Assembly: GCA_963791045.1 (NCBI GenBank)
Contig: CAWBQK010000001.1
Location: 32,001 to 96,000 of the forward strand
Origin: Candidatus Latescibacterota bacterium
Lineage (GTDB): Bacteria; Krumholzibacteriota; Krumholzibacteriia; WVZY01
Length of the DNA: 64,000 nucleotides
Direction of reading: 5' to 3'
In this document: piece by piece, positions 1 to 64,000 of the stretch
Numbering within the stretch: position 1 is the first letter of the stretch
Layout of the letters: each line of letters opens with the position of its first letter
Made by a program: the position numbers and the translations under genes
The notes under the pieces: model-generated
The model's input: the letters and a program-made list of their open reading frames with translations, nothing else
The model's database searches: none
Told to the model about the DNA's origin: nothing

Positions 1-385
1 CGGTAATCCGGTTTAAGCATCTTGAGAGCCGCCTGCAGATGCCGTCCCAGCTCACGATCGCGGAACTTCTCCTCGGGGCTCTTCCCCGGAGCCGGAATAT
101 TGCTGTCGAGCTCGTCAAACCGTTTCCGGTAGTTGACGATATTGAGGGACTCGTTGATGAGGATCCGGTACATCCAGGGGAAAAAGCGGCAGGAGGTATC
201 GAAGGTGTGAAGCTTTTCATATGCCTTTCACAAAAGCGGACTGGGTGGCATCCATTGCATCTTCGGAGTCACCCAGTACTCTGTACGCGGCGTTAAAAAG
301 CTTTTTTTCGTACCTTTCCACCAACACTTCGAATGCCTTCCGTTCCCCGCAAGGCAGGCTTGAACAATCATCTCATCACGGTCAG
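1..385 (-). CDS. ECF-type RNA polymerase sigma-70 factor (frameshifted; 3' end runs off the window)
   Basis: Manual minus-strand translation across two 1-nt shifts gives EMIVQACLA/GERKAFEVLVERYEKKLFNAAYRVLGDSEDAMDATQSAFVK/AYEKLHTFDTSCRFFPWMYRILINESLN, typical ECF sigma region 2. Start position approximate. Confidence 0.85.
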
Positions 386-543
386 TTGCCTAAATACCGT
401 GGATGAGTCGAAAAGTTGGTGAGTATTTTCGAAGAAGTTTGCCGTTTTGTGGGTCCCACGCCTGACCCCCGGAGACAGCCCGAAAGGTTCGCCCCGGCCA
501 GTCGGCCGGAGGGTGTCGCGGTCGATTTAGAAATGGGTTATGT

Positions 544-829
544 CTATTCGATTTCGAAGATATGGTCAAATCCTGCCATCCGGAAAATCTCCCGTATATG
601 CCGGTTCATATTCATGAGTTTGAGACTGCTGCCCGTCTCACCAAGCCGTTTCTGGACGTCCAAGCAGCACCCCGAGCCCGGCGCTCGAAATGTATTCCAG
701 ATCGGCAAAATCGACACGCAGGACTGCCGACACCTTGTTCATGGCCTCACGCGCGACATCGTACCTGCGATGCATCGAGCCTGCCGACCAGTTCGAATCC
801 GGTCCTCGTGTTTCTCGCACCTCGAACAT
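544..829 (-). CDS. STAS-domain anti-sigma factor antagonist (RsbV/SpoIIAA-like), frameshifted
   Basis: VDFADLEYISSAGLGVLL motif with the phosphorylatable Ser; continues in another frame as KLMNMNRHIREIFRMAGFDHIFEIE*. Confidence 0.85.
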
Positions 830-830
830 G

Positions 831-1239
831 TTATCGCCCCAGCTCCTTCATGATCGTGACTTGCATATGCCGGTCCTTGTACTCGTAGGTGATTTTGTCC
901 ACGATCGACTTGACGAGATGTAATCCAAGCCCCCCGACCTTCCGTTCCTCGATCGGCTGGTCCGTCGTCCACATCGGGAATCCGCGATGGATCAAAAGGG
1001 TCGACATCCTCATCCACCAACTTGATGACGTAGCTGGCCGTCACTCGGGATCCATCTGGATCCCGATGGGATGTCCGGCCCCAGTGTTATGCCGGACCAT
1101 ATTGGTAAACAGTTCTTCCATGGCAAGGTTGATCGAATACGCCAGCGATTCATCGATCTTGCTGGTCCGTCAAGAATTGACCGATATATTCGAAAATCCC
1201 ATCAAGAGATTTGAAATCTCGTTGGAATGTTTTTTCCAT
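831..1239 (-). CDS. Anti-sigma factor Ser/Thr kinase (RsbW-like HATPase), frameshifted
   Basis: Fragments MEKTFQRDFKSL, MEELFTNMVRH, VIKLVDEDVDPFDP and EERKVGGLGLHLVKSIVDKITYEY (N and G boxes of RsbW-type kinases). Confidence 0.85.
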
Positions 1240-1379
1240 TTCCACTGCACCACCTTGGAGCCATCATATACGCAGACCTGGACGCCGCAAGTGTCAATTA
1301 CACGCCATCCTCGCGGATAACCCGCAGCCCAGTCACTGGACGGGCTAAAAGCCCGGGAAAAGAACGGAAACCACGAGGG

Positions 1380-3197
1380 CTATTCTCTTGTATCGGAGTC
1401 TGAAGATTCGGTACTGAGAGGAACAAGGACATCACGGGGGAGCTGCACCGGTTGCTCGGATGTCCGGGAGATCAACACACAATTGACTGCCTCGAAGGAA
1501 GTTCCTGATTTCACCGATCCTGACAGCGTCCAATTCCGGCGTTCATTTTCCAGAACGGTCGATGGATCGGCCAACACATCGGAAAGTCTGAACTGGAGGA
1601 CGAGGTCCTGAAAACCGTCACCGCCCTCGTTCGAACAATCACAATCCCCGCCTGTACCCGGCCGGCTCACATCGCGGTACTGCACCCTCGTCGGGGCGGC
1701 ATCTTCAAGGTAAAGCGACGTCACATCGATGTCGCTGACATCGAAGTCTTCCCCGCCGACAACGGCAACCGTCACCAGGTCCTGAATACCCAATTCGACG
1801 GCGTTCGGACACACACCGGGGGCGATGTCAAAAAACACATCGAGCGTCACATCGACCCATTCGTGTATCACGACGTTCGAACCCGCCGTGGCGCCGTCAT
1901 CATGATCGTCACCAATCACCGCAATGAGAAGGTCGCGCCCCGCGTTATTGCCGCGGTACAAAAACACGGCGTGGCCGGTCGAGTCGGTTCGAGCCTTCGA
2001 CACGACGCCGGAGTGCGGCCCCGATACGATCTTGAGAGCCACATCGACGTCGACTACGGGGACGCCATGATCCTGGACGACGGCCTTGATTTCACACGGC
2101 GAACCGACCTGGGTCTGCCCCGCCGATGCCGACAAAACGAACCCGTCTGGAGCAAGACCGTCGGCCACCGGCGCGGCTGCCACCACACCACGAGCACCGC
2201 GGCCGCCAATGAACGAGGCAAAGAACAGATTTTCCTCGTTGGATTGTGTCGCTGTATTTATTGAAATCCTGGAATCGCCCGGCGAAACGAACGGCCGCAG
2301 GTCATAATACTCATCATCGCTCGCCATGTTTGTGGGCACCGCGTACGCATCGACCGGATTTGCCGGAGAATCGTCGATGCCGCCGATACTTAGCAATCCG
2401 CCTGACGCGGGCGATCCGTCGTCGGGCCCTCCGGCGGACGTCGTCAAACGCTCACCGTTGACCTGGATGATCGTGTACTGATCGGTCCCACCGCTCGACT
2501 GCAGGCTGAAAGTGATTCCAACCCCGAGTTCATAACGCATCGATGCCAGATCCGCGGGAACCGGGCTGGAAAGATTGATTTTGAAGCTATCTTGCCTCGC
2601 CGACTGGGCGCCAAAATAGAGCGCCACATCGTTGTCCGGATAGGCGTCGGGGTCATCGAAAACCACGGCCAGAATAACCCCGTCGATGAGGTCGCTCTGG
2701 TCCTCCCACACATCGACGGGCACGCGCCCGGCGGGCGCGGCGTCGATCTCGCCCTTGATGAGCCGTGTCACGTCGGCCACGGCATTCCATGATCCGACGG
2801 CATTTGGAACCGTACGATCCCAGGCGACATGGTGACCGTCGATACGTATCTCACCGTCCGTGATTTGATGGGAAAAATTACCCGACGCGGCCGCCGCCAA
2901 AAAAACCTTGCGTACTACGCCGCGGGCCGGCTTGTCGACCTCAATGGTGCCAAACGACAGTTCGGTGCCTATGCCGTTTACCGACACGCTCAAAGGGCCT
3001 GTCGCGGCAAAGATCGTCTCCAGGCTCTGGGAAAAACGAACGGTCTGGTTCGACCGATCGGATGCGCCGGGTGGTTTTGTCGGCTGGGTGCGCTTCTTCG
3101 GTTTATATTTTACGCCGTTAGCAGGGGTTACAAACGCGGCGCAAACGAGGACCAGAACAAGGGAGCGCACCACGCAACGAAAGAGGGTTCGTATCAT
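1380..3197 (-). CDS. Secreted multidomain protein with a bacterial Ig-like (Big_1-type) domain
   Basis: Long ORF; signal peptide MIRTLFRCVVRSLVLVLVCAAFVTPANG; Ig-like segment IKAVVQDHGVPVVDVDVALKIVSGP...TDSTGHAVFLYRG; start chosen downstream of the promoter at 3235-3263. Confidence 0.75.
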   Translation of the reverse strand: MIRTLFRCVVRSLVLVLVCAAFVTPANGVKYKPKKRTQPTKPPGASDRSNQTVRFSQSLETIFAATGPLSVSVNGIGTELSFGTIEVDKPARGVVRKVFLAAAASGNFSHQITDGEIRIDGHHVAWDRTVPNAVGSWNAVADVTRLIKGEIDAAPAGRVPVDVWEDQSDLIDGVILAVVFDDPDAYPDNDVALYFGAQSARQDSFKINLSSPVPADLASMRYELGVGITFSLQSSGGTDQYTIIQVNGERLTTSAGGPDDGSPASGGLLSIGGIDDSPANPVDAYAVPTNMASDDEYYDLRPFVSPGDSRISINTATQSNEENLFFASFIGGRGARGVVAAAPVADGLAPDGFVLSASAGQTQVGSPCEIKAVVQDHGVPVVDVDVALKIVSGPHSGVVSKARTDSTGHAVFLYRGNNAGRDLLIAVIGDDHDDGATAGSNVVIHEWVDVTLDVFFDIAPGVCPNAVELGIQDLVTVAVVGGEDFDVSDIDVTSLYLEDAAPTRVQYRDVSRPGTGGDCDCSNEGGDGFQDLVLQFRLSDVLADPSTVLENERRNWTLSGSVKSGTSFEAVNCVLISRTSEQPVQLPRDVLVPLSTESSDSDTRE

Positions 3198-3234
3198 GGT
3201 TCTCCTCAAGGGGCAATTGCCTTTCTTTAAGTAA

Positions 3235-3263
3235 ATTATAATGTTACAGCGCTTGTAAGTCAA
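3235..3263 (-). promoter_or_regulatory. Sigma70-type promoter
   Basis: Minus strand TTGACT-17 nt-TATAAT, ~38 nt upstream of ATG 3197; spacer contains the inverted repeat TTACA-N5-TGTAA. Confidence 0.7.
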
Positions 3264-3320
3264 ATTCAAACCCCGGAGGCCGGTCGTGGGTGGGTGGGAT
3301 CGGCTCCCAACAAAAAGCAC

Positions 3321-3360
3321 AAAGCCCCTCCGGTCAATCAAGGCCGGAGGGGCTCTTTTT
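3321..3360. terminator. Intrinsic terminator hairpin
   Basis: agcccctccgg...ccggaggggct stem with A- and T-runs on the flanks, downstream of the porin gene. Confidence 0.75.
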
Positions 3361-3412
3361 CAATCCAATCAGTTATGTCGTCAACCGCCGGCGGCGGTCA
3401 CTCGAACCCTCG

Positions 3413-4972
3413 CTAGAGGGAGAAATCCTTTACCAGGTACAACTCGAGGAAATTCGAGTCGTATTCGTCGATCGCCATCTGGAAATCCCTGTAATCGTAA
3501 CGCGCATACTTCGCCTCGACGCCAAAGCCCCGTGCGAACATATATTCGAGCCCGATATCGAAGCTGTATTTCTCGATATTGAGGTCGCGCTTGCTTCTAT
3601 AATAGACGCCGCCGAGAGACAGTGTCGCCCCGTGGTACGCCGCCGGGATTACCCGCGCCGTAATCACGTAGTCGGAGAACGCCGCACTGCCGTCGAGATT
3701 CTCGTATTTTCCGAGATAGTACGCGTAGCTCAAAACCAACCCGCCAAACCGCTCTTTGTCGATGCTGTACTCCGCCGAGAACATATCGTAGTCGACGCGC
3801 GTGCCAAGCTCTTCCCGCTTGCGCTCGCGCCCCTGATAGAGCGCCGACAGCGAACCGAATCGATCGAGACGGTATTTTGCCGTCAGCTGATAGCGAGTGT
3901 AGTCCTCGTCACCGATGAGAGTCGACGATTTATCATCCTTGTCGTTGCGCATCCCGCCCAACGCGCGGAGGAACAAACGGCCATCGTGATTGAACCATGC
4001 GTTGAAAAGAAAACCGTTAGATTTGCGTCTATCGATTTTGTCGCTCGTCCAGCGGTTGTCGTACCCAACCCTTAGACCGCCCCTCTTGTTCCAGCTCTTG
4101 GTCAGAGAAACCGTGTTGAACACGTTCTCGGTTCCACGGTCGGTGATGCTGTGCTTGGTATAACCATACACGAACCGATAATCGAGAAGGAATTGTTCGG
4201 GCAAATAAAGCTTCGCCGCGCCCCACGGCAAATGGGTGTAAAGCTTGACATCCGAATCGTTCACCTCATCTTCACGATAACTGTAGCCACCCGAGACCAC
4301 GAGCTGCTCAAATCTTGGCGTCGGAATGGTCCCTCTCAGACGAACCTCGTCGCCCTTGCGATCTCTGTCGTCGTGGAGGTAATCCTGGAAACCGTAAGAC
4401 TTGTACTCGAGCAGCAGAGTTCCGCCGTAGTGAAACGACTGGGCGCCGATAGTGAGCGCGCCGCGTTTGAAATCGGACGCCACAACGGTCGGATCTGTGG
4501 GATCGTATTCGGTATAGGTTTCGCCCTTTTTGTCGATGTGGTCAAACCCAGCATACAACTTGAGCTGCTCCACCGGCGTAATCGACAGGCGACCGCCCCA
4601 CGACGTTCTCCTGGTGGCGTTTCGTCCCTCGGACTCGTAAATTCTCCGGTACTTGTTGTCGTACAACGAGAACGAAAAGCTTTTTGCCTTCGAGAAAGAC
4701 ATTCGCGAATTCCTGTTCTCGCGCGCAACGTTCGTCAGATCCGCGGTGACCCGCAGACCGTTATCCATCGTGTAGAAGAAATTCTGAAGCGAGAACGCCG
4801 TTCCCTCGTAAAGGTTGTGTGTTTCCTGGAAAACGGCACGGTTCCCGTTCTCGTCCAGGAAGTTATAACCAAGTTTTGCACGGCCGCTGCCCTCGTCTGC
4901 GAGGACCTGTGCTGCGGCCGCGAGAAAAAGCGCCATCGCTATAAAAAACACAGTGTATTTTTTCCGCCGCAT
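3413..4972 (-). CDS. MtrB/PioB-like outer-membrane beta-barrel porin
   Basis: Signal peptide, Tyr/Gly-rich alternating beta-strands, C-terminal LELYLVKDFSL; directly downstream of the decaheme cytochrome. Confidence 0.75.
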   Translation of the reverse strand: MRRKKYTVFFIAMALFLAAAAQVLADEGSGRAKLGYNFLDENGNRAVFQETHNLYEGTAFSLQNFFYTMDNGLRVTADLTNVARENRNSRMSFSKAKSFSFSLYDNKYRRIYESEGRNATRRTSWGGRLSITPVEQLKLYAGFDHIDKKGETYTEYDPTDPTVVASDFKRGALTIGAQSFHYGGTLLLEYKSYGFQDYLHDDRDRKGDEVRLRGTIPTPRFEQLVVSGGYSYREDEVNDSDVKLYTHLPWGAAKLYLPEQFLLDYRFVYGYTKHSITDRGTENVFNTVSLTKSWNKRGGLRVGYDNRWTSDKIDRRKSNGFLFNAWFNHDGRLFLRALGGMRNDKDDKSSTLIGDEDYTRYQLTAKYRLDRFGSLSALYQGRERKREELGTRVDYDMFSAEYSIDKERFGGLVLSYAYYLGKYENLDGSAAFSDYVITARVIPAAYHGATLSLGGVYYRSKRDLNIEKYSFDIGLEYMFARGFGVEAKYARYDYRDFQMAIDEYDSNFLELYLVKDFSL

Positions 4973-4983
4973 AGTAAACCTCG

Positions 4984-5931
4984 CTACCTGACTAGGGTGT
5001 GACAGCCGCTCTGATAACAATCCAGCCCGTACTTCGCGGGAAGATCCGGATCGAGATAGAAGTTACTGTTGAACGATCCATGCGTATCAACGTGACAGTA
5101 TTCGCATGAGACGTTCGCGTATGCGCCGCCGTGCGCTGTATTGTGCTTTGCGGGGTAATGACACTGGGTACAAATTTTGTTTCCGGGCTGCCTGAGGAGC
5201 CGGTCTTGCTCGCTGCCGTGCGGTTTGTGACAGTCGAGGCAGCCGGTGCCGCTCTGAGCGGAGTAGGCGTTTACCGCCTGGTGTTCGTAAAGGAACGGGC
5301 CTCCCTGCTCGGGGTGACAGTCGCGGCAGTGCTGCTGCAGATCGTACATGACCGCCTGGTCATCGCGTTTGACGAAGCTGTGGCAGTCCAGGCACGTCAA
5401 TGCTTTCTGCAGAACTGGATGATTCGAACGCCTGCGAAACTGATCGCGGGTTGACGCGTGGCACTTGAAACAGAACTCCATGTCACGATCGAGAAGGAGC
5501 TTTGCATCGTTTGTGTGCACTTTGTGGCACGACATACAGCTCAGTTCGGCGCTCGAGTGTGCGTCATAACCGTAATTGTCGAGATCGCTGTGACCCTCGT
5601 GGCACTGTGTACAAATATCTATCGCGCTCTTGCCCGTATAATCCGCCGGGTTGGTAATGGTCTCCTTCGAGGGATCGTCCAGGTGCCCCGCGGCGCCCTG
5701 GTGGCAAATCGCGCACGCCACGACCGTTCCCGGGTCCTTGATCTCGGAACTCAGGCGATGGGCCGTCGCCTTGAGCGAGAGGTTGTAATCTTCGTGACAG
5801 TCGAGACAGGTCTCGTCATCAACGTCCACATCCTTTGTCAGGGTCGCAGACGGAAATGCAAAAACAATGATGACGAGCAACGCGAAGCCCAATCCCAACA
5901 GCCACCGGCTGTTTGATGTCCGCATTCTCAC
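4984..5931 (-). CDS. DmsE/MtrA-family decaheme c-type cytochrome
   Basis: Signal peptide; 10 CxxCH motifs (CLDCH, CAICH, CTQCH, CMSCH, CFKCH, CLDCH, CRDCH, CLDCH, CTQCH, CEYCH) plus terminal CYQSGCH; MtrA-like GPFLYEH and CHKPHGS. Confidence 0.92.
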   Translation of the reverse strand: MRMRTSNSRWLLGLGFALLVIIVFAFPSATLTKDVDVDDETCLDCHEDYNLSLKATAHRLSSEIKDPGTVVACAICHQGAAGHLDDPSKETITNPADYTGKSAIDICTQCHEGHSDLDNYGYDAHSSAELSCMSCHKVHTNDAKLLLDRDMEFCFKCHASTRDQFRRRSNHPVLQKALTCLDCHSFVKRDDQAVMYDLQQHCRDCHPEQGGPFLYEHQAVNAYSAQSGTGCLDCHKPHGSEQDRLLRQPGNKICTQCHYPAKHNTAHGGAYANVSCEYCHVDTHGSFNSNFYLDPDLPAKYGLDCYQSGCHTLVR

Positions 5932-6100
5932 CTCCGAGGTTGACGACAGGTAACTGATTGTGAAAAGGGTAGCAATTTGCGTAACTGCGTCAACTGTTTT
6001 TTTTTCTATATATTAGGAAGATTGAACAACTTGGTCTCGACGCCCTTCAGCGCGTGGCGTTTTGATCAACTTGAACAACAATAGCGGGAATTAAGCGAGC

Positions 6101-6122
6101 GGGGTTCCAACAACGGAACCCC
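6101..6122. terminator. GC-rich hairpin, possible terminator
   Basis: ggggttcc-aacaac-ggaacccc perfect 8-bp stem downstream of the 6314-7078 gene. Confidence 0.45.
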
Positions 6123-6313
6123 ACCCTTAAAACTTGTCTTTGCCGGTGGTCGCGACTGTTTCTGTAACACTCTTTGTCCAGGAAGGCAGATCCCACGCAG
6201 TGGGACCCGCCTTCCCTTCGGGACGACGACCTCTTCCTGGTTCGCCGGCCTTTCAACGAGAGACTAGAGCCGACCGATACCAGGTCCGGACCGGTCGCGA
6301 CCACACAAATTCA

Positions 6314-7078
6314 TCAACGCTCGTACAAGGATTTTACCTTGCCGAACGTGGCTTTCTGTACGTTGCCGTTCGTGGGTTCGATCTTGAAGTTGTCCTTGCC
6401 GTCACCCGGGCCCCCGTAACTGCAATCGTCTCCCACCCAGGGGATACTCCCCATCGACCCGCACGTCCCGGGCGCACTCTCGGGCAAGGGCGGAAGGTAC
6501 ACCGTCAAGGCGCCGCTCGTGGCGAAGCCGACATAGTTGACCTCCGTGTATACCTTCGCCACACCCTGGCATGGCGTAATGACGGACACCACCCATTCAT
6601 CCAACCCCTGCTGGATATGGTAGAATTCCATCGTATAACGGCTGTACAGTTCGACGGTGAACGAGTAACCCTCGACGGGCTTGACCCAACCGACCACCCG
6701 ACAACATTGGTCCTCTCCGATTTGAACCCCGAATTCATTCTTGAGCTGGACCATCACCTGTCCCCAGTCGATCCCCTCAAGGTTGCCCATCTCGAGCCTC
6801 CATCGGATTGGACGTTCGCCGGTACAATCCACACAAGGGTCCGACGCCGCGGGACTGACATTCCTGATGTCTTCCGGCCACACGGGCTCCTCGTAAAAAT
6901 GTTTCCTGTCTCCCGGCGGCCATTTCACATCAACCGTGGCCATCACAGGATCGGATTTCAAGTACCAGCCCAAGACGCTCTTACCTACGGGCGTGATCGT
7001 AACATCTGCCTGAGCTGGCACGGCGATTACCGCCACCGCCAACACAATAATACCCGCCAGGATACGTGTACCCCACAT
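6314..7078 (-). CDS. Secreted hypothetical protein with C-terminal ATFGKVKSLY tail
   Basis: Signal peptide MWGTRILAGIIVLAVAVIAVPAQA; GGAGG RBS; ends NVQKATFGKVKSLYER*. Confidence 0.8.
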   Translation of the reverse strand: MWGTRILAGIIVLAVAVIAVPAQADVTITPVGKSVLGWYLKSDPVMATVDVKWPPGDRKHFYEEPVWPEDIRNVSPAASDPCVDCTGERPIRWRLEMGNLEGIDWGQVMVQLKNEFGVQIGEDQCCRVVGWVKPVEGYSFTVELYSRYTMEFYHIQQGLDEWVVSVITPCQGVAKVYTEVNYVGFATSGALTVYLPPLPESAPGTCGSMGSIPWVGDDCSYGGPGDGKDNFKIEPTNGNVQKATFGKVKSLYER

Positions 7079-7413
7079 ACCGACACCTCCTATAAAGGTC
7101 GGCTACAAAAAGGACCTATAATTTAGTGCGGATGTATTGAGCTTGTTGCAGTATGGCGAGATGCTTTGAACTCGATGCGAACTTGCGAGCTGTGTCTATA
7201 GAGGAAGGTGGGAAACCTCACTTACCGCTGCCTAAGCAGGGGAATTTAGCCTCAAAGTTAGGCTGCGTACTTTATAGTTTAACCAATTTGTTAACGATGT
7301 AAAGGCACTTTTTTATTGATTTTTGTCAGTTTTGTTAATGCGCTCATGAACACGAACCATGCCGCGCTGTCTCGCGACTCCGCGCGCATTTATGGTGATC
7401 GCGCAACACGTTG

Positions 7414-8829
7414 TTATTTCAAAAGTATCATCTTTTGCGTCAAACGAACTCCGCCCACATCCAATCTCGCGATGTAAACACCGGAAGATACAAACACTCC
7501 ATTTTTGTTGCGGCCGTCCCAGGCCGTCACGTTTAATCCGCCGGATCGCGGCTCGTCGATCAAAGTTTTGACGTGGCGTCCCAGCACATCGAAGACCGAA
7601 AGTCTGACATGCGACGACCTCTCCAGCGTGAATGGAATCGATGTCGAAGGGTTGAACGGGTTGGGTAGTTCCGGCCGAAAGAGGCAACGGCCGGTGCATC
7701 GCCCGCCACACCCGTTTGGACCGTCACACTAAATGCAATATCGAAAGGAGGAAGCCCGACTCCAACCGGGTCGGTCGTGATTTGGGTGTCGTCACCGATA
7801 TCAAAAATCCGAATTCCCGGTAGCGTCGGCGTTCTGTCCGCGACAAACAATTCCCCATCGGGTGAGAGTTCGACATCGTTCAATACGTAGTCGCCCGGCG
7901 CGTAAAGCGTGCCCGTCTTCGTCCCCGTCGAAGGATCGAATGAAATCAGTACCGTGTAAAAGTCGCCGTCGGTGACGATTGCATAGCCCTTGTTTTCGGA
8001 TACGATGACAAAGTCGTTTATGTCTCCCCCCGCGGCGGTTTCGGTGATCACAAATCCTTCCGTTTCAAAGGAGACTGGATCGATGACCTCGATCCCACCA
8101 TCGGAGATTCCCCAAAATCCGACGCAGGACACATAGAGTTTGCCCGTCCACGGATGCAAACGAATGTCCGAAGCGGGGTTGGAGCCGACAAGAGCGATCG
8201 ACTGGCCGCCGGGTGTGACCGAGTCGGTATCGACGAGCGTGTCCGCCTCCATGTCGACAACGGCGACATAGCTCGTTCCCACAGGACCCCAGGTTGTGGC
8301 GCGGTCGAGCCTTTGCACCGTCACAAAAAGGTGATTGCCCACACGGACCATCTGGTCCATCTCCGGTGTGCCGTCGGCGTCGGAAAACCCCGACAGATCG
8401 ATCGATCCCGTATTGGACCCGTTCGATGGATCGACAATCCAGAGGTCGGTCGTATTGTACCGGGTGACATACGCCTTTGTGTTATCAACCACGAATATGT
8501 CGTGCGGATCGGAGAACGTCCCCACCGTGAACTGCAGTACCGTCGAGAAATTGTCTTCGGGGTCGAGAATCTGGATATTGTCACCGCCGAAACGGTTGAC
8601 GACATATATCAGACCCGAGAAATACCGTGACACCGCGTCGCTGTGCACACCGGCCACGTTTGTTTGCGTCGAATAGGCGCCGTCGAGTTCGACCACCGAG
8701 GATGCCCCGGTTATGAAATCCGTCGTGGTGACAAACGCGAAGTCGTTCGCGCCAGCGGATACCGCCGGCACAAACCACAATCAGCACACCCGCCGCCACT
8801 CGCCATGAATTTCTCCACATCGACCTCAT
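7414..8829 (-). CDS. Beta-propeller (YncE/BtuG-like) protein with FlgD-Ig/T9SS-type C-terminal domain; frameshifted near both ends
   Basis: Propeller repeats (YVVNRFGGDNIQILDP, KAYVTRYNTTDLWIVDP, KLYVSC); a 1-nt shift at ~7665 restores NYPNPFNPSTSIPFTL...WDGRNKNG...SGVYIARL...TQKMILLK*. Confidence 0.8.
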
Positions 8830-8843
8830 GCGCCGGACACTCC

Positions 8844-11019
8844 TCACGGTTGATAACCAAATGTCACAAAAAAGCTTCTTCCGGGCAGCGGAAAACCGTT
8901 TACGTCGCTGATCTGGTTGTCTGGTCAGATTGCGCCCTTCGAAAGCCAGCATGACGCCGTTGCCAAGGGGGCGCCATTGGACCGCGGCGTTATGAATCTC
9001 CCGGGCGGGCACCGCCGAATGGTTGGCCGGATCGAGGTAGTTTTCGCCGATGTGATTGAAGTTCGTATGAAAGCTTCCACTTCTCCAACAACACGTCGAA
9101 GGAAAACCCAAGCGTATGCCGGGGCCGCGATGGAAGCTGGTTCCCGTTGTGGTACGGGATCGGCCCCACGTCCTTGCTATCGAGATACGAGTAGTTCCCT
9201 CCGACCCTCAGCCGGTTGCCCACCTGTGACGGCAAAAGAAAATTCCATCCCCCGGATCCGCGCCGCGCCGATATTTTGCGGCCGGGTCGTGAACTGCGAA
9301 TTGGGGAAGAACAAGAATGAGATTGCTCACTTCGTTGTCGAGATAAACCAACTCAACAAATATGTTTCTGAATTTCCAAAAACCGCCGGCATCCGAAATC
9401 ACCGCGCCAATATCCCGATTCAGACCTTCTTCGGGTTCCAGATCGGCGCTTCCCGTAACCGAACCGGTGTTGCCGAACAGTTCGACAAAGGTTGGCAGCG
9501 CGGTAGTAACGCCCCCAGTTGCCTTTGAAGGTGAGAAACGAAGCGGCAAGCCACCGGAATCCGGCGCGCGGCGAGACGTTGTTCCGGGTGACCTCACCCT
9601 GCGGCGTGGGCGGCAGCCACGGAAATCGGGGCGCGATCGTAAAATTCATTGGTGTGCGTCTGGTACCGGCCGGCGGCCGTCAAAACCAGACCAATCCGCT
9701 CGAGAACGACATCGCCCGACACCACACCGGCATAAGAGGTGCGCAGGCGATCGGGTCCGGACGACTGCGACGGGGAGAACGGACTCGGGATGATACTTTT
9801 CGTTTTTTCCCTCGGCGAACAGCTCCAGCCTCAGCGGCAGAGCCGGTGTGTCGAATGTCGACCGCCCCTGCAAACCAGCCGTCCGAAAATCATTGTCGGT
9901 CTCCTGCCGGGTCATGGAGATTTCGCCGTTCGGGTCATTGAACTTCTCGTTCGCCCCGATAAAGAAACCCTGCGCGGCGAATGTCAGGCGGTCGGTGAAT
10001 ACCTCGCCCGGGTCGACCCGGAGGTAAGCCATGTGGCGTTTTCTCGCGCTACGCGCCGTCGTTGCCTGGTGCGAGCCGATTCCCGGAACTCCGCCCTCGC
10101 GCTGGAAATAATTGTAGTTGAGCGATACGTCTCTGAGTACGGGCACCGTGGCGTTCAAACGGCCCATGACATTCCACGCGTCGGAATCATTGTTGATCCG
10201 TTCGGTGGCGTTGTCGTCTCCCGGATTCTCCGGAGTGCCGCCGTCATCGACAAACGTAAAATTGCCGTCGCTCTTAAAATGTCCGCCGTGGGCGAACACC
10301 TTCACGGCGCCCTTCCCCGACCACAACGACAACACCTGGCGTGCCGTGTTGAACGAGCCGTGTGACAACCGCGCTTCCGCCTGGGTCCCCGGCGCTGCGC
10401 TCACGCCGCTCCCCGCGCCGCCCCGCGAGGTCAAGTTGACCGCGCCCCCTATCGCCGACGACCCCAGATGCGGTGGCGTAAAACCGCGATAGACCTCGAT
10501 CGCATTGACGCCGCCCAGCGGCAGATCACCGAGATTCGACATTCCCCCGTAAGCGTCGTTCAACGGAATCCCATCGAGGAAAACATCGACCTGGTTCGAC
10601 GACGATCCCCGGATCGAGACCGTCGCAAAACTTCCCAGACCTCCGTACTGGCGAACGCGAACACCGACGGTCCGTTCGAGCACCGTCGACAAATCGTCGA
10701 CGCGGTGACGCCGCTCGCCCAGATCAAGAACGGCGACAAAACCCGACCGTTTAAAAACGTCATATTGATTTCTTGAAACGCGTGGCGCTTCTACGATAAT
10801 CGCCGGAACCGAAAAGAGACTGTCGAGAACCGTGCCACTGGCGTCGTCCGTCGCCTCGCCGTCCACCGCGTTCGCCGTCGGCAGCGCAAAACACATGAGC
10901 ATCAACATGACCACAAAAAGACGCAACGCGCCCCGGATCACAGCGATGTCAAACGGCGGCCGCCTACGAGCGCACGCCGATCGCACGGGAAATATCAAGA
11001 AAGATTCAGAAGGTATCAC
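8844..11019 (-). CDS. btuB: TonB-dependent receptor, probably cobalamin (BtuB-like); multiple frameshifts
   Basis: Plug motif [36 protein letters not shown]...IEVYRG...[10 protein letters not shown]; barrel fragments in several frames; C-terminus [20 protein letters not shown]; lies under a cobalamin riboswitch. Confidence 0.85.
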
Positions 11020-11065
11020 TCATGTCCCTCCCTCTCGTCCTCGAAGAGGTTTTGGGCGGGGTCGG

Positions 11066-11225
11066 CTTCAGGCAGGTCTCCTGACTCATGGCTCGAACGC
11101 CTCCACCCCCTTCCCAGCGCCGGTTGCGCCAGTGGTATCGGGTGGGCGGCTCGCCAATCACAGTGGCGGGTCCGTGAGGGATTCTCACCCTCTTCCCTAT
11201 CAGCTCCTAATGAGCACCTGAAGTA
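11066..11225 (-). ncRNA. Cobalamin (B12) riboswitch
   Basis: Minus strand: AGGTGC...ATAGGGAA..GGTGAGAATCC..CGGACCCGCCACTGTGA...CCACTGG...GGGAAGG...GAGTCAGGAGACCTGCC (B12 box). Confidence 0.95.
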
Positions 11226-11242
11226 TTTTTATGATCGGTTCG

Positions 11243-11270
11243 ATTCTAGGCAGGCGTGCGTGGGTGTCAA
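11243..11270 (-). promoter_or_regulatory. Sigma70-type promoter of the riboswitch/btuB transcript
   Basis: TTGACA-16 nt-TAGAAT immediately upstream of the riboswitch. Confidence 0.7.
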
Positions 11271-11314
11271 GCAAAAGGCATTCGGGAGAAAAAAAGAAAG
11301 TGTGGACAAAAAAA

Positions 11315-11391
11315 TGGCGCGCCCAGGAGGACTCGAACCCCCAACCTTCTGGTCCGTAGCCAAACGCTCTATCCAATTGAGCTATGGGCGC
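11315..11391 (-). tRNA. tRNA-Arg (ACG)
   Basis: GCGCCCATAGCTCAATTGGATAGAGC...CTACGGA...GGTTCGAGTCC...GGGCGCGCCA; 77 nt with CCA. Confidence 0.97.
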
Positions 11392-11401
11392 GCCCAAGTA
11401 T

Positions 11402-11842
11402 TTATTCGTCCAAAAACGTCGATCTCTTTAGAGTCGGTCCACCCGGCGGTGTAATCGACCCTGCTTCTTTTACGGGTTCGGTTCTCTGCGGCGGTTCGTT
11501 CATCTTCTGCCCATACGCCTCATGAACCTCGGTCTCGAATCGAAGACCGCCGACGGCTCCAGCGATGAGATTAAAAATCAATCCGCCGATCGTGATAAAC
11601 ACCGATCCGATGGTTCCGTAAACCATCGCCGCGACCGGCACCGCGAGAACGCCAAACACAATCCCCAACATCCCCATCTCAGGAAAGTCCTCTCCGAGGA
11701 GCGCCATGTTGAGTCCGCCGGCAAGGACCATCACAGATCCATATATCAACCCGATAACGAAGCCGATGAAAGTGTATATGAAAAACGCGATCTTGAAGAG
11801 CGAAAACAGCTCAATTCGTTTTATTTCTAGACGGGTCCGCAA
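11402..11842 (-). CDS. DUF3566-like membrane protein
   Basis: RLEIKRIELFSLFKIAFF N-terminus, two hydrophobic helices, FNLIAGAVGGLRFE motif; start TTG approximate. Confidence 0.7.
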   Translation of the reverse strand: MRTRLEIKRIELFSLFKIAFFIYTFIGFVIGLIYGSVMVLAGGLNMALLGEDFPEMGMLGIVFGVLAVPVAAMVYGTIGSVFITIGGLIFNLIAGAVGGLRFETEVHEAYGQKMNEPPQRTEPVKEAGSITPPGGPTLKRSTFLDE

Positions 11843-11870
11843 CAGCGAAACCTTTTCATTAAAAAATGAG

Positions 11871-11960
<90 letters not shown>

Positions 11961-11973
11961 AATCGGTTTTTTC

Positions 11974-12060
11974 TGGCGGAGGGCGAGGGATTCGAACCCC
12001 CATGGCTGTTCGCCCGGCGGTTTTCAAGACCGCTGCCTTACCAGTTAGGACTAGCCCTCC
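11974..12060 (-). tRNA. tRNA-Ser (TGA)
   Basis: GGAGGGC...GCGGT-CTTGAAA-ACCGC anticodon arm, long variable arm, GGTTCGAATCC, ends GCCCTCCGCCA. Confidence 0.95.
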
Positions 12061-12237
12061 AGACGTCTCAAGAACTTATTCTATCTTGACTTAGAAGTAA
12101 AGCGCAATTTCCGGGTTTTGGACGGAGACGGCGGAGAAGGGGCCGGGGGCACGTTGCCGCCGGCCCATTCCAGTGCTAAACTAATAGATACAATCTCCCA
12201 AAGATTTCTTCCGACCCACACTCGACGGAGGCACCCC

Positions 12238-12792
12238 ATGCGAACGACATGGCTGTTCCTGGCCCTGACCATTCTGTGCGCCGCATCGACCGTCCAGGCC
12301 CAGGGCGGCACCCTCATGCTTTTCTCCGACCCGAGCGGCCTCGACTGCGACCTCCATGACGATGCTCCGGGACTCTGCACATACTATGTAGTCCACATGG
12401 GAACCGCAGGAGCGACGGCGTCCCAGTTCGCCGCACCGAAACCCGCCTGCCATATGGGGATCTTCCTGTCGGACACAGGGCAATACGCCGTCACGATCGG
12501 TAGCTCACAGACCGGCACGGCAATTGGGTACGGGGCCTGTCTCAGCTCACCCATTCATATTCTCACGATAAACTTTTTTTGCCAGGGTTTGACCGGGGAG
12601 TGCTGCATGTACAGCATCGTGCCCGACCCCAACATCGCGTCGGGTCAGATCGAAGTCGTGGACTGCAGCGAGACCCTCGTGTACGGCTCGGGTGGAACGT
12701 CGGCGGTCAATCCGACCGTCTCGTGCTGTTGCCAGTGCACACCAGCGAAGGAATCTACGTGGGGCAAGGTCAAGTCGCTCTACGTCAACTGA
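12238..12792 (+). CDS. Cys-rich secreted protein with C-terminal STWGKVKSLY tail (paralog 1)
   Basis: GGAGG RBS; signal peptide MRTTWLFLALTILCAASTVQA; 12 Cys in the mature part; ends TPAKESTWGKVKSLYVN*. Confidence 0.85.
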   Translation: MRTTWLFLALTILCAASTVQAQGGTLMLFSDPSGLDCDLHDDAPGLCTYYVVHMGTAGATASQFAAPKPACHMGIFLSDTGQYAVTIGSSQTGTAIGYGACLSSPIHILTINFFCQGLTGECCMYSIVPDPNIASGQIEVVDCSETLVYGSGGTSAVNPTVSCCCQCTPAKESTWGKVKSLYVN

Positions 12793-12866
12793 TTATTTTC
12801 GACGTATTACCAACGAGGACCAGTCGGCGCAAGGCGACGGATGATCCGAGGTTACACCGTCACCAC

Positions 12867-12895
12867 TTGACTTAATGTTAAGCAAATGATATACT
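12867..12895 (+). promoter_or_regulatory. Sigma70-type promoter
   Basis: TTGACT-17 nt-TATACT about 210 nt upstream of the paralog 2 start. Confidence 0.7.
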
Positions 12896-13104
12896 ACGCC
12901 ACCTTCGACCCAGGGGAAAGGCGTTCCAACCCCACGAAAGGGGGTGGTCAACTGCACATCTTCGGGCCTTCCACGCCTTGGCATCCCGGTTAAACTTCCT
13001 CGCCCCACAACTTGCCCGTCATTTCAAACCAGCCTGGCGTTCTTCTCAATCATGTATTGATACGTAGTTTTGTTCTGTTGTTTGGCGACGAAGGAGGATC
13101 TATC

Positions 13105-13658
13105 GTGAAACGCATGCTATTTGTTACGCTGATTCTGGTTGCGGGCGGCAAGTATCGCATTCGCCCAGACCGTGGCTTCAATCGGCATGTTCGGTGACAT
13201 CCAGGCACCGACTGCAACCTTTGGGACAACATCCCGGGGCTTTGCTCCTATTATGCCGTCCATGTGGGCACACCCGGGCGCAACCGCCTGTCAGTTCGCC
13301 GCTCCACAGCCCAGCTGCATTTGGCAATCTGGCTCTCCGACACCGCGATGTTTCCGGTGACAATCGGAAATTCCCAGAACGGGGTGGCCATCGGTTACGG
13401 CGCGTGTCTCGCATCTCCATTGCCGTGCTGTTGGTCAATTATTTCTGTCAGGGACTCACTCCGCCTTGCTGTCGTTACAGGGTCGTTCCGGACCCCAACG
13501 ACCGCACGGGACAAGTGGAGGTCGTCGACTGTAACAACATGCTGCGAACAACCTCCGGATTGTGCGCGATCATCAATCCAACGATCGACTGTCCGTGCTG
13601 GGCAACACCAACAAAAGAAAGCACCTGGGGCAAGGTTAAGTCTCTTTACAGCCAATAG
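13105..13658 (+). CDS. Cys-rich secreted protein with C-terminal STWGKVKSLY tail (paralog 2), frameshifted
   Basis: AAGGAGG RBS + GTG; fragments GATACQFAAPQPSC, WLSDTAMFPVTIGNSQNGVAIGYGACLASP and VNYFCQGLTPPCCRYRVVPDPN...VEVVDC...TPTKESTWGKVKSLYSQ* align with paralog 1. Confidence 0.85.
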
Positions 13659-13683
13659 GAATCGCCGGATCTCCACATTAAAC

Positions 13684-13725
13684 AAAAGACACCCGGCCGT
13701 CCGCGGGCGACCGGGTGTCTTTTTT
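13684..13725. terminator. Bidirectional intrinsic terminator
   Basis: aaaagacacccgg...ccgggtgtctttttt between convergent genes. Confidence 0.8.
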
Positions 13726-13741
13726 GAATCTCAGTAGTCAA

Positions 13742-16700
13742 TTATTTCAATAAAAGCATTTTTCTTGTTTCCACAATTCCGCCGCCCTCCAACCTGTAGA
13801 AATAGATTCCCGTCCCCACCATATTCCCATGGCCGGTCATGCCCATCCCATCGCCGCTCGTATCGACCGGCGGGCAACTCTTCATCGACGAGCACCCTCA
13901 CCAACGCGCCCGTCACGTCATATATCCCAAGCCGCACACCGGCGACGGAATTACCGGAGATATTGAAAACAATCGTGGTCACCGGATTGAAGGGGTTTGG
14001 GTAGTTTTGAAGAAGCCCCGTATCCTCGGTAACAAAATCATCGGGAATATCACGAACAGCCGTCATAACTTCAAATCCAGCCACTCCGTTGCGGTGCACG
14101 TTCGACTGGTATGCGGGCCACGGAACGCTGCCGCTGTCGTAAGTCCCGTCCAGGTCCCACACATACACCCCACGGTCCCACCCCATCGCCACCAGGTCTA
14201 CATCGCCGTCTTCATCGAGGTCGGTGATAAACGGCGCACCGCGGATGGCGTCCTGCGTGGTCACCGGGAACCCGTCGATCTCGTCCCCGAGGATATTGAA
14301 CGCGCGGATAAAGCGCGACTCGTCGCCGAATACGATCTCAGGCACCCCGTCACCGTCGAGGTCGCCAACCACCGGAGACGCTTCGCTGTAATCTTCGGAT
14401 ACGATGACCGGCCATCCCGGATAGTCGTTCCCCTCATGATCGAATATGTAGAGACGCGATTCGAAGCTGTTCCAGCCGTAGACGACGGCCTCAAGCGTCC
14501 CATCGTAATTGAAATCGGCAAACGCAGGAGAAGACGTAAAGAAAATATCCCTCAACGCAACCGTTCGCGGCCATCCGTCGACAACGGTTCCGTCACAATT
14601 CAGAAGATAGACACGCCCATAAGATCCTTTGGACTGCGCCAGAAGTTCGATCTCGCCATCTCCGTCCGCGTCTCCCGCTATGATACTTCCCGCGCTTTCT
14701 CCGTCCATTGCGAACGGCCACCCGGCAACACAGCCGGTGCTGTCGCCGCTGAAAACATAAATACTATCGACGCGCGTCCCGAGCACTATGTCGTCCTTGA
14801 AATCCCCGTCAATGTCACAAAGCGTCGGTGTCTGGTAGTGAAAAATGGTCGCCGGCGTCCGACTGAACACACCATGCGTCGCCGGATTGTCATCGCCGTC
14901 GCGGTACTCCGTCCCGTCCGAATTCCATGCATAAACAACACCCCGAATATCCACCGCGATCACTTCGTAAAACCCATCGCCGTTCAGGTCTCCCGCGACC
15001 GGCGCCGCGCGAAATTCATTCTCCGCGGTTTGCGGCCAACCGGGAAGAAGGTTGCCGTCGTGCGAGACGCAGTAAACCTGATCTGTGTTCAGGTCCGCGG
15101 CGATAATATCAAGACCGGGCACGTTGTCGAGATTGGCGAGGGCGATGGCGGCGTTGAATTGCGCCCCTACCTCGGCCAAAACTCCCCACGTCTGGGGATC
15201 GCTATCCCCGTCGAGGACCTCCTGCCCGTCGTGATGCCACGCGCATATGTGCGCGCTTCCCGCAACCAGTTCGAGGTCACCGTCGCCGTCAATATCACCG
15301 ACGACCGTCGGGCTTGTCGTTGAGACGTCCACCTCCAGCGGCCACCCCACGAGCTGCGGCGGATTGGTGCTCACCGAATACTCCGTGGACGGCGCGCTTT
15401 CGTTCCCCGAACTGTCCACCGCGGTCACCACATAATAATAACGCGTGCTCGCCGACAGTCCCGGATCGATGAACACCGTGTGTTCCAACGGATCGACGGA
15501 AACGAGATCGTAAGGACCACCTTCGCCGAGCGATCGATAGACCTGGTATCGAGACACGTCGGGACTCGGACTCTTCGACCAGTATGTTTTTATACGGTCG
15601 ACGCCAAGACCCGCGTCAAACACAAGATTGGACGGAGGATAAGGTGCGCGGAGCTCGATCGTGTCGACGTACGCGCGGCCAAAGAGATCGGTCACTTCGA
15701 CGACAATATTATTTTCGACGGCCGTATCGGATTCCTCCAGATGGAAACCCGCCGAGTTTTCTCCGCCGGTGAACGGGGCGAGGTCGGGATACCCGGCCGT
15801 CCCCTCGTGAACTATCACCCGTCCACTGAGATCGGTCACGACCGCCGTCAGACCGAAAGCCGTTCCCGTCCCGTAGTTTTTGAGCTTGTAGAAGAGGAGA
15901 AATTCCTCGTTGTTTTCGTTTATACCGTTTCCATTGCCATAGGGCGCGTCATCGGAAATTCGGAGCGTCGTGAGCGCGAGGTCAGGGGCATGAACTTCCC
16001 GCTGGAGGATGTCCTCCCACTTCGGCAACCCGTTATTCTCGATCACAAGATCGAACTGTATTGACCGCGCATCTTCTATCGCTGAATTGAATGTCACTCG
16101 AATCGAGTCTGTTGCCGCCGCGGCCGTCCCCGCCCCGATCACACCAAAAGAAGCCGTGCTGTCGACAACGATCACATCGGCGTCATCACAGCGAAGCGTC
16201 GCCGTCACGCTTCCCGAAGGCGTTCCGCCCGCATTTTTGAGTTCGAGGGCAAAGTCGACCGTCTCTCCCGCATCGATTACACCATCGCCATTGCCAAAGG
16301 TCCCACCAGTCGTGTCATCATCGACCGCGGCCGACGACAGGCTAACGTGCGCCCCGAGAGTCGGATCGACGGTTATCGTTCCCTGGTAACGAACCAGGTT
16401 TAAACCGGTAACCACGACGGAGATTTCCCCCGGCGTGTCCGCCGAAAAATCAAATGTGATACCGCCCATTGCGTCGGTCGCGCCATACTGATAATCATCG
16501 CCGTCTTTCCGAAGACATACAAACGCGGAATCCACGGGAAGCCCGTCCGATGTGACCGCCACAACAAGATTTGTGTTTCCGAGCGCCACATTCGTCGCAT
16601 GGTAAACATTCGGGTGTTTGACGGCACCCGTCCACATCGGCATCTCCGGATCGCCCAGAAGCGTGTATACGTAGTGCGTCCACAGATCGACGTTGTCCGC

Positions 16701-18542
16701 CGACTCCGCCCACGGCGTGCGCGCGGCTCTCGAAAACGTTAACGTCTCGCCGCCCCGAACCACGTTGTGATTGAAAGCGAGGTCGTAGTACGCGTTCATG
16801 TAATGCGAATCGCACGCGGGAAATTCGAGATGACTCGCGCCAACCGTCGCAACCGCGCCCCCGTTCGGATTCGTCAACATGTTCTCGGTAATACACTGGT
16901 AATCGAACGCAGACACTTTACAGTCGACCATGAATATCGTAAAAAGCCGATCGCCGTTCGTCAGCGCGTCTATGTCCGATTGAATAACGCTCTGATCGGC
17001 GCACGAAAAGTTGAATCGGGACCCGTGCCCGACATGATTCACCATGTTGAAACCCGAATCGAGAGAATCGATCATAATTTGCCGGGTCAAATCCACCGCC
17101 CCCGGAAATATCTCGTACGTTTCGTAAGCTCTCGTTCCACGGATCGGCTTGTCGTCCATGAAGAGCACCCACGTCATTTCGGAAATGTCGGCTCCGTTGA
17201 GGGCCATCGGTTCGCCCTCGACCCAATCGGGCGGAAAGAGAACTTCCGCGCCAAACAACACTTTGTCGGTGTATTCAGTGTCCATGGGGGTTTCATACGC
17301 AATTACTTTGTCAATAATAGTCACCGCGTCGACCAGCGTCGATGTCGGCACCCGGCCGACATGCACTTCCGCATAGAGATCGGGGTCGTCAAAATCCGCT
17401 CCGTGCTCTCCCCAATATTCGTCGTTGTTCGAATTCCAGGATCCATCGAGACAGGCGAAATACATGTCGGCGGGTATCTTGACTCCTTCGCCCAGGTATC
17501 GGGTCAACCCATAGCGCACCGGAATGACATCGGTATCCCCGCCGAGCAGGACGAACTCGATTCCCCATTTTTCGTACGCGTCGCGAATAAAGAAGCGAAT
17601 GGTTTCCGCAAGGTCCACACCGTTTATGCAATTCTCCGCAATCCACTCCACAGACCTGACAACCGTCGGAACACCTTTTGATGTTTTCCAGTCCGCGAGA
17701 CGTTCGAACTCGCTCGATAATTCCTCCGTGGTGATTATCAGATAATCCACAGGGCTCCCCTCGATCGAGGGGCTCATCGTCGGGCTAAAACCGCCTTTCG
17801 GCATTTCGACCGCGATACGATCCCCGCCGTAGGAATTAGTGGCCCCCGTATTCACAACGAGAGTTGCCAGGATTCCATCGATCTTCTCCTGGAAATCAGA
17901 ATCGTGCCGCCGTCTTGAAACAGGCGCTTCGCCGGCGGCAGGAGCTGTTGTCACGGCGACCTTGACCGTCTCGTTCAGGTTCAAATCGCCGTTTGACAGA
18001 CGAAGCGGATAAACGGCAAAACTGGCTATCGAATACCCGTGAAGAAATCCCGTTCCCAGATATATACCGTTCGCCGGCGGGTACACGTCGCCTTCGGAAG
18101 AACCGGCGAACAACGGCGTTCCCTTCCCCACCAGTCCATCGATCGTCGAGTACGGAGAAGCGGCCGGGATCGTGACACCGCGCGCGATTGTTTTCTCAGC
18201 GCCCGGCGTGAATGAGTATCCGTCCACCCGATCACCAGGTGGCAAAATAAAGCTCACGATCCGACAGGGCAGGACGGGTCGTCCCGCGTCGCGCACCATC
18301 TCAAACCCTTCTCCTGCAACGCGGACGCGCGACAAATTCCCGCTCGCAACCAAAGTGACATCGTTTTCGGAGAGCGAGACGATGTAATCCAGGTTGGCGG
18401 CCGAAAGAGTGGCCGGGATAAAAGCAAATAAAAGAATGGGAAATAAGACAAGGAGCGTTGGCATCCGTCGCCGCGCGCGGGACGCGCCGCGCGACTCGGA
18501 TCGGCGGACCGAAACCATGTGGACGGAATACACTGACCGCAT
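13742..18542 (-). CDS. C25 (gingipain) family cysteine peptidase with propeptide, Ig/FN3, FG-GAP repeats and FlgD-Ig C-terminal domain
   Basis: DYLIIT..LADWKTSKG, VLLGGDTDVIP, VGRVP, catalytic NHVGHG and VDC, LLGDP; GDIDGDGDLE repeats; NYPNPFNP; a 1-nt shift near 13835 restores GIYFYRL...TRKMLLLK* (stop 13742); real start may be 18464. Confidence 0.9.
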
Positions 18543-18752
18543 GTGCCCCCCAGGTCAGAATCGAGTATTGTGCCTTCTGAATTCTCGACCAACTGCATCG
18601 GTATGCGGGGCAATTATACGCCAAGTTCGAAGAACCGTCAATGTAGTGGGAAAAAAACGATTTTGCGAAGTATTGGTATGTTTTTCCAGTCGAAACGGAT
18701 GGCGAGTTAGGTATCCCGAACCAGCTTTCACCGTGACACCGGTATCTCAACG

Positions 18753-19232
18753 TCAAAGATCCAGCTCCAGATACAGCGCCGCCTCGATGGGGTTGTGACG
18801 ATACGCGACGGGCGCTGAGAAACCAAGCGACCGGTACAGGGCGACGGCCGCCTTCATGTTTTCGACAACGTCGAGCCGCATCTTTTTGTATCCAATCTGC
18901 CGCGCGCGTTCGACCGCCGTTTCGGCGAGCGACCTGCCAATCTTATAACCACGATGCTCCGACTTAACGTACAACCGCTTCATTTCGCAGGAATCATCGT
19001 CAATGCGGCGTATGCCTATACAACCGGAGGGTGCGCCGGCGACAAGCGCCACGAACAAACACCCCGTCGGCGGCGCGTATTCGCCGGGAAACGCCTCCAT
19101 CTCGTCGGCAAACCCCTCAAAGCACAGTTCGAAATCGAGCGACTCGGCATATTCGGTCATCAAGGCTTTTGCGTCATCGATGAAATCTTCGGCCACGGCG
19201 TCCGCGATTCTAACTTCGGGCTTTGAACACAT
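18753..19232 (-). CDS. GNAT family N-acetyltransferase
   Basis: CEMKRLYVKSEHRGYKIGRSL acetyl-CoA motif; AVALYRSLGF. Confidence 0.9.
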   Translation of the reverse strand: MCSKPEVRIADAVAEDFIDDAKALMTEYAESLDFELCFEGFADEMEAFPGEYAPPTGCLFVALVAGAPSGCIGIRRIDDDSCEMKRLYVKSEHRGYKIGRSLAETAVERARQIGYKKMRLDVVENMKAAVALYRSLGFSAPVAYRHNPIEAALYLELDL

Positions 19233-19371
19233 ATTGCTTTATCGTTTCCTCTCGAGGCATTCTTATTTCCCTGTCCTCGTTTTAGCGATCTGTTTATACT
19301 GGTTGCCCGATAGAAAGTCAATCTTTGCATGAGTTCGCCCCAGCCCGGCCAGGCGCAAACACAGTCGCAGA

Positions 19372-20334
19372 TCATCGATGATGGTCGTCGAACAAACCGC
19401 GCTCGGATTCTTCCATTTCTCTGAGCTTGCGCCTGTTCCGGAGCCAGGTGCGGATTATCACGAATACAAACAGAAGGGCGAGAAGAGTGAACAGCGGACC
19501 CGTCTGGAAGAGCATCAAACCCGACCGGTACTTTGACACCAGATGGCCGGAAAACCTCACGTAGTAATCGACCTGTGTCTCTTCCCAGAACACCTCGAAG
19601 GCCTTATCGAAATCCCCCAACGCAGCCACCTCACCCAAAAACAAGGGAACCAGATCCATCTCCCTGTCGAACCTGTGCTGAAACGCCGCGTAAGACACGC
19701 GGTACGCCTCGCGAACCCGCGTCTCATCCGGCGGCAATCGGTCTGATATCTGCGCAAGGTGCGGCGCTCGCCGGCCCCACACCGCTTCCATGAGCCGCCA
19801 GCTCTCCACGACGGACCACTGGTGCGCCTGCCACTGGGCGAGGCCTTCGAGAAACCAGATAGGCATGCGGATGTCCCCCACGCGCTGTGCGAGGAGAATA
19901 TGGGATAATTCATGTGGAATAACCTTCTCAAGCGTATTCCACGCGTTTGACGCTCGTTTGACATCAACGAGCATCACCTGAGCCTCCATAAACGCGAATG
20001 CGACACCCCAGGGCGGAAATTGAACGTTCATCCGCTTGCCGTATTCTTCGAGCTCGGGGATGAGAAAGATGCGAAACGATCCGACCTCGGCGAGGCCCAG
20101 ACCTTTCGCGAGTTCGGGGATGCGTTCCGAACAGATTTCAGCGACACGTTCGGCGACTCTTTGGTCCTCGGCGCGGAATTCGATGGTAACTCCGAAGTCG
20201 TCCAACACTATCAATTTTGGAACGGGGTTCTGGGCTGCGGCACGAAGAGGAAAGACCAACAAAACAAACAAGAATGATGCTTGAAGAGCGATGACCGTAC
20301 TACGGCCGATTCTATTCCGACAGCACGTCATCAA
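19372..20334 (-). CDS. Peptidase MA (gluzincin-like) metallohydrolase with C-terminal TM anchor
   Basis: HELSH zinc motif followed by PIWFLEGLA; signal peptide; C-terminal hydrophobic helix. Confidence 0.8.
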   Translation of the reverse strand: MMTCCRNRIGRSTVIALQASFLFVLLVFPLRAAAQNPVPKLIVLDDFGVTIEFRAEDQRVAERVAEICSERIPELAKGLGLAEVGSFRIFLIPELEEYGKRMNVQFPPWGVAFAFMEAQVMLVDVKRASNAWNTLEKVIPHELSHILLAQRVGDIRMPIWFLEGLAQWQAHQWSVVESWRLMEAVWGRRAPHLAQISDRLPPDETRVREAYRVSYAAFQHRFDREMDLVPLFLGEVAALGDFDKAFEVFWEETQVDYYVRFSGHLVSKYRSGLMLFQTGPLFTLLALLFVFVIIRTWLRNRRKLREMEESERGLFDDHHR

Positions 20335-21436
20335 TTACTCCGGATCCAACCACGACATCCCCGCGATAAAACGCGACCGTCTGCCCAGGACAAATTGCGC
20401 GTTGCGGGTCGGAAAACTCGACTATCCCGGCGCCGCCATCAATCTCGATACGCGAGACCGGGGCCGAAGGGTGACGATACCTGATTTGCGCGGTAATCCC
20501 CGACGGATCGGCGACCGCCACGGGATCGATCCATTCGAGCGTGCAAACGAGACCGCGTTCGAGGAGGTCGTCGTTGTCGCCGATGATGAGCGTATTTCTC
20601 CCGCCGTCTATGCGTACGACATACTGTGGGATTCCGGTAGCAATCCCGAGATGACGTCTCTGGCCAATTGTATACGATGTAAGCCCCTTGTGCTCCCCCA
20701 CTCGCTCACCCCTGGTGTTCTCGATCGGGCCCGGCGTAAATTCGAGATTGTTCTTCTCCAGAAATGACTTGAGCGTTCCTTCAGGGACAAAACAAACTTC
20801 CTGACTCTCCGACTTGTCCGCGACCGACATATCGGCGTCCTGAGCGTAGTCCCTCACCGTCGCCTTATCATAGTCACCCAAAGGAAACACCACGCGCCCG
20901 AGCGTACCGCTGTCATGAACGCCCGAAAGGAAATATGACTGGTCCTTCGCACGATTGACGGCTCTTGCAAGATAAAGGCCGCCGCTGGCGCTCTCGAAGA
21001 CACGCGCGTAATGCCCCGTCGCGACGAAGTCCGCGCCGACCTTGTCCGCGTAGTCGAGAAGGGTGTCAAAACGGACAATCGTGTTGCAGCGGACACAGGG
21101 GTTTGGCGTTCTCGCGTTCTGATATTCCGACAAAAAGTTGCCGACTACCTCTTTGGAGAAGAAATCCTCCACATCGACAACACGGTGGGACATCCCGAGA
21201 CGTTCACATTCCCTGCGCGCATCATCGATCGCCTCAATCGAGCAGCAACTCCTGTCGGGAACCTCCGCGTCCCCGTAACAATAGTTCTTCATCGTCAGCC
21301 CGATGGCGCGAAACCCTTCGCGAACGAGCAGAAGAGCGGCCACGGCGCTATCCACGCCGCCGCTCATCGACACCAACACCGTGGCGCCGGGGTGTTTTTG
21401 CTTCAACCCTTCGATGTCAAGAAATCGCCCGTTCAC
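20312..21436 (-). CDS. mnmA: tRNA 2-thiouridine(34) synthase
   Basis: MSGGVDS PP-loop, RTPNPCVRCN, ATGHYAR, KDQSYFL, KSESQEVCF, YTIGQRR. Confidence 0.97.
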   Translation of the reverse strand: MNGRFLDIEGLKQKHPGATVLVSMSGGVDSAVAALLLVREGFRAIGLTMKNYCYGDAEVPDRSCCSIEAIDDARRECERLGMSHRVVDVEDFFSKEVVGNFLSEYQNARTPNPCVRCNTIVRFDTLLDYADKVGADFVATGHYARVFESASGGLYLARAVNRAKDQSYFLSGVHDSGTLGRVVFPLGDYDKATVRDYAQDADMSVADKSESQEVCFVPEGTLKSFLEKNNLEFTPGPIENTRGERVGEHKGLTSYTIGQRRHLGIATGIPQYVVRIDGGRNTLIIGDNDDLLERGLVCTLEWIDPVAVADPSGITAQIRYRHPSAPVSRIEIDGGAGIVEFSDPQRAICPGQTVAFYRGDVVVGSGVIDDVLSE

Positions 21437-21515
21437 CCTTTACCGTCCTAAAACAAAAGACCTCCTCCCGGAGTCGCCCCGCGGGAGAAGGTCTCCGATG
21501 GTCATCGTTATGCTC

Positions 21516-22670
21516 TTATTCAGCCTGTTCTCTTTTTGCCGCAGCGATTTTCTTGAGATCGCCCTGACGTGTGATTTGTTTCGTCGCGTAACTTCCCCAC
21601 TGCGGATCTCCGACGGCGTTCTCGAACTTTGAGATCGCCTCGTCGTAGCGCTGGAGTTTCTCGAGCGATTTGCCCCACGCACAGTACAACCCCGCCTTCT
21701 TGTCGGCGATTTCAAGCCCCTTCTTTGCGGTCTCAATCGCTTTGGTAGGATTGTTGGTCTGGTTGTACGACATCGCGAGATACTGGTACGCCTCGGAAAA
21801 ATCGGGCTTGAGTTCGATGGCCTTCGCAAACTCCGGAGCGGCCTTGTCGTACTGCTTATTCTGGAAATACGAGATCCCGAGGTTGAACCGATGCGCCGGG
21901 CTCTCCGGATCGGCTTTGACGAGATCCTCGAACACTGCCTCAGACTTTTCAAAATCCTTGTCTTCGATATAGAGCCGGCCCAGCTGGGTCTTGATCTTAA
22001 CGGACTCTTCGGGCGGGGCCACTGTGACGGCACGTTCGTAAAGTTCGAGCGATTTTTCCTTGTCTCCCTCATCCATGGCCATCTTGGCCAGGCTTCCAAG
22101 ACTCTGGTAATCATTCGGATCGATTTCTAAGGCTTTTTCATAATGAATCTTGGCGTTGACGGGATCGTTCATGCCCTTGTAAATCACGCCGAGGCGGACA
22201 TGCGCGTCGTGATTCCCCGGCTCGAGCGCCACAACTTTTTTGTAGGTTTCGACGGCCGGAGCGTACTGCTTGGAGAGCACCTGGTAATGACCGAGATTCG
22301 CGAGAAGGCGAAGATCTTCGGGGTATTTCTTGACCACAGTCTCGTACGCGGTCGCCGCCTTGTCGTATTGCTTGAGATTCGAATAGCATTTTCCGAGTTC
22401 ATGGAGCGCGTCGAACCGTGACGGATCCGTCGCGATGACTTTTTCGAACTCGGCCGCCGCTTTTTCATAATCACCGGCGGCTACAAACTGCTGCGCCGTC
22501 TGGAACATGAGATCGACCTCGGTGAGGTTCCGTTCGAATCCACGATCGTCGGTTGTTGTACTTATAACTTTTTTGTCATCTTGTGCATATGCACTTCCCT
22601 CGCCGTCAACCAACATCCCAGGTATCAGGAGCAGTCCCGACAAAACGACGATCAGTATCGATTTATTCAT
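21516..22670 (-). CDS. Secreted TPR-repeat protein
   Basis: Signal peptide followed by repeated 34-aa TPR patterns. Confidence 0.85.
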   Translation of the reverse strand: MNKSILIVVLSGLLLIPGMLVDGEGSAYAQDDKKVISTTTDDRGFERNLTEVDLMFQTAQQFVAAGDYEKAAAEFEKVIATDPSRFDALHELGKCYSNLKQYDKAATAYETVVKKYPEDLRLLANLGHYQVLSKQYAPAVETYKKVVALEPGNHDAHVRLGVIYKGMNDPVNAKIHYEKALEIDPNDYQSLGSLAKMAMDEGDKEKSLELYERAVTVAPPEESVKIKTQLGRLYIEDKDFEKSEAVFEDLVKADPESPAHRFNLGISYFQNKQYDKAAPEFAKAIELKPDFSEAYQYLAMSYNQTNNPTKAIETAKKGLEIADKKAGLYCAWGKSLEKLQRYDEAISKFENAVGDPQWGSYATKQITRQGDLKKIAAAKREQAE

Positions 22671-22779
22671 TTTTACCCTTCCTTACTCAGGGAGACAACA
22701 CTCAGCAAGCAACCCATTATAAATATGGGTGTTAGCCCCCACCTGTGTCAAGTAATGATCCCAAAGACTTTCCGCGAGC

Positions 22780-23442
22780 TCATTCGCCCATATCCATGTA
22801 AGTCTTTATGAGTTCAACGTTTTCGGCCGCAGTTCTACCCACTTCACTTTCCGGGCTCAGGGCCACGACCCTCTCCCATTCCCGGACCGCCTCGGCGAAC
22901 AACTTCGAATCGGCAAAGGCAAGCCCCAGGTTGTAATGCGCCTGGGCGCTTTCCGGGTCTATCCCCAGAGCGTCCTGGTAGAAGGACACGGCTTTTCCGA
23001 TTTCACCGCGGACGTGGTAATAGTGACCGAGATGACAGCGGGCGAGAACGTCATTTGGGTCGGCCTCGATCGCCTTCTCGAAGCTGCCCCGGGCCCGGTC
23101 AAATCGGTTGATCCTGTCATAGGCGATTCCGCAATTGACGTAGGCCTTTGCATACGTCGAATCCAGCGAAATCGCCTCCTCGTAATAAGCAATCGCGCTG
23201 TCGGGCTGATCGAGACCGAGGTACGCGTTGCCGAGATAGAAACTCAACACGGCATCCTCCGCGCCGTCATCCATCAACCCACGAAGATAAGATACTTTTT
23301 CCTCTCCCGACAACCCATCGAGCTCTTTCTTGACCTCGTCGATATCGACCGCATGCGCGACAGGCAGGAACATAACAGAGAAAAGAATTGCCGCGATGCC
23401 ATACAGCATGAATGGTTGTATTCGAAGTGAAACGTTTTTCAT
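22780..23442 (-). CDS. TPR-repeat protein
   Basis: Hydrophobic N-terminus; YLGNAY..AIAYYEEAI, AYVNCGIAY, AHYNLGLAF TPR motifs. Confidence 0.8.
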   Translation of the reverse strand: MKNVSLRIQPFMLYGIAAILFSVMFLPVAHAVDIDEVKKELDGLSGEEKVSYLRGLMDDGAEDAVLSFYLGNAYLGLDQPDSAIAYYEEAISLDSTYAKAYVNCGIAYDRINRFDRARGSFEKAIEADPNDVLARCHLGHYYHVRGEIGKAVSFYQDALGIDPESAQAHYNLGLAFADSKLFAEAVREWERVVALSPESEVGRTAAENVELIKTYMDMGE

Positions 23443-23504
23443 TGTGTCATTCGGTGTATCGCCCGGCGCTTCCGCGGCGCCGGAACCAAAACCGTCCCTC
23501 GGGC

Positions 23505-24740
23505 CTAGTAGTTTCGGCCGCCCTTCCTCTTCCATAGCTCGCTTCCGCAGATCCCGACATACACTCGGATGAGCCGATCTTCTATTCCGTTGTTTTTCAA
23601 CGAACCGGCCTGCCCAAACTGGAGCGCGAGATCGATTTTGCCCATCCCATTCTTGATCGAGAAACCGGTTCCCAGCGAGACGAGAAATTTTTTCAAGGGC
23701 TCGCCCTGGGGGTAATCAAAAGGAAGTGTCTGATAATTGAAACCCAACCGCAGGGGCATCCGCTTTCCTTTCAACGAAATCCCGGGGAGATACTCGAGAC
23801 CAAGCGCGTAGCTCTTCTCTTCGGCTAACCGATCGACGGGAAACGACAACCCCTCGAATTTCTTGAAATCACTGTAGGTGTAACTTGCAAGGAGAAGAAA
23901 TCTATTGGCAACGCGCCATGATATCCCGGCATTCACGCGCGAAGGCAATTTAACCGTACGCGTGTAGGACGTGTCGACGGTGGCGAGATCGCGGAATTGT
24001 TCGCGAACATCGGAATCATAGTCGATGCCGCTTTCCCACATCCCTCCGATCGTCAGGCCATCAAGGGGAAAGAGAACCAAACCGGCGGCGTAACCGGTGC
24101 CGCTCATGGATACTTTTCTTAACGCGCCCGACGGCTCGTACAAAGGATCCTCAAATACCACGTCCCATCTTTCCTCCACAGAACCGTCCTCGAGCGAGAA
24201 CGTCAGCCCGACGGATGCGAAACGCGTGACGTCGAATGACGCCGTCAATGGAATCGAAAACAACCCACCGGACCTTGTGTACGTGGTCGTGTATACGTCG
24301 TCGCTTTCGGTTGCATCATCGACAACAAATCCGCCCTCTGGATCGAACCTGCCCATATATCCGATCGAAAACCGGAACAGATTGTAAACGGGGAATACAA
24401 TCCGCAATCCTGTAAAAGCGACCGAAATGTCCCGCTCGCGGTAGTCGTCCGAACGGCCCTGGTCGATCCCGACAAACTGCGATGCGCCGATCGTCACCCG
24501 CGGCAGTTTGGAGAGAAGCGCCGGGTTCGCGCTGACGGCGGCGAGTGAATCCACCAGGATCTGCTGCGATCCCCCAAGCGATACGGCACGGACATCCCCA
24601 GCGTCGAGCCGCTCGCCAACAAGAATCATGCTGTAGGTCGACACCGCCCTCACACCTACGGGCACAAGAAGCCCAAGAACGATCAGGATGGTCATGAGAT
24701 AATTGCGATTCGGCATCTTGCTAACTACCTTACTTGCCAA
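23505..24740 (-). CDS. Outer-membrane beta-barrel of the FadL/PorV-like class
   Basis: Signal peptide; STYS..VG..RAVSLGG...ANPALL hatch motif; alternating beta-strands. Confidence 0.7.
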   Translation of the reverse strand: MASKVVSKMPNRNYLMTILIVLGLLVPVGVRAVSTYSMILVGERLDAGDVRAVSLGGSQQILVDSLAAVSANPALLSKLPRVTIGASQFVGIDQGRSDDYRERDISVAFTGLRIVFPVYNLFRFSIGYMGRFDPEGGFVVDDATESDDVYTTTYTRSGGLFSIPLTASFDVTRFASVGLTFSLEDGSVEERWDVVFEDPLYEPSGALRKVSMSGTGYAAGLVLFPLDGLTIGGMWESGIDYDSDVREQFRDLATVDTSYTRTVKLPSRVNAGISWRVANRFLLLASYTYSDFKKFEGLSFPVDRLAEEKSYALGLEYLPGISLKGKRMPLRLGFNYQTLPFDYPQGEPLKKFLVSLGTGFSIKNGMGKIDLALQFGQAGSLKNNGIEDRLIRVYVGICGSELWKRKGGRNY

Positions 24741-25905
24741 ATTCAGCGGGGGCGGACAACGTGAAACGGTAAGTCGGTTTCAAACTGTCGGCCGCACTGC
24801 TCGTATAAAATTCCATTCTTCGCATCGCAGTCCCCTCGTTCGTGAACTGGAGCACAAACCCCGCGTCGTCCCGGCCCTGCGACAACATCAACTGAAGCGC
24901 ATTTCGAATCGAAAACTTGAGTTTCTCAAAATCCGCGGGGACCACAACCGCCGTCACCAAAGTGCCCGACAGGATCCCGGGATCGGCAAAATCAACCGAC
25001 TCGGGAATATAGAGCGTGAGGGAAAAGTCCGTTCCCACTCGCGAATCGGGAACGATAAAGATTTCCAGAGTCGCTTCATGGACAAATGTTTCCGGGTCCA
25101 CGATCGACAGGTCCACCGGGATGAACACACGCTGCGCGGTCCCATCCGACAAGAGCAAATTGGTCGTGGTTCCGTGATCCTGCACGAATGTCCCGTCGGC
25201 GAGCATCTGGTACGTGGATTGTTTTCCATTTGTGAACACGACCTGGAGAAGCGGTTTGTTCTGGAGCGGGTCGTCGGACGGACTCGGATAAAGCCGCGAG
25301 CCGTATTCGATCATCCTCTCGACCGTGGGATCGTTGAGAACGACCGCGAATCCATTATTGGGCCTGTCTCCGCGAATCCATTCCTGAACAACCTGAGGGT
25401 CGAGGTTGTAGGACCTCGGAATGTTCGTCATGATTCGATCGGTGTTGACCTGCGTGTCATCGGGTATCGGGTCCCCCAACGGCAGATCGAATAGCGTGTC
25501 GCTCTCCGAATACGGCTCTTCGAGTTCGTTGAACACAGCGCCGAACTCAGGCACGCCGGATGTATCGATCGCGCTGATCAGCGTGAGCAGAATCCACGCC
25601 TCGTCGACGACTAGAAGCGTATCTTCACCCGCCGTTGAAAAGTTCGGACGAACGATCATCCACGATTCAAAATCGTCCCGGCGTCCAAGCCACATCCGAT
25701 CGTTGTACGCCATAAGAGAGTTGACGGGGAACACCGCGTCCCCGGACACCACCGGGAATGTATCCTGGAACACTTCGCCGGGCTGGCTCTGGATGAGCCC
25801 ATCATCGACGAAGTCGGACCCCAAAGGGGTTTCCGGGTCCGACGTGCATCCCGCGGCAAGCGCGAGAATCAGGTAAAGGGCCGCGACGGCGGCGAGTCTA
25901 TTCAT
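24730..25905 (-). CDS. Lipoprotein (DUF4270-like)
   Basis: Lipobox LAAG-C followed by TSDPETPLGSDFV; acidic beta-rich body. Confidence 0.65.
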   Translation of the reverse strand: MNRLAAVAALYLILALAAGCTSDPETPLGSDFVDDGLIQSQPGEVFQDTFPVVSGDAVFPVNSLMAYNDRMWLGRRDDFESWMIVRPNFSTAGEDTLLVVDEAWILLTLISAIDTSGVPEFGAVFNELEEPYSESDTLFDLPLGDPIPDDTQVNTDRIMTNIPRSYNLDPQVVQEWIRGDRPNNGFAVVLNDPTVERMIEYGSRLYPSPSDDPLQNKPLLQVVFTNGKQSTYQMLADGTFVQDHGTTTNLLLSDGTAQRVFIPVDLSIVDPETFVHEATLEIFIVPDSRVGTDFSLTLYIPESVDFADPGILSGTLVTAVVVPADFEKLKFSIRNALQLMLSQGRDDAGFVLQFTNEGTAMRRMEFYTSSAADSLKPTYRFTLSAPAEFGK

Positions 25906-25976
25906 ACTGATTTCCTTGATCGTAATTGCAAATTACTATCACAAAATATCTTATAACGTCAAGGCGATTAGCCCGA

Positions 25977-26378
25977 CTATTGGACGGGTTTGGTCGACAC
26001 CACCAGTCGCTTCGCACCAGCCCCTTTGACGATATCCATCACCTCGACCACCGTGCCGTGCGACACGCGCGAGTCCGCCTTGAGGACAATGGATTTCTCT
26101 TCGCTCTCGTCGAGCTTTCCCTTTAGCAGCGCGGGGAGAAGAGACATATCAACGGGTTCGTCATTGAGGTACACCGCTCCGTTAGGATCGATATACACGA
26201 CGATTGGATTCTGGCGCACCACATCCGAGTGCGCGGCTTTGGGCAGTTCGAGCTTTATGGCAGGGGTCGCAAGAAAAGAGGTCGATATCATAAAGAATAT
26301 CAACAACAGGAACAAAACATCGATAAGCGATGTAACGTTCAATATGACGGATCGTTTTTTTTGCGGTCTAAGTTGCAT
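25977..26378 (-). CDS. exbD: Biopolymer transporter ExbD/TolR
   Basis: LNVTSLIDVLFLLLIFFMI, LKAD..HGTVVEVMD. Confidence 0.93.
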   Translation of the reverse strand: MQLRPQKKRSVILNVTSLIDVLFLLLIFFMISTSFLATPAIKLELPKAAHSDVVRQNPIVVYIDPNGAVYLNDEPVDMSLLPALLKGKLDESEEKSIVLKADSRVSHGTVVEVMDIVKGAGAKRLVVSTKPVQ

Positions 26379-27015
26379 CGGAAAAATCTCTCACATTCGT
26401 CGACGACTGCTGATCCATCGCGGCGAGATTCTTTAACAAAATATGGGCGTACGTTTCTATCTTTATAACGAAGTTGTCCACGCGCGAATCAAAAAAGTTG
26501 TAAGCGATCAGCGCGGGAATACCAACAGACAGCCCAAACGCCGTCGTAATGAGCGCCTGGGCGATACCGCCCGACAGGAGCCCCGCCTGGCCGACGCCGG
26601 AGATGCTGATGACAGAGAATACATTGATCATACCAAACACGGTTCCCAGCAGCCCAAGAAGCGGGCTGGCCGCGGCGACCGTTTCGAGAACTACCAGATA
26701 TCGGGAAAGGCGTTTGACCTCACGACGCCCCGTGTCTTCCATCGCCTGGCGAATAACGGCCAGCGGCGAGGCGGATTCTTCGAGCCCCGCGCGAACCACG
26801 TTGGCAAACGGCGTGTTGTAGCGCTCGCAAATCTTGATCGCCATCGGTATATCCGCGGCGGAACGAACCGATTCGATACAGTTGATGATTTCGCGCTGCA
26901 AAACCCTCTGTGTCGTTAGACTCAAGATCTTCTCGATCACGACACCAAGACCCAACACTGACAACAAAGTCAGCGGGATCATCACCGGTCCCCCCTTAAC
27001 GAGGATCGCCCACAT
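26368..27015 (-). CDS. exbB: MotA/TolQ/ExbB proton channel
   Basis: SPLLGLLGTVFGMI...GGIAQALITTAFGLSVGIPA. Confidence 0.93.
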   Translation of the reverse strand: MWAILVKGGPVMIPLTLLSVLGLGVVIEKILSLTTQRVLQREIINCIESVRSAADIPMAIKICERYNTPFANVVRAGLEESASPLAVIRQAMEDTGRREVKRLSRYLVVLETVAAASPLLGLLGTVFGMINVFSVISISGVGQAGLLSGGIAQALITTAFGLSVGIPALIAYNFFDSRVDNFVIKIETYAHILLKNLAAMDQQSSTNVRDFSDAT

Positions 27016-27020
27016 CTAGC

Positions 27021-27884
27021 CTACTCCTTTCCGAAAAACTCTCTTTCATCGCCCGGCAATAGATAATAAAAACCGAACGTAACATCCAGGTATTCCTCGG
27101 GGAAGTCATCGGGCAACGGCCGGAACGGAGCCGCGCCTTTTATCGCGTTGCTGCTCGAACGATGGAGAGAGTCGTGGCCCAGGGATTCAACGACGTCGAG
27201 GCCGACCATTTTCCCATCCGGATAAATCCTAAAGCTGATCTTCGTATAACCGTGAATCGCCCCCAGGGCCGTAAACGCCAGAGGAGGAATCCAATGGCGC
27301 TTGATTCTTCGTTTCAAGTCTAGCAAATACGGCGCAAAATCCCAAGCCGTGGTATTTATCGAAATTCCGCCGACGGACGCCCTCGCCGAATCCTCGTGCT
27401 TGAATTCCGGGTTTTGCTGGGGCAGGCTCGGCGCCCTGCTCGGAGACTGCTGATCGAGGAACTTGGAACGCTTGAACGCTTCCCCGAGGTCGGTCATCTC
27501 TTCCGGCAGGGGCGGGAGTTCGCTCTCTCCTCCGCCTTCCTCTCCCGGTTGCGGGGACGGTGTATCCGGAATCGGCACCACTCCCCCGCTTCTTGGAAGC
27601 GCCGAATCATCATTGCGATCATCGTTGTCGCTGGCCGCCGATGATACCGTCGACAGGTATTTGCTCGCCCTTTCTGTCGGAGTCGGCGTATTTGGCGGCG
27701 AGACCAGTTCAAACTCTATTGGTTCCACCACGATAGGCGGTTCCTCGAATTCCAGGAAATCCGACGGAAACATGTCCTTGATCCCCGGAATGAGCGCGAC
27801 GGCGTGTATCATAATCGACACCACCACGGCCCAAAAGATCGTCGGGTCTCTGTGATGCAACGCGGCCGGTGATAGTACGCTCAT
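27021..27884 (-). CDS. TonB/TolA-like energy transducer
   Basis: N-terminal TM with SxxxH, Pro-rich linker, C-terminal LKRRIKRHW...SSNAIKGAAPFRPLP. Confidence 0.85.
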   Translation of the reverse strand: MSVLSPAALHHRDPTIFWAVVVSIMIHAVALIPGIKDMFPSDFLEFEEPPIVVEPIEFELVSPPNTPTPTERASKYLSTVSSAASDNDDRNDDSALPRSGGVVPIPDTPSPQPGEEGGGESELPPLPEEMTDLGEAFKRSKFLDQQSPSRAPSLPQQNPEFKHEDSARASVGGISINTTAWDFAPYLLDLKRRIKRHWIPPLAFTALGAIHGYTKISFRIYPDGKMVGLDVVESLGHDSLHRSSSNAIKGAAPFRPLPDDFPEEYLDVTFGFYYLLPGDEREFFGKE

Positions 27885-27893
27885 ACGGCAACC

Positions 27894-28727
27894 CTACCCG
27901 TCGACACGTTCCAGTCGGCACACCACGGTACCGGTAAACAGCTCACGGAGCAGCGGAACACGTGTCGTGAAATCAAGAACCCGGAATTTCGCCGGTTTGA
28001 GTTCCTCGAACGACATTCTGAATTCGGGGACCTCTTTGACGATTCTTCTATAACGGCGAATACTCATGTGATTGAGATCGTTGTCATACGAAAACATGAT
28101 CGCGTCGAGTTTTTTCTCAATCGCATCATCGGTCATGTCGCCGTTCCGTGATTTCAATATCTCACGAATCGCCCGCTTCAGCGATTCGCGGCTGAAAAGC
28201 AGATGACACCACGGGGTGTACACGTAATCGTAAAGATGCGACCCGAGCGGCGAGAAATGTGGGGTAAAAAAGAACCAGACAGCGCCACCGGGTTTTGTAA
28301 CACGGGCCATTTCTCTGACGGCACCCTCGGGATTCGCGAAGTGCTCCATCGCGTCGTTGGCCACGACGGTGTCGAACATTCCTGAAGGAACCGGGAGCGC
28401 GGATGCGTCACCGGCAAAAAATCCCCAGCGAAAAGACCTCCCTTCGCGTGACGCGAATTCTTCGCTGGCCAGCATATGATCGAGCGATATGTCCGTGCCA
28501 TAAACCTCCGCCGCACCCGCCTCGCCATACGCCACGGTCTTGCCTCCAAGCCCGCACCCGATGTCTAATATTCTTTTACCGCCGACGTCCGCTCTTGGTT
28601 CCAGATACTCCCGGATGAGCTCGCGCCCCCAGTGATATTCCCACTCCGAATACGCCTCGGCGGACTCACGTCCGCCCACACCCGGCCTCCGGAACACCTT
28701 GTTTAATAATATAATTAGCTTGTTCAC
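27894..28727 (-). CDS. Class I SAM-dependent methyltransferase
   Basis: ILDIGCGLG, GDASALP..FDTVVANDAMEH, RVTKPGG. Confidence 0.9.
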   Translation of the reverse strand: MNKLIILLNKVFRRPGVGGRESAEAYSEWEYHWGRELIREYLEPRADVGGKRILDIGCGLGGKTVAYGEAGAAEVYGTDISLDHMLASEEFASREGRSFRWGFFAGDASALPVPSGMFDTVVANDAMEHFANPEGAVREMARVTKPGGAVWFFFTPHFSPLGSHLYDYVYTPWCHLLFSRESLKRAIREILKSRNGDMTDDAIEKKLDAIMFSYDNDLNHMSIRRYRRIVKEVPEFRMSFEELKPAKFRVLDFTTRVPLLRELFTGTVVCRLERVDG

Positions 28728-28900
28728 GCAGATTGAGAAAGCAAAAATCCCCCGCTTGACGCAATCTCCACGTTCAAACCAAAGGACTTGCGAAAAATCA
28801 GAAACTTGTTAAAATAATAGAGATTCGTCTGCCAAAGTTATCAGAACCAGACCGGATAACCAATTAAAAATAATACGATTTAGCCCTGGAGTCATCCAAA

Positions 28901-29149
28901 ATGCCAACATACGAGTACGAATGCACTAAGTGCGGAATCTCATTTGAGTTACAGCAAAAAATGACCGACAAACCCCGTGAGCGCTGCCCCAAATGCCGCG
29001 GGAAAGTCATCCGCTTGATCTCGGGCGGCGGAGGCGTCATCCTCAAGGGGAATGGTTTTTATGCAACTGATTATCGTAGTGACGCCTACAAAAAAGCCGC
29101 CAAATCGGATAAGGCCGCGGGCGCTGAGAAGAAAACCGCAAACTCGTAG
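28901..29149 (+). CDS. FmdB family zinc-ribbon protein
   Basis: MPTYEYECTKCG...CPKCRG...LKGNGFYATDY. Confidence 0.92.
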   Translation: MPTYEYECTKCGISFELQQKMTDKPRERCPKCRGKVIRLISGGGGVILKGNGFYATDYRSDAYKKAAKSDKAAGAEKKTANS

Positions 29150-29180
29150 CGATCACCGACGGCAAGATACGCGGTGGAAC

Positions 29181-29672
29181 TTAGTCGTGTGGTTGTGAGA
29201 GGAGCTTTCTCAACCCGTTGACAAGGGCGTCACGTTCGGCGTTGTCGAGCACGCCCACAACGCGGTTGGCTTCTTCGACCCGCACCTTGATTCCCTTGTT
29301 GACAATATCCAAACCTGCAGGCGTCAATTCGATCAGGATTGCGCGGCGGTCTTCCGGATCGGGTCGTCGCTCAACCAAACCCGACATCTCCAGCCTGTCA
29401 AGCCTGTTAGTCATTGCCCCGGACGACAGGACCACCGACCGGCTGATTTCACTCGGATTCATCCGGTAAGGATGCCCCTGTCGGCGAAGCGCGGCGAGCA
29501 CTTCGAATGCCCACAAATCCACACCCAATCGACCAAGCTCTTTTCTCGCCTTACTTCTTAACATTTTTGATAACAATAGGATACGACCGATAATCTCGAG
29601 GCCGGCTGTATCCAGGTCGGGCCGTTGGGCCTGCCACTGCGCATGAATCTCGTCAAATGGATCTGTTCCCAT
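29181..29672 (-). CDS. MarR family regulator, PecS/HucR/TamR-like subgroup
   Basis: N-terminal AQWQAQRPDLD helix, FEVLAALRRQG, SGAMTNRLDRLE, DPEDRRA wing. Confidence 0.9.
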   Translation of the reverse strand: MGTDPFDEIHAQWQAQRPDLDTAGLEIIGRILLLSKMLRSKARKELGRLGVDLWAFEVLAALRRQGHPYRMNPSEISRSVVLSSGAMTNRLDRLEMSGLVERRPDPEDRRAILIELTPAGLDIVNKGIKVRVEEANRVVGVLDNAERDALVNGLRKLLSQPHD

Positions 29673-29691
29673 GCCTTCATAATATCAAACG

Positions 29692-29710
29692 ATACCTTGA
29701 TGTCAAGTAT
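29692..29710. promoter_or_regulatory. Putative MarR operator palindrome
   Basis: ATAC-CTTGA-TG-TCAAG-TAT in the AT-rich divergent intergenic region, ~20 nt upstream of the marR start. Confidence 0.6.
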
Positions 29711-29813
29711 TCTCACATAGATATTATGATTGACATGTTTCTTTATGTAATACATCTTTATATAAAACTTTATTCAGTCTCCCGTTGGCCCGGATTTTTG
29801 ACCAGGATGAACC

Positions 29814-30938
29814 ATGAAAAAGAAAGAATCTGAAAATACGAATCCAATACGCGAGAGTCAGGATTCCCCCCGCGTCAACATCGCCCTCGACGGCGCCACG
29901 CCTCGAGAGGAATGGCACATTGGCGATTTGGCATTCGCCACCGATATCGCCAGGGACCTGACGCTTCCGGTCGAGGAGCGAATCGAGGCGTTTGATGACA
30001 TATTCGACTCCGAAGTCGGAGATACCAACCTTGTGCGAGCAAGAAACATTGAACGAGAAACAGGATTTCGACAGCTCTATCTGAAGTTTGAGGGCGGCAA
30101 TCCCACAGGAACCCAGAAAGACCGGATTGCCTTTGCCCAGGCAGGCGACGCAGTCCGCCGCGGTTTTGACGCCGTCACGGTGGCAACTTGCGGCAACTAC
30201 GGCGTCGCAGTCGCGCTGGCGACCTCGCTCATCGGCCTGCGCTGCGTTGTCTATGTGCCCTGCAACTATCATTCGCGCCGTCTAAAAGAAATGGAGTCGT
30301 TCGGAGCAAGCATCATCCGCGAGGGCGACACTTATGAAGCCGCCGTCATCGCTTCCCGAGGATATGCGGAAAAGGAAGAAATTTATGACGCGAACCCGGG
30401 CGGCGCAAACACCACCACCCAGCTTCGCGCTTACGGTCAGATCGCGCACGAAATATACGATGATCTCCGGGACGCGCCGGCAATCGTGGGGATCCCGGTG
30501 TCCAACGGGACGACGCTCGCTGGAATCCACAAAGGGTTCGTCAGTCTGTACCGTCGAGGCAAGACATCACGAATTCCACGCATAGTTGCCGGCTCGTCGA
30601 CACGCAAGAATCCGATCGTCCATGCCTGGATCAAAAACCTTCCGGAATGCGAAGACCTCTCGCCGGTCGAAATCCGGGAAACGGATATTAACGAACCGCT
30701 CATCAACTGGCACTCGATCGATGGCGATCTGGCGCTGGATTCAATACGAAAGTCGAACGGATGGGCGGTCAACGCATCGGACAAAAAAATGCTGACGTAT
30801 TCGAAGTTTATCAGGGAACGGGAAGGACTGAGCGTTTTGCCGGCTTCGACGGCGGCGCTTATTGCGTTGATTGAAGGTCACGCCAAAGAAGCCCTGCCGA
30901 ACGACCGCTACGTCGTCCTTTTGACGGGAAAAAGATGA
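29814..30938 (+). CDS. PLP-dependent threonine synthase-like enzyme (fold type II)
   Basis: LKFEGGNPTGTQKDR PLP lysine motif, ATCGNYG, PVSNGTTLAG phosphate loop. Confidence 0.88.
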   Translation: MKKKESENTNPIRESQDSPRVNIALDGATPREEWHIGDLAFATDIARDLTLPVEERIEAFDDIFDSEVGDTNLVRARNIERETGFRQLYLKFEGGNPTGTQKDRIAFAQAGDAVRRGFDAVTVATCGNYGVAVALATSLIGLRCVVYVPCNYHSRRLKEMESFGASIIREGDTYEAAVIASRGYAEKEEIYDANPGGANTTTQLRAYGQIAHEIYDDLRDAPAIVGIPVSNGTTLAGIHKGFVSLYRRGKTSRIPRIVAGSSTRKNPIVHAWIKNLPECEDLSPVEIRETDINEPLINWHSIDGDLALDSIRKSNGWAVNASDKKMLTYSKFIREREGLSVLPASTAALIALIEGHAKEALPNDRYVVLLTGKR

Positions 30939-32038
30939 TGAACAAACAGCTCGAAGCAATCGTGTACTGTGAAGGCGCTTTCAACACGCCCAACGGCAAG
31001 ACTGCGCACGGACTGGTGCGCTTCACCAAACGCTACCGTGTGACGGCGGTTATCGACAGCCATTATGCCGGCCAGGACGCTGGCACGGTGCTCGACGACA
31101 AACCCAATGGAATCCCGATCGCCGGCTCGATCGATGATGCGCTCGAGAACCCCAACTCCAAAAAGGCTCCGCCCACTCACATGGTAATCGGGCTTGCGCC
31201 CGACGGAGGACGATTGGGGTACGCCGCGCGCAAAGACGTCACACATGCCCTCGCACGCGGTCTGAATATTGACTCGGGACTCCACGATTTCCTCTCCGAT
31301 GACCCTGCGATCGCCGCGGTGGCGAAGGAACATGGATCAACCATTCGAGATATCCGCAAGTCCCCACCGCAATCACAACTGCATTTCTTCTCCGGCCGAA
31401 TCGAAGAGGTCAAAGCGCTCAAGGTTGCCGTTCTTGGAACCGATTCCGCCATCGGCAAGCGAACAACCGCGTGGAAAGTCGTAGAAAGTCTCATTGAAGC
31501 GGGTTGTCGCACCGAGATGATCGGCACGGGCCAAACCGCCTGGCTCCAGGGAGCGCGACATTCGATCATGCTGGACACGCTCATAAACGATTTCCTGACC
31601 GGCGAGATCGAGCACGCGGTTGTGAGTGCATGGAATGACGCCCACCCCGATGTAATCGTCATCGAAGGTCAGGGAGGCCTTTTGAACCCCGCGTATCCCG
31701 GCGGATACGAGATCATCGCCGCCGCACGCCCCGATGTAATCCTGCTCCAGCATGCGCCGGCACGAAAGGAATACGACGGCTTCCCCGACTATCCGATCCA
31801 ACCGATTTCGAGACAAATTCAGGCCGTGGAAATCATATCCGGAAAACCCGTTGTCGCGCTGACCATCAATCACGAGGGGATTACGCCTGAAACAATCCCT
31901 CTCGTTTGCGAAACAATCTCGCAGGCGACCGGCCTGCCCGCCGTTGACGTGCTCATCGACGGCGCCACGGCTGTTGCGCAGATTTTGGCCAAGCATGTGG
32001 CCGACAAACACAAATCAAACACGAAAGAAGAGGTATGA
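30935..32038 (+). CDS. DUF1611 family protein (DgcN-like N-acetyltransferase)
   Basis: GKTAHGLVR, GLHDFL, VLGTDSAIGKRTT, GTGQT, IEGQGGL; overlaps the upstream stop. Confidence 0.9.
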   Translation: MMNKQLEAIVYCEGAFNTPNGKTAHGLVRFTKRYRVTAVIDSHYAGQDAGTVLDDKPNGIPIAGSIDDALENPNSKKAPPTHMVIGLAPDGGRLGYAARKDVTHALARGLNIDSGLHDFLSDDPAIAAVAKEHGSTIRDIRKSPPQSQLHFFSGRIEEVKALKVAVLGTDSAIGKRTTAWKVVESLIEAGCRTEMIGTGQTAWLQGARHSIMLDTLINDFLTGEIEHAVVSAWNDAHPDVIVIEGQGGLLNPAYPGGYEIIAAARPDVILLQHAPARKEYDGFPDYPIQPISRQIQAVEIISGKPVVALTINHEGITPETIPLVCETISQATGLPAVDVLIDGATAVAQILAKHVADKHKSNTKEEV

Positions 32039-34421
32039 AAAAAGATTCCGCTCCTGACAAAGACACGCGCGGGGATGTAAAACACAAGAACGACATGGTG
32101 ACGGATTCGGTGGCTTCCCTTAACGCGTTCGATGAACTTCGAGTTGGACCCGCGCGATTGGAAGCACGGCGACTTTCCGCCGCCTACACCGTCGTTCAGG
32201 GAGACAAACAAGACACGATCGACCTCGTTTACAGTTATGAAGAAAACGTTTTCGAACCAGAAAATCCCGTAGACCAGAATCTTGCCGACATGATCGCTGC
32301 ACAGCTTGCTCTGAACTACGGTTTGTTTTGCACGCGGATTGTATTCGAAGGCACGTTCGATCCCGTCGATCGCCGCTTTCTCCGCGACATGGCGGAAAAC
32401 ACGGCAAGAGAGATCTACGTAAACAAGTTTCTTGAGCCGAACCCTTTTCTCTTCGGACCGGCATCGCAGTTGACCCCCACTAAACTCAACCGGTTTTGTC
32501 TGGCGGATCTCGTTTTCGCCAGCGAAAAACACAAACCCACAATCGGCTGGAGTCCCAAGAGAGCGCCCATAGCCGTGTCGCAATCTTGTCGAGCGGAGGA
32601 AAAGACAGTTTGTTGAGTTACGGCCTATTGAATGAACTCGGATACGAAGTTCATCCCATTTTCGGCAATGAGTCGGGCCGTCACTGGTTTACCGCGCTGA
32701 ACGCACACCGTCATTTTGAAGCCCACGTCCCGAACACTTCCAAGGTCTGGATGAATACGGATCGTATCTTCTCCTGGATGCTCCGCCACATTCCTTTCGT
32801 CCGAAAAGATTTCGAAAACGTCCGCTCGGACGAATATCCGATCCGGTTATGGACGGTGGCGTTATTCCTTTTTGGCTCGCTCCCAATGGTCCGTAAAAGA
32901 AACGCCGGCCGTATCGTCATCGGCGACGAGTTCGACACCACGGTTCGAACGTCCAAGCACGCCATCACGCACTACAATGGGCTCTTCGATCAAAGCAGAT
33001 TCTTCGACAACTATTTGAGCCGCTTCTTTTCCCGCAAACGATGGCGTTTGAGCCAGTTTTCACTCGTTCGACAACTCTCGGAACTCTTGATCGAACGCGT
33101 GCTGATCGCCCGCTATCCCGAGCTCTTCGCGCACCAGGTGTCGTGCCACGCGGCGCACATCGTCGAGTCACGTGTCCACCCCTGCGGAAAATGTGAGAAG
33201 TGCCGCCGTATCGTCGGGATGGTGGTGGCGAACGGAGGGAACCCTGGGGTCTGCGGGTACAACGAGGATCAGATCAGGAGTTGCCTGGAGTCGATCGTCA
33301 AGAAAGGCGTGCACCAGGAACGCCCGGCGGCCGAACATATGATCTGGGCACTCGCTAAACGCAGAAAAATCAATCTCCAACCGGGGCAAAAGGCAAACCC
33401 ACGCCCCGAGGTGATGAAGCTAAGATTCGACCCTATCCGATCTCCGCTCGACGGGATTCCGCAGGATATTCGTGTTCCGCTCTTCCGCGTTCTTCTTGAA
33501 CATGCGGACGGCGCCGTTCGCCGATCGGGCCGGATTTGGGTCGACTTCGACCCGCTGACCGACCCGTCGCTTCATCGCCCTTACCTGTTCGAGAGATCGC
33601 GCCCAAACCGGAACCCGTCCAGTCCGCAATCGTCCCATTCGGAAACCTACATGCTTGGCGAAATGAACTGGCCCGAGGCCCAGCGGAGACTCGCCGAGGT
33701 GGATGTTGCCTTGCTTCCCGTCGGAGCCATAGAGCAGCACGGCCCTCACCTCCCGCTGGACACCGATGCTTTCGACGCGGATTATCTCGCAAAACTCGTG
33801 GCATCTCATTGCTCGGATCCAAAACCAGTCGTGCTGCCGCTCATACCTTACGGCGTGTCCTATCATCACAACGACTTCAGCGGCACAATAAGCATCCGCA
33901 ACGAGACACTGGCGAGCATGGTGTATGAAATAGGGATGGGCGCGTCACGAAACGGCATCACAAAGCTCGTCATCATCAACGGGCACGGCGGCAATGATCC
34001 ATCGCTTCATTTTGCGGCGCAGAAAATCAATCGCGACGCCCACATTTTCGTGTGCGTCGACAGCGGAGAAACAAGCGACGTGGATATCTACGCCATGATT
34101 GACACGCCCAACGACGTCCACGCGGGCGAAATCGAAACGAGCACCAGCCTCGCAACGCGCCCGGAGTTGGTGAAGATGGATAAATTGAAGCCGTTTGTCC
34201 CGGAGTTCTCGAGCCGCTATCTCGATTTTACTTCGAAACGGGGCATCACCTGGTATGCGTTTACGAACAAGATTTCGGCATCCGGCGTGATGGGTGATCC
34301 CACCAAAGCCACCGCCGAAAAAGGCAAGAAGATGTGGGACGTGATGACGCGCAATCTGGTCGAGTTTGTGGAGGAACTCAAACAATTGACGCTCGACGAG
34401 ATCTATCAAAAACGTTACTAA
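32035..34421 (+). CDS. Fusion of a PP-loop ATPase (MurL/QueC-like) and a creatininase-family amidohydrolase; frameshift near 32550
   Basis: SSGGKDS PP-loop, SCH...PCGKCEKC metal motif; C-terminal PVGAIEQHGPHLPLDTD, NGHGGN, HAGEIETS, GVMGDPTKATAEKG; ORFs 32035-32616 and 32496-34421 overlap out of frame. Confidence 0.85.
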
Positions 34422-34439
34422 ACGCATGGGACAATCAAA

Positions 34440-35504
34440 TTGAAAATCACCCGAATCGAAGCCTGGCCGGTGGAAATGCGGCTAAATGAGCCGTACACGA
34501 TCGCGTATGAGACCGTTGAAACAGCTGTCAATGTTTTCATTCGAATTGAAACGGATCGCGGAATAACCGGATACGGATGTTCCGCACCCGATCTCCAGAT
34601 CACCGGCGAGGATCCGGACGGCGTAATCGAAGCGGTGACCGTAATCGCGGAACCGATTCTCAAGGGTTCCGATCCCCTGCGGCTGGCGCGTCTTATCGAG
34701 AAACTGAAGGACCAGGTCAAGAACCAGCCGGCCGCCGTGGCCGGAATCGACATGGCGCTTCATGACATCCTCGGGAAATATTGCGGTCTTCCTCTGTGGA
34801 AGCTTCTCGGCGGATTCAGAACGTGTTTCAAAACCAGCATCACGATTGGAATCCTGCCCATCGAGGAAACACTCGACAGCGCCCGTCAGTGGTTGAGCCA
34901 AGGGTTTACAGCTCTAAAAATCAAGGGCGGGGCAAACGTCGATGAGGACATCGAGCGGCTGCGCCGGCTCAGAAAATCGGTGGGCCCACGGATTGAGATC
35001 CGCTTCGACGCCAACCAGGGGTATACCGTCGAAGAAACACTCCGGTTTGTGGAGGCCATGCGCGAAGTCAAACTCGAACTCATCGAACAACCGACCTCCA
35101 AAAACGAGCCTGATCTTCTCGGAGCCGTAACAAAAAACGTGTCTCTCCCCGTGATGGCCGACGAAAGCCTCGTAAACCTTCGCGACGCGTTCCGGCTCGC
35201 GAAGAAAGACCTCGTGGACATGGTCAACATCAAGCTGATGAAAGTTGGCGGTATCTATGAGGCCCTTCTCGTCAACGGGGTCGCTAGATCGGCGGGGCTC
35301 GAAGCGATGGTCGGTTGTATGGACGAGGCCGCTCTCAGCATCGCCGCGGGACTCCACTTTGCGCTCGCCCGCCCGAATGTCGCCTACTGTGATCTCGACG
35401 GACATCTCGCCCTCGAGGGCGACCCTTCCGACGGTGCGGTGATCATCCGGAACGGTTACCTGTATCCGACCAACAAACCGGGCCTGGGATTCGACCTTGC
35501 ATGA
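34440..35504 (+). CDS. Dipeptide epimerase (L-Ala-D/L-Glu epimerase / DgcA-like, enolase superfamily)
   Basis: LKIK, FDANQGY, IEQP, MADES, NIKLMKVGG, MVGCMDE, DLDG. Confidence 0.92.
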   Translation: MKITRIEAWPVEMRLNEPYTIAYETVETAVNVFIRIETDRGITGYGCSAPDLQITGEDPDGVIEAVTVIAEPILKGSDPLRLARLIEKLKDQVKNQPAAVAGIDMALHDILGKYCGLPLWKLLGGFRTCFKTSITIGILPIEETLDSARQWLSQGFTALKIKGGANVDEDIERLRRLRKSVGPRIEIRFDANQGYTVEETLRFVEAMREVKLELIEQPTSKNEPDLLGAVTKNVSLPVMADESLVNLRDAFRLAKKDLVDMVNIKLMKVGGIYEALLVNGVARSAGLEAMVGCMDEAALSIAAGLHFALARPNVAYCDLDGHLALEGDPSDGAVIIRNGYLYPTNKPGLGFDLA

Positions 35505-35536
35505 CATTCCCTTCCCCGTGATTTTGAACGGCTGGA

Positions 35537-35577
35537 CAAGAAAAAGCATCCCTCCGCGCGAGGGATGCTTTTTCTTG
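35537..35577. terminator. Bidirectional intrinsic terminator
   Basis: Perfect 18-bp inverted repeat caagaaaaagcatccctc / gagggatgctttttcttg between convergent operons. Confidence 0.85.
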
Positions 35578-35616
35578 TACCTCTCTAATCCGCTACTCCG
35601 GCCAAAACGCCCGTTG

Positions 35617-36828
35617 TCAGGCGAGCGCTTTCGCGATCATTTCGACGAGCCAGCCAATCTGGTCTTCATCGATGATGAGCGGCGGAGCAAAACGAATCGT
35701 CGTCTCATGGGTCTCTTTGGCGAGAATACCCAGATCTTTTAGTTTCTCGGTATACTGCCTCGCCTTCCCCGCCTCGTCCGTGAGTTCGATGGCGTTGAGA
35801 AGACCCATCCCGCGGACCTCTTTGATCTTATCGGTGTCGATGGCGCGGAGTCCTTCGCGGAACTTCTCACCAAGAACCACGGCCCGCTCGTCGAGCTTTT
35901 CGTCGATAAGAACGTCCAGAGCCGCCATTCCAACCGCGCAGGCGACCGGGTTCCCGCCAAACGTGCTGCCGTGCTCACCGGGTCCAATGACCGACATGAC
36001 ATCCTTGGACGCAAGCGCAGCCGACACGGGGTAAACACCACCGCCGAGCGCCTTGCCAACCATCATGATGTCCGGTTTTACATTCTCGTGCATCCAGCAG
36101 AACATCTTGCCCGTCCGGCAAAATCCAGTCTGGACTTCATCGAGCATGAGAAGGACGTTGTGCTTCTCGCAAATTGCTTTGACCTTTGTCAGGTAACCTG
36201 GGCTCGGGACCTTTACGCCTGCCTCGCCCTGGATCGGTTCCACCAGGAACCCCACCGTGTTCTCGGTGATGGCCGCTTCCAACGCCTCGACGTCGTCGTA
36301 CGGAATCACCTTGAACCCCGGCGTCGCGGGACCGAACCCGTCGTGCGCGATGGGGTCGGTCGAAAACCCGACAATCGTCGTGGTCCGCCCGTGGAAGTTC
36401 TCCTCGCAGACAATGATCTCCGCCTTGTTGTCGGCGACACCCTTCTTTTGGTAGCCCCATTTTCTTGCGATTTTAATTGCCGTCTCAACAGCCTCGGCGC
36501 CGGTGTTCATCGGAAGCGCGATTTCCATTTGACAGACATCGGTGAGTTGTTTGAGATACGGTCCGAGCATGTCGTTGTGGAACGCCCGGCTCGTGAGCGT
36601 CAAACGATCCGCCTGGTCCTTGAGGGCCGCGATCAACTTAGGGTGCCTGTGACCCTGGTTCACCGCACTGTACGCCGACAGGCAATCCATGTACTTCCTG
36701 TCTTCGGGATCCCACACCCAGACACCATCGGCCTTGCTTATCACGACCGGGATCGGGTGATAGTTGTGTGCACCGTACGTGTTTTCGAGATCCATGTAGT
36801 ACTGAGAGCCTTTGGCGGCTGTTTTCAT
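35617..36828 (-). CDS. rocD: Ornithine--oxo-acid transaminase
   Basis: GAHNYHP, LSAYSAVNQGHRHP, LPMNTGAEAVETA, EPIQGEAG, DEVQTG, GKALGGG, GEHGSTFGGNP. Confidence 0.95.
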   Translation of the reverse strand: MKTAAKGSQYYMDLENTYGAHNYHPIPVVISKADGVWVWDPEDRKYMDCLSAYSAVNQGHRHPKLIAALKDQADRLTLTSRAFHNDMLGPYLKQLTDVCQMEIALPMNTGAEAVETAIKIARKWGYQKKGVADNKAEIIVCEENFHGRTTTIVGFSTDPIAHDGFGPATPGFKVIPYDDVEALEAAITENTVGFLVEPIQGEAGVKVPSPGYLTKVKAICEKHNVLLMLDEVQTGFCRTGKMFCWMHENVKPDIMMVGKALGGGVYPVSAALASKDVMSVIGPGEHGSTFGGNPVACAVGMAALDVLIDEKLDERAVVLGEKFREGLRAIDTDKIKEVRGMGLLNAIELTDEAGKARQYTEKLKDLGILAKETHETTIRFAPPLIIDEDQIGWLVEMIAKALA

Positions 36829-38150
36829 AGCTCCTCTTTCCTTTCCTTGAAGATCACATTGTACGGCTCGAGGGCATCAAGAATCGGATTGTAGATACCC
36901 GGGGACACCGGAACATGACAACCCTTGTCGGTGATCTTCCCATCGAGGATCATCTTGACGGCGATCGCCGCCGGAAGCGAAACGGTCCGCGCGATCGATG
37001 TGTCCTCGCCGGGAATCCCGTAATCGACGAGTGTTGACGTGAGGAACTCTTTCTTTCCGCCCGAGAACTCGGCGACAAATTCGTGATGCATGACAATCAT
37101 ATCCCGCTCATTCTCGCCAATCGACATCATGTCAAGGGTGAGAGCGTTCAGGTAATCGAGCGGATTATCCTTGTCCTTGGGCAAAGGCCGGTCGCTAAAG
37201 AGACCCAGCCAACCAAAACGCTTGATGACGGTCGCATAGGGTTCCACACCGAGGAATTTCGCCGTCGCCAGGGCAATGTCTTCGCCCGGTTTGGCGCCAA
37301 CGAGTTTGGCGGTCACATCACCATAGGTGCTCCCCGAGAAGCCGTCGACGGCATCTTCGCTCAACCATCCGAGGGCGACGATCTTGCGCATGGTCTCGCA
37401 CCAGCCGGTCATCCTGAAGGTGCCGCGGTATACGGTCTCCGAATGGTCCAGGCCGTAGATTTCTTTGTAAGGCACTGAATTCCGGTTTGGATAGTTTTCG
37501 AACGCTCCGACCTCCGGAACATTCTGAACATAGTAGTTTTCAAACAGCTGCTCGCCGGGAACGATGACTTCTTCGCCGTCCGCGAGCCAACGAGCCGAAT
37601 TCTTCGAAGCGAGAAGCACGCCGCGCGGCGACCACGAGAACTTGTACCCGAAGGGGTTCGTGTTCGCTTCGTGCGAGGGAAGCGCGCCGGTCGACGACCG
37701 GAAGCTAACAACTTTTCCGTTCCTGCCCTCGACGTCATGGATGATCCGCATCGCCGACATGTGATCGATTCCCGGATCGAGACCACACTCGTTGAGAAGC
37801 ATCACACCGGCTTCCTTCGCTTCGGCGTCGAGCGCCTTCATTTCGTCGCTGACATACGACGTCGTGACCATCTGTTTCTTGTGCTTGATACAGAACTTGG
37901 CCACCGTAACGTGGTACGCGTACGGAACGAGACTGACAACAACGTCGGAGTTCTTGATTTCGGCTTCCATGCCCGCGAGGTCCTCGACATCGAGTGTCTT
38001 GGCGATTCCACGCGGATGACCGTCGATCATTTTCTCAGCTTTGCTCACCGTTCGCGTCGCAACGACGAGTTCGATATCCGGCTGATCGAGCAAAAATCTC
38101 ACCAGCGGTCGCGTAACCAATCCGGCTCCAAACACCACTACCTTTGACAT
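36825..38150 (-). CDS. Saccharopine dehydrogenase (Glu-forming; Lys9/AASS SDH-like)
   Basis: GAGLV Rossmann motif, MVTTSYVS, NECGLDPGIDHMSA, NPFGYKFSWSPRGVL, YPNRNS. Confidence 0.92.
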   Translation of the reverse strand: MSKVVVFGAGLVTRPLVRFLLDQPDIELVVATRTVSKAEKMIDGHPRGIAKTLDVEDLAGMEAEIKNSDVVVSLVPYAYHVTVAKFCIKHKKQMVTTSYVSDEMKALDAEAKEAGVMLLNECGLDPGIDHMSAMRIIHDVEGRNGKVVSFRSSTGALPSHEANTNPFGYKFSWSPRGVLLASKNSARWLADGEEVIVPGEQLFENYYVQNVPEVGAFENYPNRNSVPYKEIYGLDHSETVYRGTFRMTGWCETMRKIVALGWLSEDAVDGFSGSTYGDVTAKLVGAKPGEDIALATAKFLGVEPYATVIKRFGWLGLFSDRPLPKDKDNPLDYLNALTLDMMSIGENERDMIVMHHEFVAEFSGGKKEFLTSTLVDYGIPGEDTSIARTVSLPAAIAVKMILDGKITDKGCHVPVSPGIYNPILDALEPYNVIFKERKEEL

Positions 38151-38183
38151 GCGATACCTCCCTTTACGTGTGCAATTGGAGCA

Positions 38184-39485
38184 TTAGTCCAAAAAGTTGC
38201 TAATATACTCGTAGTCCGGGGTCAGCTTTCCCCGGTGGAGAATTAAAGCTTTCTTTATCGGCGCCGGCAATTCGAGATCATCGAAGTCGACACCGAAATC
38301 CGCTTCGGCAATCGCCGGAATGAATTCCTTGAGAACATTACTGAAATACGCCGACGCGTCCCGCGGAAGTTCTGACGGGAGAATGTCCACCGCCATTATC
38401 ACGGGACCGTTGCCTTCGACGCCGTCCGTGACCGAGTCGGTGGCGGGATCCCACACAAAGCACGGATCGCCGGGCTCAGTCGCTTTGGCCGTCGCCTCGA
38501 TCGAGCCGTCGATGTCGCAGCTGATGTCGCCGATAACCTTGAGCCGCCCGTTGTTCCAGCGGTTCTTCAGGTAATCTTTTGTAACCAGCCGCGGGTACTT
38601 CTCATCCCAATAGATACAATTTACGAGAACGGACAGGTTGGGCAAATAGTTCTCGAAAATACCAACGTATTTCTCGGGATGATCATAGTAGTCCTGGAGC
38701 TCGAAAGAATCGCCTTCGTTTTTCGGAACGACCATGTCTTCTTCTTTGAACACGACTTTGAATATGGTGTTCCTCGCGCCCGGTGTGTCCGACGTAATGG
38801 ACGACAGATCGGCCGGCGACACCTCTTTTGTCGGAAGAACATCGAGCATTTCCTGCGCGCCCATCGCCACGTTTCCGTACCCGGCAAAACCGACCGTCAG
38901 TGGAAGCACCTCTTCGGGAAGCCCGCCGGACTCTATCCAATGGCCAATCACTTCGAGCGCTGTTTTGATTTCTCTTATCGAACCGTATTCGTGAGGCTGC
39001 TTGAGCGCCGTGAGAGGGTTCTTAAAACCGTCCTTCTTCAACCGCTGACCGAGCGCGACAAGTGACTCGATCATCCCTGCAACCCCAGCATGCCAACCAA
39101 AGAAAATCAACCGCCTGTTCTTGTCATCGACGACGCGTTCGTAATCGATGAGCTGACAGCCGAGCTCCATCATTCTCTTGAGCATCGCCATGTTGTAGGA
39201 TTGCCCTTTGATCGTATGCGAAAAGAAGACGTAAGTTCCGTTCTCGAAAAAGAACGTGGCCGGCATCTCCTTGACGGCAATCACAGTGGGACATTTCGAG
39301 AGGTCTTCCTCTATCGTCGCTCCCGCGGCAACATATTCATCTTCAACGATCACTCGAATGTCGGAGGGTTGGACGACGACATCGACGCCGCGCTCTTTCA
39401 ACTCCCGCACGTGTTCGGGAATAAGGGGCACACGCCGTTCCCAGATACTCTTGTCCTCACGCCTGATTCCGATGCAGTGCGACAT
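38184..39485 (-). CDS. Lysine-ketoglutarate reductase (AASS LKR-like)
   Basis: GIRREDKSIWERRVPLIP, FFSHTIKGQSYNM, LIDYE, NCIYW..YPRLVT, IGDISCDIDGSIE, MAVDILPSELP. Confidence 0.9.
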   Translation of the reverse strand: MSHCIGIRREDKSIWERRVPLIPEHVRELKERGVDVVVQPSDIRVIVEDEYVAAGATIEEDLSKCPTVIAVKEMPATFFFENGTYVFFSHTIKGQSYNMAMLKRMMELGCQLIDYERVVDDKNRRLIFFGWHAGVAGMIESLVALGQRLKKDGFKNPLTALKQPHEYGSIREIKTALEVIGHWIESGGLPEEVLPLTVGFAGYGNVAMGAQEMLDVLPTKEVSPADLSSITSDTPGARNTIFKVVFKEEDMVVPKNEGDSFELQDYYDHPEKYVGIFENYLPNLSVLVNCIYWDEKYPRLVTKDYLKNRWNNGRLKVIGDISCDIDGSIEATAKATEPGDPCFVWDPATDSVTDGVEGNGPVIMAVDILPSELPRDASAYFSNVLKEFIPAIAEADFGVDFDDLELPAPIKKALILHRGKLTPDYEYISNFLD

Positions 39486-39675
39486 CGCTCACGCCTCCAA
39501 ACGAACGTGTTAAAATTATAATTACGGTGGGGGAAAGGGTCGTAGACCGCATAAAGACGGACACTCCTCAAGAGTGCCCGCTCACCGTCTGGTCCCATAC
39601 AGGCTAGCCGAGGTAGCCCCCGAATGTCAAGCGTGATCGGTTGTCAGGGGCGGGTTTACCGCGGATCGTTCGCGC

Positions 39676-41214
39676 TCATTCCGGGGCGGCCGTATCGGAC
39701 GCGGGCTCCTCACCGGCGCCCGAATCGAAAACGATTTCTCCATCCAGTACCGTCTTGCGAACACCGATGGCGTCGAGGTCCTCGCCCAGCGGGTTCCCCG
39801 AAAGCACGACGAAATCAGCAAGACGCCCCGGCTCGAGTATTCCGGCATTCCTCTCGTGCGCGGCGAGCGCGTGGGGCCGAGATGTGTAACACCCGATGGC
39901 GAGCTGTGGCGTCAGCCGTTCCTCTTCGACCGGATGCTCGATTGCGCCTTTCATCCCGAAAAGCGGTCCGGCAGGCATCCCGTCGGAGCCAAACACGCAC
40001 GGGATCCCCGCGTCGATCATCGACCGGTACGGATTGCACCAGCGATTGCGGTCCTTACCCAACCGCCTCTCGTTGAGGCCGGCCGGGCCGCCCCAGTTGC
40101 GGATAAAATTGGGTTGGAGAGACACGAATACCGGCGCGGATTTGAGGCTTTCAATCTGGGCCGTGCCGGCAACTTCGCAGTGTTCCATACGGAAAAGATG
40201 GCTGTCGGCCGGAAAAGTCTTGAAGACAGCTGCCGCCTGGTCGATCGCGCGGTCGCCGATCGCGTGAATGGCGAGCACATATCCGTTCTCCGAGCATTCC
40301 TCGCCCAGAGCACGGATGACTTCCTTGCGCATGAGAAGCGTGCCCCAACCGCTACCGTCCGCATAGTCGGCGTTTAGCGCGGCGGTACGCCCGCCTAGCG
40401 ATCCGTCGAGAAAGCTCTTCAACCCCGCGAGCCTCAGGTCTTTCGCCCCGGATTCCTCGCATGTCCGACGGTAATATTCGAGATGACGGGGTGTCGAATG
40501 GAGCAGGACATCGATCCTGAGCGGAACGGACGACGAAGCGACGCCCTTTGTGTAGATCTCGAAATTTTCCGGTTCCACGATGTCGTGAATCGTGGTGATA
40601 CCCAACTTGTGCAGATCCCGGATCGCCTCTTCAATGCTCGTAATGACACTTTCGGGTTCGGGCGTCCAAAGCCTTCCCGCTTCCCATAGCGCATGCTCGA
40701 CGACCGTTCCCGAATCCTCATCGATAAGATCGGGGCGTTTGGGCATACGACCGAGAAGAGTCGAATTCAGCACACCAACGTGTCCGCAAATCCGTCTCGC
40801 CAACACCGGTTTGTCCGCATTGACACCGTCGAGCATTACCCGTGTCGGGAGCCCCACCTCCTGCCAGCGGCTCTCATCGAAGTCGACACCCATAATAAAT
40901 GATGCGTCGGGATTTTCCGCCGCCCAGCCGGCAAGCAGTTCGCACACACCACGCGCCGACGTGGCGCTCGACAAATCGCAACGAAGCTTGTTGAGCGCAA
41001 CCGCCGTCAGATGGATGTGTGTATCGACAAAACCCGGCAGGACAAAGCCGAGGTCGAGATCTACACGTTCGACATCGTCTCCGAGATCATCGGGCATCGC
41101 CGCCCCGGGGCCGACAATCGCCTGGATCTCGTTGTCCGAAACAACCAGCGACGCCCTTTCGAAATCTCCGACCTCCGTATACACCCAGCCGTTTTCAAAA
41201 ATCTTTTTATTCAT
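39676..41214 (-). CDS. Amidohydrolase-3 (YtcJ-like) metal-dependent hydrolase
   Basis: LPGFVDTHIH, KSFLDGSLGGRTA, HAIGDRA, RMEHC, FGSD, GRLADFVVL; start approximate. Confidence 0.9.
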   Translation of the reverse strand: MNKKIFENGWVYTEVGDFERASLVVSDNEIQAIVGPGAAMPDDLGDDVERVDLDLGFVLPGFVDTHIHLTAVALNKLRCDLSSATSARGVCELLAGWAAENPDASFIMGVDFDESRWQEVGLPTRVMLDGVNADKPVLARRICGHVGVLNSTLLGRMPKRPDLIDEDSGTVVEHALWEAGRLWTPEPESVITSIEEAIRDLHKLGITTIHDIVEPENFEIYTKGVASSSVPLRIDVLLHSTPRHLEYYRRTCEESGAKDLRLAGLKSFLDGSLGGRTAALNADYADGSGWGTLLMRKEVIRALGEECSENGYVLAIHAIGDRAIDQAAAVFKTFPADSHLFRMEHCEVAGTAQIESLKSAPVFVSLQPNFIRNWGGPAGLNERRLGKDRNRWCNPYRSMIDAGIPCVFGSDGMPAGPLFGMKGAIEHPVEEERLTPQLAIGCYTSRPHALAAHERNAGILEPGRLADFVVLSGNPLGEDLDAIGVRKTVLDGEIVFDSGAGEEPASDTAAPE

Positions 41215-41360
41215 GGCAATATTCCAGCAGTCTAGTTTTTTTTGGGCCATAAAAGTTCGAGGCTCCTGATCAAGGAGCCTCGTTCCCATTCCCGGTAAAT
41301 GCTGTTCCGGTTGGCTTGACTCGAGCACTCCACCGTCGATGCTCTCACAAGCCGATACTT

Positions 41361-41717
41361 CTAATCAATATGATTTGCTTCCGGTGGAAAACGGCGGGTT
41401 TTCAGCAAATTCCCTTCTTTATCAAACCAGTATTCGACACCCACACTGTAGTACTTCCAACGCTCGGTCTGTCGGCCGGCGGAATTGTAACGGAGACGGT
41501 GCGGGGTATACCCCAAAGTGTCGAAAATAACTAATTTATCGTTCTTCAGATTTTTACGTAACGACATTCGTCGCACGTACTTACGTCCCCTCTTGCCACG
41601 CTGGTGCTTCATGCCGTCCGGATAGGTTCTGGGCTCGCGATCGAGCCGCCCACCCGCGAAGACAGAGGTGCTAAGAAGGAAGATAAGTCCTAATCCGAGC
41701 AGAAATGCTCGTTTCAT
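41361..41717 (-). CDS. Small basic secreted hypothetical protein
   Basis: AAGGAG RBS; signal peptide MKRAFLLGLGLIFLLSTSVFA. Confidence 0.65.
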   Translation of the reverse strand: MKRAFLLGLGLIFLLSTSVFAGGRLDREPRTYPDGMKHQRGKRGRKYVRRMSLRKNLKNDKLVIFDTLGYTPHRLRYNSAGRQTERWKYYSVGVEYWFDKEGNLLKTRRFPPEANHID

Positions 41718-41892
41718 GGCCTTTGCTCCTTGATGCTTGCCTGTAGATGAGGCCAATTGAGTTTGATGCCTAATTGTACCACAGAATCGCCCGCAAAAGC
41801 AAGCATAAGAAGAGGTTTAGAAACGCGTAACACCGCAAGGATATGCGGAGTTCTTGGGTTCATCATCCAGTTAACGCAAGGTCATTCCCGCA

Positions 41893-41932
41893 AAGAAAAC
41901 GGCCGCCGGACGTACTCGATGTCCGGCGACCG
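41893..41932 (-). terminator. Intrinsic terminator
   Basis: cggccgccggac...gtccggcgaccg stem followed by a U-tract on the minus strand. Confidence 0.6.
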
Positions 41933-41961
41933 CTGAAGGCTTGATCCGCCCAAAATACCGC

Positions 41962-44439
41962 TTATTTCAGAAGGATCATTTTCTTCGTCAGCGTCTCCTT
42001 GCCCGCCTTCAACCGGTAGAAATAGACCCCCGAAGCCACCGGATTCCCGTTGGCGTCCGAGCCGTCCCAGGAATACTGCTTCAGTCCGGCGGCAAGATCC
42101 CCCCGGACGAGTGTCCTGACTCGCCTGCCGTCCGGTGAATAGATCGTGAGATCGGCGGCTCCCGCCTCAGGTAGAACGAACGAAATCGTCGTCGTCGGGT
42201 TGAACGGGTTCGGATGATTCTGGTTGAGCGCGAGCGCGTGCAATTTCGCCGTCACCGACTCGGGCGCCGACATCGCCTCCGACCCATCGGCAAGCACAAC
42301 GGCCAGAGTGTAAGTGTATGTCTCTCCCCCGCTCACGCTGTCGTCGATATACGATCTCTTGTCGGGTGAAATCAACCCAAGCGGATTCAGCACAGCCCCG
42401 AATCCTCGGTCGCCGTCTCCGCGGTAGATCCGATAGCCATCGATCGCCTCATCGGCGAAAACATCCCAGGCAAGTTCGACTCCCGCATTGATCGCGCGCG
42501 CCTCGAACGCCGTGACAAACACCGGGGTCGGCGGTGGCGTAAACTCAACAACGTAGACGCCCCCCGACCCATCAGACACATACGCGTCATACGAGGCCGA
42601 CACAACCACCCCTTCCGCGAACGATCCGGTTCTATAGTAACCAACGAGAGCCGGGTTTGTCGGATCGGCTACGTGAAACACCATCAATCCATCAAAGCCG
42701 GCGGCAACAAAAACATAGTTGCCCATCATGGTCACATCCTCACAATTCCCGACGTAGTAGGACCAAACCTCCGAAGTGTTCTCCGGATCCGAAACATCGA
42801 TAACCCTGAAAAGACTCCCATCCCCAAGGTAAGCGTACCCCCCATTAACATGAACGGCGGTCGCCCGTCCCGGTGAATCGAAAAAACCGACCTCCACCGG
42901 CGAAGACGGCGTGGAGACATCGACTATTCGCAGCCCCGCGGTGTTGGCGCAAACATATGCATACGCGCCTTCCACATGGACCCCTGGGATGTCGTCGGAC
43001 GCCGAGAAGTTTCCCACCTCGCCCGGCGAGAGCGGGTTGGTGATGTCGATGATACGCAAACCCTCCGTCCGATCCGCGACAAAGGCGTGCACACCATCGA
43101 TACATACGTCTTCCGCAAATCCAGGCGTATCATAGACGCCGACCTCGCTCAAGCTTGTCGGGTCCGTGCAATCGAGAATCCTCAATCCGCCCGAATACGC
43201 GGCGACATACACGTAATTGCCATCCACTTCGACATCGTACATATTCCCCAGCGTCTCGTACGTCTCCACTTGATACGGGTTCCCCTTGTTCGAAACATCG
43301 AGGACACCGACGCCGATAGAACTTCCGGCGACAAAAAGGTGGTTTTCCTTGAGGGCAAGGCCGCGGGATGAGCTCCACGTATCGTGGAATCCGATCCTCG
43401 ACGGCGAAGACATCGTTGTGATGTCCACCGCCTCGAGCCCATCCCTAACCGCCACGTAGGCACGGTTCCCCGCAATGGCCACCTTCTCCGGATACCCCGG
43501 CGTGACCAGAGCCCCCAACAACGAGGGACTCGCTGGCGTTGACACGTCGACGGTGTGGTAGTCCCCCCAGCCGTACGCGAGATGGGCCGTGGTTCCGACA
43601 ACGGTAACACCGTAGGCGACACCGCCGGGCGAGTAGAATCCAATTTCCGACGGGCTCGAAGGCGTAGAGAAATCAATGACCCTCAGACCCGCGCTGCCGT
43701 CTGCCACGAAGGCCGTCGTTCCGACGACGTCAACGCCGGTGGCCGTTCCAGAAGTGTCGTATATACCGAGTTCGGACGGCGAGGTGGGATTCTTCACGTC
43801 GAGAATCAACAAACCGCCGTTTGCCTGCGCGGCGAGCACCAGTGTATCCGCCGTGGCAACCCCATAGGTATAACTGACCGTGTCGAATTCTCCGATTTCG
43901 ACGGGTGCGGCCGGGTTCGAAATATCGATCACGCGAACGCCCTTGAAATGATCCCCGACGTACGCGTAGTTACCGTCGACAGCAACACCGTAGGCCGTTC
44001 CCGGTGTGTCGACGGCGCCGATCTCGTACGGATTCGCGGGGTCCGAAATATCGACAATTCGAAGCCCCTCTCGGGAGTTGGCGACATAGGCGTAATCGCC
44101 GGCGAGACGAATCTCGTAGATTACTGACGGTAAATCGACATGTCCGATGACGACGGGTGTCGCTGGAATCGAAAAGTCAATAATCTCGAGGCGACAACCG
44201 TTGCCCGCAACAACGGTGTCACCAGGGGCGGCCACCGCGTAGCACGGGCCTTCCGTCCACCGCCCCCACAGGTTGACATTCCACGATTCTCCGGCAGCCG
44301 GCAGCGGCCTTTCCGGAGGAGTCGCAAGATAATGATCGCGGTACGGATCCATTACCTCATCTGGGCCGGCGGCAATCGCCGATGTGGCTGCGATGGCCAA
44401 AACGGCCAAAATCAAAACGGTCAGTCTCGCAGTTTTCAC
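41962..44439 (-). CDS. LVIVD-repeat beta-propeller protein with FlgD-Ig/T9SS-type C-terminal domain
   Basis: About 14 repeats of YAYVA...GLR(I/V)(I/V)D(I/V)SxP; NHPNPFNP...SGVYFYRL...KKMILLK*. Confidence 0.9.
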   Translation of the reverse strand: MKTARLTVLILAVLAIAATSAIAAGPDEVMDPYRDHYLATPPERPLPAAGESWNVNLWGRWTEGPCYAVAAPGDTVVAGNGCRLEIIDFSIPATPVVIGHVDLPSVIYEIRLAGDYAYVANSREGLRIVDISDPANPYEIGAVDTPGTAYGVAVDGNYAYVGDHFKGVRVIDISNPAAPVEIGEFDTVSYTYGVATADTLVLAAQANGGLLILDVKNPTSPSELGIYDTSGTATGVDVVGTTAFVADGSAGLRVIDFSTPSSPSEIGFYSPGGVAYGVTVVGTTAHLAYGWGDYHTVDVSTPASPSLLGALVTPGYPEKVAIAGNRAYVAVRDGLEAVDITTMSSPSRIGFHDTWSSSRGLALKENHLFVAGSSIGVGVLDVSNKGNPYQVETYETLGNMYDVEVDGNYVYVAAYSGGLRILDCTDPTSLSEVGVYDTPGFAEDVCIDGVHAFVADRTEGLRIIDITNPLSPGEVGNFSASDDIPGVHVEGAYAYVCANTAGLRIVDVSTPSSPVEVGFFDSPGRATAVHVNGGYAYLGDGSLFRVIDVSDPENTSEVWSYYVGNCEDVTMMGNYVFVAAGFDGLMVFHVADPTNPALVGYYRTGSFAEGVVVSASYDAYVSDGSGGVYVVEFTPPPTPVFVTAFEARAINAGVELAWDVFADEAIDGYRIYRGDGDRGFGAVLNPLGLISPDKRSYIDDSVSGGETYTYTLAVVLADGSEAMSAPESVTAKLHALALNQNHPNPFNPTTTISFVLPEAGAADLTIYSPDGRRVRTLVRGDLAAGLKQYSWDGSDANGNPVASGVYFYRLKAGKETLTKKMILLK

Positions 44440-44669
44440 GGGAACCCCCTTCGTTGCTCGTGGGACATGCTGAACGTGCACCTGTCAGGATACAACGTAA
44501 CCTATAACGCGTCAACAAATTAGAGACGACCGACTTCCCAGAAATGTTTTGTCGTACTGTTCCCCGTTCTTCCCGGTTGTGGGGCAAAAGGCCGCATACG
44601 GCACAACAATTGCTCCATCTTGTGCGGTTCGTGTCTAAACCACTAAAAACTTACCAGATTAGAAGCGCC

Positions 44670-46492
44670 ATGAATCCGATCACAATACGAAAAATCACCT
44701 TCACGATCGACGCCGTCGCGCGGATCCTCGAGAAAGCCGGTCTGCTCAACGCCGTCCAGGCGTCCGATGTCCTCCAGACGGGAAAGAAAAAGGAATCAAC
44801 ACTCAAACGGGCGCTACGCACAAAAGACACCGACAACCCGTTCGTGTCGCCGATTGAAACCATCGCCGCGTTCGGTTTCCCAAGCGCCAATCCACGCAGA
44901 AAGATTCTCGCCGAAGACGAGATATGCGAGGCTTTCTCCCGATTGACGGAAGTGCCCTTCGAACGCATCGATCCGTTGAAGCTCGACGCGCGATCCGTTT
45001 GTGAAATCCTCTCAAAACCTTTTGCCCGTAAAAACCTGCTCGTCCCGATTCGTCTCGAAGGCGGCGGCTTGACAGTCGCGATGGTGAATCCATTCGACAA
45101 GCAAACGATCCACTGGATCGAGGATGTCACCGGCCTGCAGATCCAACCCACGCTGGGGCTGCGTCATGAAATTTTTAAAACCATTAACGAAGTTTTTGCG
45201 TTCGAACACAGCTTGATAAAGGCGGAGAAACTCAGAGGCCACGTGCCCGACCTGGGCAACCTCGAACAACTCGTCGACCTTGCGAGCGGACACGAGATCG
45301 AAGCGTCGAACCACCACGTGGTCAATGCCGTGGACCTGCTGTTTCAGTACGCGTACGACCAGCGGGCCAGCGACATCCACGTTGAACCCAAGAGAACACA
45401 CGCCGAAGTCAGGCTTCGGATCGACGGCCGGCTTCACACCACGCACTCGATCCCGAAACCGGTGTATCCGTCGTTGGTATCGCGGATGAAGATTCTCGCG
45501 AGGATGGATATCGCCGAAAAGCGCAAACCCCAGGACGGGCGCATCAAAACCAAATTCAAAGACACCGAAATCGAACTCCGTGTGTCGAGCGTTCCGATGG
45601 CGTTTGGGGAAAAGATCGTTATCAGGATCTTCGACCCCAATGTTTTGATGCAGGACCTCTCCGGGCTCGGGATATTTCCGGAACAGCTCACAGATTCTCA
45701 AAAAATGTCTCGGCCACCCGCACGGGATTATTCTGTTGACCGGACCTACGGGCAGCGGCAAAACGACGACACTCTACTCGGCACTCCGTTTTCTCGCTTC
45801 GCCCGAGGTGAACATCACAACGATCGAGGACCCGATCGAGATGGTCTACGAGCCTTTCAACCAGATCGCCGTCCATAACCAGGCGGGGCTTACATTCGCA
45901 AGCGCGCTTCGAAACGTCCTCCGTCAGGATCCGGACATCATCATGGTGGGTGAAATCCGCGACCGCGAAACCGCCGAATACGCGATCCAGGCCGCGCTCA
46001 CCGGGCATCTCGTTTTTTCAACCCTGCACACGAATACGGCGTCGGGCGCGATCACCCGTCTCCGCGATTTGGGGATCGAACCGTTCCTCCTCGCGTCGAC
46101 GCTTCTCGCCGTCATCGCACAACGGCTCCTCCGCAATGTCTGCAAAGCGTGTGACGTCCCCGCCGAGATCTCCGCCGAATCAAAACGGCTCATCGGCGTC
46201 GACAAACCCGGAATCGACCAGACAGGCTACCGCAAAGGTGAAGGTTGTGAGTCGTGCAGAAACACGGGGTACAGCGGACGCACGGCCATCATGGAGACTC
46301 CTCGAAGTAACCGAGACAATCCGGACGCTCATAAGAGACGGCGCCGACGATCAGCAGATCGAAAATGCTTCTCGCAAAGCCGGAACACAGCCGCTCATGG
46401 TAAGCGCCGCGCGAAACCTGCTCGCCGGGAAAACAACCACGGAGGAGATCTTCCGCGTGGTTCCGTTGACAGGATCGACGCCCAGGAAATAA
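44670..46492 (+). CDS. GspE/PilB family secretion ATPase (two frameshifts)
   Basis: ASDIHVEP, MDIAEKRKPQDGR, TGPTGSGKTTT, TIEDPIE, LRQDPDIIMVGEIRD, TGHLVFSTLHTN, CxxC pairs. Confidence 0.93.
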
Positions 46493-46555
46493 AAAAAGGC
46501 CCCACCGTTGAATCGGCAGGACCTTTCTCCAATTCTTTTCAAAGAACAGCGTGGC

Positions 46556-47204
46556 CTATTCTTCCCAACGACCCACTTTGCCGTTGATCACATAGATGTA
46601 CTTGCTCCGCTTGGCCTCTTTGTACACCCACTGCTCTTCCTTCTCGGATCCGATTTCGCTGACGCGAACCTCATCGGGAAATCCCCATGATTCCTGCGCG
46701 GCGTCCGCCGCCATCCCGGCAAACACATCGTGATTGATCACGGCCTGCGCCGTGCGTTTCTCCCCACTGCCGAATGTAATCGACATGTCTCAACGTGGGA
46801 TCCTTGAACCAGAAAATCTCGGTCAGACGCGTTTCAATCTTTTCCGGCGTCAGAGGGCGCTCGATATCGAGGGCCACCGAGATTCGTTTTCCCGTCGGGT
46901 CGTCCACCGTCACCGCGCCGTTATAAACATAGAAGAACTCGACGATCGTGACCTTTGTGTCCCTGAGGATAATCTTCTTCTTGGGCTCTCCCGGCACCTC
47001 CACGCGCTCGGACAAGTCTTCGAGGACCGCCCGCGTCCATGCGTGTTCGCCTATGAACTTTTCATTGAGCGCAAGTTGGTCTTCGAGCGCAACATCCTTG
47101 ACCACGACTTTACTGACCTTTTTCATGCTCTTGAAGCCGCTGCACCCGGTGACACCGACCGCTACAACTAACACGACCAACGCGATCACTATGTTCTTCA
47201 ACAC
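46556..47204 (-). CDS. Lipoprotein, hypothetical (frameshift near 46760)
   Basis: GGAGG RBS; lipobox VTG-C; C-terminal GM...SWGFPDEV...EQWVY SmpA/BamE-like pattern. Confidence 0.65.
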
Positions 47205-47269
47205 GTCAAACCCTCCTGATACGGCTGAACCTTCAAATATGGTGGGGGGCAATCAAAACCATTGCAACA

Positions 47270-47647
47270 CTAATATACCGCTTCAATATGTCGGACGACC
47301 ATTTGGCTCAAATCGTGTTCCGCGTCAATTACCACCAGATCCACCCGCGGAGACAACGACGAATGCTTCCTGCCCATGGCCCCGGTAAGCGCCTCCTGAA
47401 TCCTCGACAACTTGCGTCGGTCGACCGCTTCGATGGCGCGGCCGTATGGCGCTCCGCATCTCAGTTTTACCTCGACGGCGACCAGCCACGATCCCGTACG
47501 GGCGAGAATATCGATTTCCCGTCCCGCGTAAACGAAGTTTCTTCGAAGAATCTCGAAGCCTTTTAATACCAGGAACGATTCGGCAATCCGCTCACCGAGC
47601 TCGCCCCGACGTCTGGTGTTCACCCCGCACCTCCTCATCCTCACCAT
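47270..47647 (-). CDS. yraN: YraN family endonuclease-like protein (UPF0102)
   Basis: GELGERIAESFL..GFEILRRN..REIDIL..VEVK. Confidence 0.9.
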   Translation of the reverse strand: MVRMRRCGVNTRRRGELGERIAESFLVLKGFEILRRNFVYAGREIDILARTGSWLVAVEVKLRCGAPYGRAIEAVDRRKLSRIQEALTGAMGRKHSSLSPRVDLVVIDAEHDLSQMVVRHIEAVY

Positions 47648-47662
47648 CCCATCAAGGAAATC

Positions 47663-48373
47663 CTAAAACAGACGCGGCGTTTTCTCAACCGTTTTCACAC
47701 GGTAACTTTTTCTGTGGGCGGCGATCATCCCGTGCCGCTCTATCGCCTCGATATGCTCCCTCGTGCCGTACCCCTTGTTTCTCAAGAAATTATAAACCGG
47801 GTACCTGTCGTGAAGCCGTCGCATCATCCTGTCCCGCGCCACCTTGGCCACTATCGAAGCGGCCGCAATTGCCAGGCTCTGTCTGTCGCCGCCGATGATC
47901 GGAATAACTTGAGTGGTGGAATCGACCCGGTCACGGCCGTCAACCAGGATTATCGACGGTTCCAGCTTAAGGTTGCCCGCCGCGCGCGCCATTGCGATCA
48001 GCGTGGCATTCAGGATGTTTTTGTCGTCGATGAGTGTGGGGTGCCCGATGCCGATACCAACGGCGAGAGCCTTTTCGACGATTGTGGAAAACACGGTTTC
48101 CCGCTGTTTTTCGGAAAGCCGTTTGGAGTCGTCTACTCCAACGAGGTTTGAATCCGGAGGAAGAATCACCGCGGCGGCAACAACGGGTCCGGCCAGGGCC
48201 CCTCTCCCGGCCTCGTCGAGACCGGCGAGTTGCCGTTCACCACCCGGGCGATGTTTCACGTCAAAAGCCTCGAGACGAGCGTACGTTTCGAGCGACCTTT
48301 TCCGAAAAATACCGCTACTTTGCCTTTGTCGGGCGGGGTGTTTTCTTCTCTGGGATTCGAGCCGCTTTCCCAA
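47663..48373 (-). CDS. rnhB: Ribonuclease HII (start uncertain)
   Basis: [43 protein letters not shown]. Confidence 0.95.
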
Positions 48374-48686
48374 CGAGATCTCTCAAATAGTAGAGCTTGG
48401 CGCGCCTGATCTTCCCGCGTCGCGTCACGGTAATCTCTCTGACATTGGGAGAGTGAAGGGGAAAAACCCTTTCGACGCCAATTCCGGAACTGATTTTGCG
48501 CACTGTGAATGTCTCGCGCGCACCGCCGCCACGCCGCTGGATAACAACACCCTGGAATGCCTGCTGGCGCTCCTTGCCTCCTTCGACGACACGAACGAGC
48601 ACACGGACGGTATCCCCGATACCGAATTCGGTCACGTCTTCCTTGAGATATTTTCTTTCGATTCTGTCCATCGTGTTCATCTTCAT
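48315..48686 (-). CDS. rplS: 50S ribosomal protein L19
   Basis: [49 protein letters not shown]. Confidence 0.98.
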
Positions 48687-48711
48687 GCCTCCCAATAATG
48701 ATTCCGCCGTT

Positions 48712-49404
48712 TTAGTTATTTTTGTCCAACAAATCAGGTCGCATTTCTTCTGTTCTTTTCAGCGAGGATGCCTTCCTCCATTTTTCGATTTCCTTATGAT
48801 GCCCCGAGATCAGTACGTCCGGAACACGCTCACCGCGATATTCGACAGGCCGCGTATAATACGCGCAGTCCAGCAGATAGTCACGTTCTTTTTCGAACGA
48901 GTCGGACTCCCATGTATCCTTGTTGCCGAGAACATCGTCCTGGAGCCTCACGATCGCCTCGATACAGACACCGGCGGCGAGTTCTCCGCCGCTCAGTATA
49001 AAATCTCCTATCGAAACGTCATCGGTAACGACCAGGTCTCTCACGCGCTCGTCGATTCCCTTGTATCGACCGCAGACGAATGTAATCTCATTGAGCGCGG
49101 CGTACTCGTGCGCAAGAGTCTGATTGAACCGTCGTCCGCCGGGGCTCAAAAGAACCACCGGGCTCCCCTCGGATATTTCGAGGGCTTCTACCGATTCGAC
49201 GAGCGGCGGAGCCATCAGAATCATCCCACCCCCACCACCGTACGGCTCGTCGTCTACAGTTTTGTGTTTGTCTTTGGCGTAGTCTCTCAGATTTACAACG
49301 TTGTATGTCACGAGCGACTTTTTTGCCGCAATCCCCAACATCCCCATCCCCAGAATATTCTCTACGACGTCGGGGAAAATTGTGATGACGTTGATTCTCA
49401 TCAA
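48712..49404 (-). CDS. trmD: tRNA (guanine37-N1)-methyltransferase
   Basis: [37 protein letters not shown]. Confidence 0.97.
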
Positions 49405-49408
49405 TTCC

Positions 49409-49927
49409 CTATCCGTCGATCAAACCGGGTATCGGCCTGATTACGATTTCTTTCGTGTCTTCGTCGAGCGAGATAACGAATTCGGAAATCGCCGGAAACA
49501 TAAAGTCCCCCGATTCTCCGGTCACCTCGTAGACATCGTGCGCGGGCGAAAAAATAACCGAGGAAACCGTTCCGAGCACATTGCCCTCTTCGTCTTTAAC
49601 GGTCATTCCCACTACCTGGAACGGGCGGCGCTGCTCGGGAAGATCGATGTCGATATTGTCGATGTCTACGATAATGTCCGTTCCGACAAGCGCTTCCGCG
49701 GAGTTCCGGTCCTTGACCCCGTCGAACGTAAACACGTAACAGTTTTTGTGCGGACGAAAGTGCTTTATCGCGAAGGGTCCTTCTTCAACACCTTCGGCAG
49801 TTTCCCGCCTGAACGTGAGTTTTTTGGAACCGAGCACGTCGTCCCAGAAATCATCGGTAGGGTTGAATTTGACTTCACCCCGTATCCCGAATGCCTTGAC
49901 CAGACGGCCGATAATTACGTCCGTCAC
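49409..49927 (-). CDS. rimM: Ribosome maturation factor RimM
   Basis: IGRLVKAFGIRGEVK, DRNSAEAL; operon position. Confidence 0.93.
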   Translation of the reverse strand: MTDVIIGRLVKAFGIRGEVKFNPTDDFWDDVLGSKKLTFRRETAEGVEEGPFAIKHFRPHKNCYVFTFDGVKDRNSAEALVGTDIIVDIDNIDIDLPEQRRPFQVVGMTVKDEEGNVLGTVSSVIFSPAHDVYEVTGESGDFMFPAISEFVISLDEDTKEIVIRPIPGLIDG

Positions 49928-49938
49928 GGTGACCGTCC

Positions 49939-50193
49939 TTATTCTTTTATTTCAAATATAATCTTGTCGCCGGCCTTCGACGCCGCCGCGTTGACCAGGG
50001 TTCTGATCGCCCGCGCCGTCTGACCGTTCTTTCCAATCACCTTGCCGAGATCAGCCGAACTAACCGAAAGTTCCATTACGGTGTAGTTCTCTTTTTTTGA
50101 TTCGGAGACCTTTACGTCTTTGTCTTCCTCCACGAGGGAGGACGCTATAAATTCGATAAGCTGCTTGATTGTCGTCTTGTTGACTTCAGGCAT
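49939..50193 (-). CDS. khpA: KH-domain RNA-binding protein
   Basis: DLGKVIGKNGQTARAIRTLV between rpsP and rimM. Confidence 0.9.
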   Translation of the reverse strand: MPEVNKTTIKQLIEFIASSLVEEDKDVKVSESKKENYTVMELSVSSADLGKVIGKNGQTARAIRTLVNAAASKAGDKIIFEIKE

Positions 50194-50238
50194 ATCCTCA
50201 ATCCGTTTGGTTCTGCGTTGATGTGAACGATAAATTCT

Positions 50239-50925
50239 CTATTCGTCTTTCTTGGGCTCCGAAGACTCCGCACTTTCAGGCTCCGAAGACTCCGCACCTT
50301 CGGCAGCAGGCTCGGGAGCGGGCGCAGGTTCGGCTGTTGCCGTTTCAGGAGCCGCGGGAGCTTCCTCAGCCACAGGAGCCTCAACCGCTTTGTCTTCGGT
50401 CGCGGGAGCTTCGGCAACGGGTTCCGCAGCCTCTGCTTCGGCTGCTTCGGCCGCTTTGGCCTCTTCGGCCGCCTTAGCTTCTTCAGCCGCCTTGGCTTCT
50501 TCGGCTGCCTTGGTCGCGTCGGCCTCGGTCTGGGCGGCTTCCTTGGCGAGCATCTTCTTTGATTTCTCTCCGCTCTTCGCCATATCCTTGCGCTGCGCGG
50601 TCGCGATACGCTGATTCTTGATCGCTTCTACTTTTGCTTCGAGTTCTTCGCCGGTGACGCCGGCTTTCACCAGGGTCCACTTCTGAAGCGTTCCGGTTTG
50701 CTTGAGAAGACTTGCCGCGCTCACTGTGGGCACAGCGCCGTTGCCGAGCCACTTGAAAAGGGCTTCTTCGTTAATATGGATATCGGCGGGCATCGTCATC
50801 GGGTTGTAATAACCAACCGTCTCGAGGAACCGGCCATCCCGGGGCATTCTCGAGTCGGCAGCGATCAATCGATAAAAAGGTCTTTTCTTTGAGCCCATCC
50901 GTTTGAGTCTGATTTTCACGGACAT
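50239..50925 (-). CDS. rpsP: 30S ribosomal protein S16 with long Ala/Glu-rich C-terminal extension
   Basis: [48 protein letters not shown] repeats. Confidence 0.97.
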
Positions 50926-50963
50926 TGAACACACCTCCATGTGCCAAAACGTATCATTTCATT

Positions 50964-52295
50964 CTAGAACGGAGCGAACGGCAGTTTGATTTTCTTGCCT
51001 TTGGTCTGGCCGCCGAGCATTTTCATCATCTTTTTCATATCTTGAAACTGTTTGAGAAGCCGGTTGACCGCCTGAACGTTGGTTCCGCTTCCCCTCGCGA
51101 TTCTTTTTCTCCTGCTTCCGTCGATTATCTGCGGGTGCGAACGCTCATCGATAGTCATCGAGTTGATAATCGCTTCCGCCTCGTCGAACTGGTTCTCGTC
51201 GATTCGAAAGCCCTTGAGAGCCGCCTTCGAGAACCCGGGAATCATCTTCATGATGTCCTCAATGGGTCCCATTTTACGAAGACGTTTTAGTTCTTCGAGA
51301 AAGTCGCCAAGCGAAAATGTCTGTTCGCGAAGCCGTTTCTCGAGCGATTCCGCCCGTTCGGCGTCAACGTCATCCTGGGCCTTTTCGATGAGGGAGAGCA
51401 TGTCCCCCATCCCGAGAATCCGTCCGGCCATTCGATCCGGGTGAAAGATCTCGAGGTCACCGAGTTTCTCGCCGACACTCGCAAACCGGATCTGCGATTG
51501 GGTGACCGCCGTCACCGAAAGCGCCGCGCCGCCGCGCGCATCGCCGTCGAGTTTTGTCAGAACGACCCCGGACACACCGAGCCGTTCCTGGAAAACCTTC
51601 GCAACGTTGACCGCTTCCTGGCCGGTCATACTGTCGAGCACGAGAAGAATTTCGTCGGGCTTTGAAAGCGACTTGAGCTCTTCGAGCTCCTTCATCATCT
51701 CGTCATCGACATGGAGTCTTCCCGCCGTGTCGAGAATCATCGTGTCGCACATCAACTCGCGGGCAGCGCTGGCGGCCCGTTCGTAGATAGCCTTTATGCT
51801 CTTCTCGCCGGCGTCACCACGCGATACCGGTATATCCACCTGTTTGCCGAGAATCTCGAGTTGTTCCGCCGCGGCCGGGCGGTAAACATCGAGCGCGACG
51901 AGAAGCGGCTTGCGCCCCTTCTTCTTGAGGTAGACACCAAGTTTCGCCGTGAATGTCGTCTTACCAGAACCCTGAAGCCCGACTATCATCACGTTGGGCA
52001 ATGCGCCCTGGAGCGCAAACGGCTTCGCCTCTCCTCCGAGAAGCGCGGCCAGCTCGTCGTGAACGATCCTTACGATCTGCTGCGCCGGTGTAAAACTTTT
52101 GGTGACTTCTTCCCCGACAGCGCGTTGTTCGATCCGGGAAACAAAGTCTTTTACAACCCGGTAATTGACATCGGCTTCAAGCAACGCGCGACGGACTTCA
52201 CGCGCCGTTTCAGCGATGTCTTTTTCCGAAATCTTTCCCCTATTTCTTAGCTTGGAAAGAATTCCGTCGAGCTTTTGGGTTAAATCAGTAAACAT
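50964..52295 (-). CDS. ffh: Signal recognition particle protein
   Basis: ALLEADV, GLQGSGKTT, DTAGR, TKLDGDARGGA, SRRKRIARGSG. Confidence 0.98.
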   Translation of the reverse strand: MFTDLTQKLDGILSKLRNRGKISEKDIAETAREVRRALLEADVNYRVVKDFVSRIEQRAVGEEVTKSFTPAQQIVRIVHDELAALLGGEAKPFALQGALPNVMIVGLQGSGKTTFTAKLGVYLKKKGRKPLLVALDVYRPAAAEQLEILGKQVDIPVSRGDAGEKSIKAIYERAASAARELMCDTMILDTAGRLHVDDEMMKELEELKSLSKPDEILLVLDSMTGQEAVNVAKVFQERLGVSGVVLTKLDGDARGGAALSVTAVTQSQIRFASVGEKLGDLEIFHPDRMAGRILGMGDMLSLIEKAQDDVDAERAESLEKRLREQTFSLGDFLEELKRLRKMGPIEDIMKMIPGFSKAALKGFRIDENQFDEAEAIINSMTIDERSHPQIIDGSRRKRIARGSGTNVQAVNRLLKQFQDMKKMMKMLGGQTKGKKIKLPFAPF

Positions 52296-52588
52296 ACTAA
52301 CCCGTGATCCATCGACCACTTGGTCCTGTTTTCTGCAAGTGATTGAAATAGAATGAAGTAGGCTAATATGCGGCTACATCATAGAATACTGAAATTTATC
52401 AGATTGAAGGGGGATTTGCAAGGATAAAAAACCTGTTAAACGGCTTGGGGTTACACGTGCGCCCCCCCGAAATCGACGGGCCGGCGGCGGGACCAAAATC
52501 TTGTTGCCCTGACGACCGCCCCGTGTGACACTCTTCGCCATCGTCCCTCACAACGAACGCCACTAGCGCACTTTACGAGATTATTTGT

Positions 52589-54040
52589 ATGAAACACAAG
52601 CACCTCGCCGCGGCGATCCTTCTGACCCTTGCCCTCCAGACTCTTTTTGGAGTATTGGACCGGGCCCCCGATTTCGACGAGGGAATCTATCTCAACTTCG
52701 CGCGAACGATTCACCAGAACTATTTCCCCGTCGCGCCTCATCACCCGGATGAGCCATTTTTCCGCCATCCGCCGCTCCACTATTACATAGTGTCGTTGAG
52801 TACAGCGATATTCGGTGACTCGCTCCCCGGTGCGCGGGCAGGCGTATCGATCCTGTCGATCGTACTTCTCCTGGTTTTCTACCGGTGGGTACTGAGCTTC
52901 GCCCCACGTGCGGCGGGTTGGGCGGTGATTCTGCTCGCAGTCAACCCCGCGTTCCTTTTTTACGCCCATTCTGCTTACATGGAAATCACCGTCGCGTTGT
53001 TCGCCCTCCTCGCAATTCGAGAACTTTCTGGCGAAGAGTCCGGACGCCGCTATATTCGCGCGGGAATTTTTCTCGGGCTCGCATTTGTGACGAAGTATTA
53101 CTCGGTCACCCTTGCAGCCGCGATCGGCCTTTATTTTGTTTACGCGTACGGGCTTCGGTTTCTCTCCAACGGACGCTGGACGGTTTTTGCGATCGCCGCT
53201 CTGGTACTCGGCGGGTGGTTTGGCGCGGGGTACCTTATCGACAGCGCATCGTTTGTGGCACAAACAAGGTCGTGGTTCGATGCGTCGTCGGAATCGGTGG
53301 CATCGTGGCGTTCGGTAAACAGCGTCAAATACGGTCTCGAACTTGCCGGAGTTATCACCCCCGTCGTCGCCGCGTTGGGTCTCTATGGCGTCATGCGCCG
53401 GACGGGCTGGACACCGGCGTTTATGCGCCAACACCACCACGGAGTGGCAGCTGTTTTCGTCCTCTGCCATGTCTTGTATCTCGCGGCGACGCCCATCAAG
53501 GACATCAAGTACTGCGTGCCGATTTTGCCGCTTCTTTGTGTCTACGCCGTGCTTGCGCTCGAACCAATGCGCTCTCGGCGCTGGCTCCCCGCCGTAGCGG
53601 TTTTCGTTTTTCTTTTCACCTCCACGCCGGCGGCCTGGTTTCCCAATCCGATAGACCGGTCGTGGCAAGCAAACATCTACGTATTCAGTCTCCAGCGCGA
53701 CAAGGAATACAGAAATTACAGACTGGCCGGGGAGTTCATCCGTGACACCGCCGAACGGGGCGCATGGGTCGTGTCGTCGGAACGCGCCGCCATCGTCGGT
53801 TACTACGCGAGAACCAGCTACAGGGATTTGTGGTGGGAAAAAGACGGGGAGACACTGACGGAGAGGCTTTCGCAGGCGCCCTATGTCGTTCTCAACGACA
53901 ACTCGCCCTATTTCAAGGGCGCGAACAAGGAACTGGCCGAATCATACGTGAGGGCGCATTTCGATCGGGTCGCCGACTTTGAGGGGGAGACTATCAACCT
54001 GTCGGTGTGGAAACACGCGAACAAAAGCCTGCTGGACTAA
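52589..54040 (+). CDS. ArnT/PMT-like membrane glycosyltransferase (GT-C)
   Basis: FDEGIY, HPPLHY, multiple TM helices, LAFVTKY. Confidence 0.85.
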   Translation: MKHKHLAAAILLTLALQTLFGVLDRAPDFDEGIYLNFARTIHQNYFPVAPHHPDEPFFRHPPLHYYIVSLSTAIFGDSLPGARAGVSILSIVLLLVFYRWVLSFAPRAAGWAVILLAVNPAFLFYAHSAYMEITVALFALLAIRELSGEESGRRYIRAGIFLGLAFVTKYYSVTLAAAIGLYFVYAYGLRFLSNGRWTVFAIAALVLGGWFGAGYLIDSASFVAQTRSWFDASSESVASWRSVNSVKYGLELAGVITPVVAALGLYGVMRRTGWTPAFMRQHHHGVAAVFVLCHVLYLAATPIKDIKYCVPILPLLCVYAVLALEPMRSRRWLPAVAVFVFLFTSTPAAWFPNPIDRSWQANIYVFSLQRDKEYRNYRLAGEFIRDTAERGAWVVSSERAAIVGYYARTSYRDLWWEKDGETLTERLSQAPYVVLNDNSPYFKGANKELAESYVRAHFDRVADFEGETINLSVWKHANKSLLD

Positions 54041-54043
54041 TTT

Positions 54044-54693
54044 CTATTTTGCCTCTCGAATAACGCGTATCGCCTCGGCATAATCGGGCTTCTTGAAAAC
54101 CGCAGAACCGGCAACGAGGATATCGGCGCCGGCATCGAGCGCCTGCGGCGCCGTCGAGGACGTAATCCCGCCATCGATTTCAATCGCGAAATCCAATCCC
54201 TCTTTCTCGCGAATCTCACAGGCTCGCACTATTTTTGGGAGAACTTCGGGCATGAACGACTGACCGGCATAACCGGGAAATACGCTCATGACGAGAAGCA
54301 TATCGATCGCATCAAAATAACCGGACACCTTGTCGATATCGGTGTCGGGATTGAGCGTGATCCCGGCCTTTTTCCCATTGTCGCGAATCAATTTGAGATC
54401 GCGTTCTATATCCGTGCTGGCCTCTATGTGAACCGTGATGATATCCGATCCTGCCTCGGCAAACTCGGAAATATACTTATCGGGATTTTCAATCATCAAG
54501 TGGGTGTCGAGCGGAAGTTCGGTCAGTTTGCGTATCGCTTTTACGATCATGGGGCCAAACGTGATCACCGGCACAAAATGCCCATCCATCACGTCGAGAT
54601 GCATGATATCCGCACCGGCGCTTTCCGCCGCGCTTACTTCATTCGCGAGTACGGAAAAATCCGCGGACAGCACGCTCGGCGCTATGGCAACAT
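54044..54693 (-). CDS. rpe: Ribulose-phosphate 3-epimerase (start approximate)
   Basis: IAPSVLSADF, HLDVMDGHFVP, DTHLMI, IEIDGG, LVAGSAVF. Confidence 0.97.
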
Positions 54694-54704
54694 GGTTGTC
54701 TTTT

Positions 54705-55433
54705 CTAGTCGGAACCAGCCGCGACCAACTCAATCGAATCACCCTCCCTGATCATAACGCCGGGGCCCGGAGCCTGCCCAACGATAGTGTTCGGAAACAC
54801 GTCGTTTCGCGATTCATACCGGATATTGCTGATCCTGAACCCAAGAGACTCGAGTTTTTCTCTTATAAACAGGAGATCCTGTCCGTCGAGATCGGGCATC
54901 ATGAATTCGCGGGGTTTTCCACCGACACTGACGAGGACATCCACCTCGCCGCCCTCGACCACCTCGCTGCCCGGCGCCGGCGCGCACGCGATGACCTTCT
55001 CGCGCACATCCGACTCTTCGAGCACGCGGACGATCCGCCCCGTGTGAAGCTTGTTTCTGTTGAGCATCAGGCGGCCCTGCCTCAGGCTCAGCCCCTTGAT
55101 ATCGGGTATGCGTTGGGTCCGCGCTCCCAGGCTCATCACCACGGATACGGTTCTTCCCTCTTTGACCGTTTCGTCAACCCGTGGGCGCTGAGAAATCACG
55201 TACCCTTCGGGTATCTCGGTGTGGTACTCGCGGCGTTCAACCCGGATATTGAGCGACACGCGTTCGAGGAACTTGTCCGCCTGTTGTTCGCTCATTTGTC
55301 TGACATCCGGCACGATCACCGTGGCTCGCTGATGAATCAATAGCGGCATCACCACAAAATTCATCAGGACCGCTCCGAGAACGAATACACCGAGTACCGT
55401 GAGTATGGTTATGCCGATTGATTTGAGTTTCAT
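54705..55433 (-). CDS. PASTA-domain membrane protein
   Basis: N-terminal TM then three repeats VPDVRQM / IPDIKGL / MPDLDG with VISQ.P motifs. Confidence 0.9.
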   Translation of the reverse strand: MKLKSIGITILTVLGVFVLGAVLMNFVVMPLLIHQRATVIVPDVRQMSEQQADKFLERVSLNIRVERREYHTEIPEGYVISQRPRVDETVKEGRTVSVVMSLGARTQRIPDIKGLSLRQGRLMLNRNKLHTGRIVRVLEESDVREKVIACAPAPGSEVVEGGEVDVLVSVGGKPREFMMPDLDGQDLLFIREKLESLGFRISNIRYESRNDVFPNTIVGQAPGPGVMIREGDSIELVAAGSD

Positions 55434-55483
55434 AATCCCCGTCCGTGCATTCCTGTTTGACGACAGTGCAACAGTATACGCAA

Positions 55484-56428
55484 TCAGCCGATCCGGTCAC
55501 CCTCTTTTATCCGGTATCCCGAGAGAAATGCCTTCGCGGGCATTTCCTTCTTGCCCTCCACCTTGACGGCCCGGATTTCGAGGCCTCCCTCACCGGTCCC
55601 GACCACGAGCGGCGCGGTCGAAAAGACGATTCCAGGCGCCGCGCCCTCCGTCGGCACCGCGCACGCCTCAAGGATAATCAGCCGCTTCCCCATTAGCGAG
55701 GTGAAAGCCGCCGGCCAGGGAAGCATCGCGCGAATCTGTCTGGAAATCTCCTCCGCGCCGGCCGTCCAATCGATTGCCCCGTGCTCCTTTTTGATCCTTT
55801 TTGTGTGCGATGCGCTGTCGCCGTCCTGCGGGCGGGGCTCTACGCGCCCGCTGCGGATTTCTCTAAGTGTTTTTACAACGAGCGGGGCCCCGAGTTCGGC
55901 AAGTTTTTGTTCGAGCGAACCGGCGGTGTCGTCCGGTGCGATCTCCAGCGATTCCGCGAGCAGCATGTCACCCGTGTCGACGCCCTCATCCATCATCATC
56001 GTTGTACACCCCGTGCGCACGTCACCCGACAGGATCGCCGTCTGAATCGGCGACATCCCGCGGTACATGGGCAGCAGCGACGCGTGCAAGTTCACACATC
56101 CGCTGCTGGGAATATCGAGGAGATCTTTTTTTAGAATCACGCCAAACGAAGCAACGACGACAAAGTCGGGACGAAGCCCGGCGATCCTGCCGACGACATC
56201 AGGGTAGTCTTTCCTGGTCATCGCCACAACGGGAAGCCCGTGCTCTACGGCATACGCCTTAACCGCCGTCGGAAGGAGTTTTTTCCCGCGGCCCTTGGGG
56301 CGATCGGGTTGTGTGACGACAAAAACGAGCTCCATATCCGGGGCGGATACAAGAGCGTCCAGAGTCGCCACGGCGAACTCTGGACTACCCATAAAAACAA
56401 CCCTTAGCGTCTGATCCGCCAACCCCAC
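55484..56428 (-). CDS. fmt: Methionyl-tRNA formyltransferase
   Basis: FMGSPEFA, TQPDRPKGRG, NLHASLLP.YRG..PI, MDEGVDTGD. Confidence 0.97.
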   Translation of the reverse strand: MGLADQTLRVVFMGSPEFAVATLDALVSAPDMELVFVVTQPDRPKGRGKKLLPTAVKAYAVEHGLPVVAMTRKDYPDVVGRIAGLRPDFVVVASFGVILKKDLLDIPSSGCVNLHASLLPMYRGMSPIQTAILSGDVRTGCTTMMMDEGVDTGDMLLAESLEIAPDDTAGSLEQKLAELGAPLVVKTLREIRSGRVEPRPQDGDSASHTKRIKKEHGAIDWTAGAEEISRQIRAMLPWPAAFTSLMGKRLIILEACAVPTEGAAPGIVFSTAPLVVGTGEGGLEIRAVKVEGKKEMPAKAFLSGYRIKEGDRIG

Positions 56429-56440
56429 AACTCCAATCGG

Positions 56441-56965
56441 CTAAAATCGGTGCTCGGACTGTGAGATCTGTTTGAGCTTGTTTTTTAGAATGCTCTTCTG
56501 CGCACTGGAGAGGTAATCGATAAACAACACACCGTTGATGTGGTCGATTTCATGCTGAAGAATCCGGCCAAAGAGCTTGTTATTGCGAATCGTCTGTGTG
56601 TTGCCGTCGAGATCCTGGTATTCTATTTCGACTTCCCGCGCACGAAGCACGGACGCCGTAATCCCCGGAATACTCAGACAGCCTTCCTCGAACGACCATG
56701 TTTCTTTTGATTTCTCGACAACCTTCGGGTTTACAAGAACCATGGCCGGCGCGTCGTCGTCATCGATGTCTTCCATCGCGAGCGCGACGATAAGGCGAAT
56801 ACTCTCGCCCACCTGGGGCGCGGCCAGGCCGATCCCGCGTTCGATCCGCATGGTTTCGATCATCGATTCGGCAAACTCGCGCAGTTCATCGTCGAACACA
56901 TCGATGGGTTTACCCGTCTCACGAAGAACCGGGTCACCGTAATATCTCAGCAATAAATGTTTCAT
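56441..56965 (-). CDS. def: Peptide deformylase
   Basis: GIGLAAPQVG, EGCLSIP, QHEIDH. Confidence 0.98.
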   Translation of the reverse strand: MKHLLLRYYGDPVLRETGKPIDVFDDELREFAESMIETMRIERGIGLAAPQVGESIRLIVALAMEDIDDDDAPAMVLVNPKVVEKSKETWSFEEGCLSIPGITASVLRAREVEIEYQDLDGNTQTIRNNKLFGRILQHEIDHINGVLFIDYLSSAQKSILKNKLKQISQSEHRF

Positions 56966-57022
56966 GTTGATTCCTCCAGCGGGGGCGCTCCTGCTCGTTC
57001 CACCCTCCCGCCGGCCATCCCT

Positions 57023-57331
57023 TTAATCGGTTTTCGTCACCACCGTCGAAACGGCGTTTTTGACGACCTCGATCTTGACGTTCTCGTCGATCTTGAGGAC
57101 AACGATATCGTCTTTGATACCAACGACCGTCCCAAAGATTCCACCGCTCGTCATGACCCTGTCACCCTTCTTCAGCGCTTCGATCATCTTTTTGAGCGCT
57201 TTTTGTTTTTTCTGTTGGGGCCGGATTAGAATAAAATAAAAAATTGCGAATGTCGCAAGTATCACGAACAACAACGGCAGCTGCGACGGACCGCTTCCCG
57301 AACCACCCGCGGCGAACAAAATCGAGTTCAT
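57023..57331 (-). CDS. yajC: Preprotein translocase subunit YajC
   Basis: FYFILIRPQQKKQK, LKKGDRVMTSGGIFG. Confidence 0.96.
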   Translation of the reverse strand: MNSILFAAGGSGSGPSQLPLLFVILATFAIFYFILIRPQQKKQKALKKMIEALKKGDRVMTSGGIFGTVVGIKDDIVVLKIDENVKIEVVKNAVSTVVTKTD

Positions 57332-57371
57332 CGCGCCTCCTTAGTGAAAAATAAAATAGTGAATACCTCTC

Positions 57372-58517
57372 TCATGCGCCTTCAATCGCGCCCCCCAGGG
57401 AATTATACTGTTCGATAAACCCAACTCGCCATCTCGCGAATTCGTCACGCTCGATGGCCTCGCGCATCTCCTGCATCAAGTGACAATAATAATAGAGACT
57501 GTGACATGTCGCAAGCACCGGCCCAAGTATTTCTCCGGCCTGAAAGATGTGGCGGAGATACGCCCTGGAGAAATTCTGGCAGGTATAGCACCCGCAATTG
57601 TCATCGATCGGCGACGAATCCCGCTTGTGAGCGGCATTTTTGAGAACAACTTTGCCGTTAGACGTAAAGACGGTGCCGTTCCTCGCGTTTCGGGTTGGCA
57701 TCACGCAATCGAACATGTCCACTCCGCGAGCCACGCCCTCCACCAGATCCACCGGTGTCCCCATACCCATCATGTAACGCGGTTTATCCTCGGGGAGCTC
57801 CTCGGCCACATAACCGGTTAGCTCCCAGGTACGCGCCCTCTCTTCTCCGACGGCGAGCCCGCCGATGGCATATCCAGGGAAATCAATCTCGAGAATCTCC
57901 CGGCGCGAACGGTCCCGCAAATCCTCGTATGTCGATCCCTGGACGATCCCGAATATCACCCTTTCGTACCCATTCCGCTCGAAACGCGTCCCGTAGACGT
58001 CCGCTCCACGCCGCGCCCAATCCGAGGTCAGTTCCACCGCTCGCTCCGCTTCAGCCCGATCGCACGGAAACTCGGTGCAGTAATCAAAGCTCATTATGAT
58101 GTCCGCGCCGAGCCGGGCCTGGTCCTCGATCGCGCTCTCCGGCGTAAAGAGATGGAGCGATCCGTCGATGTGCGACTGAAAGGTGATTCCCTCCGGTGTG
58201 ATCTTGCGGAGGTCGGCAAGGCTCATCGCCTGAAACCCGCCGCTGTCCGTGAGAATCGGCTTGTCCCAACTCATGAAATGATGAAGCCCCCCAAACTCGT
58301 CGATGAGCCCGGAACCGGGCCTGAGCACGAGATGGTAGGTATTGGCCAGAATGATCTGAGCGCCGATTTCGGTGAGCATCCGCGGCGTGATCGATTTGAC
58401 CGCGGCTTGCGTTCCCACGGGCATAAACACCGGCGTACGGATATCCCCGTGGTCGGTCCGGAGAAGACCCGCGCGAGCTTTACCGCTCGTTTTTTGGCAA
58501 TCGAATGAAAACGGCAT
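57372..58517 (-). CDS. tgt: Queuine tRNA-ribosyltransferase
   Basis: TPVFMPVGT, NTYHL, LTDSGGFQ, GIVQG, PRYMMG, DMFDCVMPTRNARNG, CxCxxC zinc site. Confidence 0.98.
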   Translation of the reverse strand: MPFSFDCQKTSGKARAGLLRTDHGDIRTPVFMPVGTQAAVKSITPRMLTEIGAQIILANTYHLVLRPGSGLIDEFGGLHHFMSWDKPILTDSGGFQAMSLADLRKITPEGITFQSHIDGSLHLFTPESAIEDQARLGADIIMSFDYCTEFPCDRAEAERAVELTSDWARRGADVYGTRFERNGYERVIFGIVQGSTYEDLRDRSRREILEIDFPGYAIGGLAVGEERARTWELTGYVAEELPEDKPRYMMGMGTPVDLVEGVARGVDMFDCVMPTRNARNGTVFTSNGKVVLKNAAHKRDSSPIDDNCGCYTCQNFSRAYLRHIFQAGEILGPVLATCHSLYYYCHLMQEMREAIERDEFARWRVGFIEQYNSLGGAIEGA

Positions 58518-58619
58518 TTCGGCAATCTATCAATCGTTGAGGGACATGTCAGCAGAAAACTGGTCGCGGTCTCTCACGCAGGCGAACGGTGATCGAAATC
58601 CATTTCGTTCGCGGACGGT

Positions 58620-59921
58620 TCAACGGATGTAACCGAGACTCCTGAGCTTTTTGTTAAGTTCGGCGTCAACTTTGACTTCTCGCGCCGGCGGGGTGGGCCC
58701 GGCGAAATGATTGGCGAGGAGCCCAATGAGTTCCTTCGCCCGCGGGCTGGCGTCGGTGTAGAGATTATGTTTTTCTTCCGGGTCGGCCGCGAGGTCGAAC
58801 ATAAAGATCCCCGGCTCGACATTCAGGACCCGCGAGTAGGTTCCGCGGCTTGTCATCGGAATCATCGCCGTGTCGGCCAATTCCACGATGAAGAGCTTGT
58901 CATTGCCGTCGATGACACCGCGCTGAATCCACGGGGGAGGCCGGTCGCGTTCGAAAAACACGGGACCCGAGTCCGCCGTGCCGGCAAATAGATCCTTGCC
59001 GGGAAAGCCGTTGTCCACCGGGAGTCCGGCGAGACCAAGGATCGTTGGAACAAAATCAATTTGCTCGACTACTGTTTTTCTCGTACCCGGTTCGAGACCG
59101 GGGGCTTTTATAACGAGTGGGGTCCGAAGCGTTTCTTCGTAGAGCGTATAGTGATAGTGTCCGCCGTGTTCTTCGAACTCCTCACCGTGATCGGATGTAA
59201 ATACGATTATCGTATTGTCGTAAAGCCCTCTCTTCTTGAGTTCGCCGAGAAGCCTCGCGATTTGTCTGTCCGTGTATCCGATTTCCTGATCGTACCTGTC
59301 GAGCTCCGAAATTCCAAAGCTCGCCCACTCGCCGTGTTTCAAATAGGCGAAGTGCGGATCGAAGTAATGAACCCACATAAAAAACGGCTTTTCGGTCTCA
59401 GAGAGAGCATTGATAGCCAGGTCGGTGAGCGGTTTGGCTGTGGCGACATCGTGGGGATGCCCCACGTTCAAGACCGAATAATCGTATGACTTGAAACCGT
59501 CGGCGAGACCGTACTCGGGTTTGAGTATCAAGTGACTCACATAGGCGCGGGTGTCATAACCCGCCCCTTTGAGGATGCCGGCAAGCGTGGGTAGATTGGG
59601 AGCCACCGACCAGTGGAAGTCCGTCGCCCCGTGCTCTCTCGGGTGCCGGCCGGTGAATATCGTAGCCATCGACGGGAGCGTCCATCCGGACACACTGTAT
59701 ACGTTCTCAAAGAGAACGCCTTCGGAGGCGAGCTTGTCGACGGTGGGACTTGTCGGACGCGTATTCCCGTAACACCCCAACCGATCCGGACGGAGTGTGT
59801 CGACACATATAAAAAGCACGTTGGGCTGTTTCGGCTCCGAGCACCCGGCGAAAAACAACACGGCGGCCGCCGCCAGAACGGAGAACGTAATCAACAAAAG
59901 TATTGTTCGCACGGCTTTCAC
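58620..59921 (-). CDS. Sulfatase-like (alkaline phosphatase superfamily) lipoprotein
   Basis: Lipobox FAG-C; NVLFICVDTLRPD, WTLPSMATIFTG, HYFDPH, TSDHGEEF, C-terminal LRSLGY. Confidence 0.88.
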   Translation of the reverse strand: MKAVRTILLLITFSVLAAAAVLFFAGCSEPKQPNVLFICVDTLRPDRLGCYGNTRPTSPTVDKLASEGVLFENVYSVSGWTLPSMATIFTGRHPREHGATDFHWSVAPNLPTLAGILKGAGYDTRAYVSHLILKPEYGLADGFKSYDYSVLNVGHPHDVATAKPLTDLAINALSETEKPFFMWVHYFDPHFAYLKHGEWASFGISELDRYDQEIGYTDRQIARLLGELKKRGLYDNTIIVFTSDHGEEFEEHGGHYHYTLYEETLRTPLVIKAPGLEPGTRKTVVEQIDFVPTILGLAGLPVDNGFPGKDLFAGTADSGPVFFERDRPPPWIQRGVIDGNDKLFIVELADTAMIPMTSRGTYSRVLNVEPGIFMFDLAADPEEKHNLYTDASPRAKELIGLLANHFAGPTPPAREVKVDAELNKKLRSLGYIR

Positions 59922-59939
59922 AAGAAATCACTTCACACG

Positions 59940-62619
59940 TTAAAGAAGCTTGACCGCCTGCTGCACACCCGGGTCTCCTTCGATGGGACGAACGGTAAAA
60001 CCCATCCCGCGAGAAAGAGAGATCATGTTGCCGTTCTCGGTGAGTATCTCGCCTTCCATGACTTTGAGCCCGTGGGCTACGGCGGAGTCGATAAGCGCTT
60101 TCATGATTCTCGATCCGATTCCAACGCGTCTCCATTCGTCGCCGACCACGATCGCAAATTCGCAGCTCTTTCCATCGGGATTGGTCACGTAACGACCCAC
60201 AGCGATCTCGGCTTCCTTGTCGTTGATCGTCGTGGTGGCGATAAACGCCATCTCGCGGTCGTAATCAATTTGCGTGAACCGGATCAACATTTCCGGAGTG
60301 AGTTCCTGGAGCGACTGCATAAACCGGAAGTACTTGGACTGGGGAGAGAGATTCCGGACAAACGTGTCCTCGATCTCGGCATCCTCTGGACGAATCGGGC
60401 GTATCACGATATCGCGTCCATCGGGAAGCTGGAAGCTGCTCGAGAGATGGCTCGGGTATGGGTGGATCGCCATGTGATCGTAACGGCCCGCCGTCGGCGA
60501 GTGATAGTCGACAACGACACGCGCGTCCACCGCCATCGCGCCCTCTTCGTCGGCGATAAGCGGGTTGATGTCGAGTTCGCGAATGTGCGGCAGCTCGCAA
60601 ACCATCGCGGACACCCTCAAGAGCACCGCTTCAATCATTTTAACATCAACGGGCGGGAGGTTGCGGAACGCTTCGAGAAGTTTGGCAACGCGTGTCTGTT
60701 TTATCTGTTCCCTCGCGATAAATTCGTTGAGCGGCGGAAGCGCAACGGCGCGGTCCTTGAGGACCTCAACCGCGGTGCCGCCGGCGCCAAAACTGAGCGT
60801 CGGGCCAAACACCTCGTCGCGGATCACCCCGACCATCAGTTCGCGGCCGTTCACCTTCTTCAACATTTTTTCGACGGTGACACCACGAACATCGGCGTCC
60901 GGCCTCGCATCCTGGATCGAGTTGACCATTTCGGTGTAGGCGGAGCGGACGTCATGAGCACTGCCGATATTCAACCTTACGCCCCCAACATCGGACTTGT
61001 GTGTGATGTCCGGAGAGTTGACCTTCATCGCGACTGGAAAACCGAGAGACTGCGCGGCGACGAGCGCCTCATTTGCTGACCGGACTTCGACGCTTGGCAT
61101 CGTTGGTATATGAAACGCCGCGAGCAGCGCCTTCGATTCGGCCGTCGACAGCACCTTGCGGCCGTCGGAGAGCGCACCTTCAATCACCAGCCGCGCGCCT
61201 TCGACATCGGGCTCGCTCGTGTCGGCAAGCGGCGAGGGTACCTGGCGGAGCAGTTGCTGATTTCTGTGATAATGCGAAAGATATGAAAACGCCTTTACCG
61301 ACGCTTCGGGTGTCGAGAAGTACGGAAGCTTGTTTTTCGAAAAAAGTTTCCTGGCTTCGCCTGACCTGTTCCTCACCCATCCAGCACGCGATCACTGGCT
61401 TCTTGCCCTTTTTGGCGGCGGCGATAACTTGCTTCGCCGCCTCCGTTGGTTTGCTCATGGCCTGGGGGGTAAACATCGCAACGACACCGTCAACCTGGTC
61501 ACCCTCCTGGCAAGCCATGATCGCGTCCCTGTAACGTTCCGGCTGCGCGTCACCAAGAATATCGATCGGATTCCCGCGCGACCATGCGGCGGGAAGAACC
61601 TTGTCCAGTGTCTCAATTGTCTTCTTGTCAAGTTCGGGGATCAAGACGTGCGCGTCGACAGCGCTGTCCGCCGCCATGACACCCGGTCCGCCGGCATTGG
61701 TGACGACGCCGAGGCGGTTGCCCTTGACCCTGGCGCCCGTCGCAAGGACATGCGCGGCGTCGAACAGTTCGCCGATAGTCAACACACGAACAACACCGGC
61801 CCGCTGAAGCGCGGCGTCAAAAACATCGTCGGCACCAACAAGTGAACCCGTGTGTGATACGGCTGCCTTCGAACCGGCCGCATGCCGGCCCGCCTTGACG
61901 ACGACAACCGGCTTCATACGCGCGGCGACACGCAGACCGCTCATGAACCGGCGCGCGTTCCGAATTCCTTCGATATAGAGAAGAATGCTTCTTGTTTCAC
62001 CGTCGGCGGCAAGATAATCGAGTACCTCTCCAAAATCGACATCCGCGGAACCACCCATCGACACCATAGACGAGAAACCGACCTGGTTTGACAACGCCCA
62101 GTCGAGTACGGACGTGCACAACGCCCCGGACTGCGAGATTAACGCCATGTTCCCCGGGAGCGCCGCGTTATGACTGAATGTCGCATTGAGTCCGACGGAC
62201 GGACGCATGGTCCCAAGACAGTTCGGGCCGATTATGCGGAGACCGTAGTGCCGTGCCGCGTCCAGCATTTCTTCTTCGAGTCTGACACCCTTGGGTCCGA
62301 CTTCGCGAAAACCGGCCGAAATCACAACCGCGCCCCTGACACCATTTTCGCCGGCTTCGCGGATCAGCGCCGGAACGGTCGCCGCCGGAGTGACGACAAC
62401 AACCACGTCCACCGGTTTACCGATAGCTTCTATCGAAGGAAAACAGGGCTTTCCGTGGATCTCCTGGTATTTTGGATTTATCGCGTATAATTCGCCCTTG
62501 AAACCGGCCTCTATCATATTGGCGAATACCCGGTGTCCCACGGAATCTTCGCGCGTGGTGGCCCCGATGACCGCCACGGACTCGGGAGCAAACAACTTGT
62601 GCAGATAATGAGCACCCAT
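59940..62619 (-). CDS. Bifunctional acetate--CoA ligase family / GNAT protein (Pat-type lysine acetyltransferase); frameshift near 61350
   Basis: PESVAVIGA, IGPNCLG, SQSGA, SHTGSLVG, TNAGGPGV, HKSDVGGV, ELDINP, C-terminal IRPIRPED...TQIDYDREMA GNAT domain. Confidence 0.93.
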
Positions 62620-62904
62620 CTCCGCCTCCATTTCATACACAAAACAACAGCGATCGCAGCCGCAATCGCCGGGCTCGTGCACATATAAATCGTGGATTTT
62701 AGAATACTTGCCAGAGGTATATTAAGTCTCAGCCTCAATTGAATCAAGCGGTTTCGGGCGCGGCCGGCGCACGGCGCGTCCGGTGCGGTAACCACTTATC
62801 CGTCTGCGGCGGCGCCCGCGGCAAGAACCGCTTGACGGGGCGGCCTCCGCGACGGTAGATATGGAATATTGACTCTACTTATTGACGCATGAAGGAGAAA
62901 TGGG

Positions 62905-63465
62905 ATGAAGAAACCCGCGCTGGCGCTTTTGGTACTTATATTTGCATTTCAGGCCCACTCGTGGGGGCCGGCGTGTTGGTTTGGGGCTGCCAACGCCAAC
63001 GCCCAGAGCGAGAAACCCATCCAGATAGCGATTCTCAACCCCGTCCAGATTTATGGGGAAGACATTTCGATCAAAGGATTCCGGCTCAATCTGATTTACG
63101 GAGCCAACGAGAATGTCACTGGGCTCGACTTAGGGATAGTAAACGCGGTCAACGGCGACATGGACGGCGTTCAGCTGGGCGTGTTTTCAACCGTCGAGGG
63201 CAACCTTCACGGCTGGCAGTGGAGCCTCGTCAACTGGGTCGAGGGGGACGGTGACGGCGTGCAACTGTCGTCGTTTTTTAACAACGCAGGGGGAATCGAG
63301 GGTCTGCAACTGGGCCTGATCAACAACGCAGGCACGTTGAACGGTGTCCAGATTGGAATTCTGAACATGGCGGACAAAGCGCATGGTCTCCAGATCGGGC
63401 TAGTCAACATTATAAAGAGCAAGGAGAAGCTCAAGTTCTTCCCCGTAGTAAACTGGTCATTCTAA
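62905..63465 (+). CDS. Secreted/outer-membrane GxQxG-repeat protein (LA_2272-like)
   Basis: Signal peptide; repeats GVQLG/GWQWSLVN/GLQLGLIN/GVQIGILN/GLQIGLVN; ends FPVVNWSF. Confidence 0.8.
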   Translation: MKKPALALLVLIFAFQAHSWGPACWFGAANANAQSEKPIQIAILNPVQIYGEDISIKGFRLNLIYGANENVTGLDLGIVNAVNGDMDGVQLGVFSTVEGNLHGWQWSLVNWVEGDGDGVQLSSFFNNAGGIEGLQLGLINNAGTLNGVQIGILNMADKAHGLQIGLVNIIKSKEKLKFFPVVNWSF

Positions 63466-63501
63466 CAGAACGCCGTTCGCCTCGCGCGGCATCCACACAA
63501 A

Positions 63502-63531
63502 AAGCCCGGCGATCCAACGACCGCCGGGCTT
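63502..63531. terminator. Bidirectional terminator hairpin
   Basis: aagcccggcg...cgccgggctt between convergent genes. Confidence 0.7.
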
Positions 63532-63553
63532 CTCGATTCTCCGATCTGACGCG

Positions 63554-64000
63554 CTATTTCAACAACATCATTTTGCGCGTGCCGACAAAATCGCCCGCCA
63601 CGATGCGATAAAAATACACACCGGTCGACACCGCCACGCCCTGATCGTTCTTTCCATCCCAGACAACCGTATTGATCCCCTGGACGCCCGGCCCATCGTG
63701 CAGCAGCCGCACTCGTGACCCATTCACATCAAAAACTTCAAGACGCGCCCGAACTTGACGTTCGAGCGTGAACCGAATGGTCGTTTCCGGGTTGAACGGG
63801 TTCGGGTAGTTGGGATCCAGTCGATTGAACATTCCATCGGCGGCAATACGCGGATCGATCCCCGTCACTATGTCGATCGGCCTCGGACCGACGCACACAT
63901 CGTCGATATATGCGCCCTCCGCAACATCCATATCGCCGTCACTATAAAATCTGAATCGAAGCCACAGATTCGATCCAGCTGTATATCCGGACAGGTCGTA
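63554..64000 (-). CDS. C-terminal part of a secreted protein with FlgD-Ig/T9SS-type domain (5' end outside the window)
   Basis: EGAYIDDV, then NYPNPFNPETTIRF...WDGKNDQG..VSTGVYFYRI...RKMMLLK*. Confidence 0.88.
   Translation of the reverse strand, partial: YDLSGYTAGSNLWLRFRFYSDGDMDVAEGAYIDDVCVGPRPIDIVTGIDPRIAADGMFNRLDPNYPNPFNPETTIRFTLERQVRARLEVFDVNGSRVRLLHDGPGVQGINTVVWDGKNDQGVAVSTGVYFYRIVAGDFVGTRKMMLLK

Follow-up and report, generated by a model that had tools for sequence, protein, structure and literature searches.

The closest described systems to the C-terminal tail considered here are the T9SS type A CTD, the tripartite signals of the sortase type, and the dockerin-cohesin pairs of cellulosomes. 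The T9SS CTD comprises about 80 aa; a PorU-type (C25) peptidase cleaves it off, and type A cargo becomes attached to anionic LPS. The dockerin is a duplicated calcium-binding module, far longer than the tail. In the Braun lipoprotein, the residue of peptidoglycan attachment is the C-terminal Lys, and E. coli Lpp ends in ...YRK. LPXTG, PEP-CTERM, and the T9SS CTD each led to dedicated machinery and to the listing of surface proteomes from sequence alone. According to bioRxiv 10.1101/2023.06.07.544157, sortase-type signals are tripartite and consist of (i) a motif, (ii) a transmembrane helix, and (iii) an Arg-rich cluster; the same account presents WGxxGxxG-CTERM (NF038039) as an orphan with no known sorting enzyme that resembles the tripartite signals.

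We analyzed three tail-bearing genes in a 64-kb window (the whole stretch of DNA that was analyzed), together with their homologs and with pattern matches in other genomes. Judged from comparisons among metagenome-assembled genomes, the tail is probably a lineage-specific C-terminal localization (sorting or anchoring) tag of Sec-exported proteins. As a sorting or anchoring tag, it would be previously undescribed.

Tail-bearing genes in the window

Six-frame scans of the window for G-x-[VIL]-K-x-[LMIVF]-Y revealed three matches, at positions 12760 and 13626 on the forward strand and at 6346 on the reverse strand. Each reads GKVKSLY, and two further residues precede the stop codon. The first match belongs to paralog 1 (12238..12792, forward strand), an intact 184-aa ORF. 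Its product is secreted and Cys-rich, and the body, a cohesin-like beta-sandwich by prediction, is followed by the C-terminal tail. The signal peptide MRTTWLFLALTILCAASTVQAQ (12238..12303, forward strand) was read from the sequence, and AF2 places a helix at residues 2-16, before the fold. The folded body (residues 23-160; 12304..12717, forward strand) is built of beta strands throughout in AF2, and the C-terminal tag TPAKESTWGKVKSLYVN (12739..12789, forward strand), found in the six-frame scans, lies outside the fold in the same model. The tail is kept in 66/68 relatives of this protein.

The second match ends paralog 2 (13105..13658, forward strand), a tandem homolog of paralog 1 that was delineated from the ORF list and by tblastn of paralog 1 and an intact ortholog (P0009) against positions 12950-13760. 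Alignment to this ortholog shows five frame switches in paralog 2 between 13105 and 13420; a single frame is maintained only over the final 92 codons (13380-13655), which include the tag TPTKESTWGKVKSLYSQ (13605..13655, forward strand; six-frame scans). Since further genes of the window are also frame-broken and the assembly is indel-rich, these breaks are likely assembly indels; alternatively, paralog 2 may be a pseudogene. The earlier note's description of tandem Cys-rich secreted paralogs with a common tail holds, with the correction that paralog 2 is not an intact frame in this assembly; paralog 1 is intact and has 12 Cys in its mature part. Tail-to-tail with paralog 2 lies the gene of a 1603-aa C25 peptidase. 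A terminator-like hairpin (13684..13723, both strands) separates the two convergent genes; the consensus scan that detected it is weak evidence, with three sites against 2.4 expected in shuffles. Four T9SS-CTD proteins are encoded in the same window, and the tag therefore coexists with cargo of the T9SS-CTD type.

The third match lies in a 254-aa secreted protein (6314..7078, reverse strand; ORF list and BLASTP) with the signal peptide MWGTRILAGIIVLAVAVIAVPAQA and a variant of the tag, QKATFGKVKSLYER (6317..6358, reverse strand). BLASTP of paralog 1 against this protein aligned nothing but the tail, with 8 of 12 residues identical; the earlier claim that an unrelated protein has the same tail is therefore correct as to the lack of relationship but not as to identity, since F replaces the W of the other two tails. 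Three members of this protein's family were found, including that of the window, and all end in AT[FM]GKVKSLYE(N)[KR]. The AF2 model built from these three sequences (pLDDT 33.8) is unusable for fold. Among the three window tails, codons differ synonymously (GTC/GTT/GTA, TCG/TCT/TCC, and CTC/CTT/TTG), and the DNA 3' of the three stop codons is unrelated. Thus, the tails are conserved as protein, and a shared DNA repeat or terminator was ruled out as their source.

Distribution of the tail and its carrier proteins

A DNA-pattern scan of species genomes for T-W-G-K-[VIM]-K-x-[LF]-Y gave at least 125 matches, which form an arbitrary sample. A stop codon follows within six codons, i.e. 0-6 residues after the Tyr, in 111 of the 125 matches listed (binomial p=4e-45 for terminal position against a chance rate of 0.285), and 106 of the 125 are carried by ORFs of at least 40 aa. 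The carriers among the matches listed come mostly from MAGs of Latescibacterota, Krumholzibacteriia, and Eisenbacteria. Taken together, the records labeled Latescibacteria, Krumholzibacteriia, or Eisenbacteria, unnamed MAGs, and nine other MAG labels account for 110 of the listed matches, none with more than 13 residues beyond the Tyr; the other 15 come from other taxa and are found in short ORFs or deep inside a protein. Two complete Latescibacterota chromosomes contain at least nine sites of the strict pattern each: CP070631.1 (L020, L034, L053, L069, L101, and L107-L110) and CP070677.1 (L041, L057, L068, L089, L090, L092, L102, L118, and L124). In homologs from two carrier families, W-G-x-[VILM]-[KR] falls within the final 25 residues in 66/68, 123/145, and 49/80 cases and is internal in 0/293. 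Longer proteins with an N-terminal paralog-1 domain (P0083, P0105, P0110, P0130, P0166, P0173, P0188, P0190, and also L008) have a profile match that ends near residue 165, and the tail is found only at their far C-terminus.

The last ~17 residues of the carriers follow the consensus P-[VT]-[PA]-[TV]-E-x-[ST]-T-W-G-K-[VI]-K-[SA]-L-Y-R-stop; as a short peptide, the tail is written PVPTEPSTWGKIKSLYR. Conservation at positions outside the search pattern was counted with one protein per cluster (n=45): P at -7 was observed in 18 clusters, V/T/L at -6 in 36, P/A at -5 in 31, T/V at -4 in 30, and S/T at -1 in 34, and a single R followed by the stop codon was observed after the Tyr in 27. Among the matches listed, a single R is the ending of 53/106 carriers, K is the sole residue after the Y in 2/106, and about five further endings finish in K. 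A subgroup of carriers ends in ...RR after an extension of about ten residues, and carriers overall tolerate as many as 15 residues beyond the Tyr.

Within the final 35 residues, the peak 15-residue hydropathy of tail carriers does not exceed 0.61, compared with 2.3-2.7 in two homologs of the transmembrane type. The lack of a transmembrane segment in the tail, claimed before, is thereby confirmed, and the few residues that follow the Tyr agree with it. The tail is also basic, as described earlier, with a net charge of +2 to +3 and interfacial W and Y. However, it could not be confirmed as amphipathic: when six tail strings were shuffled, 23-56% of the shuffles had a helical hydrophobic moment as high as the real one. 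An amphipathic helix is thus unsupported, and a simple membrane-helix reading is weakened. A related proposal is a direct envelope anchor, in which a short cationic Trp/Tyr peptide would bind lipopolysaccharide or anionic lipid head groups and retain proteins on the cell. The charge, the interfacial residues, the short AF2 helix at residues 175-181 of paralog 1, and the presence of WGKVK in membrane-active antimicrobial peptides, as far as abstracts describe them, are consistent with such an anchor. Yet the hydrophobic moment does not exceed that of shuffles, nine to ten residues are very short for an in-plane anchor, and lipid binding would not usually demand nearly fixed W, G, K, K, and Y residues with a P-x-P-T-E lead-in conserved across phyla. 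We consider this explanation very unlikely.

When the tail was removed, 104 tail proteins (a slightly wider set, from the matches listed) fell into 45 BLAST-unrelated groups. The largest is the paralog-1 cluster, with 33/104 of the proteins listed, and the paralog-1 body has 1956 representatives at E<=0.001. Long members of this family add BACON, fn3, and Ig repeats and end either in the tail or in a T9SS CTD. For 62 carriers the retrieved DNA included a start codon; all of these except one of 26 aa, hence 61, were scanned with Pfam/NCBIfam. The scan identified CHRD, the lamin-tail domain, DUF7450, cupredoxin, pullulanase X25, CBM96/DNRLRE, an M10-like protease, and choice-of-anchor P, V, and X; carrier bodies also match NF041894, which NCBIfam describes as MYXO-CTERM-anchored. 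By a hydrophobicity heuristic, 57 of the 61 full-length carriers have a signal-peptide-like N-terminus, and three of the remaining four have a signal-peptide-like stretch at an internal Met. Among the tail proteins listed, none from Eisenbacteria-labeled records falls into the paralog-1 cluster, though the tail is common in these records.

This diversity bears on the possibility that the tail is no signal: it could be the final structural piece of a single homologous domain, or the matches could reflect chance or low sequence complexity. The paralogs do account for two of the three carriers in the window. However, the 45 unrelated clusters have different Pfam domains, the tail lies outside the confident AF2 fold and is relocated to the far C-terminus in multidomain proteins, and the bias to the terminal position among the matches listed is extreme. 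Participation in the fold of one domain was ruled out on the first three of these grounds, and the absence of any signal is hardly credible.

Cupredoxin and CHRD domains are usually regarded as periplasmic. Since the carriers include a cupredoxin (L052) and a CHRD domain (L006), the destination of the tag could be the periplasm instead of the surface. Another reading makes the tail a periplasmic ligand for quality control or regulation: a tail-specific protease or a stress sensor would read it as a degron or a PDZ-domain ligand, or it would tether proteins to peptidoglycan as the Braun lipoprotein does. Its strict C-terminal position, its ...Y-R ending, which recalls that of Lpp, and the typical periplasmic domains of some carriers are in line with such roles. 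On the other hand, a degron common to at least 45 families and swapped with surface anchors would be odd, the extra residues after the Tyr argue against a free-carboxylate reading, and terminal Lys is rare among the matches listed. A periplasmic ligand is thus highly improbable, more so than a direct envelope anchor.

Anchor swapping, structure, and the proposed mechanism

Comparison of homologs demonstrated that the tail and the T9SS CTD are mutually exclusive in one C-terminal slot. Among 22 tail-less relatives of paralog 1, 11 end in a T9SS/FlgD_ig CTD, and P0052 does likewise. In the choice-of-anchor V family, the Pfam T9SS CTD is present in 16 relatives, two members (P0263 and P0275) end in a PEP-CTERM-like hydrophobic stretch followed by a basic cluster, and one (P0262) has a dockerin (PF00404) in the slot of the tail. 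Analysis of 62 loci with 2-kb flanks identified no conserved receptor or enzyme candidate beside the carriers; the recurrent neighbors were T9SS-CTD proteins (8 loci), tandem tail paralogs, and local synteny among close relatives only.

One explanation of the shared slot is a minimal or alternative T9SS signal, in which T9SS components, or a paralogous shuttle of the outer membrane, would recognize the tail and a peptidase of the C25/PorU type would remove it. The genomes with the tail are rich in T9SS-CTD proteins, both in the window and in the flanks of carriers; the two endings never share a protein; both run from hydrophobic to basic residues (...KMVLLK and ...KSLYR); and a C25 peptidase gene adjoins paralog 2. 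However, the 17-residue tail matches neither TIGR04183 nor PF18962 and the CTD is folded, a different pathway explains mutual exclusivity equally well, and a convergent gene neighborhood is weak evidence. A T9SS signal of this kind therefore seems unlikely.

The AF2 model of paralog 1 has a mean pLDDT of 91.2. Residues 21-160 are all beta strands with pLDDT of 93-98 per 10-residue block, and residues 161-184 fall to 76, 61, and 58, with the short helix at 175-181. By this prediction, a flexible linker joins the cohesin-like beta-sandwich to the tail, which forms a short helix and lies outside the fold. In a Foldseek search of PDB, most top hits of the body were cohesins (TM by target 0.42-0.69), including 5n5p_A (E 9.4e-6) and 2jh2_A (TM 0.68 by target). 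Atlas structures with Pfam Cohesin aligned at TM 0.55-0.61, with the homolog P0013 as query. By sequence, the body matched no Pfam family at E<=10, and hence not Cohesin (PF00963), and a family profile found no relative in PDB, where the two hits (E 0.14 and 0.85) are at chance level.

One possible reading is a mini-dockerin, in which the tail would dock on the cohesin-like module of the paralog-1 family; T9SS-anchored multi-module members without the tail would be surface scaffolds, tailed single-module members adaptors, and other tail proteins cargo. The fold of the body, its place in the largest carrier group, the long members with BACON, fn3, and Ig repeats that end in the tail or a T9SS CTD, and the real dockerin of P0262 all fit this scheme. 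It is opposed by the lack of a sequence match of the body to Pfam Cohesin, by the commonness of the cohesin-like sandwich as a fold, and by the lack of any paralog-1 body among the listed carriers from Eisenbacteria-labeled records. In addition, the AF2 model shows no confident docking of the tail to the cohesin-like body of the same protein (tail pLDDT ~58-61), which does not favor this body as receptor. We regard the full scheme as improbable.

For the tail as a localization tag, we propose the following mechanism. Sec would export a carrier by means of its N-terminal, cleavable signal peptide. A partner would then read the tag in trans, whichever of the many unrelated folded bodies bears it, and would place or hold the carrier at the envelope or on the surface of the cell. 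In the homologs, a T9SS CTD, a PEP-CTERM/MYXO-CTERM-type anchor, or a dockerin has this role. We favor non-covalent docking of the intact peptide on a receptor module over sortase-like cleavage at the membrane, because (i) no transmembrane segment would present the tag to an intramembrane enzyme, (ii) 0 to 15 extra residues are tolerated after the Tyr, and (iii) W, G, K, K, and Y hardly vary, which resembles a peptide-in-groove ligand. Provided that the tail is a tag at all, its docking to a receptor protein is a substantial possibility that falls short of probable, and the modeled cohesin-like body of the commonest carrier family is one candidate receptor. Under the same premise, a signal that directs export by an outer-membrane route, for example T9SS, or is cleaved on it, is rather unlikely, and direct binding to the anionic envelope and any other mechanism are each still less likely. 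Tentatively, the tail may belong to an unrecognized sorting or anchoring system of the Latescibacterota-Krumholzibacteriota-Eisenbacteria lineage, with machinery of its own, not related to sortases, exosortases, or the pathway of the T9SS CTD. The boldest version has a 10-residue mini-dockerin that would plug into cohesin-like modules, some of them T9SS-anchored, so that diderm cells would display on their surface a network resembling a cellulosome.

Comparison with known sorting and docking systems

No Pfam or NCBIfam model covers the tail in the 61 carriers or, at E<=10, in the window proteins or in 12 isolated 40-aa tails (three from the window and nine hand-picked from different clusters), and no NCBIfam sorting-signal model matched 66 whole carriers or the 12 isolated tails. 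A literature search at the level of abstracts, together with passages of PMC11323493 and bioRxiv 10.1101/2023.06.07.544157, found no account of the motif. The earlier proposal of a C-terminal sorting signal is thus supported, its outer-membrane destination and its own receptor or processing enzyme being putative. The note named three observations that would speak against it, and each turned out otherwise: the tail is not confined to one family, it is neither internal in homologs nor typical of cytoplasmic proteins, and it is not already covered by a sorting-signal model. By the operational definition of a sorting signal in bioRxiv 10.1101/2023.06.07.544157, the tail qualifies in being C-terminal only, present on unrelated secreted families, found in several copies per genome, and restricted in lineage.

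The carrier phyla, which lack cultured representatives, occur commonly in soil, sediment, and groundwater. A model of the tail would flag secreted or surface proteins in annotation, most of them now "hypothetical", and would be a handle for phylogenetic profiling toward the receptor. If docking is non-covalent, the tail and its receptor would make a pair with a very short affinity tag.

Two known kinds of C-terminal element differ from the tail in their last residues. The beta-signal of outer-membrane proteins ends the final barrel strand in an aromatic residue; the last residue of the tail is mostly R, and the carrier body is modeled as a soluble-type sandwich with the tail outside it. The terminal Lys used for Braun-lipoprotein-type attachment is rare in the tail.

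The T9SS type A CTD (TIGR04183/PF18962, often FlgD_ig PF13860) resembles the tail in its location at the very C-terminus of proteins that are exported by Sec and often of the surface type, in its presence in the same genomes and in the same slot of homologs, and in its final hydrophobic residues followed by a basic one. However, the CTD is a folded domain with models of 72-75 positions, whereas the tail has ~17 residues, predicted as a linker and a short helix; the earlier statement that it is far shorter than a CTD is therefore correct. TIGR04183 and PF18962 gave no hit in paralog 1, paralog 2, or the ORF at 6314-7078 (E<=10), nor in the 12 isolated tails, whereas in the same scans they matched the true CTD proteins of the window.

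The dockerin-cohesin system of cellulosomes likewise has a C-terminal docking module on diverse secreted proteins, and its likeness to the tail extends to the dockerin in the slot of P0262 and to the cohesin-like fold of the commonest carrier body. The difference is in size and sequence, as the tail has no match to the dockerin model PF00404. WGxxGxxG-CTERM shares with the tail a C-terminal signature without a known sorting enzyme; in the preprint cited above it is described as resembling the tripartite signals, whereas no NCBIfam sorting-signal model matches the carriers and isolated tails scanned.

The signals of LPXTG/sortase, PEP-CTERM/exosortase, MYXO-CTERM/myxosortase, and GlyGly-CTERM/rhombosortase are, like the tail, short motifs found only at the C-terminus of many unrelated secreted proteins in one lineage, and both kinds occur on NCBIfam choice-of-anchor bodies. 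The tripartite signals contain a transmembrane segment and end in a basic cluster, whereas the tail has no hydrophobic segment, usually a single residue after the Tyr, and mostly a single R at its end. A cognate sorting enzyme accompanies the tripartite signals from genome to genome; the 2-kb flanks of the tail carriers show no conserved partner. Thus, the putative tag, which marks dozens of protein families, lacks both the transmembrane part found in sortase-type signals and the folded domain found in T9SS cargo.

Tail-bearing proteins of the window

Three reading frames end in GKVKSLY followed by two residues and a stop, as seen in the ORF list and in six-frame motif scans of the 64-kb window, and the same scans gave no match to G-x-[VIL]-K-x-[LMIVF]-Y besides these three. 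Two of them are the tandem paralogues to which the earlier note ascribed a common tail: (i) paralogue 1 (12238-12792, plus strand), an intact 184-aa ORF with a typical signal peptide, 12 cysteines in the mature part and the C-terminus TPAKESTWGKVKSLYVN, and (ii) paralogue 2 (13105-13658, plus strand), whose C-terminus, TPTKESTWGKVKSLYSQ, lies at 13655. The third carrier (6314-7078, minus strand), 254 aa long, likewise has a signal peptide, and its C-terminus is QKATFGKVKSLYER; its BLASTP alignment with paralogue 1 is restricted to the tail. The description of the tail as amphipathic failed a shuffle test. Synonymous codons differ among the three window tails and the DNA past their stops is unrelated; therefore, the peptide is the conserved entity.

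Comparison with an intact orthologue (P0009) by tblastn revealed five frame switches in paralogue 2 between 13105 and 13420, with one continuous frame over the last 92 codons only. These breaks could mark a decayed copy, or they are assembly indels, which is probable since other genes of the window are frame-broken too: the plug of a TonB-dependent receptor (8581-11019, minus strand) is in one frame and its beta-barrel pieces are in three others, a T2SS/T4P ATPase (44544-46587, plus strand) is split into two overlapping ORFs at about 45740-45880, and the T9SS C-terminal domains (CTDs) of the minus-strand genes at 7380-8780 (also 7560-8780) and 13731-18542 run on in another frame. The window assembly thus looks rich in indels.

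Three tRNA genes (Arg-ACG, Ser-GCT and Ser-TGA; 11315-12060, minus strand) lie immediately upstream of paralogue 1, in the opposite orientation. A gene convergent with paralogue 2 (13742-18542, minus strand; true stop near 13742), which shares with it the hairpin at 13684-13723, encodes a protein of roughly 1600 aa that combines a C25 (gingipain/PorU-type) peptidase domain with fn3, numerous FG-GAP repeats and a T9SS CTD. ORF 6314-7078 lies within a same-strand run (1380-11019, minus strand), possibly a cluster for envelope or electron-transfer functions. Besides the TonB-dependent receptor, this run encodes a 406-aa T9SS-CTD protein, a multihaem cytochrome c (4984-5931, minus strand; paired CXXCH, NrfB/MtrC-like matches), and two large proteins (3413-5020 and 1380-3341, minus strand) that match no family. 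Another minus-strand run (21516-27884) encodes two TPR proteins, a DNRLRE-domain protein, ExbB, TonB, and a FadL-like barrel, for which the top-scoring model, NCBIfam BamG, stays under its cutoff of 250 bits (127 bits). With two further FlgD_ig/T9SS CTD proteins (41962-44478 and 63554-63928, minus strand), one of them an LVIVD-repeat beta-propeller, there are four CTD proteins in 64 kb, alongside the three tail proteins. A 186-aa protein (62905-63462, plus strand) matches LA_2272-type surface repeats and the VC2662 family, models derived from Leptospira and Vibrio proteins.

Distribution and diversity of the carriers

A genome-collection scan with a DNA pattern for T-W-G-K-[VIM]-K-x-[LF]-Y yielded at least 125 distinct matches. 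At most six codons separate Tyr from the stop in 111 of the 125 matches listed (exactly one codon in 68), a terminal position with p=4e-45 against a chance rate of 0.285. In 106 of the 125, the motif is C-terminal and its ORF is 40 aa or longer; by record title, 26 of these belong to Latescibacteria/-ota, 23 to Krumholzibacteriia, 22 to Eisenbacteria and 24 to unnamed MAGs. The rest carry, one or two each, the labels Effluviviaceae, Gemmatimonadota, Fibrobacteraceae, Poribacteria, Verrucomicrobiota, Methylomirabilota, Limnocylindria, Hyphomicrobiales and Bacteroidota, several being short contigs of uncertain binning labelled by record title. Among the 19 other matches listed, 15 come from unrelated taxa and sit on short ORFs or well within a Methylophilaceae protease; the other four come from the target lineages, where either 13 residues follow Tyr or the ORF is truncated. 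Each of the two complete Latescibacterota chromosomes sampled contains at least nine strict matches.

The tail extends far beyond one homologous family. With the tail cut off, 104 carriers among the matches listed (at most 15 residues past Tyr, ORF of at least 60 aa, five short chance ORFs dropped by hand) form 45 BLAST clusters (E<1e-4), the singleton number being inflated by the 44 carriers available as 100-aa pieces only. The largest cluster is the paralogue-1 family (33 members). By our own Kyte-Doolittle heuristic, 57 of the 61 complete carriers among the matches listed have a signal-peptide-like hydrophobic N-terminus, in agreement with the proposed export; in the other four, the segment follows an internal Met (three) or is masked by N (one). 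Most of the 61 have no Pfam or NCBIfam family. The domains found include CHRD, a lamin-tail domain (five proteins), DUF7450, a cupredoxin, pullulanase X25 with choice-of-anchor X, CBM96/DNRLRE, an M10-like metalloprotease, choice-of-anchor V (three proteins) and choice-of-anchor P. The motif is thus real, statistically overwhelming and C-terminal on unrelated secreted proteins.

Positions left free in the search pattern are conserved across clusters (one protein per cluster, n=45): P at -7 (18), V/T/L at -6 (36), P/A at -5 (31), T/V at -4 (30), E at -3 (16), S/T at -1 (34) and a single R after Tyr (27). The predicted tag is therefore about 17 residues long, P-[VT]-[PA]-[TV]-E-x-[ST]-T-W-G-K-[VI]-K-[SA]-L-Y-R. 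A looser pattern revealed 14 more carriers in locus flanks, often in tandem, with variant tails such as SWGSIKTLYR and TWGAVKALYR.

Fold, terminal position and exchange of anchors

In a word-indexed search, paralogue 1 had 68 relatives (101-322 aa), 66 of which have W-G-x-[VILM]-[KR] within the last 25 residues. A family profile from 61 of them (P0040, P0052, P0055, P0058, P0061, P0062 and P0063, longer forms or fragments, were left out) matched 1956 proteins at E<=0.001 among 1.84 billion representatives. The AlphaFold2 model from the family alignment is a confident beta-sandwich (residues 21-160, pLDDT 93-98 in 10-residue blocks). Because residues 161-184 lose confidence (pLDDT down to 76, 61 and 58) and form a linker and a short helix (175-181), the tail is predicted to be outside the fold.

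Top Foldseek matches in the PDB are mainly cohesins (5n5p_A, E 9.4e-6; 2jh2_A, TM 0.68 by target), and an Atlas search with the homologue P0013, whose clusters are commonest in Krumholzibacteriota, agrees with a cohesin-like fold. By sequence, paralogue 1 has no Pfam Cohesin match and its family no relative in the PDB. A rival, less probable reading is that the tail is a mini-dockerin for the cohesin-like family itself.

Two carrier families supplied 293 homologues, none with an internal tail; wherever the core motif occurs, it lies within the last 25 residues. Where the paralogue-1 module is N-terminal in a longer protein, the profile match stops at about position 165, and the tail follows the other domains, solely at the extreme C-terminus (P0083, P0105, P0110, P0130, P0166, P0173, P0188, P0190 and the scan protein L008). 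In the 29 long members scanned, from 145 newly listed proteins, the module is accompanied by BACON or BACON_2, fn3 and Ig repeats. In a family subgroup (P0040, P0058, P0061, P0063, P0072, P0073, P0083 and others), 8-15 residues, often AP...RR, follow Tyr; thus, the tag need not occupy the free C-terminus.

The tail is absent in 22 of the 145 listed relatives, and 11 of these 22 end in a T9SS/FlgD_ig CTD, as does P0052. The 80 choice-of-anchor V relatives of the L040 protein include 49 that end in the tail or something close to it, 16 with a Pfam T9SS CTD, two that end in a hydrophobic stretch with a basic cluster (one preceded by PEPS), and one with a dockerin; the same bodies also match NF041894, described by NCBIfam as MYXO-CTERM-anchored. 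K or R replaces L before Tyr in P0246-P0258 (...WGKIKMKYR, ...KLRYR), and more distant relatives have decayed tails (...TWGELKVGALFERQSG), which may reflect tuning or loss in particular lineages. A short T9SS-type export signal is a rival explanation of the tail. The terminal rule together with anchor swapping is the pattern that, in comparative genomics, defines a putative C-terminal sorting or anchoring signal.

Proposed role and relation to described signals

The tail behaves as a sorting or anchoring tag in every comparative test, and we infer this function from features read from sequence: a Sec-type signal peptide, strict terminal position, body independence and lineage restriction. A lineage-specific partner would recognize the tail in trans and thereby fix the place of the carrier at the envelope or surface. 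We favor docking of the intact peptide onto this partner, since the tail has no membrane-spanning part for an intramembrane enzyme, tolerates up to 15 residues past Tyr and keeps W, G, K, K and Y close to invariant. Three observations count against this reading: no partner was found near the carrier genes, the AlphaFold2 model of paralogue 1 leaves the tail undocked, and the tail fails the shuffle test for amphipathicity. Alternatively, the tail could bind directly to the anionic envelope. The cupredoxin and the CHRD protein among the carriers also speak against the favored reading, as they might indicate a periplasmic location; another rival to the preferred docking is a degron or tether in the periplasm.

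As the earlier note supposed, the tail falls outside the characterized sorting-signal models: no Pfam-A or NCBIfam (release 20) model covered it, either in whole proteins or in 12 isolated 40-aa tails (E<=10). Full-text literature searches, which reach journals outside subscription, found nothing on the motif, the WGKVK matches being antimicrobial peptides. The myxosortase preprint of Haft (bioRxiv 10.1101/2023.06.07.544157) sets out the standard tripartite architecture and enumerates orphan signals, and its passages on these subjects are silent on both this tail and these phyla. Within these searches, no machinery is described for the tail, and its architecture differs from that of all described sorting and anchoring tags.

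Follow-up and report, generated by a model that had tools for sequence, protein, structure and literature searches.

A conserved four-gene operon with a MurL-like ATPase-creatininase fusion, possibly an ATP-driven epimerisation cassette of sediment bacteria

The locus was analysed within a window of 64,000 nucleotides, the whole stretch of DNA considered here, and consists of four tightly packed plus-strand genes, designated A, B, C and D, which together encode five enzyme activities between positions 29814 and 35504 (Table 1). The A/B and B/C junctions are 4-nt overlaps (ATGA), and 18 nt separate C from D, so that the four genes and the overlap of the first three, as placed in the preliminary description, were borne out by the coordinates. 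The upstream intergenic region carries sigma-70-like hexamers on both strands and a perfect 10-nt inverted repeat (29677-29686 and 29720-29729), and no Rfam leader RNA was found in it. The promoter and operator of the operon probably sit within this region. At the other end, the terminator hairpin has a folding energy of -34 kcal/mol (z = -7.57), a value reached by 0 of 200 shuffles, and its stem is flanked by an A-run and a T-run; the strong terminator claimed earlier was thus confirmed. Judged from its layout and conservation, the gene set reads as a real operon, that is, a unit that looks co-transcribed and is conserved as a block.

Table 1. Features of the operon and its edges (positions in the window; a dot marks features without strand)
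Feature	Position	Strand	Description
Upstream intergenic region	29673..29813	.	AT-rich, divergent, from MarR gene (29181-29672, -) to gene A
Gene A	29814..30938	+	374 aa; fold-type II PLP enzyme, threonine-synthase-like
Gene B	30935..32038	+	367 aa; DUF1611_N + DUF1611
Gene C	32035..34421	+	three-part fusion, split by frame break after 32559
Gene C, N-terminal domain	32035..32559	+	about 175 aa, frame 1, read up to the break
Gene C, frame break	32559..32560	+	one base fewer than homologues; WSPK/ESAHSRVAILSSGGKDS
Gene C, MurL-like/QueC-fold PP-loop ATPase domain with helical subdomain	32568..33650	+	frame 0
Gene C, creatininase-family metal amidohydrolase domain	33660..34421	+	PF02633, 240.5 bits against a cut-off of 31.3
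Gene D	34440..35504	+	354 aa, TTG start; MR_MLE_N + MR_MLE_C
Bidirectional intrinsic terminator	35534..35581	.	21-bp stem, between D and convergent ornithine aminotransferase gene

A relative of C was encoded in at least 576 of at least 587 pattern-matching stretches from species-representative genomes. Among the best 80 loci, A was present in 68, B in 72 and D in 66, and A-B-C-D occurred in the same order and on the same strand in 56, spread over more than ten phyla. Co-linearity in 56 of the 80 loci goes far beyond what chance would produce, and the genes do co-occur elsewhere. Only seven of the 80 loci lacked a partner despite room on the contig. No other conserved neighbour was found, as no further gene cluster recurred in more than 13 of the 80 loci. 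Some variants were observed: four loci have A and C only, one (L023) has C alone, and two (L038 and L050) are without any creatininase match. In the two A-C-only genomes checked among the four, the only DUF1611 gene is a paralogue (38-39% identical) at another place. These variant loci weaken a strict model of five activities.

The operon is found in hundreds of bacterial species, mostly uncultured sediment bacteria, including Latescibacterota, Gemmatimonadota, Acidobacteriota, Ignavibacteria, Calditrichia, Zixiibacteriota, Planctomycetota, Desulfobacterales and Woeseiaceae, and its proteins are 55-70% identical across the carrier phyla. Within the host family the distribution is patchy, with the operon in 6 of 13 genomes counting the source genome. 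Two cultured Desulfosarcina strains carry it, and the operon is therefore testable. No description of the operon or of its function was found in the literature searched, and within that literature the claim of an undescribed pathway was upheld.

Gene A scores 177 bits against PALP and passes NF004996, 'PRK06381 threonine synthase' (414.5 bits, cut-off 266), and it falls below the cut-off of TIGR00260 (74 bits, cut-off 167). The closest solved structures are ThrC proteins, at only 73-89 bits. Its PLP lysine, Lys102 (NPTGTQKDR), lines up with K61 of 1uim and was conserved without exception across 63 orthologues. Position 203 is Gln in 61 of these 63, where both Thermus thermophilus ThrC and the genome's own ThrC have Arg. 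The T. thermophilus residues T88, S155 and R160, which we take to hold the substrate phosphate, align with Y129, P195 and Q203 of gene A. A separate threonine synthase is encoded on contig C11 (L001:1453-2640(-); NF006050, 579 bits against a cut-off of 303), and none of 14 control genomes has an NF004996 member above the cut-off. Because the genome has its own ThrC elsewhere and Gln replaces Arg in nearly all orthologues, gene A is, on this comparison, not the housekeeping ThrC, which settles a doubt raised in the preliminary description. Moreover, many 'PRK06381 threonine synthase' annotations are probably misnamed, and solving the operon would give these proteins a function.

Gene B combines a Rossmann-like N-terminal domain (PF17396, 89.9 bits) with a P-loop C-terminal domain (PF07755, 199.3 bits), and 2g0t, 7xrj and 2obn are its solved relatives. 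It does not pass the DgcN equivalog NF041892 (144 bits, cut-off 480) and is, by these profile scores, only distantly related to DgcN, the D-Glu N-acetyltransferase. A solved operon would also assign a function to much of the DUF1611 family.

Gene C is interrupted in the source record. When compared with P0002, a homologue of 795 aa whose gene is intact, frame 1 (32035-32616, 193 aa) corresponds to residues 1-177 at 60% identity and frame 0 (32496-34421) to residues 161-795 at 80% identity. Base 32559 is the last of a Lys codon in frame 1 and the first of a Glu codon in frame 0, and no slippery heptamer is present at this position. Of 76 homologous open reading frames at other loci, 65 were uninterrupted (740-860 aa), and the copies in six relatives are intact. 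In the same assembly, rpoB and rpoC were each matched in pieces hopping between three frames. None of the public sequencing runs searched covered the break site. Since rpoB and rpoC are also broken across frames and the relatives' copies are intact, the break is most likely an assembly or sequence error and not biology. The preliminary description had read this gene as a PP-loop ATPase-creatininase fusion; both domains are indeed present, but the single open frame is absent and the break had gone unremarked. The N-terminal domain was modelled by AF2 with a pLDDT of 89.7 and gave weak RNase-H-like topology matches only (Z <= 5.4).

The ATPase domain contains a SGGKDS PP-loop, the motif FSLVRQLSEL and a C-x12-CGKCEKC cluster, whose cysteines C363, C376, C379 and C382 (numbered as in L007) do not vary among 35 sequences. 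No Pfam model passes on this domain. By profile comparison (hhalign) it matched four MurL sequences (97.2% probability, E 3.7e-11, 193 columns), with which it shares the GGKDS loop, FS-LRPLSEL and the C...CGxCxKC cysteine cluster, and in the Atlas feature search the named clusters closest to unfused homologues were those of MurL, carrying MurL_N and MurL_epimerase_C (score 0.96; 27 of 30 hits in the set). Accordingly, the earlier label of PP-loop ATPase holds for the loop, and the domain is described more precisely as a MurL-like module of the ATP-dependent epimerase type. A further trait in common with MurL would be the kind of pathway, one in which a short acyl-amino acid has its C-terminal residue inverted. 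Gene C nevertheless differs from MurL: it reaches 22 bits where the NF041275 cut-off is 700, it is fused to a creatininase-family hydrolase, and its neighbours are DUF1611, PLP-enzyme and enolase-type epimerase genes, with no Mur ligase or MurD2 among the conserved neighbours. Furthermore, the source genome and four of five complete carrier genomes keep the glutamate racemase MurI, and therefore the operon would not be a peptidoglycan D-Glu route.

In fold, the ATPase domain resembles QueC (3bl5_A, Z 12.9, rmsd 3.0 over 190 residues) and Cap9 (9nto_B, Z 12.6), and no other PP-loop enzyme exceeded Z 8.8; Foldseek matches to QatC and QueC ranged from E 3e-5 to 2e-3, and the domain has the four-cysteine zinc-site pattern in common with QueC, Cap9 and QatC. 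In contrast, only the PP-loop resembles QueC by profile (hhalign 38% probability, 35 columns), no Pfam or TIGR model for QueC was passed (best Pfam E 6.7e-4, below the gathering score, with matches at E <= 1 in 22 of 35 members), and the operon has no deazaguanine or defence context. QueC and Cap9, the nearest solved folds, are carboxylate-adenylating enzymes.

The C-terminal domain of gene C matches solved creatininases at E 3e-20, and 14 homologues all retain its E-x-H...D, NGHGGN and HAGExE motifs unchanged. The residues E567, H569, D578, H651, H696 and E699 (P0002 numbering), likewise invariant in 14 sequences, are presumably the metal ligands. The domain thus belongs to the creatininase family by PF02633 and by its retained metal-binding motifs, but it stays below the equivalogs for MftE (TIGR03964, 156.2 bits, cut-off 172), creatininase (TIGR04448, 105.4, cut-off 235) and IolN (80, cut-off 245). 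The peptidase MftE, at 156 bits, is its nearest NCBIfam. This hydrolase is tethered covalently to an ATPase, an arrangement not known from the characterised members of the family (creatinine amidohydrolase, MftE, ArfB and IolN). The operon would be only the second setting known for an ATP-dependent epimerase module of the MurL type, joined in this case to an amidohydrolase.

Gene D aligns end-to-end with its closest solved relatives, the dipeptide epimerases 3rit (Methylococcus capsulatus, 249 bits), 3jva (Enterococcus faecalis) and 1jpm (YkfB), at 234-249 bits, and keeps their KxK motif, three metal ligands, second lysine and DxD. K160, K162, D190, E216, D241, K265 and K268 occur in 52 of 52 orthologues and the DxD (D318-L-D320) in 51, with one gap; the KxK, D190/E216/D241, NIKLMK and DxD motifs are thus conserved in 51-52 of 52. 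We take the DxD to be the dipeptide ammonium site and the KxK and second lysine to be catalytic, with positions taken from the 1jpm alignment. On these grounds gene D is assigned as a putative dipeptide epimerase of the enolase superfamily. Neither model for L-Ala-D/L-Glu epimerases was passed (NF041118, 231 of 500 bits; NF011708, 92 of 343), nor was the DgcA equivalog NF042940 (156 bits, cut-off 400).

The differences from YkfB lie in the pocket and in the genomic setting. At residue 24 of gene D, 47 of the 52 orthologues carry Glu and the other 5 carry Gln, whereas YkfB has in its 20s loop Arg24, which presumably pairs with the Glu side chain of the substrate; in addition, D51 replaces T51 and D295 replaces Ile, and the partners of gene D differ from the ykfABCD muropeptide operon. 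The acidic residues 51 and 295 are shared with 3rit and absent from YkfB and 3jva, but at position 24 3rit differs in having Arg. Because gene D combines the DxD signature with acidic pocket residues, a basic substrate is suggested in preference to Glu, a reading that leans on the roles ascribed to YkfB Arg24 and to the ligand of 3rit.

From the genes, domains, homologies, conserved catalytic residues and linkage, we infer a possible order of steps, a substrate and a direction. The best reading, to which we give a probability of roughly 0.4, is an ATP-driven route of stereo-inversion or remodelling that would act on an N-acylated amino acid or dipeptide; the residue to be inverted would probably be basic (Lys-, Orn- or Arg-like) and not Glu. 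The operon would then be a self-contained, horizontally mobile cassette of five catalytic domains processing one small intracellular amino-acid derivative. Gene B would place an acyl or aminoacyl group on the amino acid, and the MurL-like domain of C would adenylate the C-terminal alpha-carboxylate, rendering the alpha-proton labile and the inversion one-way, as proposed for MurL; the MurL mechanism is itself a proposal. Gene D, as a classical two-lysine enolase-type dipeptide epimerase, would interconvert the L,L and L,D forms, and the creatininase domain of C would free the product by hydrolysing an amide, either the acyl or peptide bond or that of a cyclic intermediate. Gene A, without the phosphate-binding Arg of ThrC, may supply the amino-acid substrate or use the product, which is a guess. 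Further points count against the best reading: two epimerase types, MurL-like and enolase-type, stand in one operon, and gene B might be an ATP-using ligase instead of an acetyl-CoA transferase. Solving the operon would establish a new metabolic route for D-amino acids or dipeptides in sediments and could supply an epimerisation system of possible use in biocatalysis, one that would be ATP-driven and therefore unidirectional.

A bolder version, which we consider unlikely, treats the fusion as a new ATP-driven deracemase. The MurL-like half would adenylate an N-acyl or guanidino amino acid at its alpha-carboxylate, the substrate would then close to an azlactone- or creatinine-like five-membered ring that racemises easily, and the creatininase half would open this ring stereoselectively. 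The cassette would thereby yield a D-basic amino acid or dipeptide as a cytoplasmic metabolite for cation or osmotic balance in sediment bacteria, and such a D-configured metabolite would fit the recurrent CorA/MgtE and DUF2179 membrane-protein neighbours.

Other explanations were also considered. The likeliest of them, possible although we lean against it, is the synthesis of a small cytoplasmic metabolite, in which A would make an unusual amino acid by beta- or gamma-replacement, B would acylate it, the ATPase of C would form an amide or ring that the hydrolase trims, and D would set the stereocentre; the product, such as a D-residue dipeptide, an amino-acid amide or a cyclic amidine, might serve, for example, as a compatible solute or cation-homeostasis compound. 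The lack of any transporter, peptidase or regulator among the conserved partners of the cassette suits a biosynthetic module, and amide formation is known from the QueC-fold relatives QueC, Cap9 and QatC, but by profile the ATPase of C is nearer to the epimerase MurL than to the amide-forming QueC. The neighbours that recur, though in a minority of loci, are ion or solute membrane proteins: DUF2179/YitT-type genes were seen at 13 of the 80 loci, frequently as the next gene downstream in the same orientation, and CorA or MgtE lies near the operon in 13 of 80. However, these counts are small and not phylogenetically independent, and no DUF2179/YitT, CorA or MgtE neighbour occurs in the window. 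The sequencing runs with related sequence came from salt-marsh, estuary and sediment metagenomes, in small shares only, and the patchy distribution in the host family fits an accessory trait but is silent on the product.

The preliminary description had proposed an extension of the DgcN-DgcA module, in which D-glutamate or muropeptide L-Ala-D-Glu would be catabolised or recycled by acetylation, epimerisation and deacylation; we now regard this as quite unlikely. The DgcN-DgcA route for D-glutamate is real (PMC10845958). Like that route, the operon pairs a DUF1611 protein with an enolase-superfamily racemase/epimerase: gene B shares the family of DgcN, and gene D the subgroup of DgcA and the L-Ala-D/L-Glu epimerases. 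MurL, the closest relative of the C ATPase, moreover acts on an L-Ala-L-Glu terminus. Nevertheless, the extension found poor support: the DgcN and DgcA scores of B and D lie far below the cut-offs given above, and a second DUF1611/epimerase pair elsewhere in the genome, with its DUF1611 gene on contig C15, comes closer (234 bits for DgcN, 226 for DgcA). The operon further differs in the dipeptide DxD and acidic residue 24 of D, and in having two more obligatory partner genes (three domains). Recycling of muropeptides or D-Glu fared no better, as residue 24 of D is Glu or Gln in every orthologue where YkfB has Arg, and no LD-carboxypeptidase, endopeptidase or peptide transporter is linked among the conserved neighbours. 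Since MurI is present, the cassette would not be a D-Glu source either.

Finally, a housekeeping threonine synthase beside unrelated genes, with C as a decaying pseudogene, is scarcely credible: the NF004996 name of A and the interruption of C would fit it, but the other ThrC, the lost Arg, the absence of NF004996 members in the control genomes and the equally frame-broken, essential rpoB and rpoC speak against it, and it is already contradicted by the co-occurrence of the four genes across many phyla.

The four genes of the operon, designated A to D, lie on the + strand and occupy 29814–35504. They were tightly packed, with the first three overlapping as had been proposed from the sequence: the A/B and B/C junctions are both ATGA overlaps, and C and D are separated by 18 nt. 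The strong terminator reported with them was also borne out, as a perfect hairpin facing the convergent gene ends the operon (-34 kcal/mol, z = -7.57), and none of 200 shuffles was as stable. An Rfam match to 'mir-1179' at 35532–35582 (28.6 bits vs a gathering score of 80) was regarded as a chance match to the long perfect stem of this terminator. Upstream of A, an AT-rich region of 141 nt is common to A and the divergent MarR gene; hexamers resembling promoter elements and a perfect inverted repeat of 10 nt lie within it. No riboswitch or leader RNA element was detected in the leader by an Rfam search at E ≤ 0.1.

Coordinates and annotation of the operon and its surroundings in the window
Feature	Position	Strand	Description
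MarR regulator (divergent from A), class I methyltransferase, TonB, ExbB and ExbD genes	24730-29672	-	
Small Zn-ribbon gene	28901-29149	+	Upstream of the operon; also upstream in locus L005
A	29814-30938	+	374 aa; fold-type II PLP enzyme; PALP 177 bits; NF004996 'PRK06381 threonine synthase' 414.5 bits vs cut-off 266
B	30935-32038	+	367 aa; DUF1611_N + DUF1611
C	32035-34421	+	SGGKDS PP-loop; CGKCEKC motif; C-terminal Creatininase domain 240.5 bits
D	34440-35504	+	354 aa; TTG start; MR_MLE_N + MR_MLE_C
Terminator hairpin	35534-35581		Perfect stem
Convergent cluster	35617-41328	-	Ornithine--oxo-acid transaminase (TIGR01885, 568 bits vs 378); saccharopine-dehydrogenase-like; AlaDH/PNT-type (lysine-ketoglutarate-reductase-like); Amidohydro_3

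The conservation of the operon was determined by scanning one genome per species for relatives of C, and at least 576 were obtained among at least 587 pattern matches, of which the best 80 loci were kept. When these best 80 of at least 576 loci were searched by tblastn with the window proteins, hits were obtained for A (68 loci), B (72), and D (66), and 56 loci carried all four genes with order and strand preserved. Thus, the genes do co-occur elsewhere. Missing partners mostly fell at contig ends, with seven of the best 80 loci not so explained. Locus L006 was without A, L021 was without A and B, L023 had C alone, and L036, L054, L068, and L082 had only A and C. In the case of the hydrolase part of C, no creatininase match was found in L038 and L050, and the match was a separate piece in L054 and L083. 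Clustering of all 990 flank ORFs of the best 80 loci revealed no fifth conserved gene; the next commonest neighbour was a sigma-54 activator (13/80), and the 119 nearest flank ORFs were heterogeneous by Pfam. Moreover, no description of the operon was found in the literature searched, which agrees with the preliminary description of the pathway as undescribed.

Carriers among the best 80 loci comprised Latescibacterota, Gemmatimonadota, Acidobacteriota/Holophagae, Aminicenantes, Ignavibacteria, Calditrichia, Zixiibacteriota, KSB1, Krumholzibacteriales, Eisenbacteria, Planctomycetota, Rhodothermales, Woeseiaceae, and Desulfobacterales, and included two cultured organisms, Desulfosarcina alkanivorans PL12 and D. 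variabilis. In a tree of 65 C proteins, 22 changes of the phylum labels given by the submitters were counted, between the minimum of 13 and the shuffled mean of 37.5; therefore, the history of the family, as read from these sequences, combines some vertical descent with some mixing between phyla. Among relatives of the window genome the distribution of C was patchy (8 of 31 genomes when this one is counted; 4 of 16 high-quality genomes). When 1.84 billion representatives were searched by profile, 626 family members were returned at E ≤ 0.001 and 156 at E ≤ 1e-30, and the 626 include hydrolase-free forms of approximately 470–520 aa. Apparent fusions were not counted as evidence. DUF1611::C (P0125, 855 aa), C::methyltransferase (P0124), and the chimeric fragments P0191 and P0269 were represented by one cluster each; the first two may be artefactual, and an indel artefact is likely for such fusions because B and C overlap by ATGA. 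Similarly, a 1026-aa B–C ORF in L057 was without the P-loop half of B and looks like a deletion or an assembly artefact.

In this record, C is not a single ORF. Frame 1 (32035–32616) matched residues 1–177 of P0002, an intact 795-aa homologue, and frame 0 (32496–34421) matched residues 161–795 with 80% identity. The frames meet at WSPK|ESAHSRVAILSSGGKDS, directly after base 32559, and as the closest relative with synteny stays in one frame across this junction (WSPTESREERIAILSSGGKDS), the window is one base short. C was uninterrupted (802–851 aa) in six same-order relatives, measured 747–839 aa in 117 of the 120 best database matches, and formed ORFs of 740–860 aa in 65 of 76 ORFs of the fetched loci. 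Programmed frameshifting was rejected, as T CCC AAG A does not follow the X XXY YYZ pattern of a slippery heptamer and the homologues are single ORFs. The essential genes rpoB and rpoC of the same genome (contig C5, approximately 40900–48800, outside the window) were each matched as 7–9 pieces alternating among three frames. Indel errors are thus numerous in the assembly and most likely account for the break in C as well; any frameshift seen in this genome calls for caution. Such errors fit the completeness estimate of 81% despite an assembly of only 21 contigs. In one search of public sequencing runs, no run matched above 0.17 of the words sampled, and four mapped runs gave zero cover at 32515–32594. 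The PP-loop ATPase–creatininase fusion proposed from the sequence holds for its domains and for the single-ORF homologues, but the gene is split in the record itself.

Neither Pfam nor NCBIfam had a model covering the first 530 or so residues of C. An AlphaFold model of residues 1–523 of an intact homologue, built from a 35-sequence alignment, reached a pLDDT of 87.7 and a pTM of 0.88. QatC, QueC, and Cap9 ranked first in Foldseek, and an exhaustive structural aligner gave Z = 12.9 for QueC and 12.6 for Cap9, with every other PP-loop enzyme at 8.8 or less. Although the fold was closest to QueC, the profile–profile likeness to five QueC sequences was confined to the 35-residue PP-loop (38% probability). 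In the case of MurL, a profile of four MurL genes from gammaproteobacterial genomes aligned with C over 193 columns (97.2% probability, E 3.7e-11), and the two share the GGKDS loop, the FS-LRPLSEL motif, and a Cys cluster. A weak NCBIfam match to MurL was also obtained, and an ESM Atlas feature search placed an unfused C homologue beside MurL clusters (MurL_N, MurL_epimerase_C; score 0.96, 27 of 30 matches). No Pfam family passed on MurL sequences or on C residues 1–523 in a release without MurL_N (PF26299) and MurL_epimerase_C (PF26298). The N-terminal 155 or so residues were modelled separately (AF2, pLDDT 89.7); comparison with solved folds gave no convincing match, only weak matches of RNase-H-like topology (VIA Z ≤ 5.4, Foldseek E ≥ 3.5e-3). 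In the C-terminal creatininase-family hydrolase domain, E-x-H...D, NGHGGN, and HAGExE were invariant in 14 homologues, and the nearest equivalog was the peptidase MftE (156 bits vs a cut-off of 172).

By these annotations, the cassette would comprise five parts, namely, a DUF1611 acyl- or aminoacyl-transferring protein, an ATP-dependent MurL-type module, a PLP enzyme, an amide hydrolase tethered to the MurL-type module, and a reversible dipeptide epimerase. By analogy, the parts with known relatives would all be directed at a short N-acylated amino acid, either at its alpha-carbon or at its amide. On this basis, an ATP-driven route is tentatively favoured, with a probability of roughly 0.4; it would invert or remodel a dipeptide or an N-acyl amino acid in which a basic residue is probably present.

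The main alternative, that the cassette builds a small metabolite (an amide or a dipeptide), was considered rather unlikely. In its favour, no linked transporters were found, and a minority of the best 80 of at least 576 loci showed DUF2179 or cation-transporter neighbours. DUF2179 membrane proteins of the YitT or DUF5698 type adjoined the cassette in 13 of the 80, frequently on the same strand and no more than 200 nt downstream (e.g., L009, L024, L026, L035, L068, L082, and L084), and CorA or MgtE lay within 10 kb in 13, with phylogenetic dependence possible. These neighbours might point to a transporter or cation-homeostasis link. However, none of the neighbours common elsewhere (YitT/DUF2179, CorA, MgtE, NIF3, and DHH) was present within the 64-kb window. 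The convergent cluster beside the operon may be a lysine/ornithine catabolic set, and its first three genes were syntenic in L005 only among the best 80 loci. Only two loci, both from Latescibacterota (L006 and L009), had MarR homologues upstream, at a distance of approximately 3 kb.

The preliminary description had offered D-amino-acid or muropeptide recycling as one of two readings of an operon extending the DgcN-DgcA route (PMC10845958), and a D-Glu or muropeptide function now appears improbable. B scored 144 bits against the DgcN model (cut-off 480) and D scored 156 bits against the DgcA model (cut-off 400). The same genome carries another DUF1611/epimerase pair, on contig C15 (L092:5500-9872), that was closer, with 226 bits for DgcA and 234 bits for DgcN; its DUF1611 gene (397 aa) and enolase-superfamily epimerase gene (341 aa) lie directly downstream of two CNNM/CorC-CBS genes resembling Mg2+/Co2+ transporters. 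Carrier genomes held an operon-type B (64% identity) plus a 33–38% paralogue, and the two examined genomes with only A and C had the paralogue only. The glutamate racemase MurI scored above cut-off in this genome and in four of five complete carriers, which weakens the D-Glu reading further, and a role of the cassette as an alternative D-Glu source replacing MurI was rejected.

The best solved relatives of D were dipeptide epimerases, namely, 3rit (249 bits), 3jva (247), and YkfB 1jpm (234). KxK (K160, K162), D190, E216, D241, and the NIKLMK lysines were invariant in 52 orthologues, and D318-L-D320 was kept in 51. Residue 24, which is Arg in YkfB, was Glu in 47 of the 52 and Gln in the other 5, which also argues against the D-Glu reading. 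Arg24 of YkfB binds the Glu carboxylate of the substrate, and 3rit was reportedly solved with a cationic dipeptide; on these grounds, D probably prefers a basic over an acidic residue, although 3rit itself carries Arg24. The acidic residues 51 and 295 of D were found in 3rit and not in YkfB or 3jva.

The co-occurrence data contradict a reading of A as a housekeeping ThrC with unrelated genes beside it. A separate threonine synthase gene was located on contig C11 of the same genome (NF006050, 579 bits vs a cut-off of 303), NF004996 members were above cut-off in 0 of 14 control genomes, and solved ThrCs matched A at 73–89 bits only. In alignment with T. thermophilus ThrC, the PLP lysine was kept as K102, and Y129, P195, and Q203 stood in place of T88, S155, and R160, which presumably hold the substrate phosphate. 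From these sequence differences, A is a distinct subfamily and not the threonine synthase of the genome, and it probably does not act on a phosphoester in the manner of ThrC. Q203 was found in 61 of 63 A orthologues, whereas the genome's own ThrC keeps Arg.
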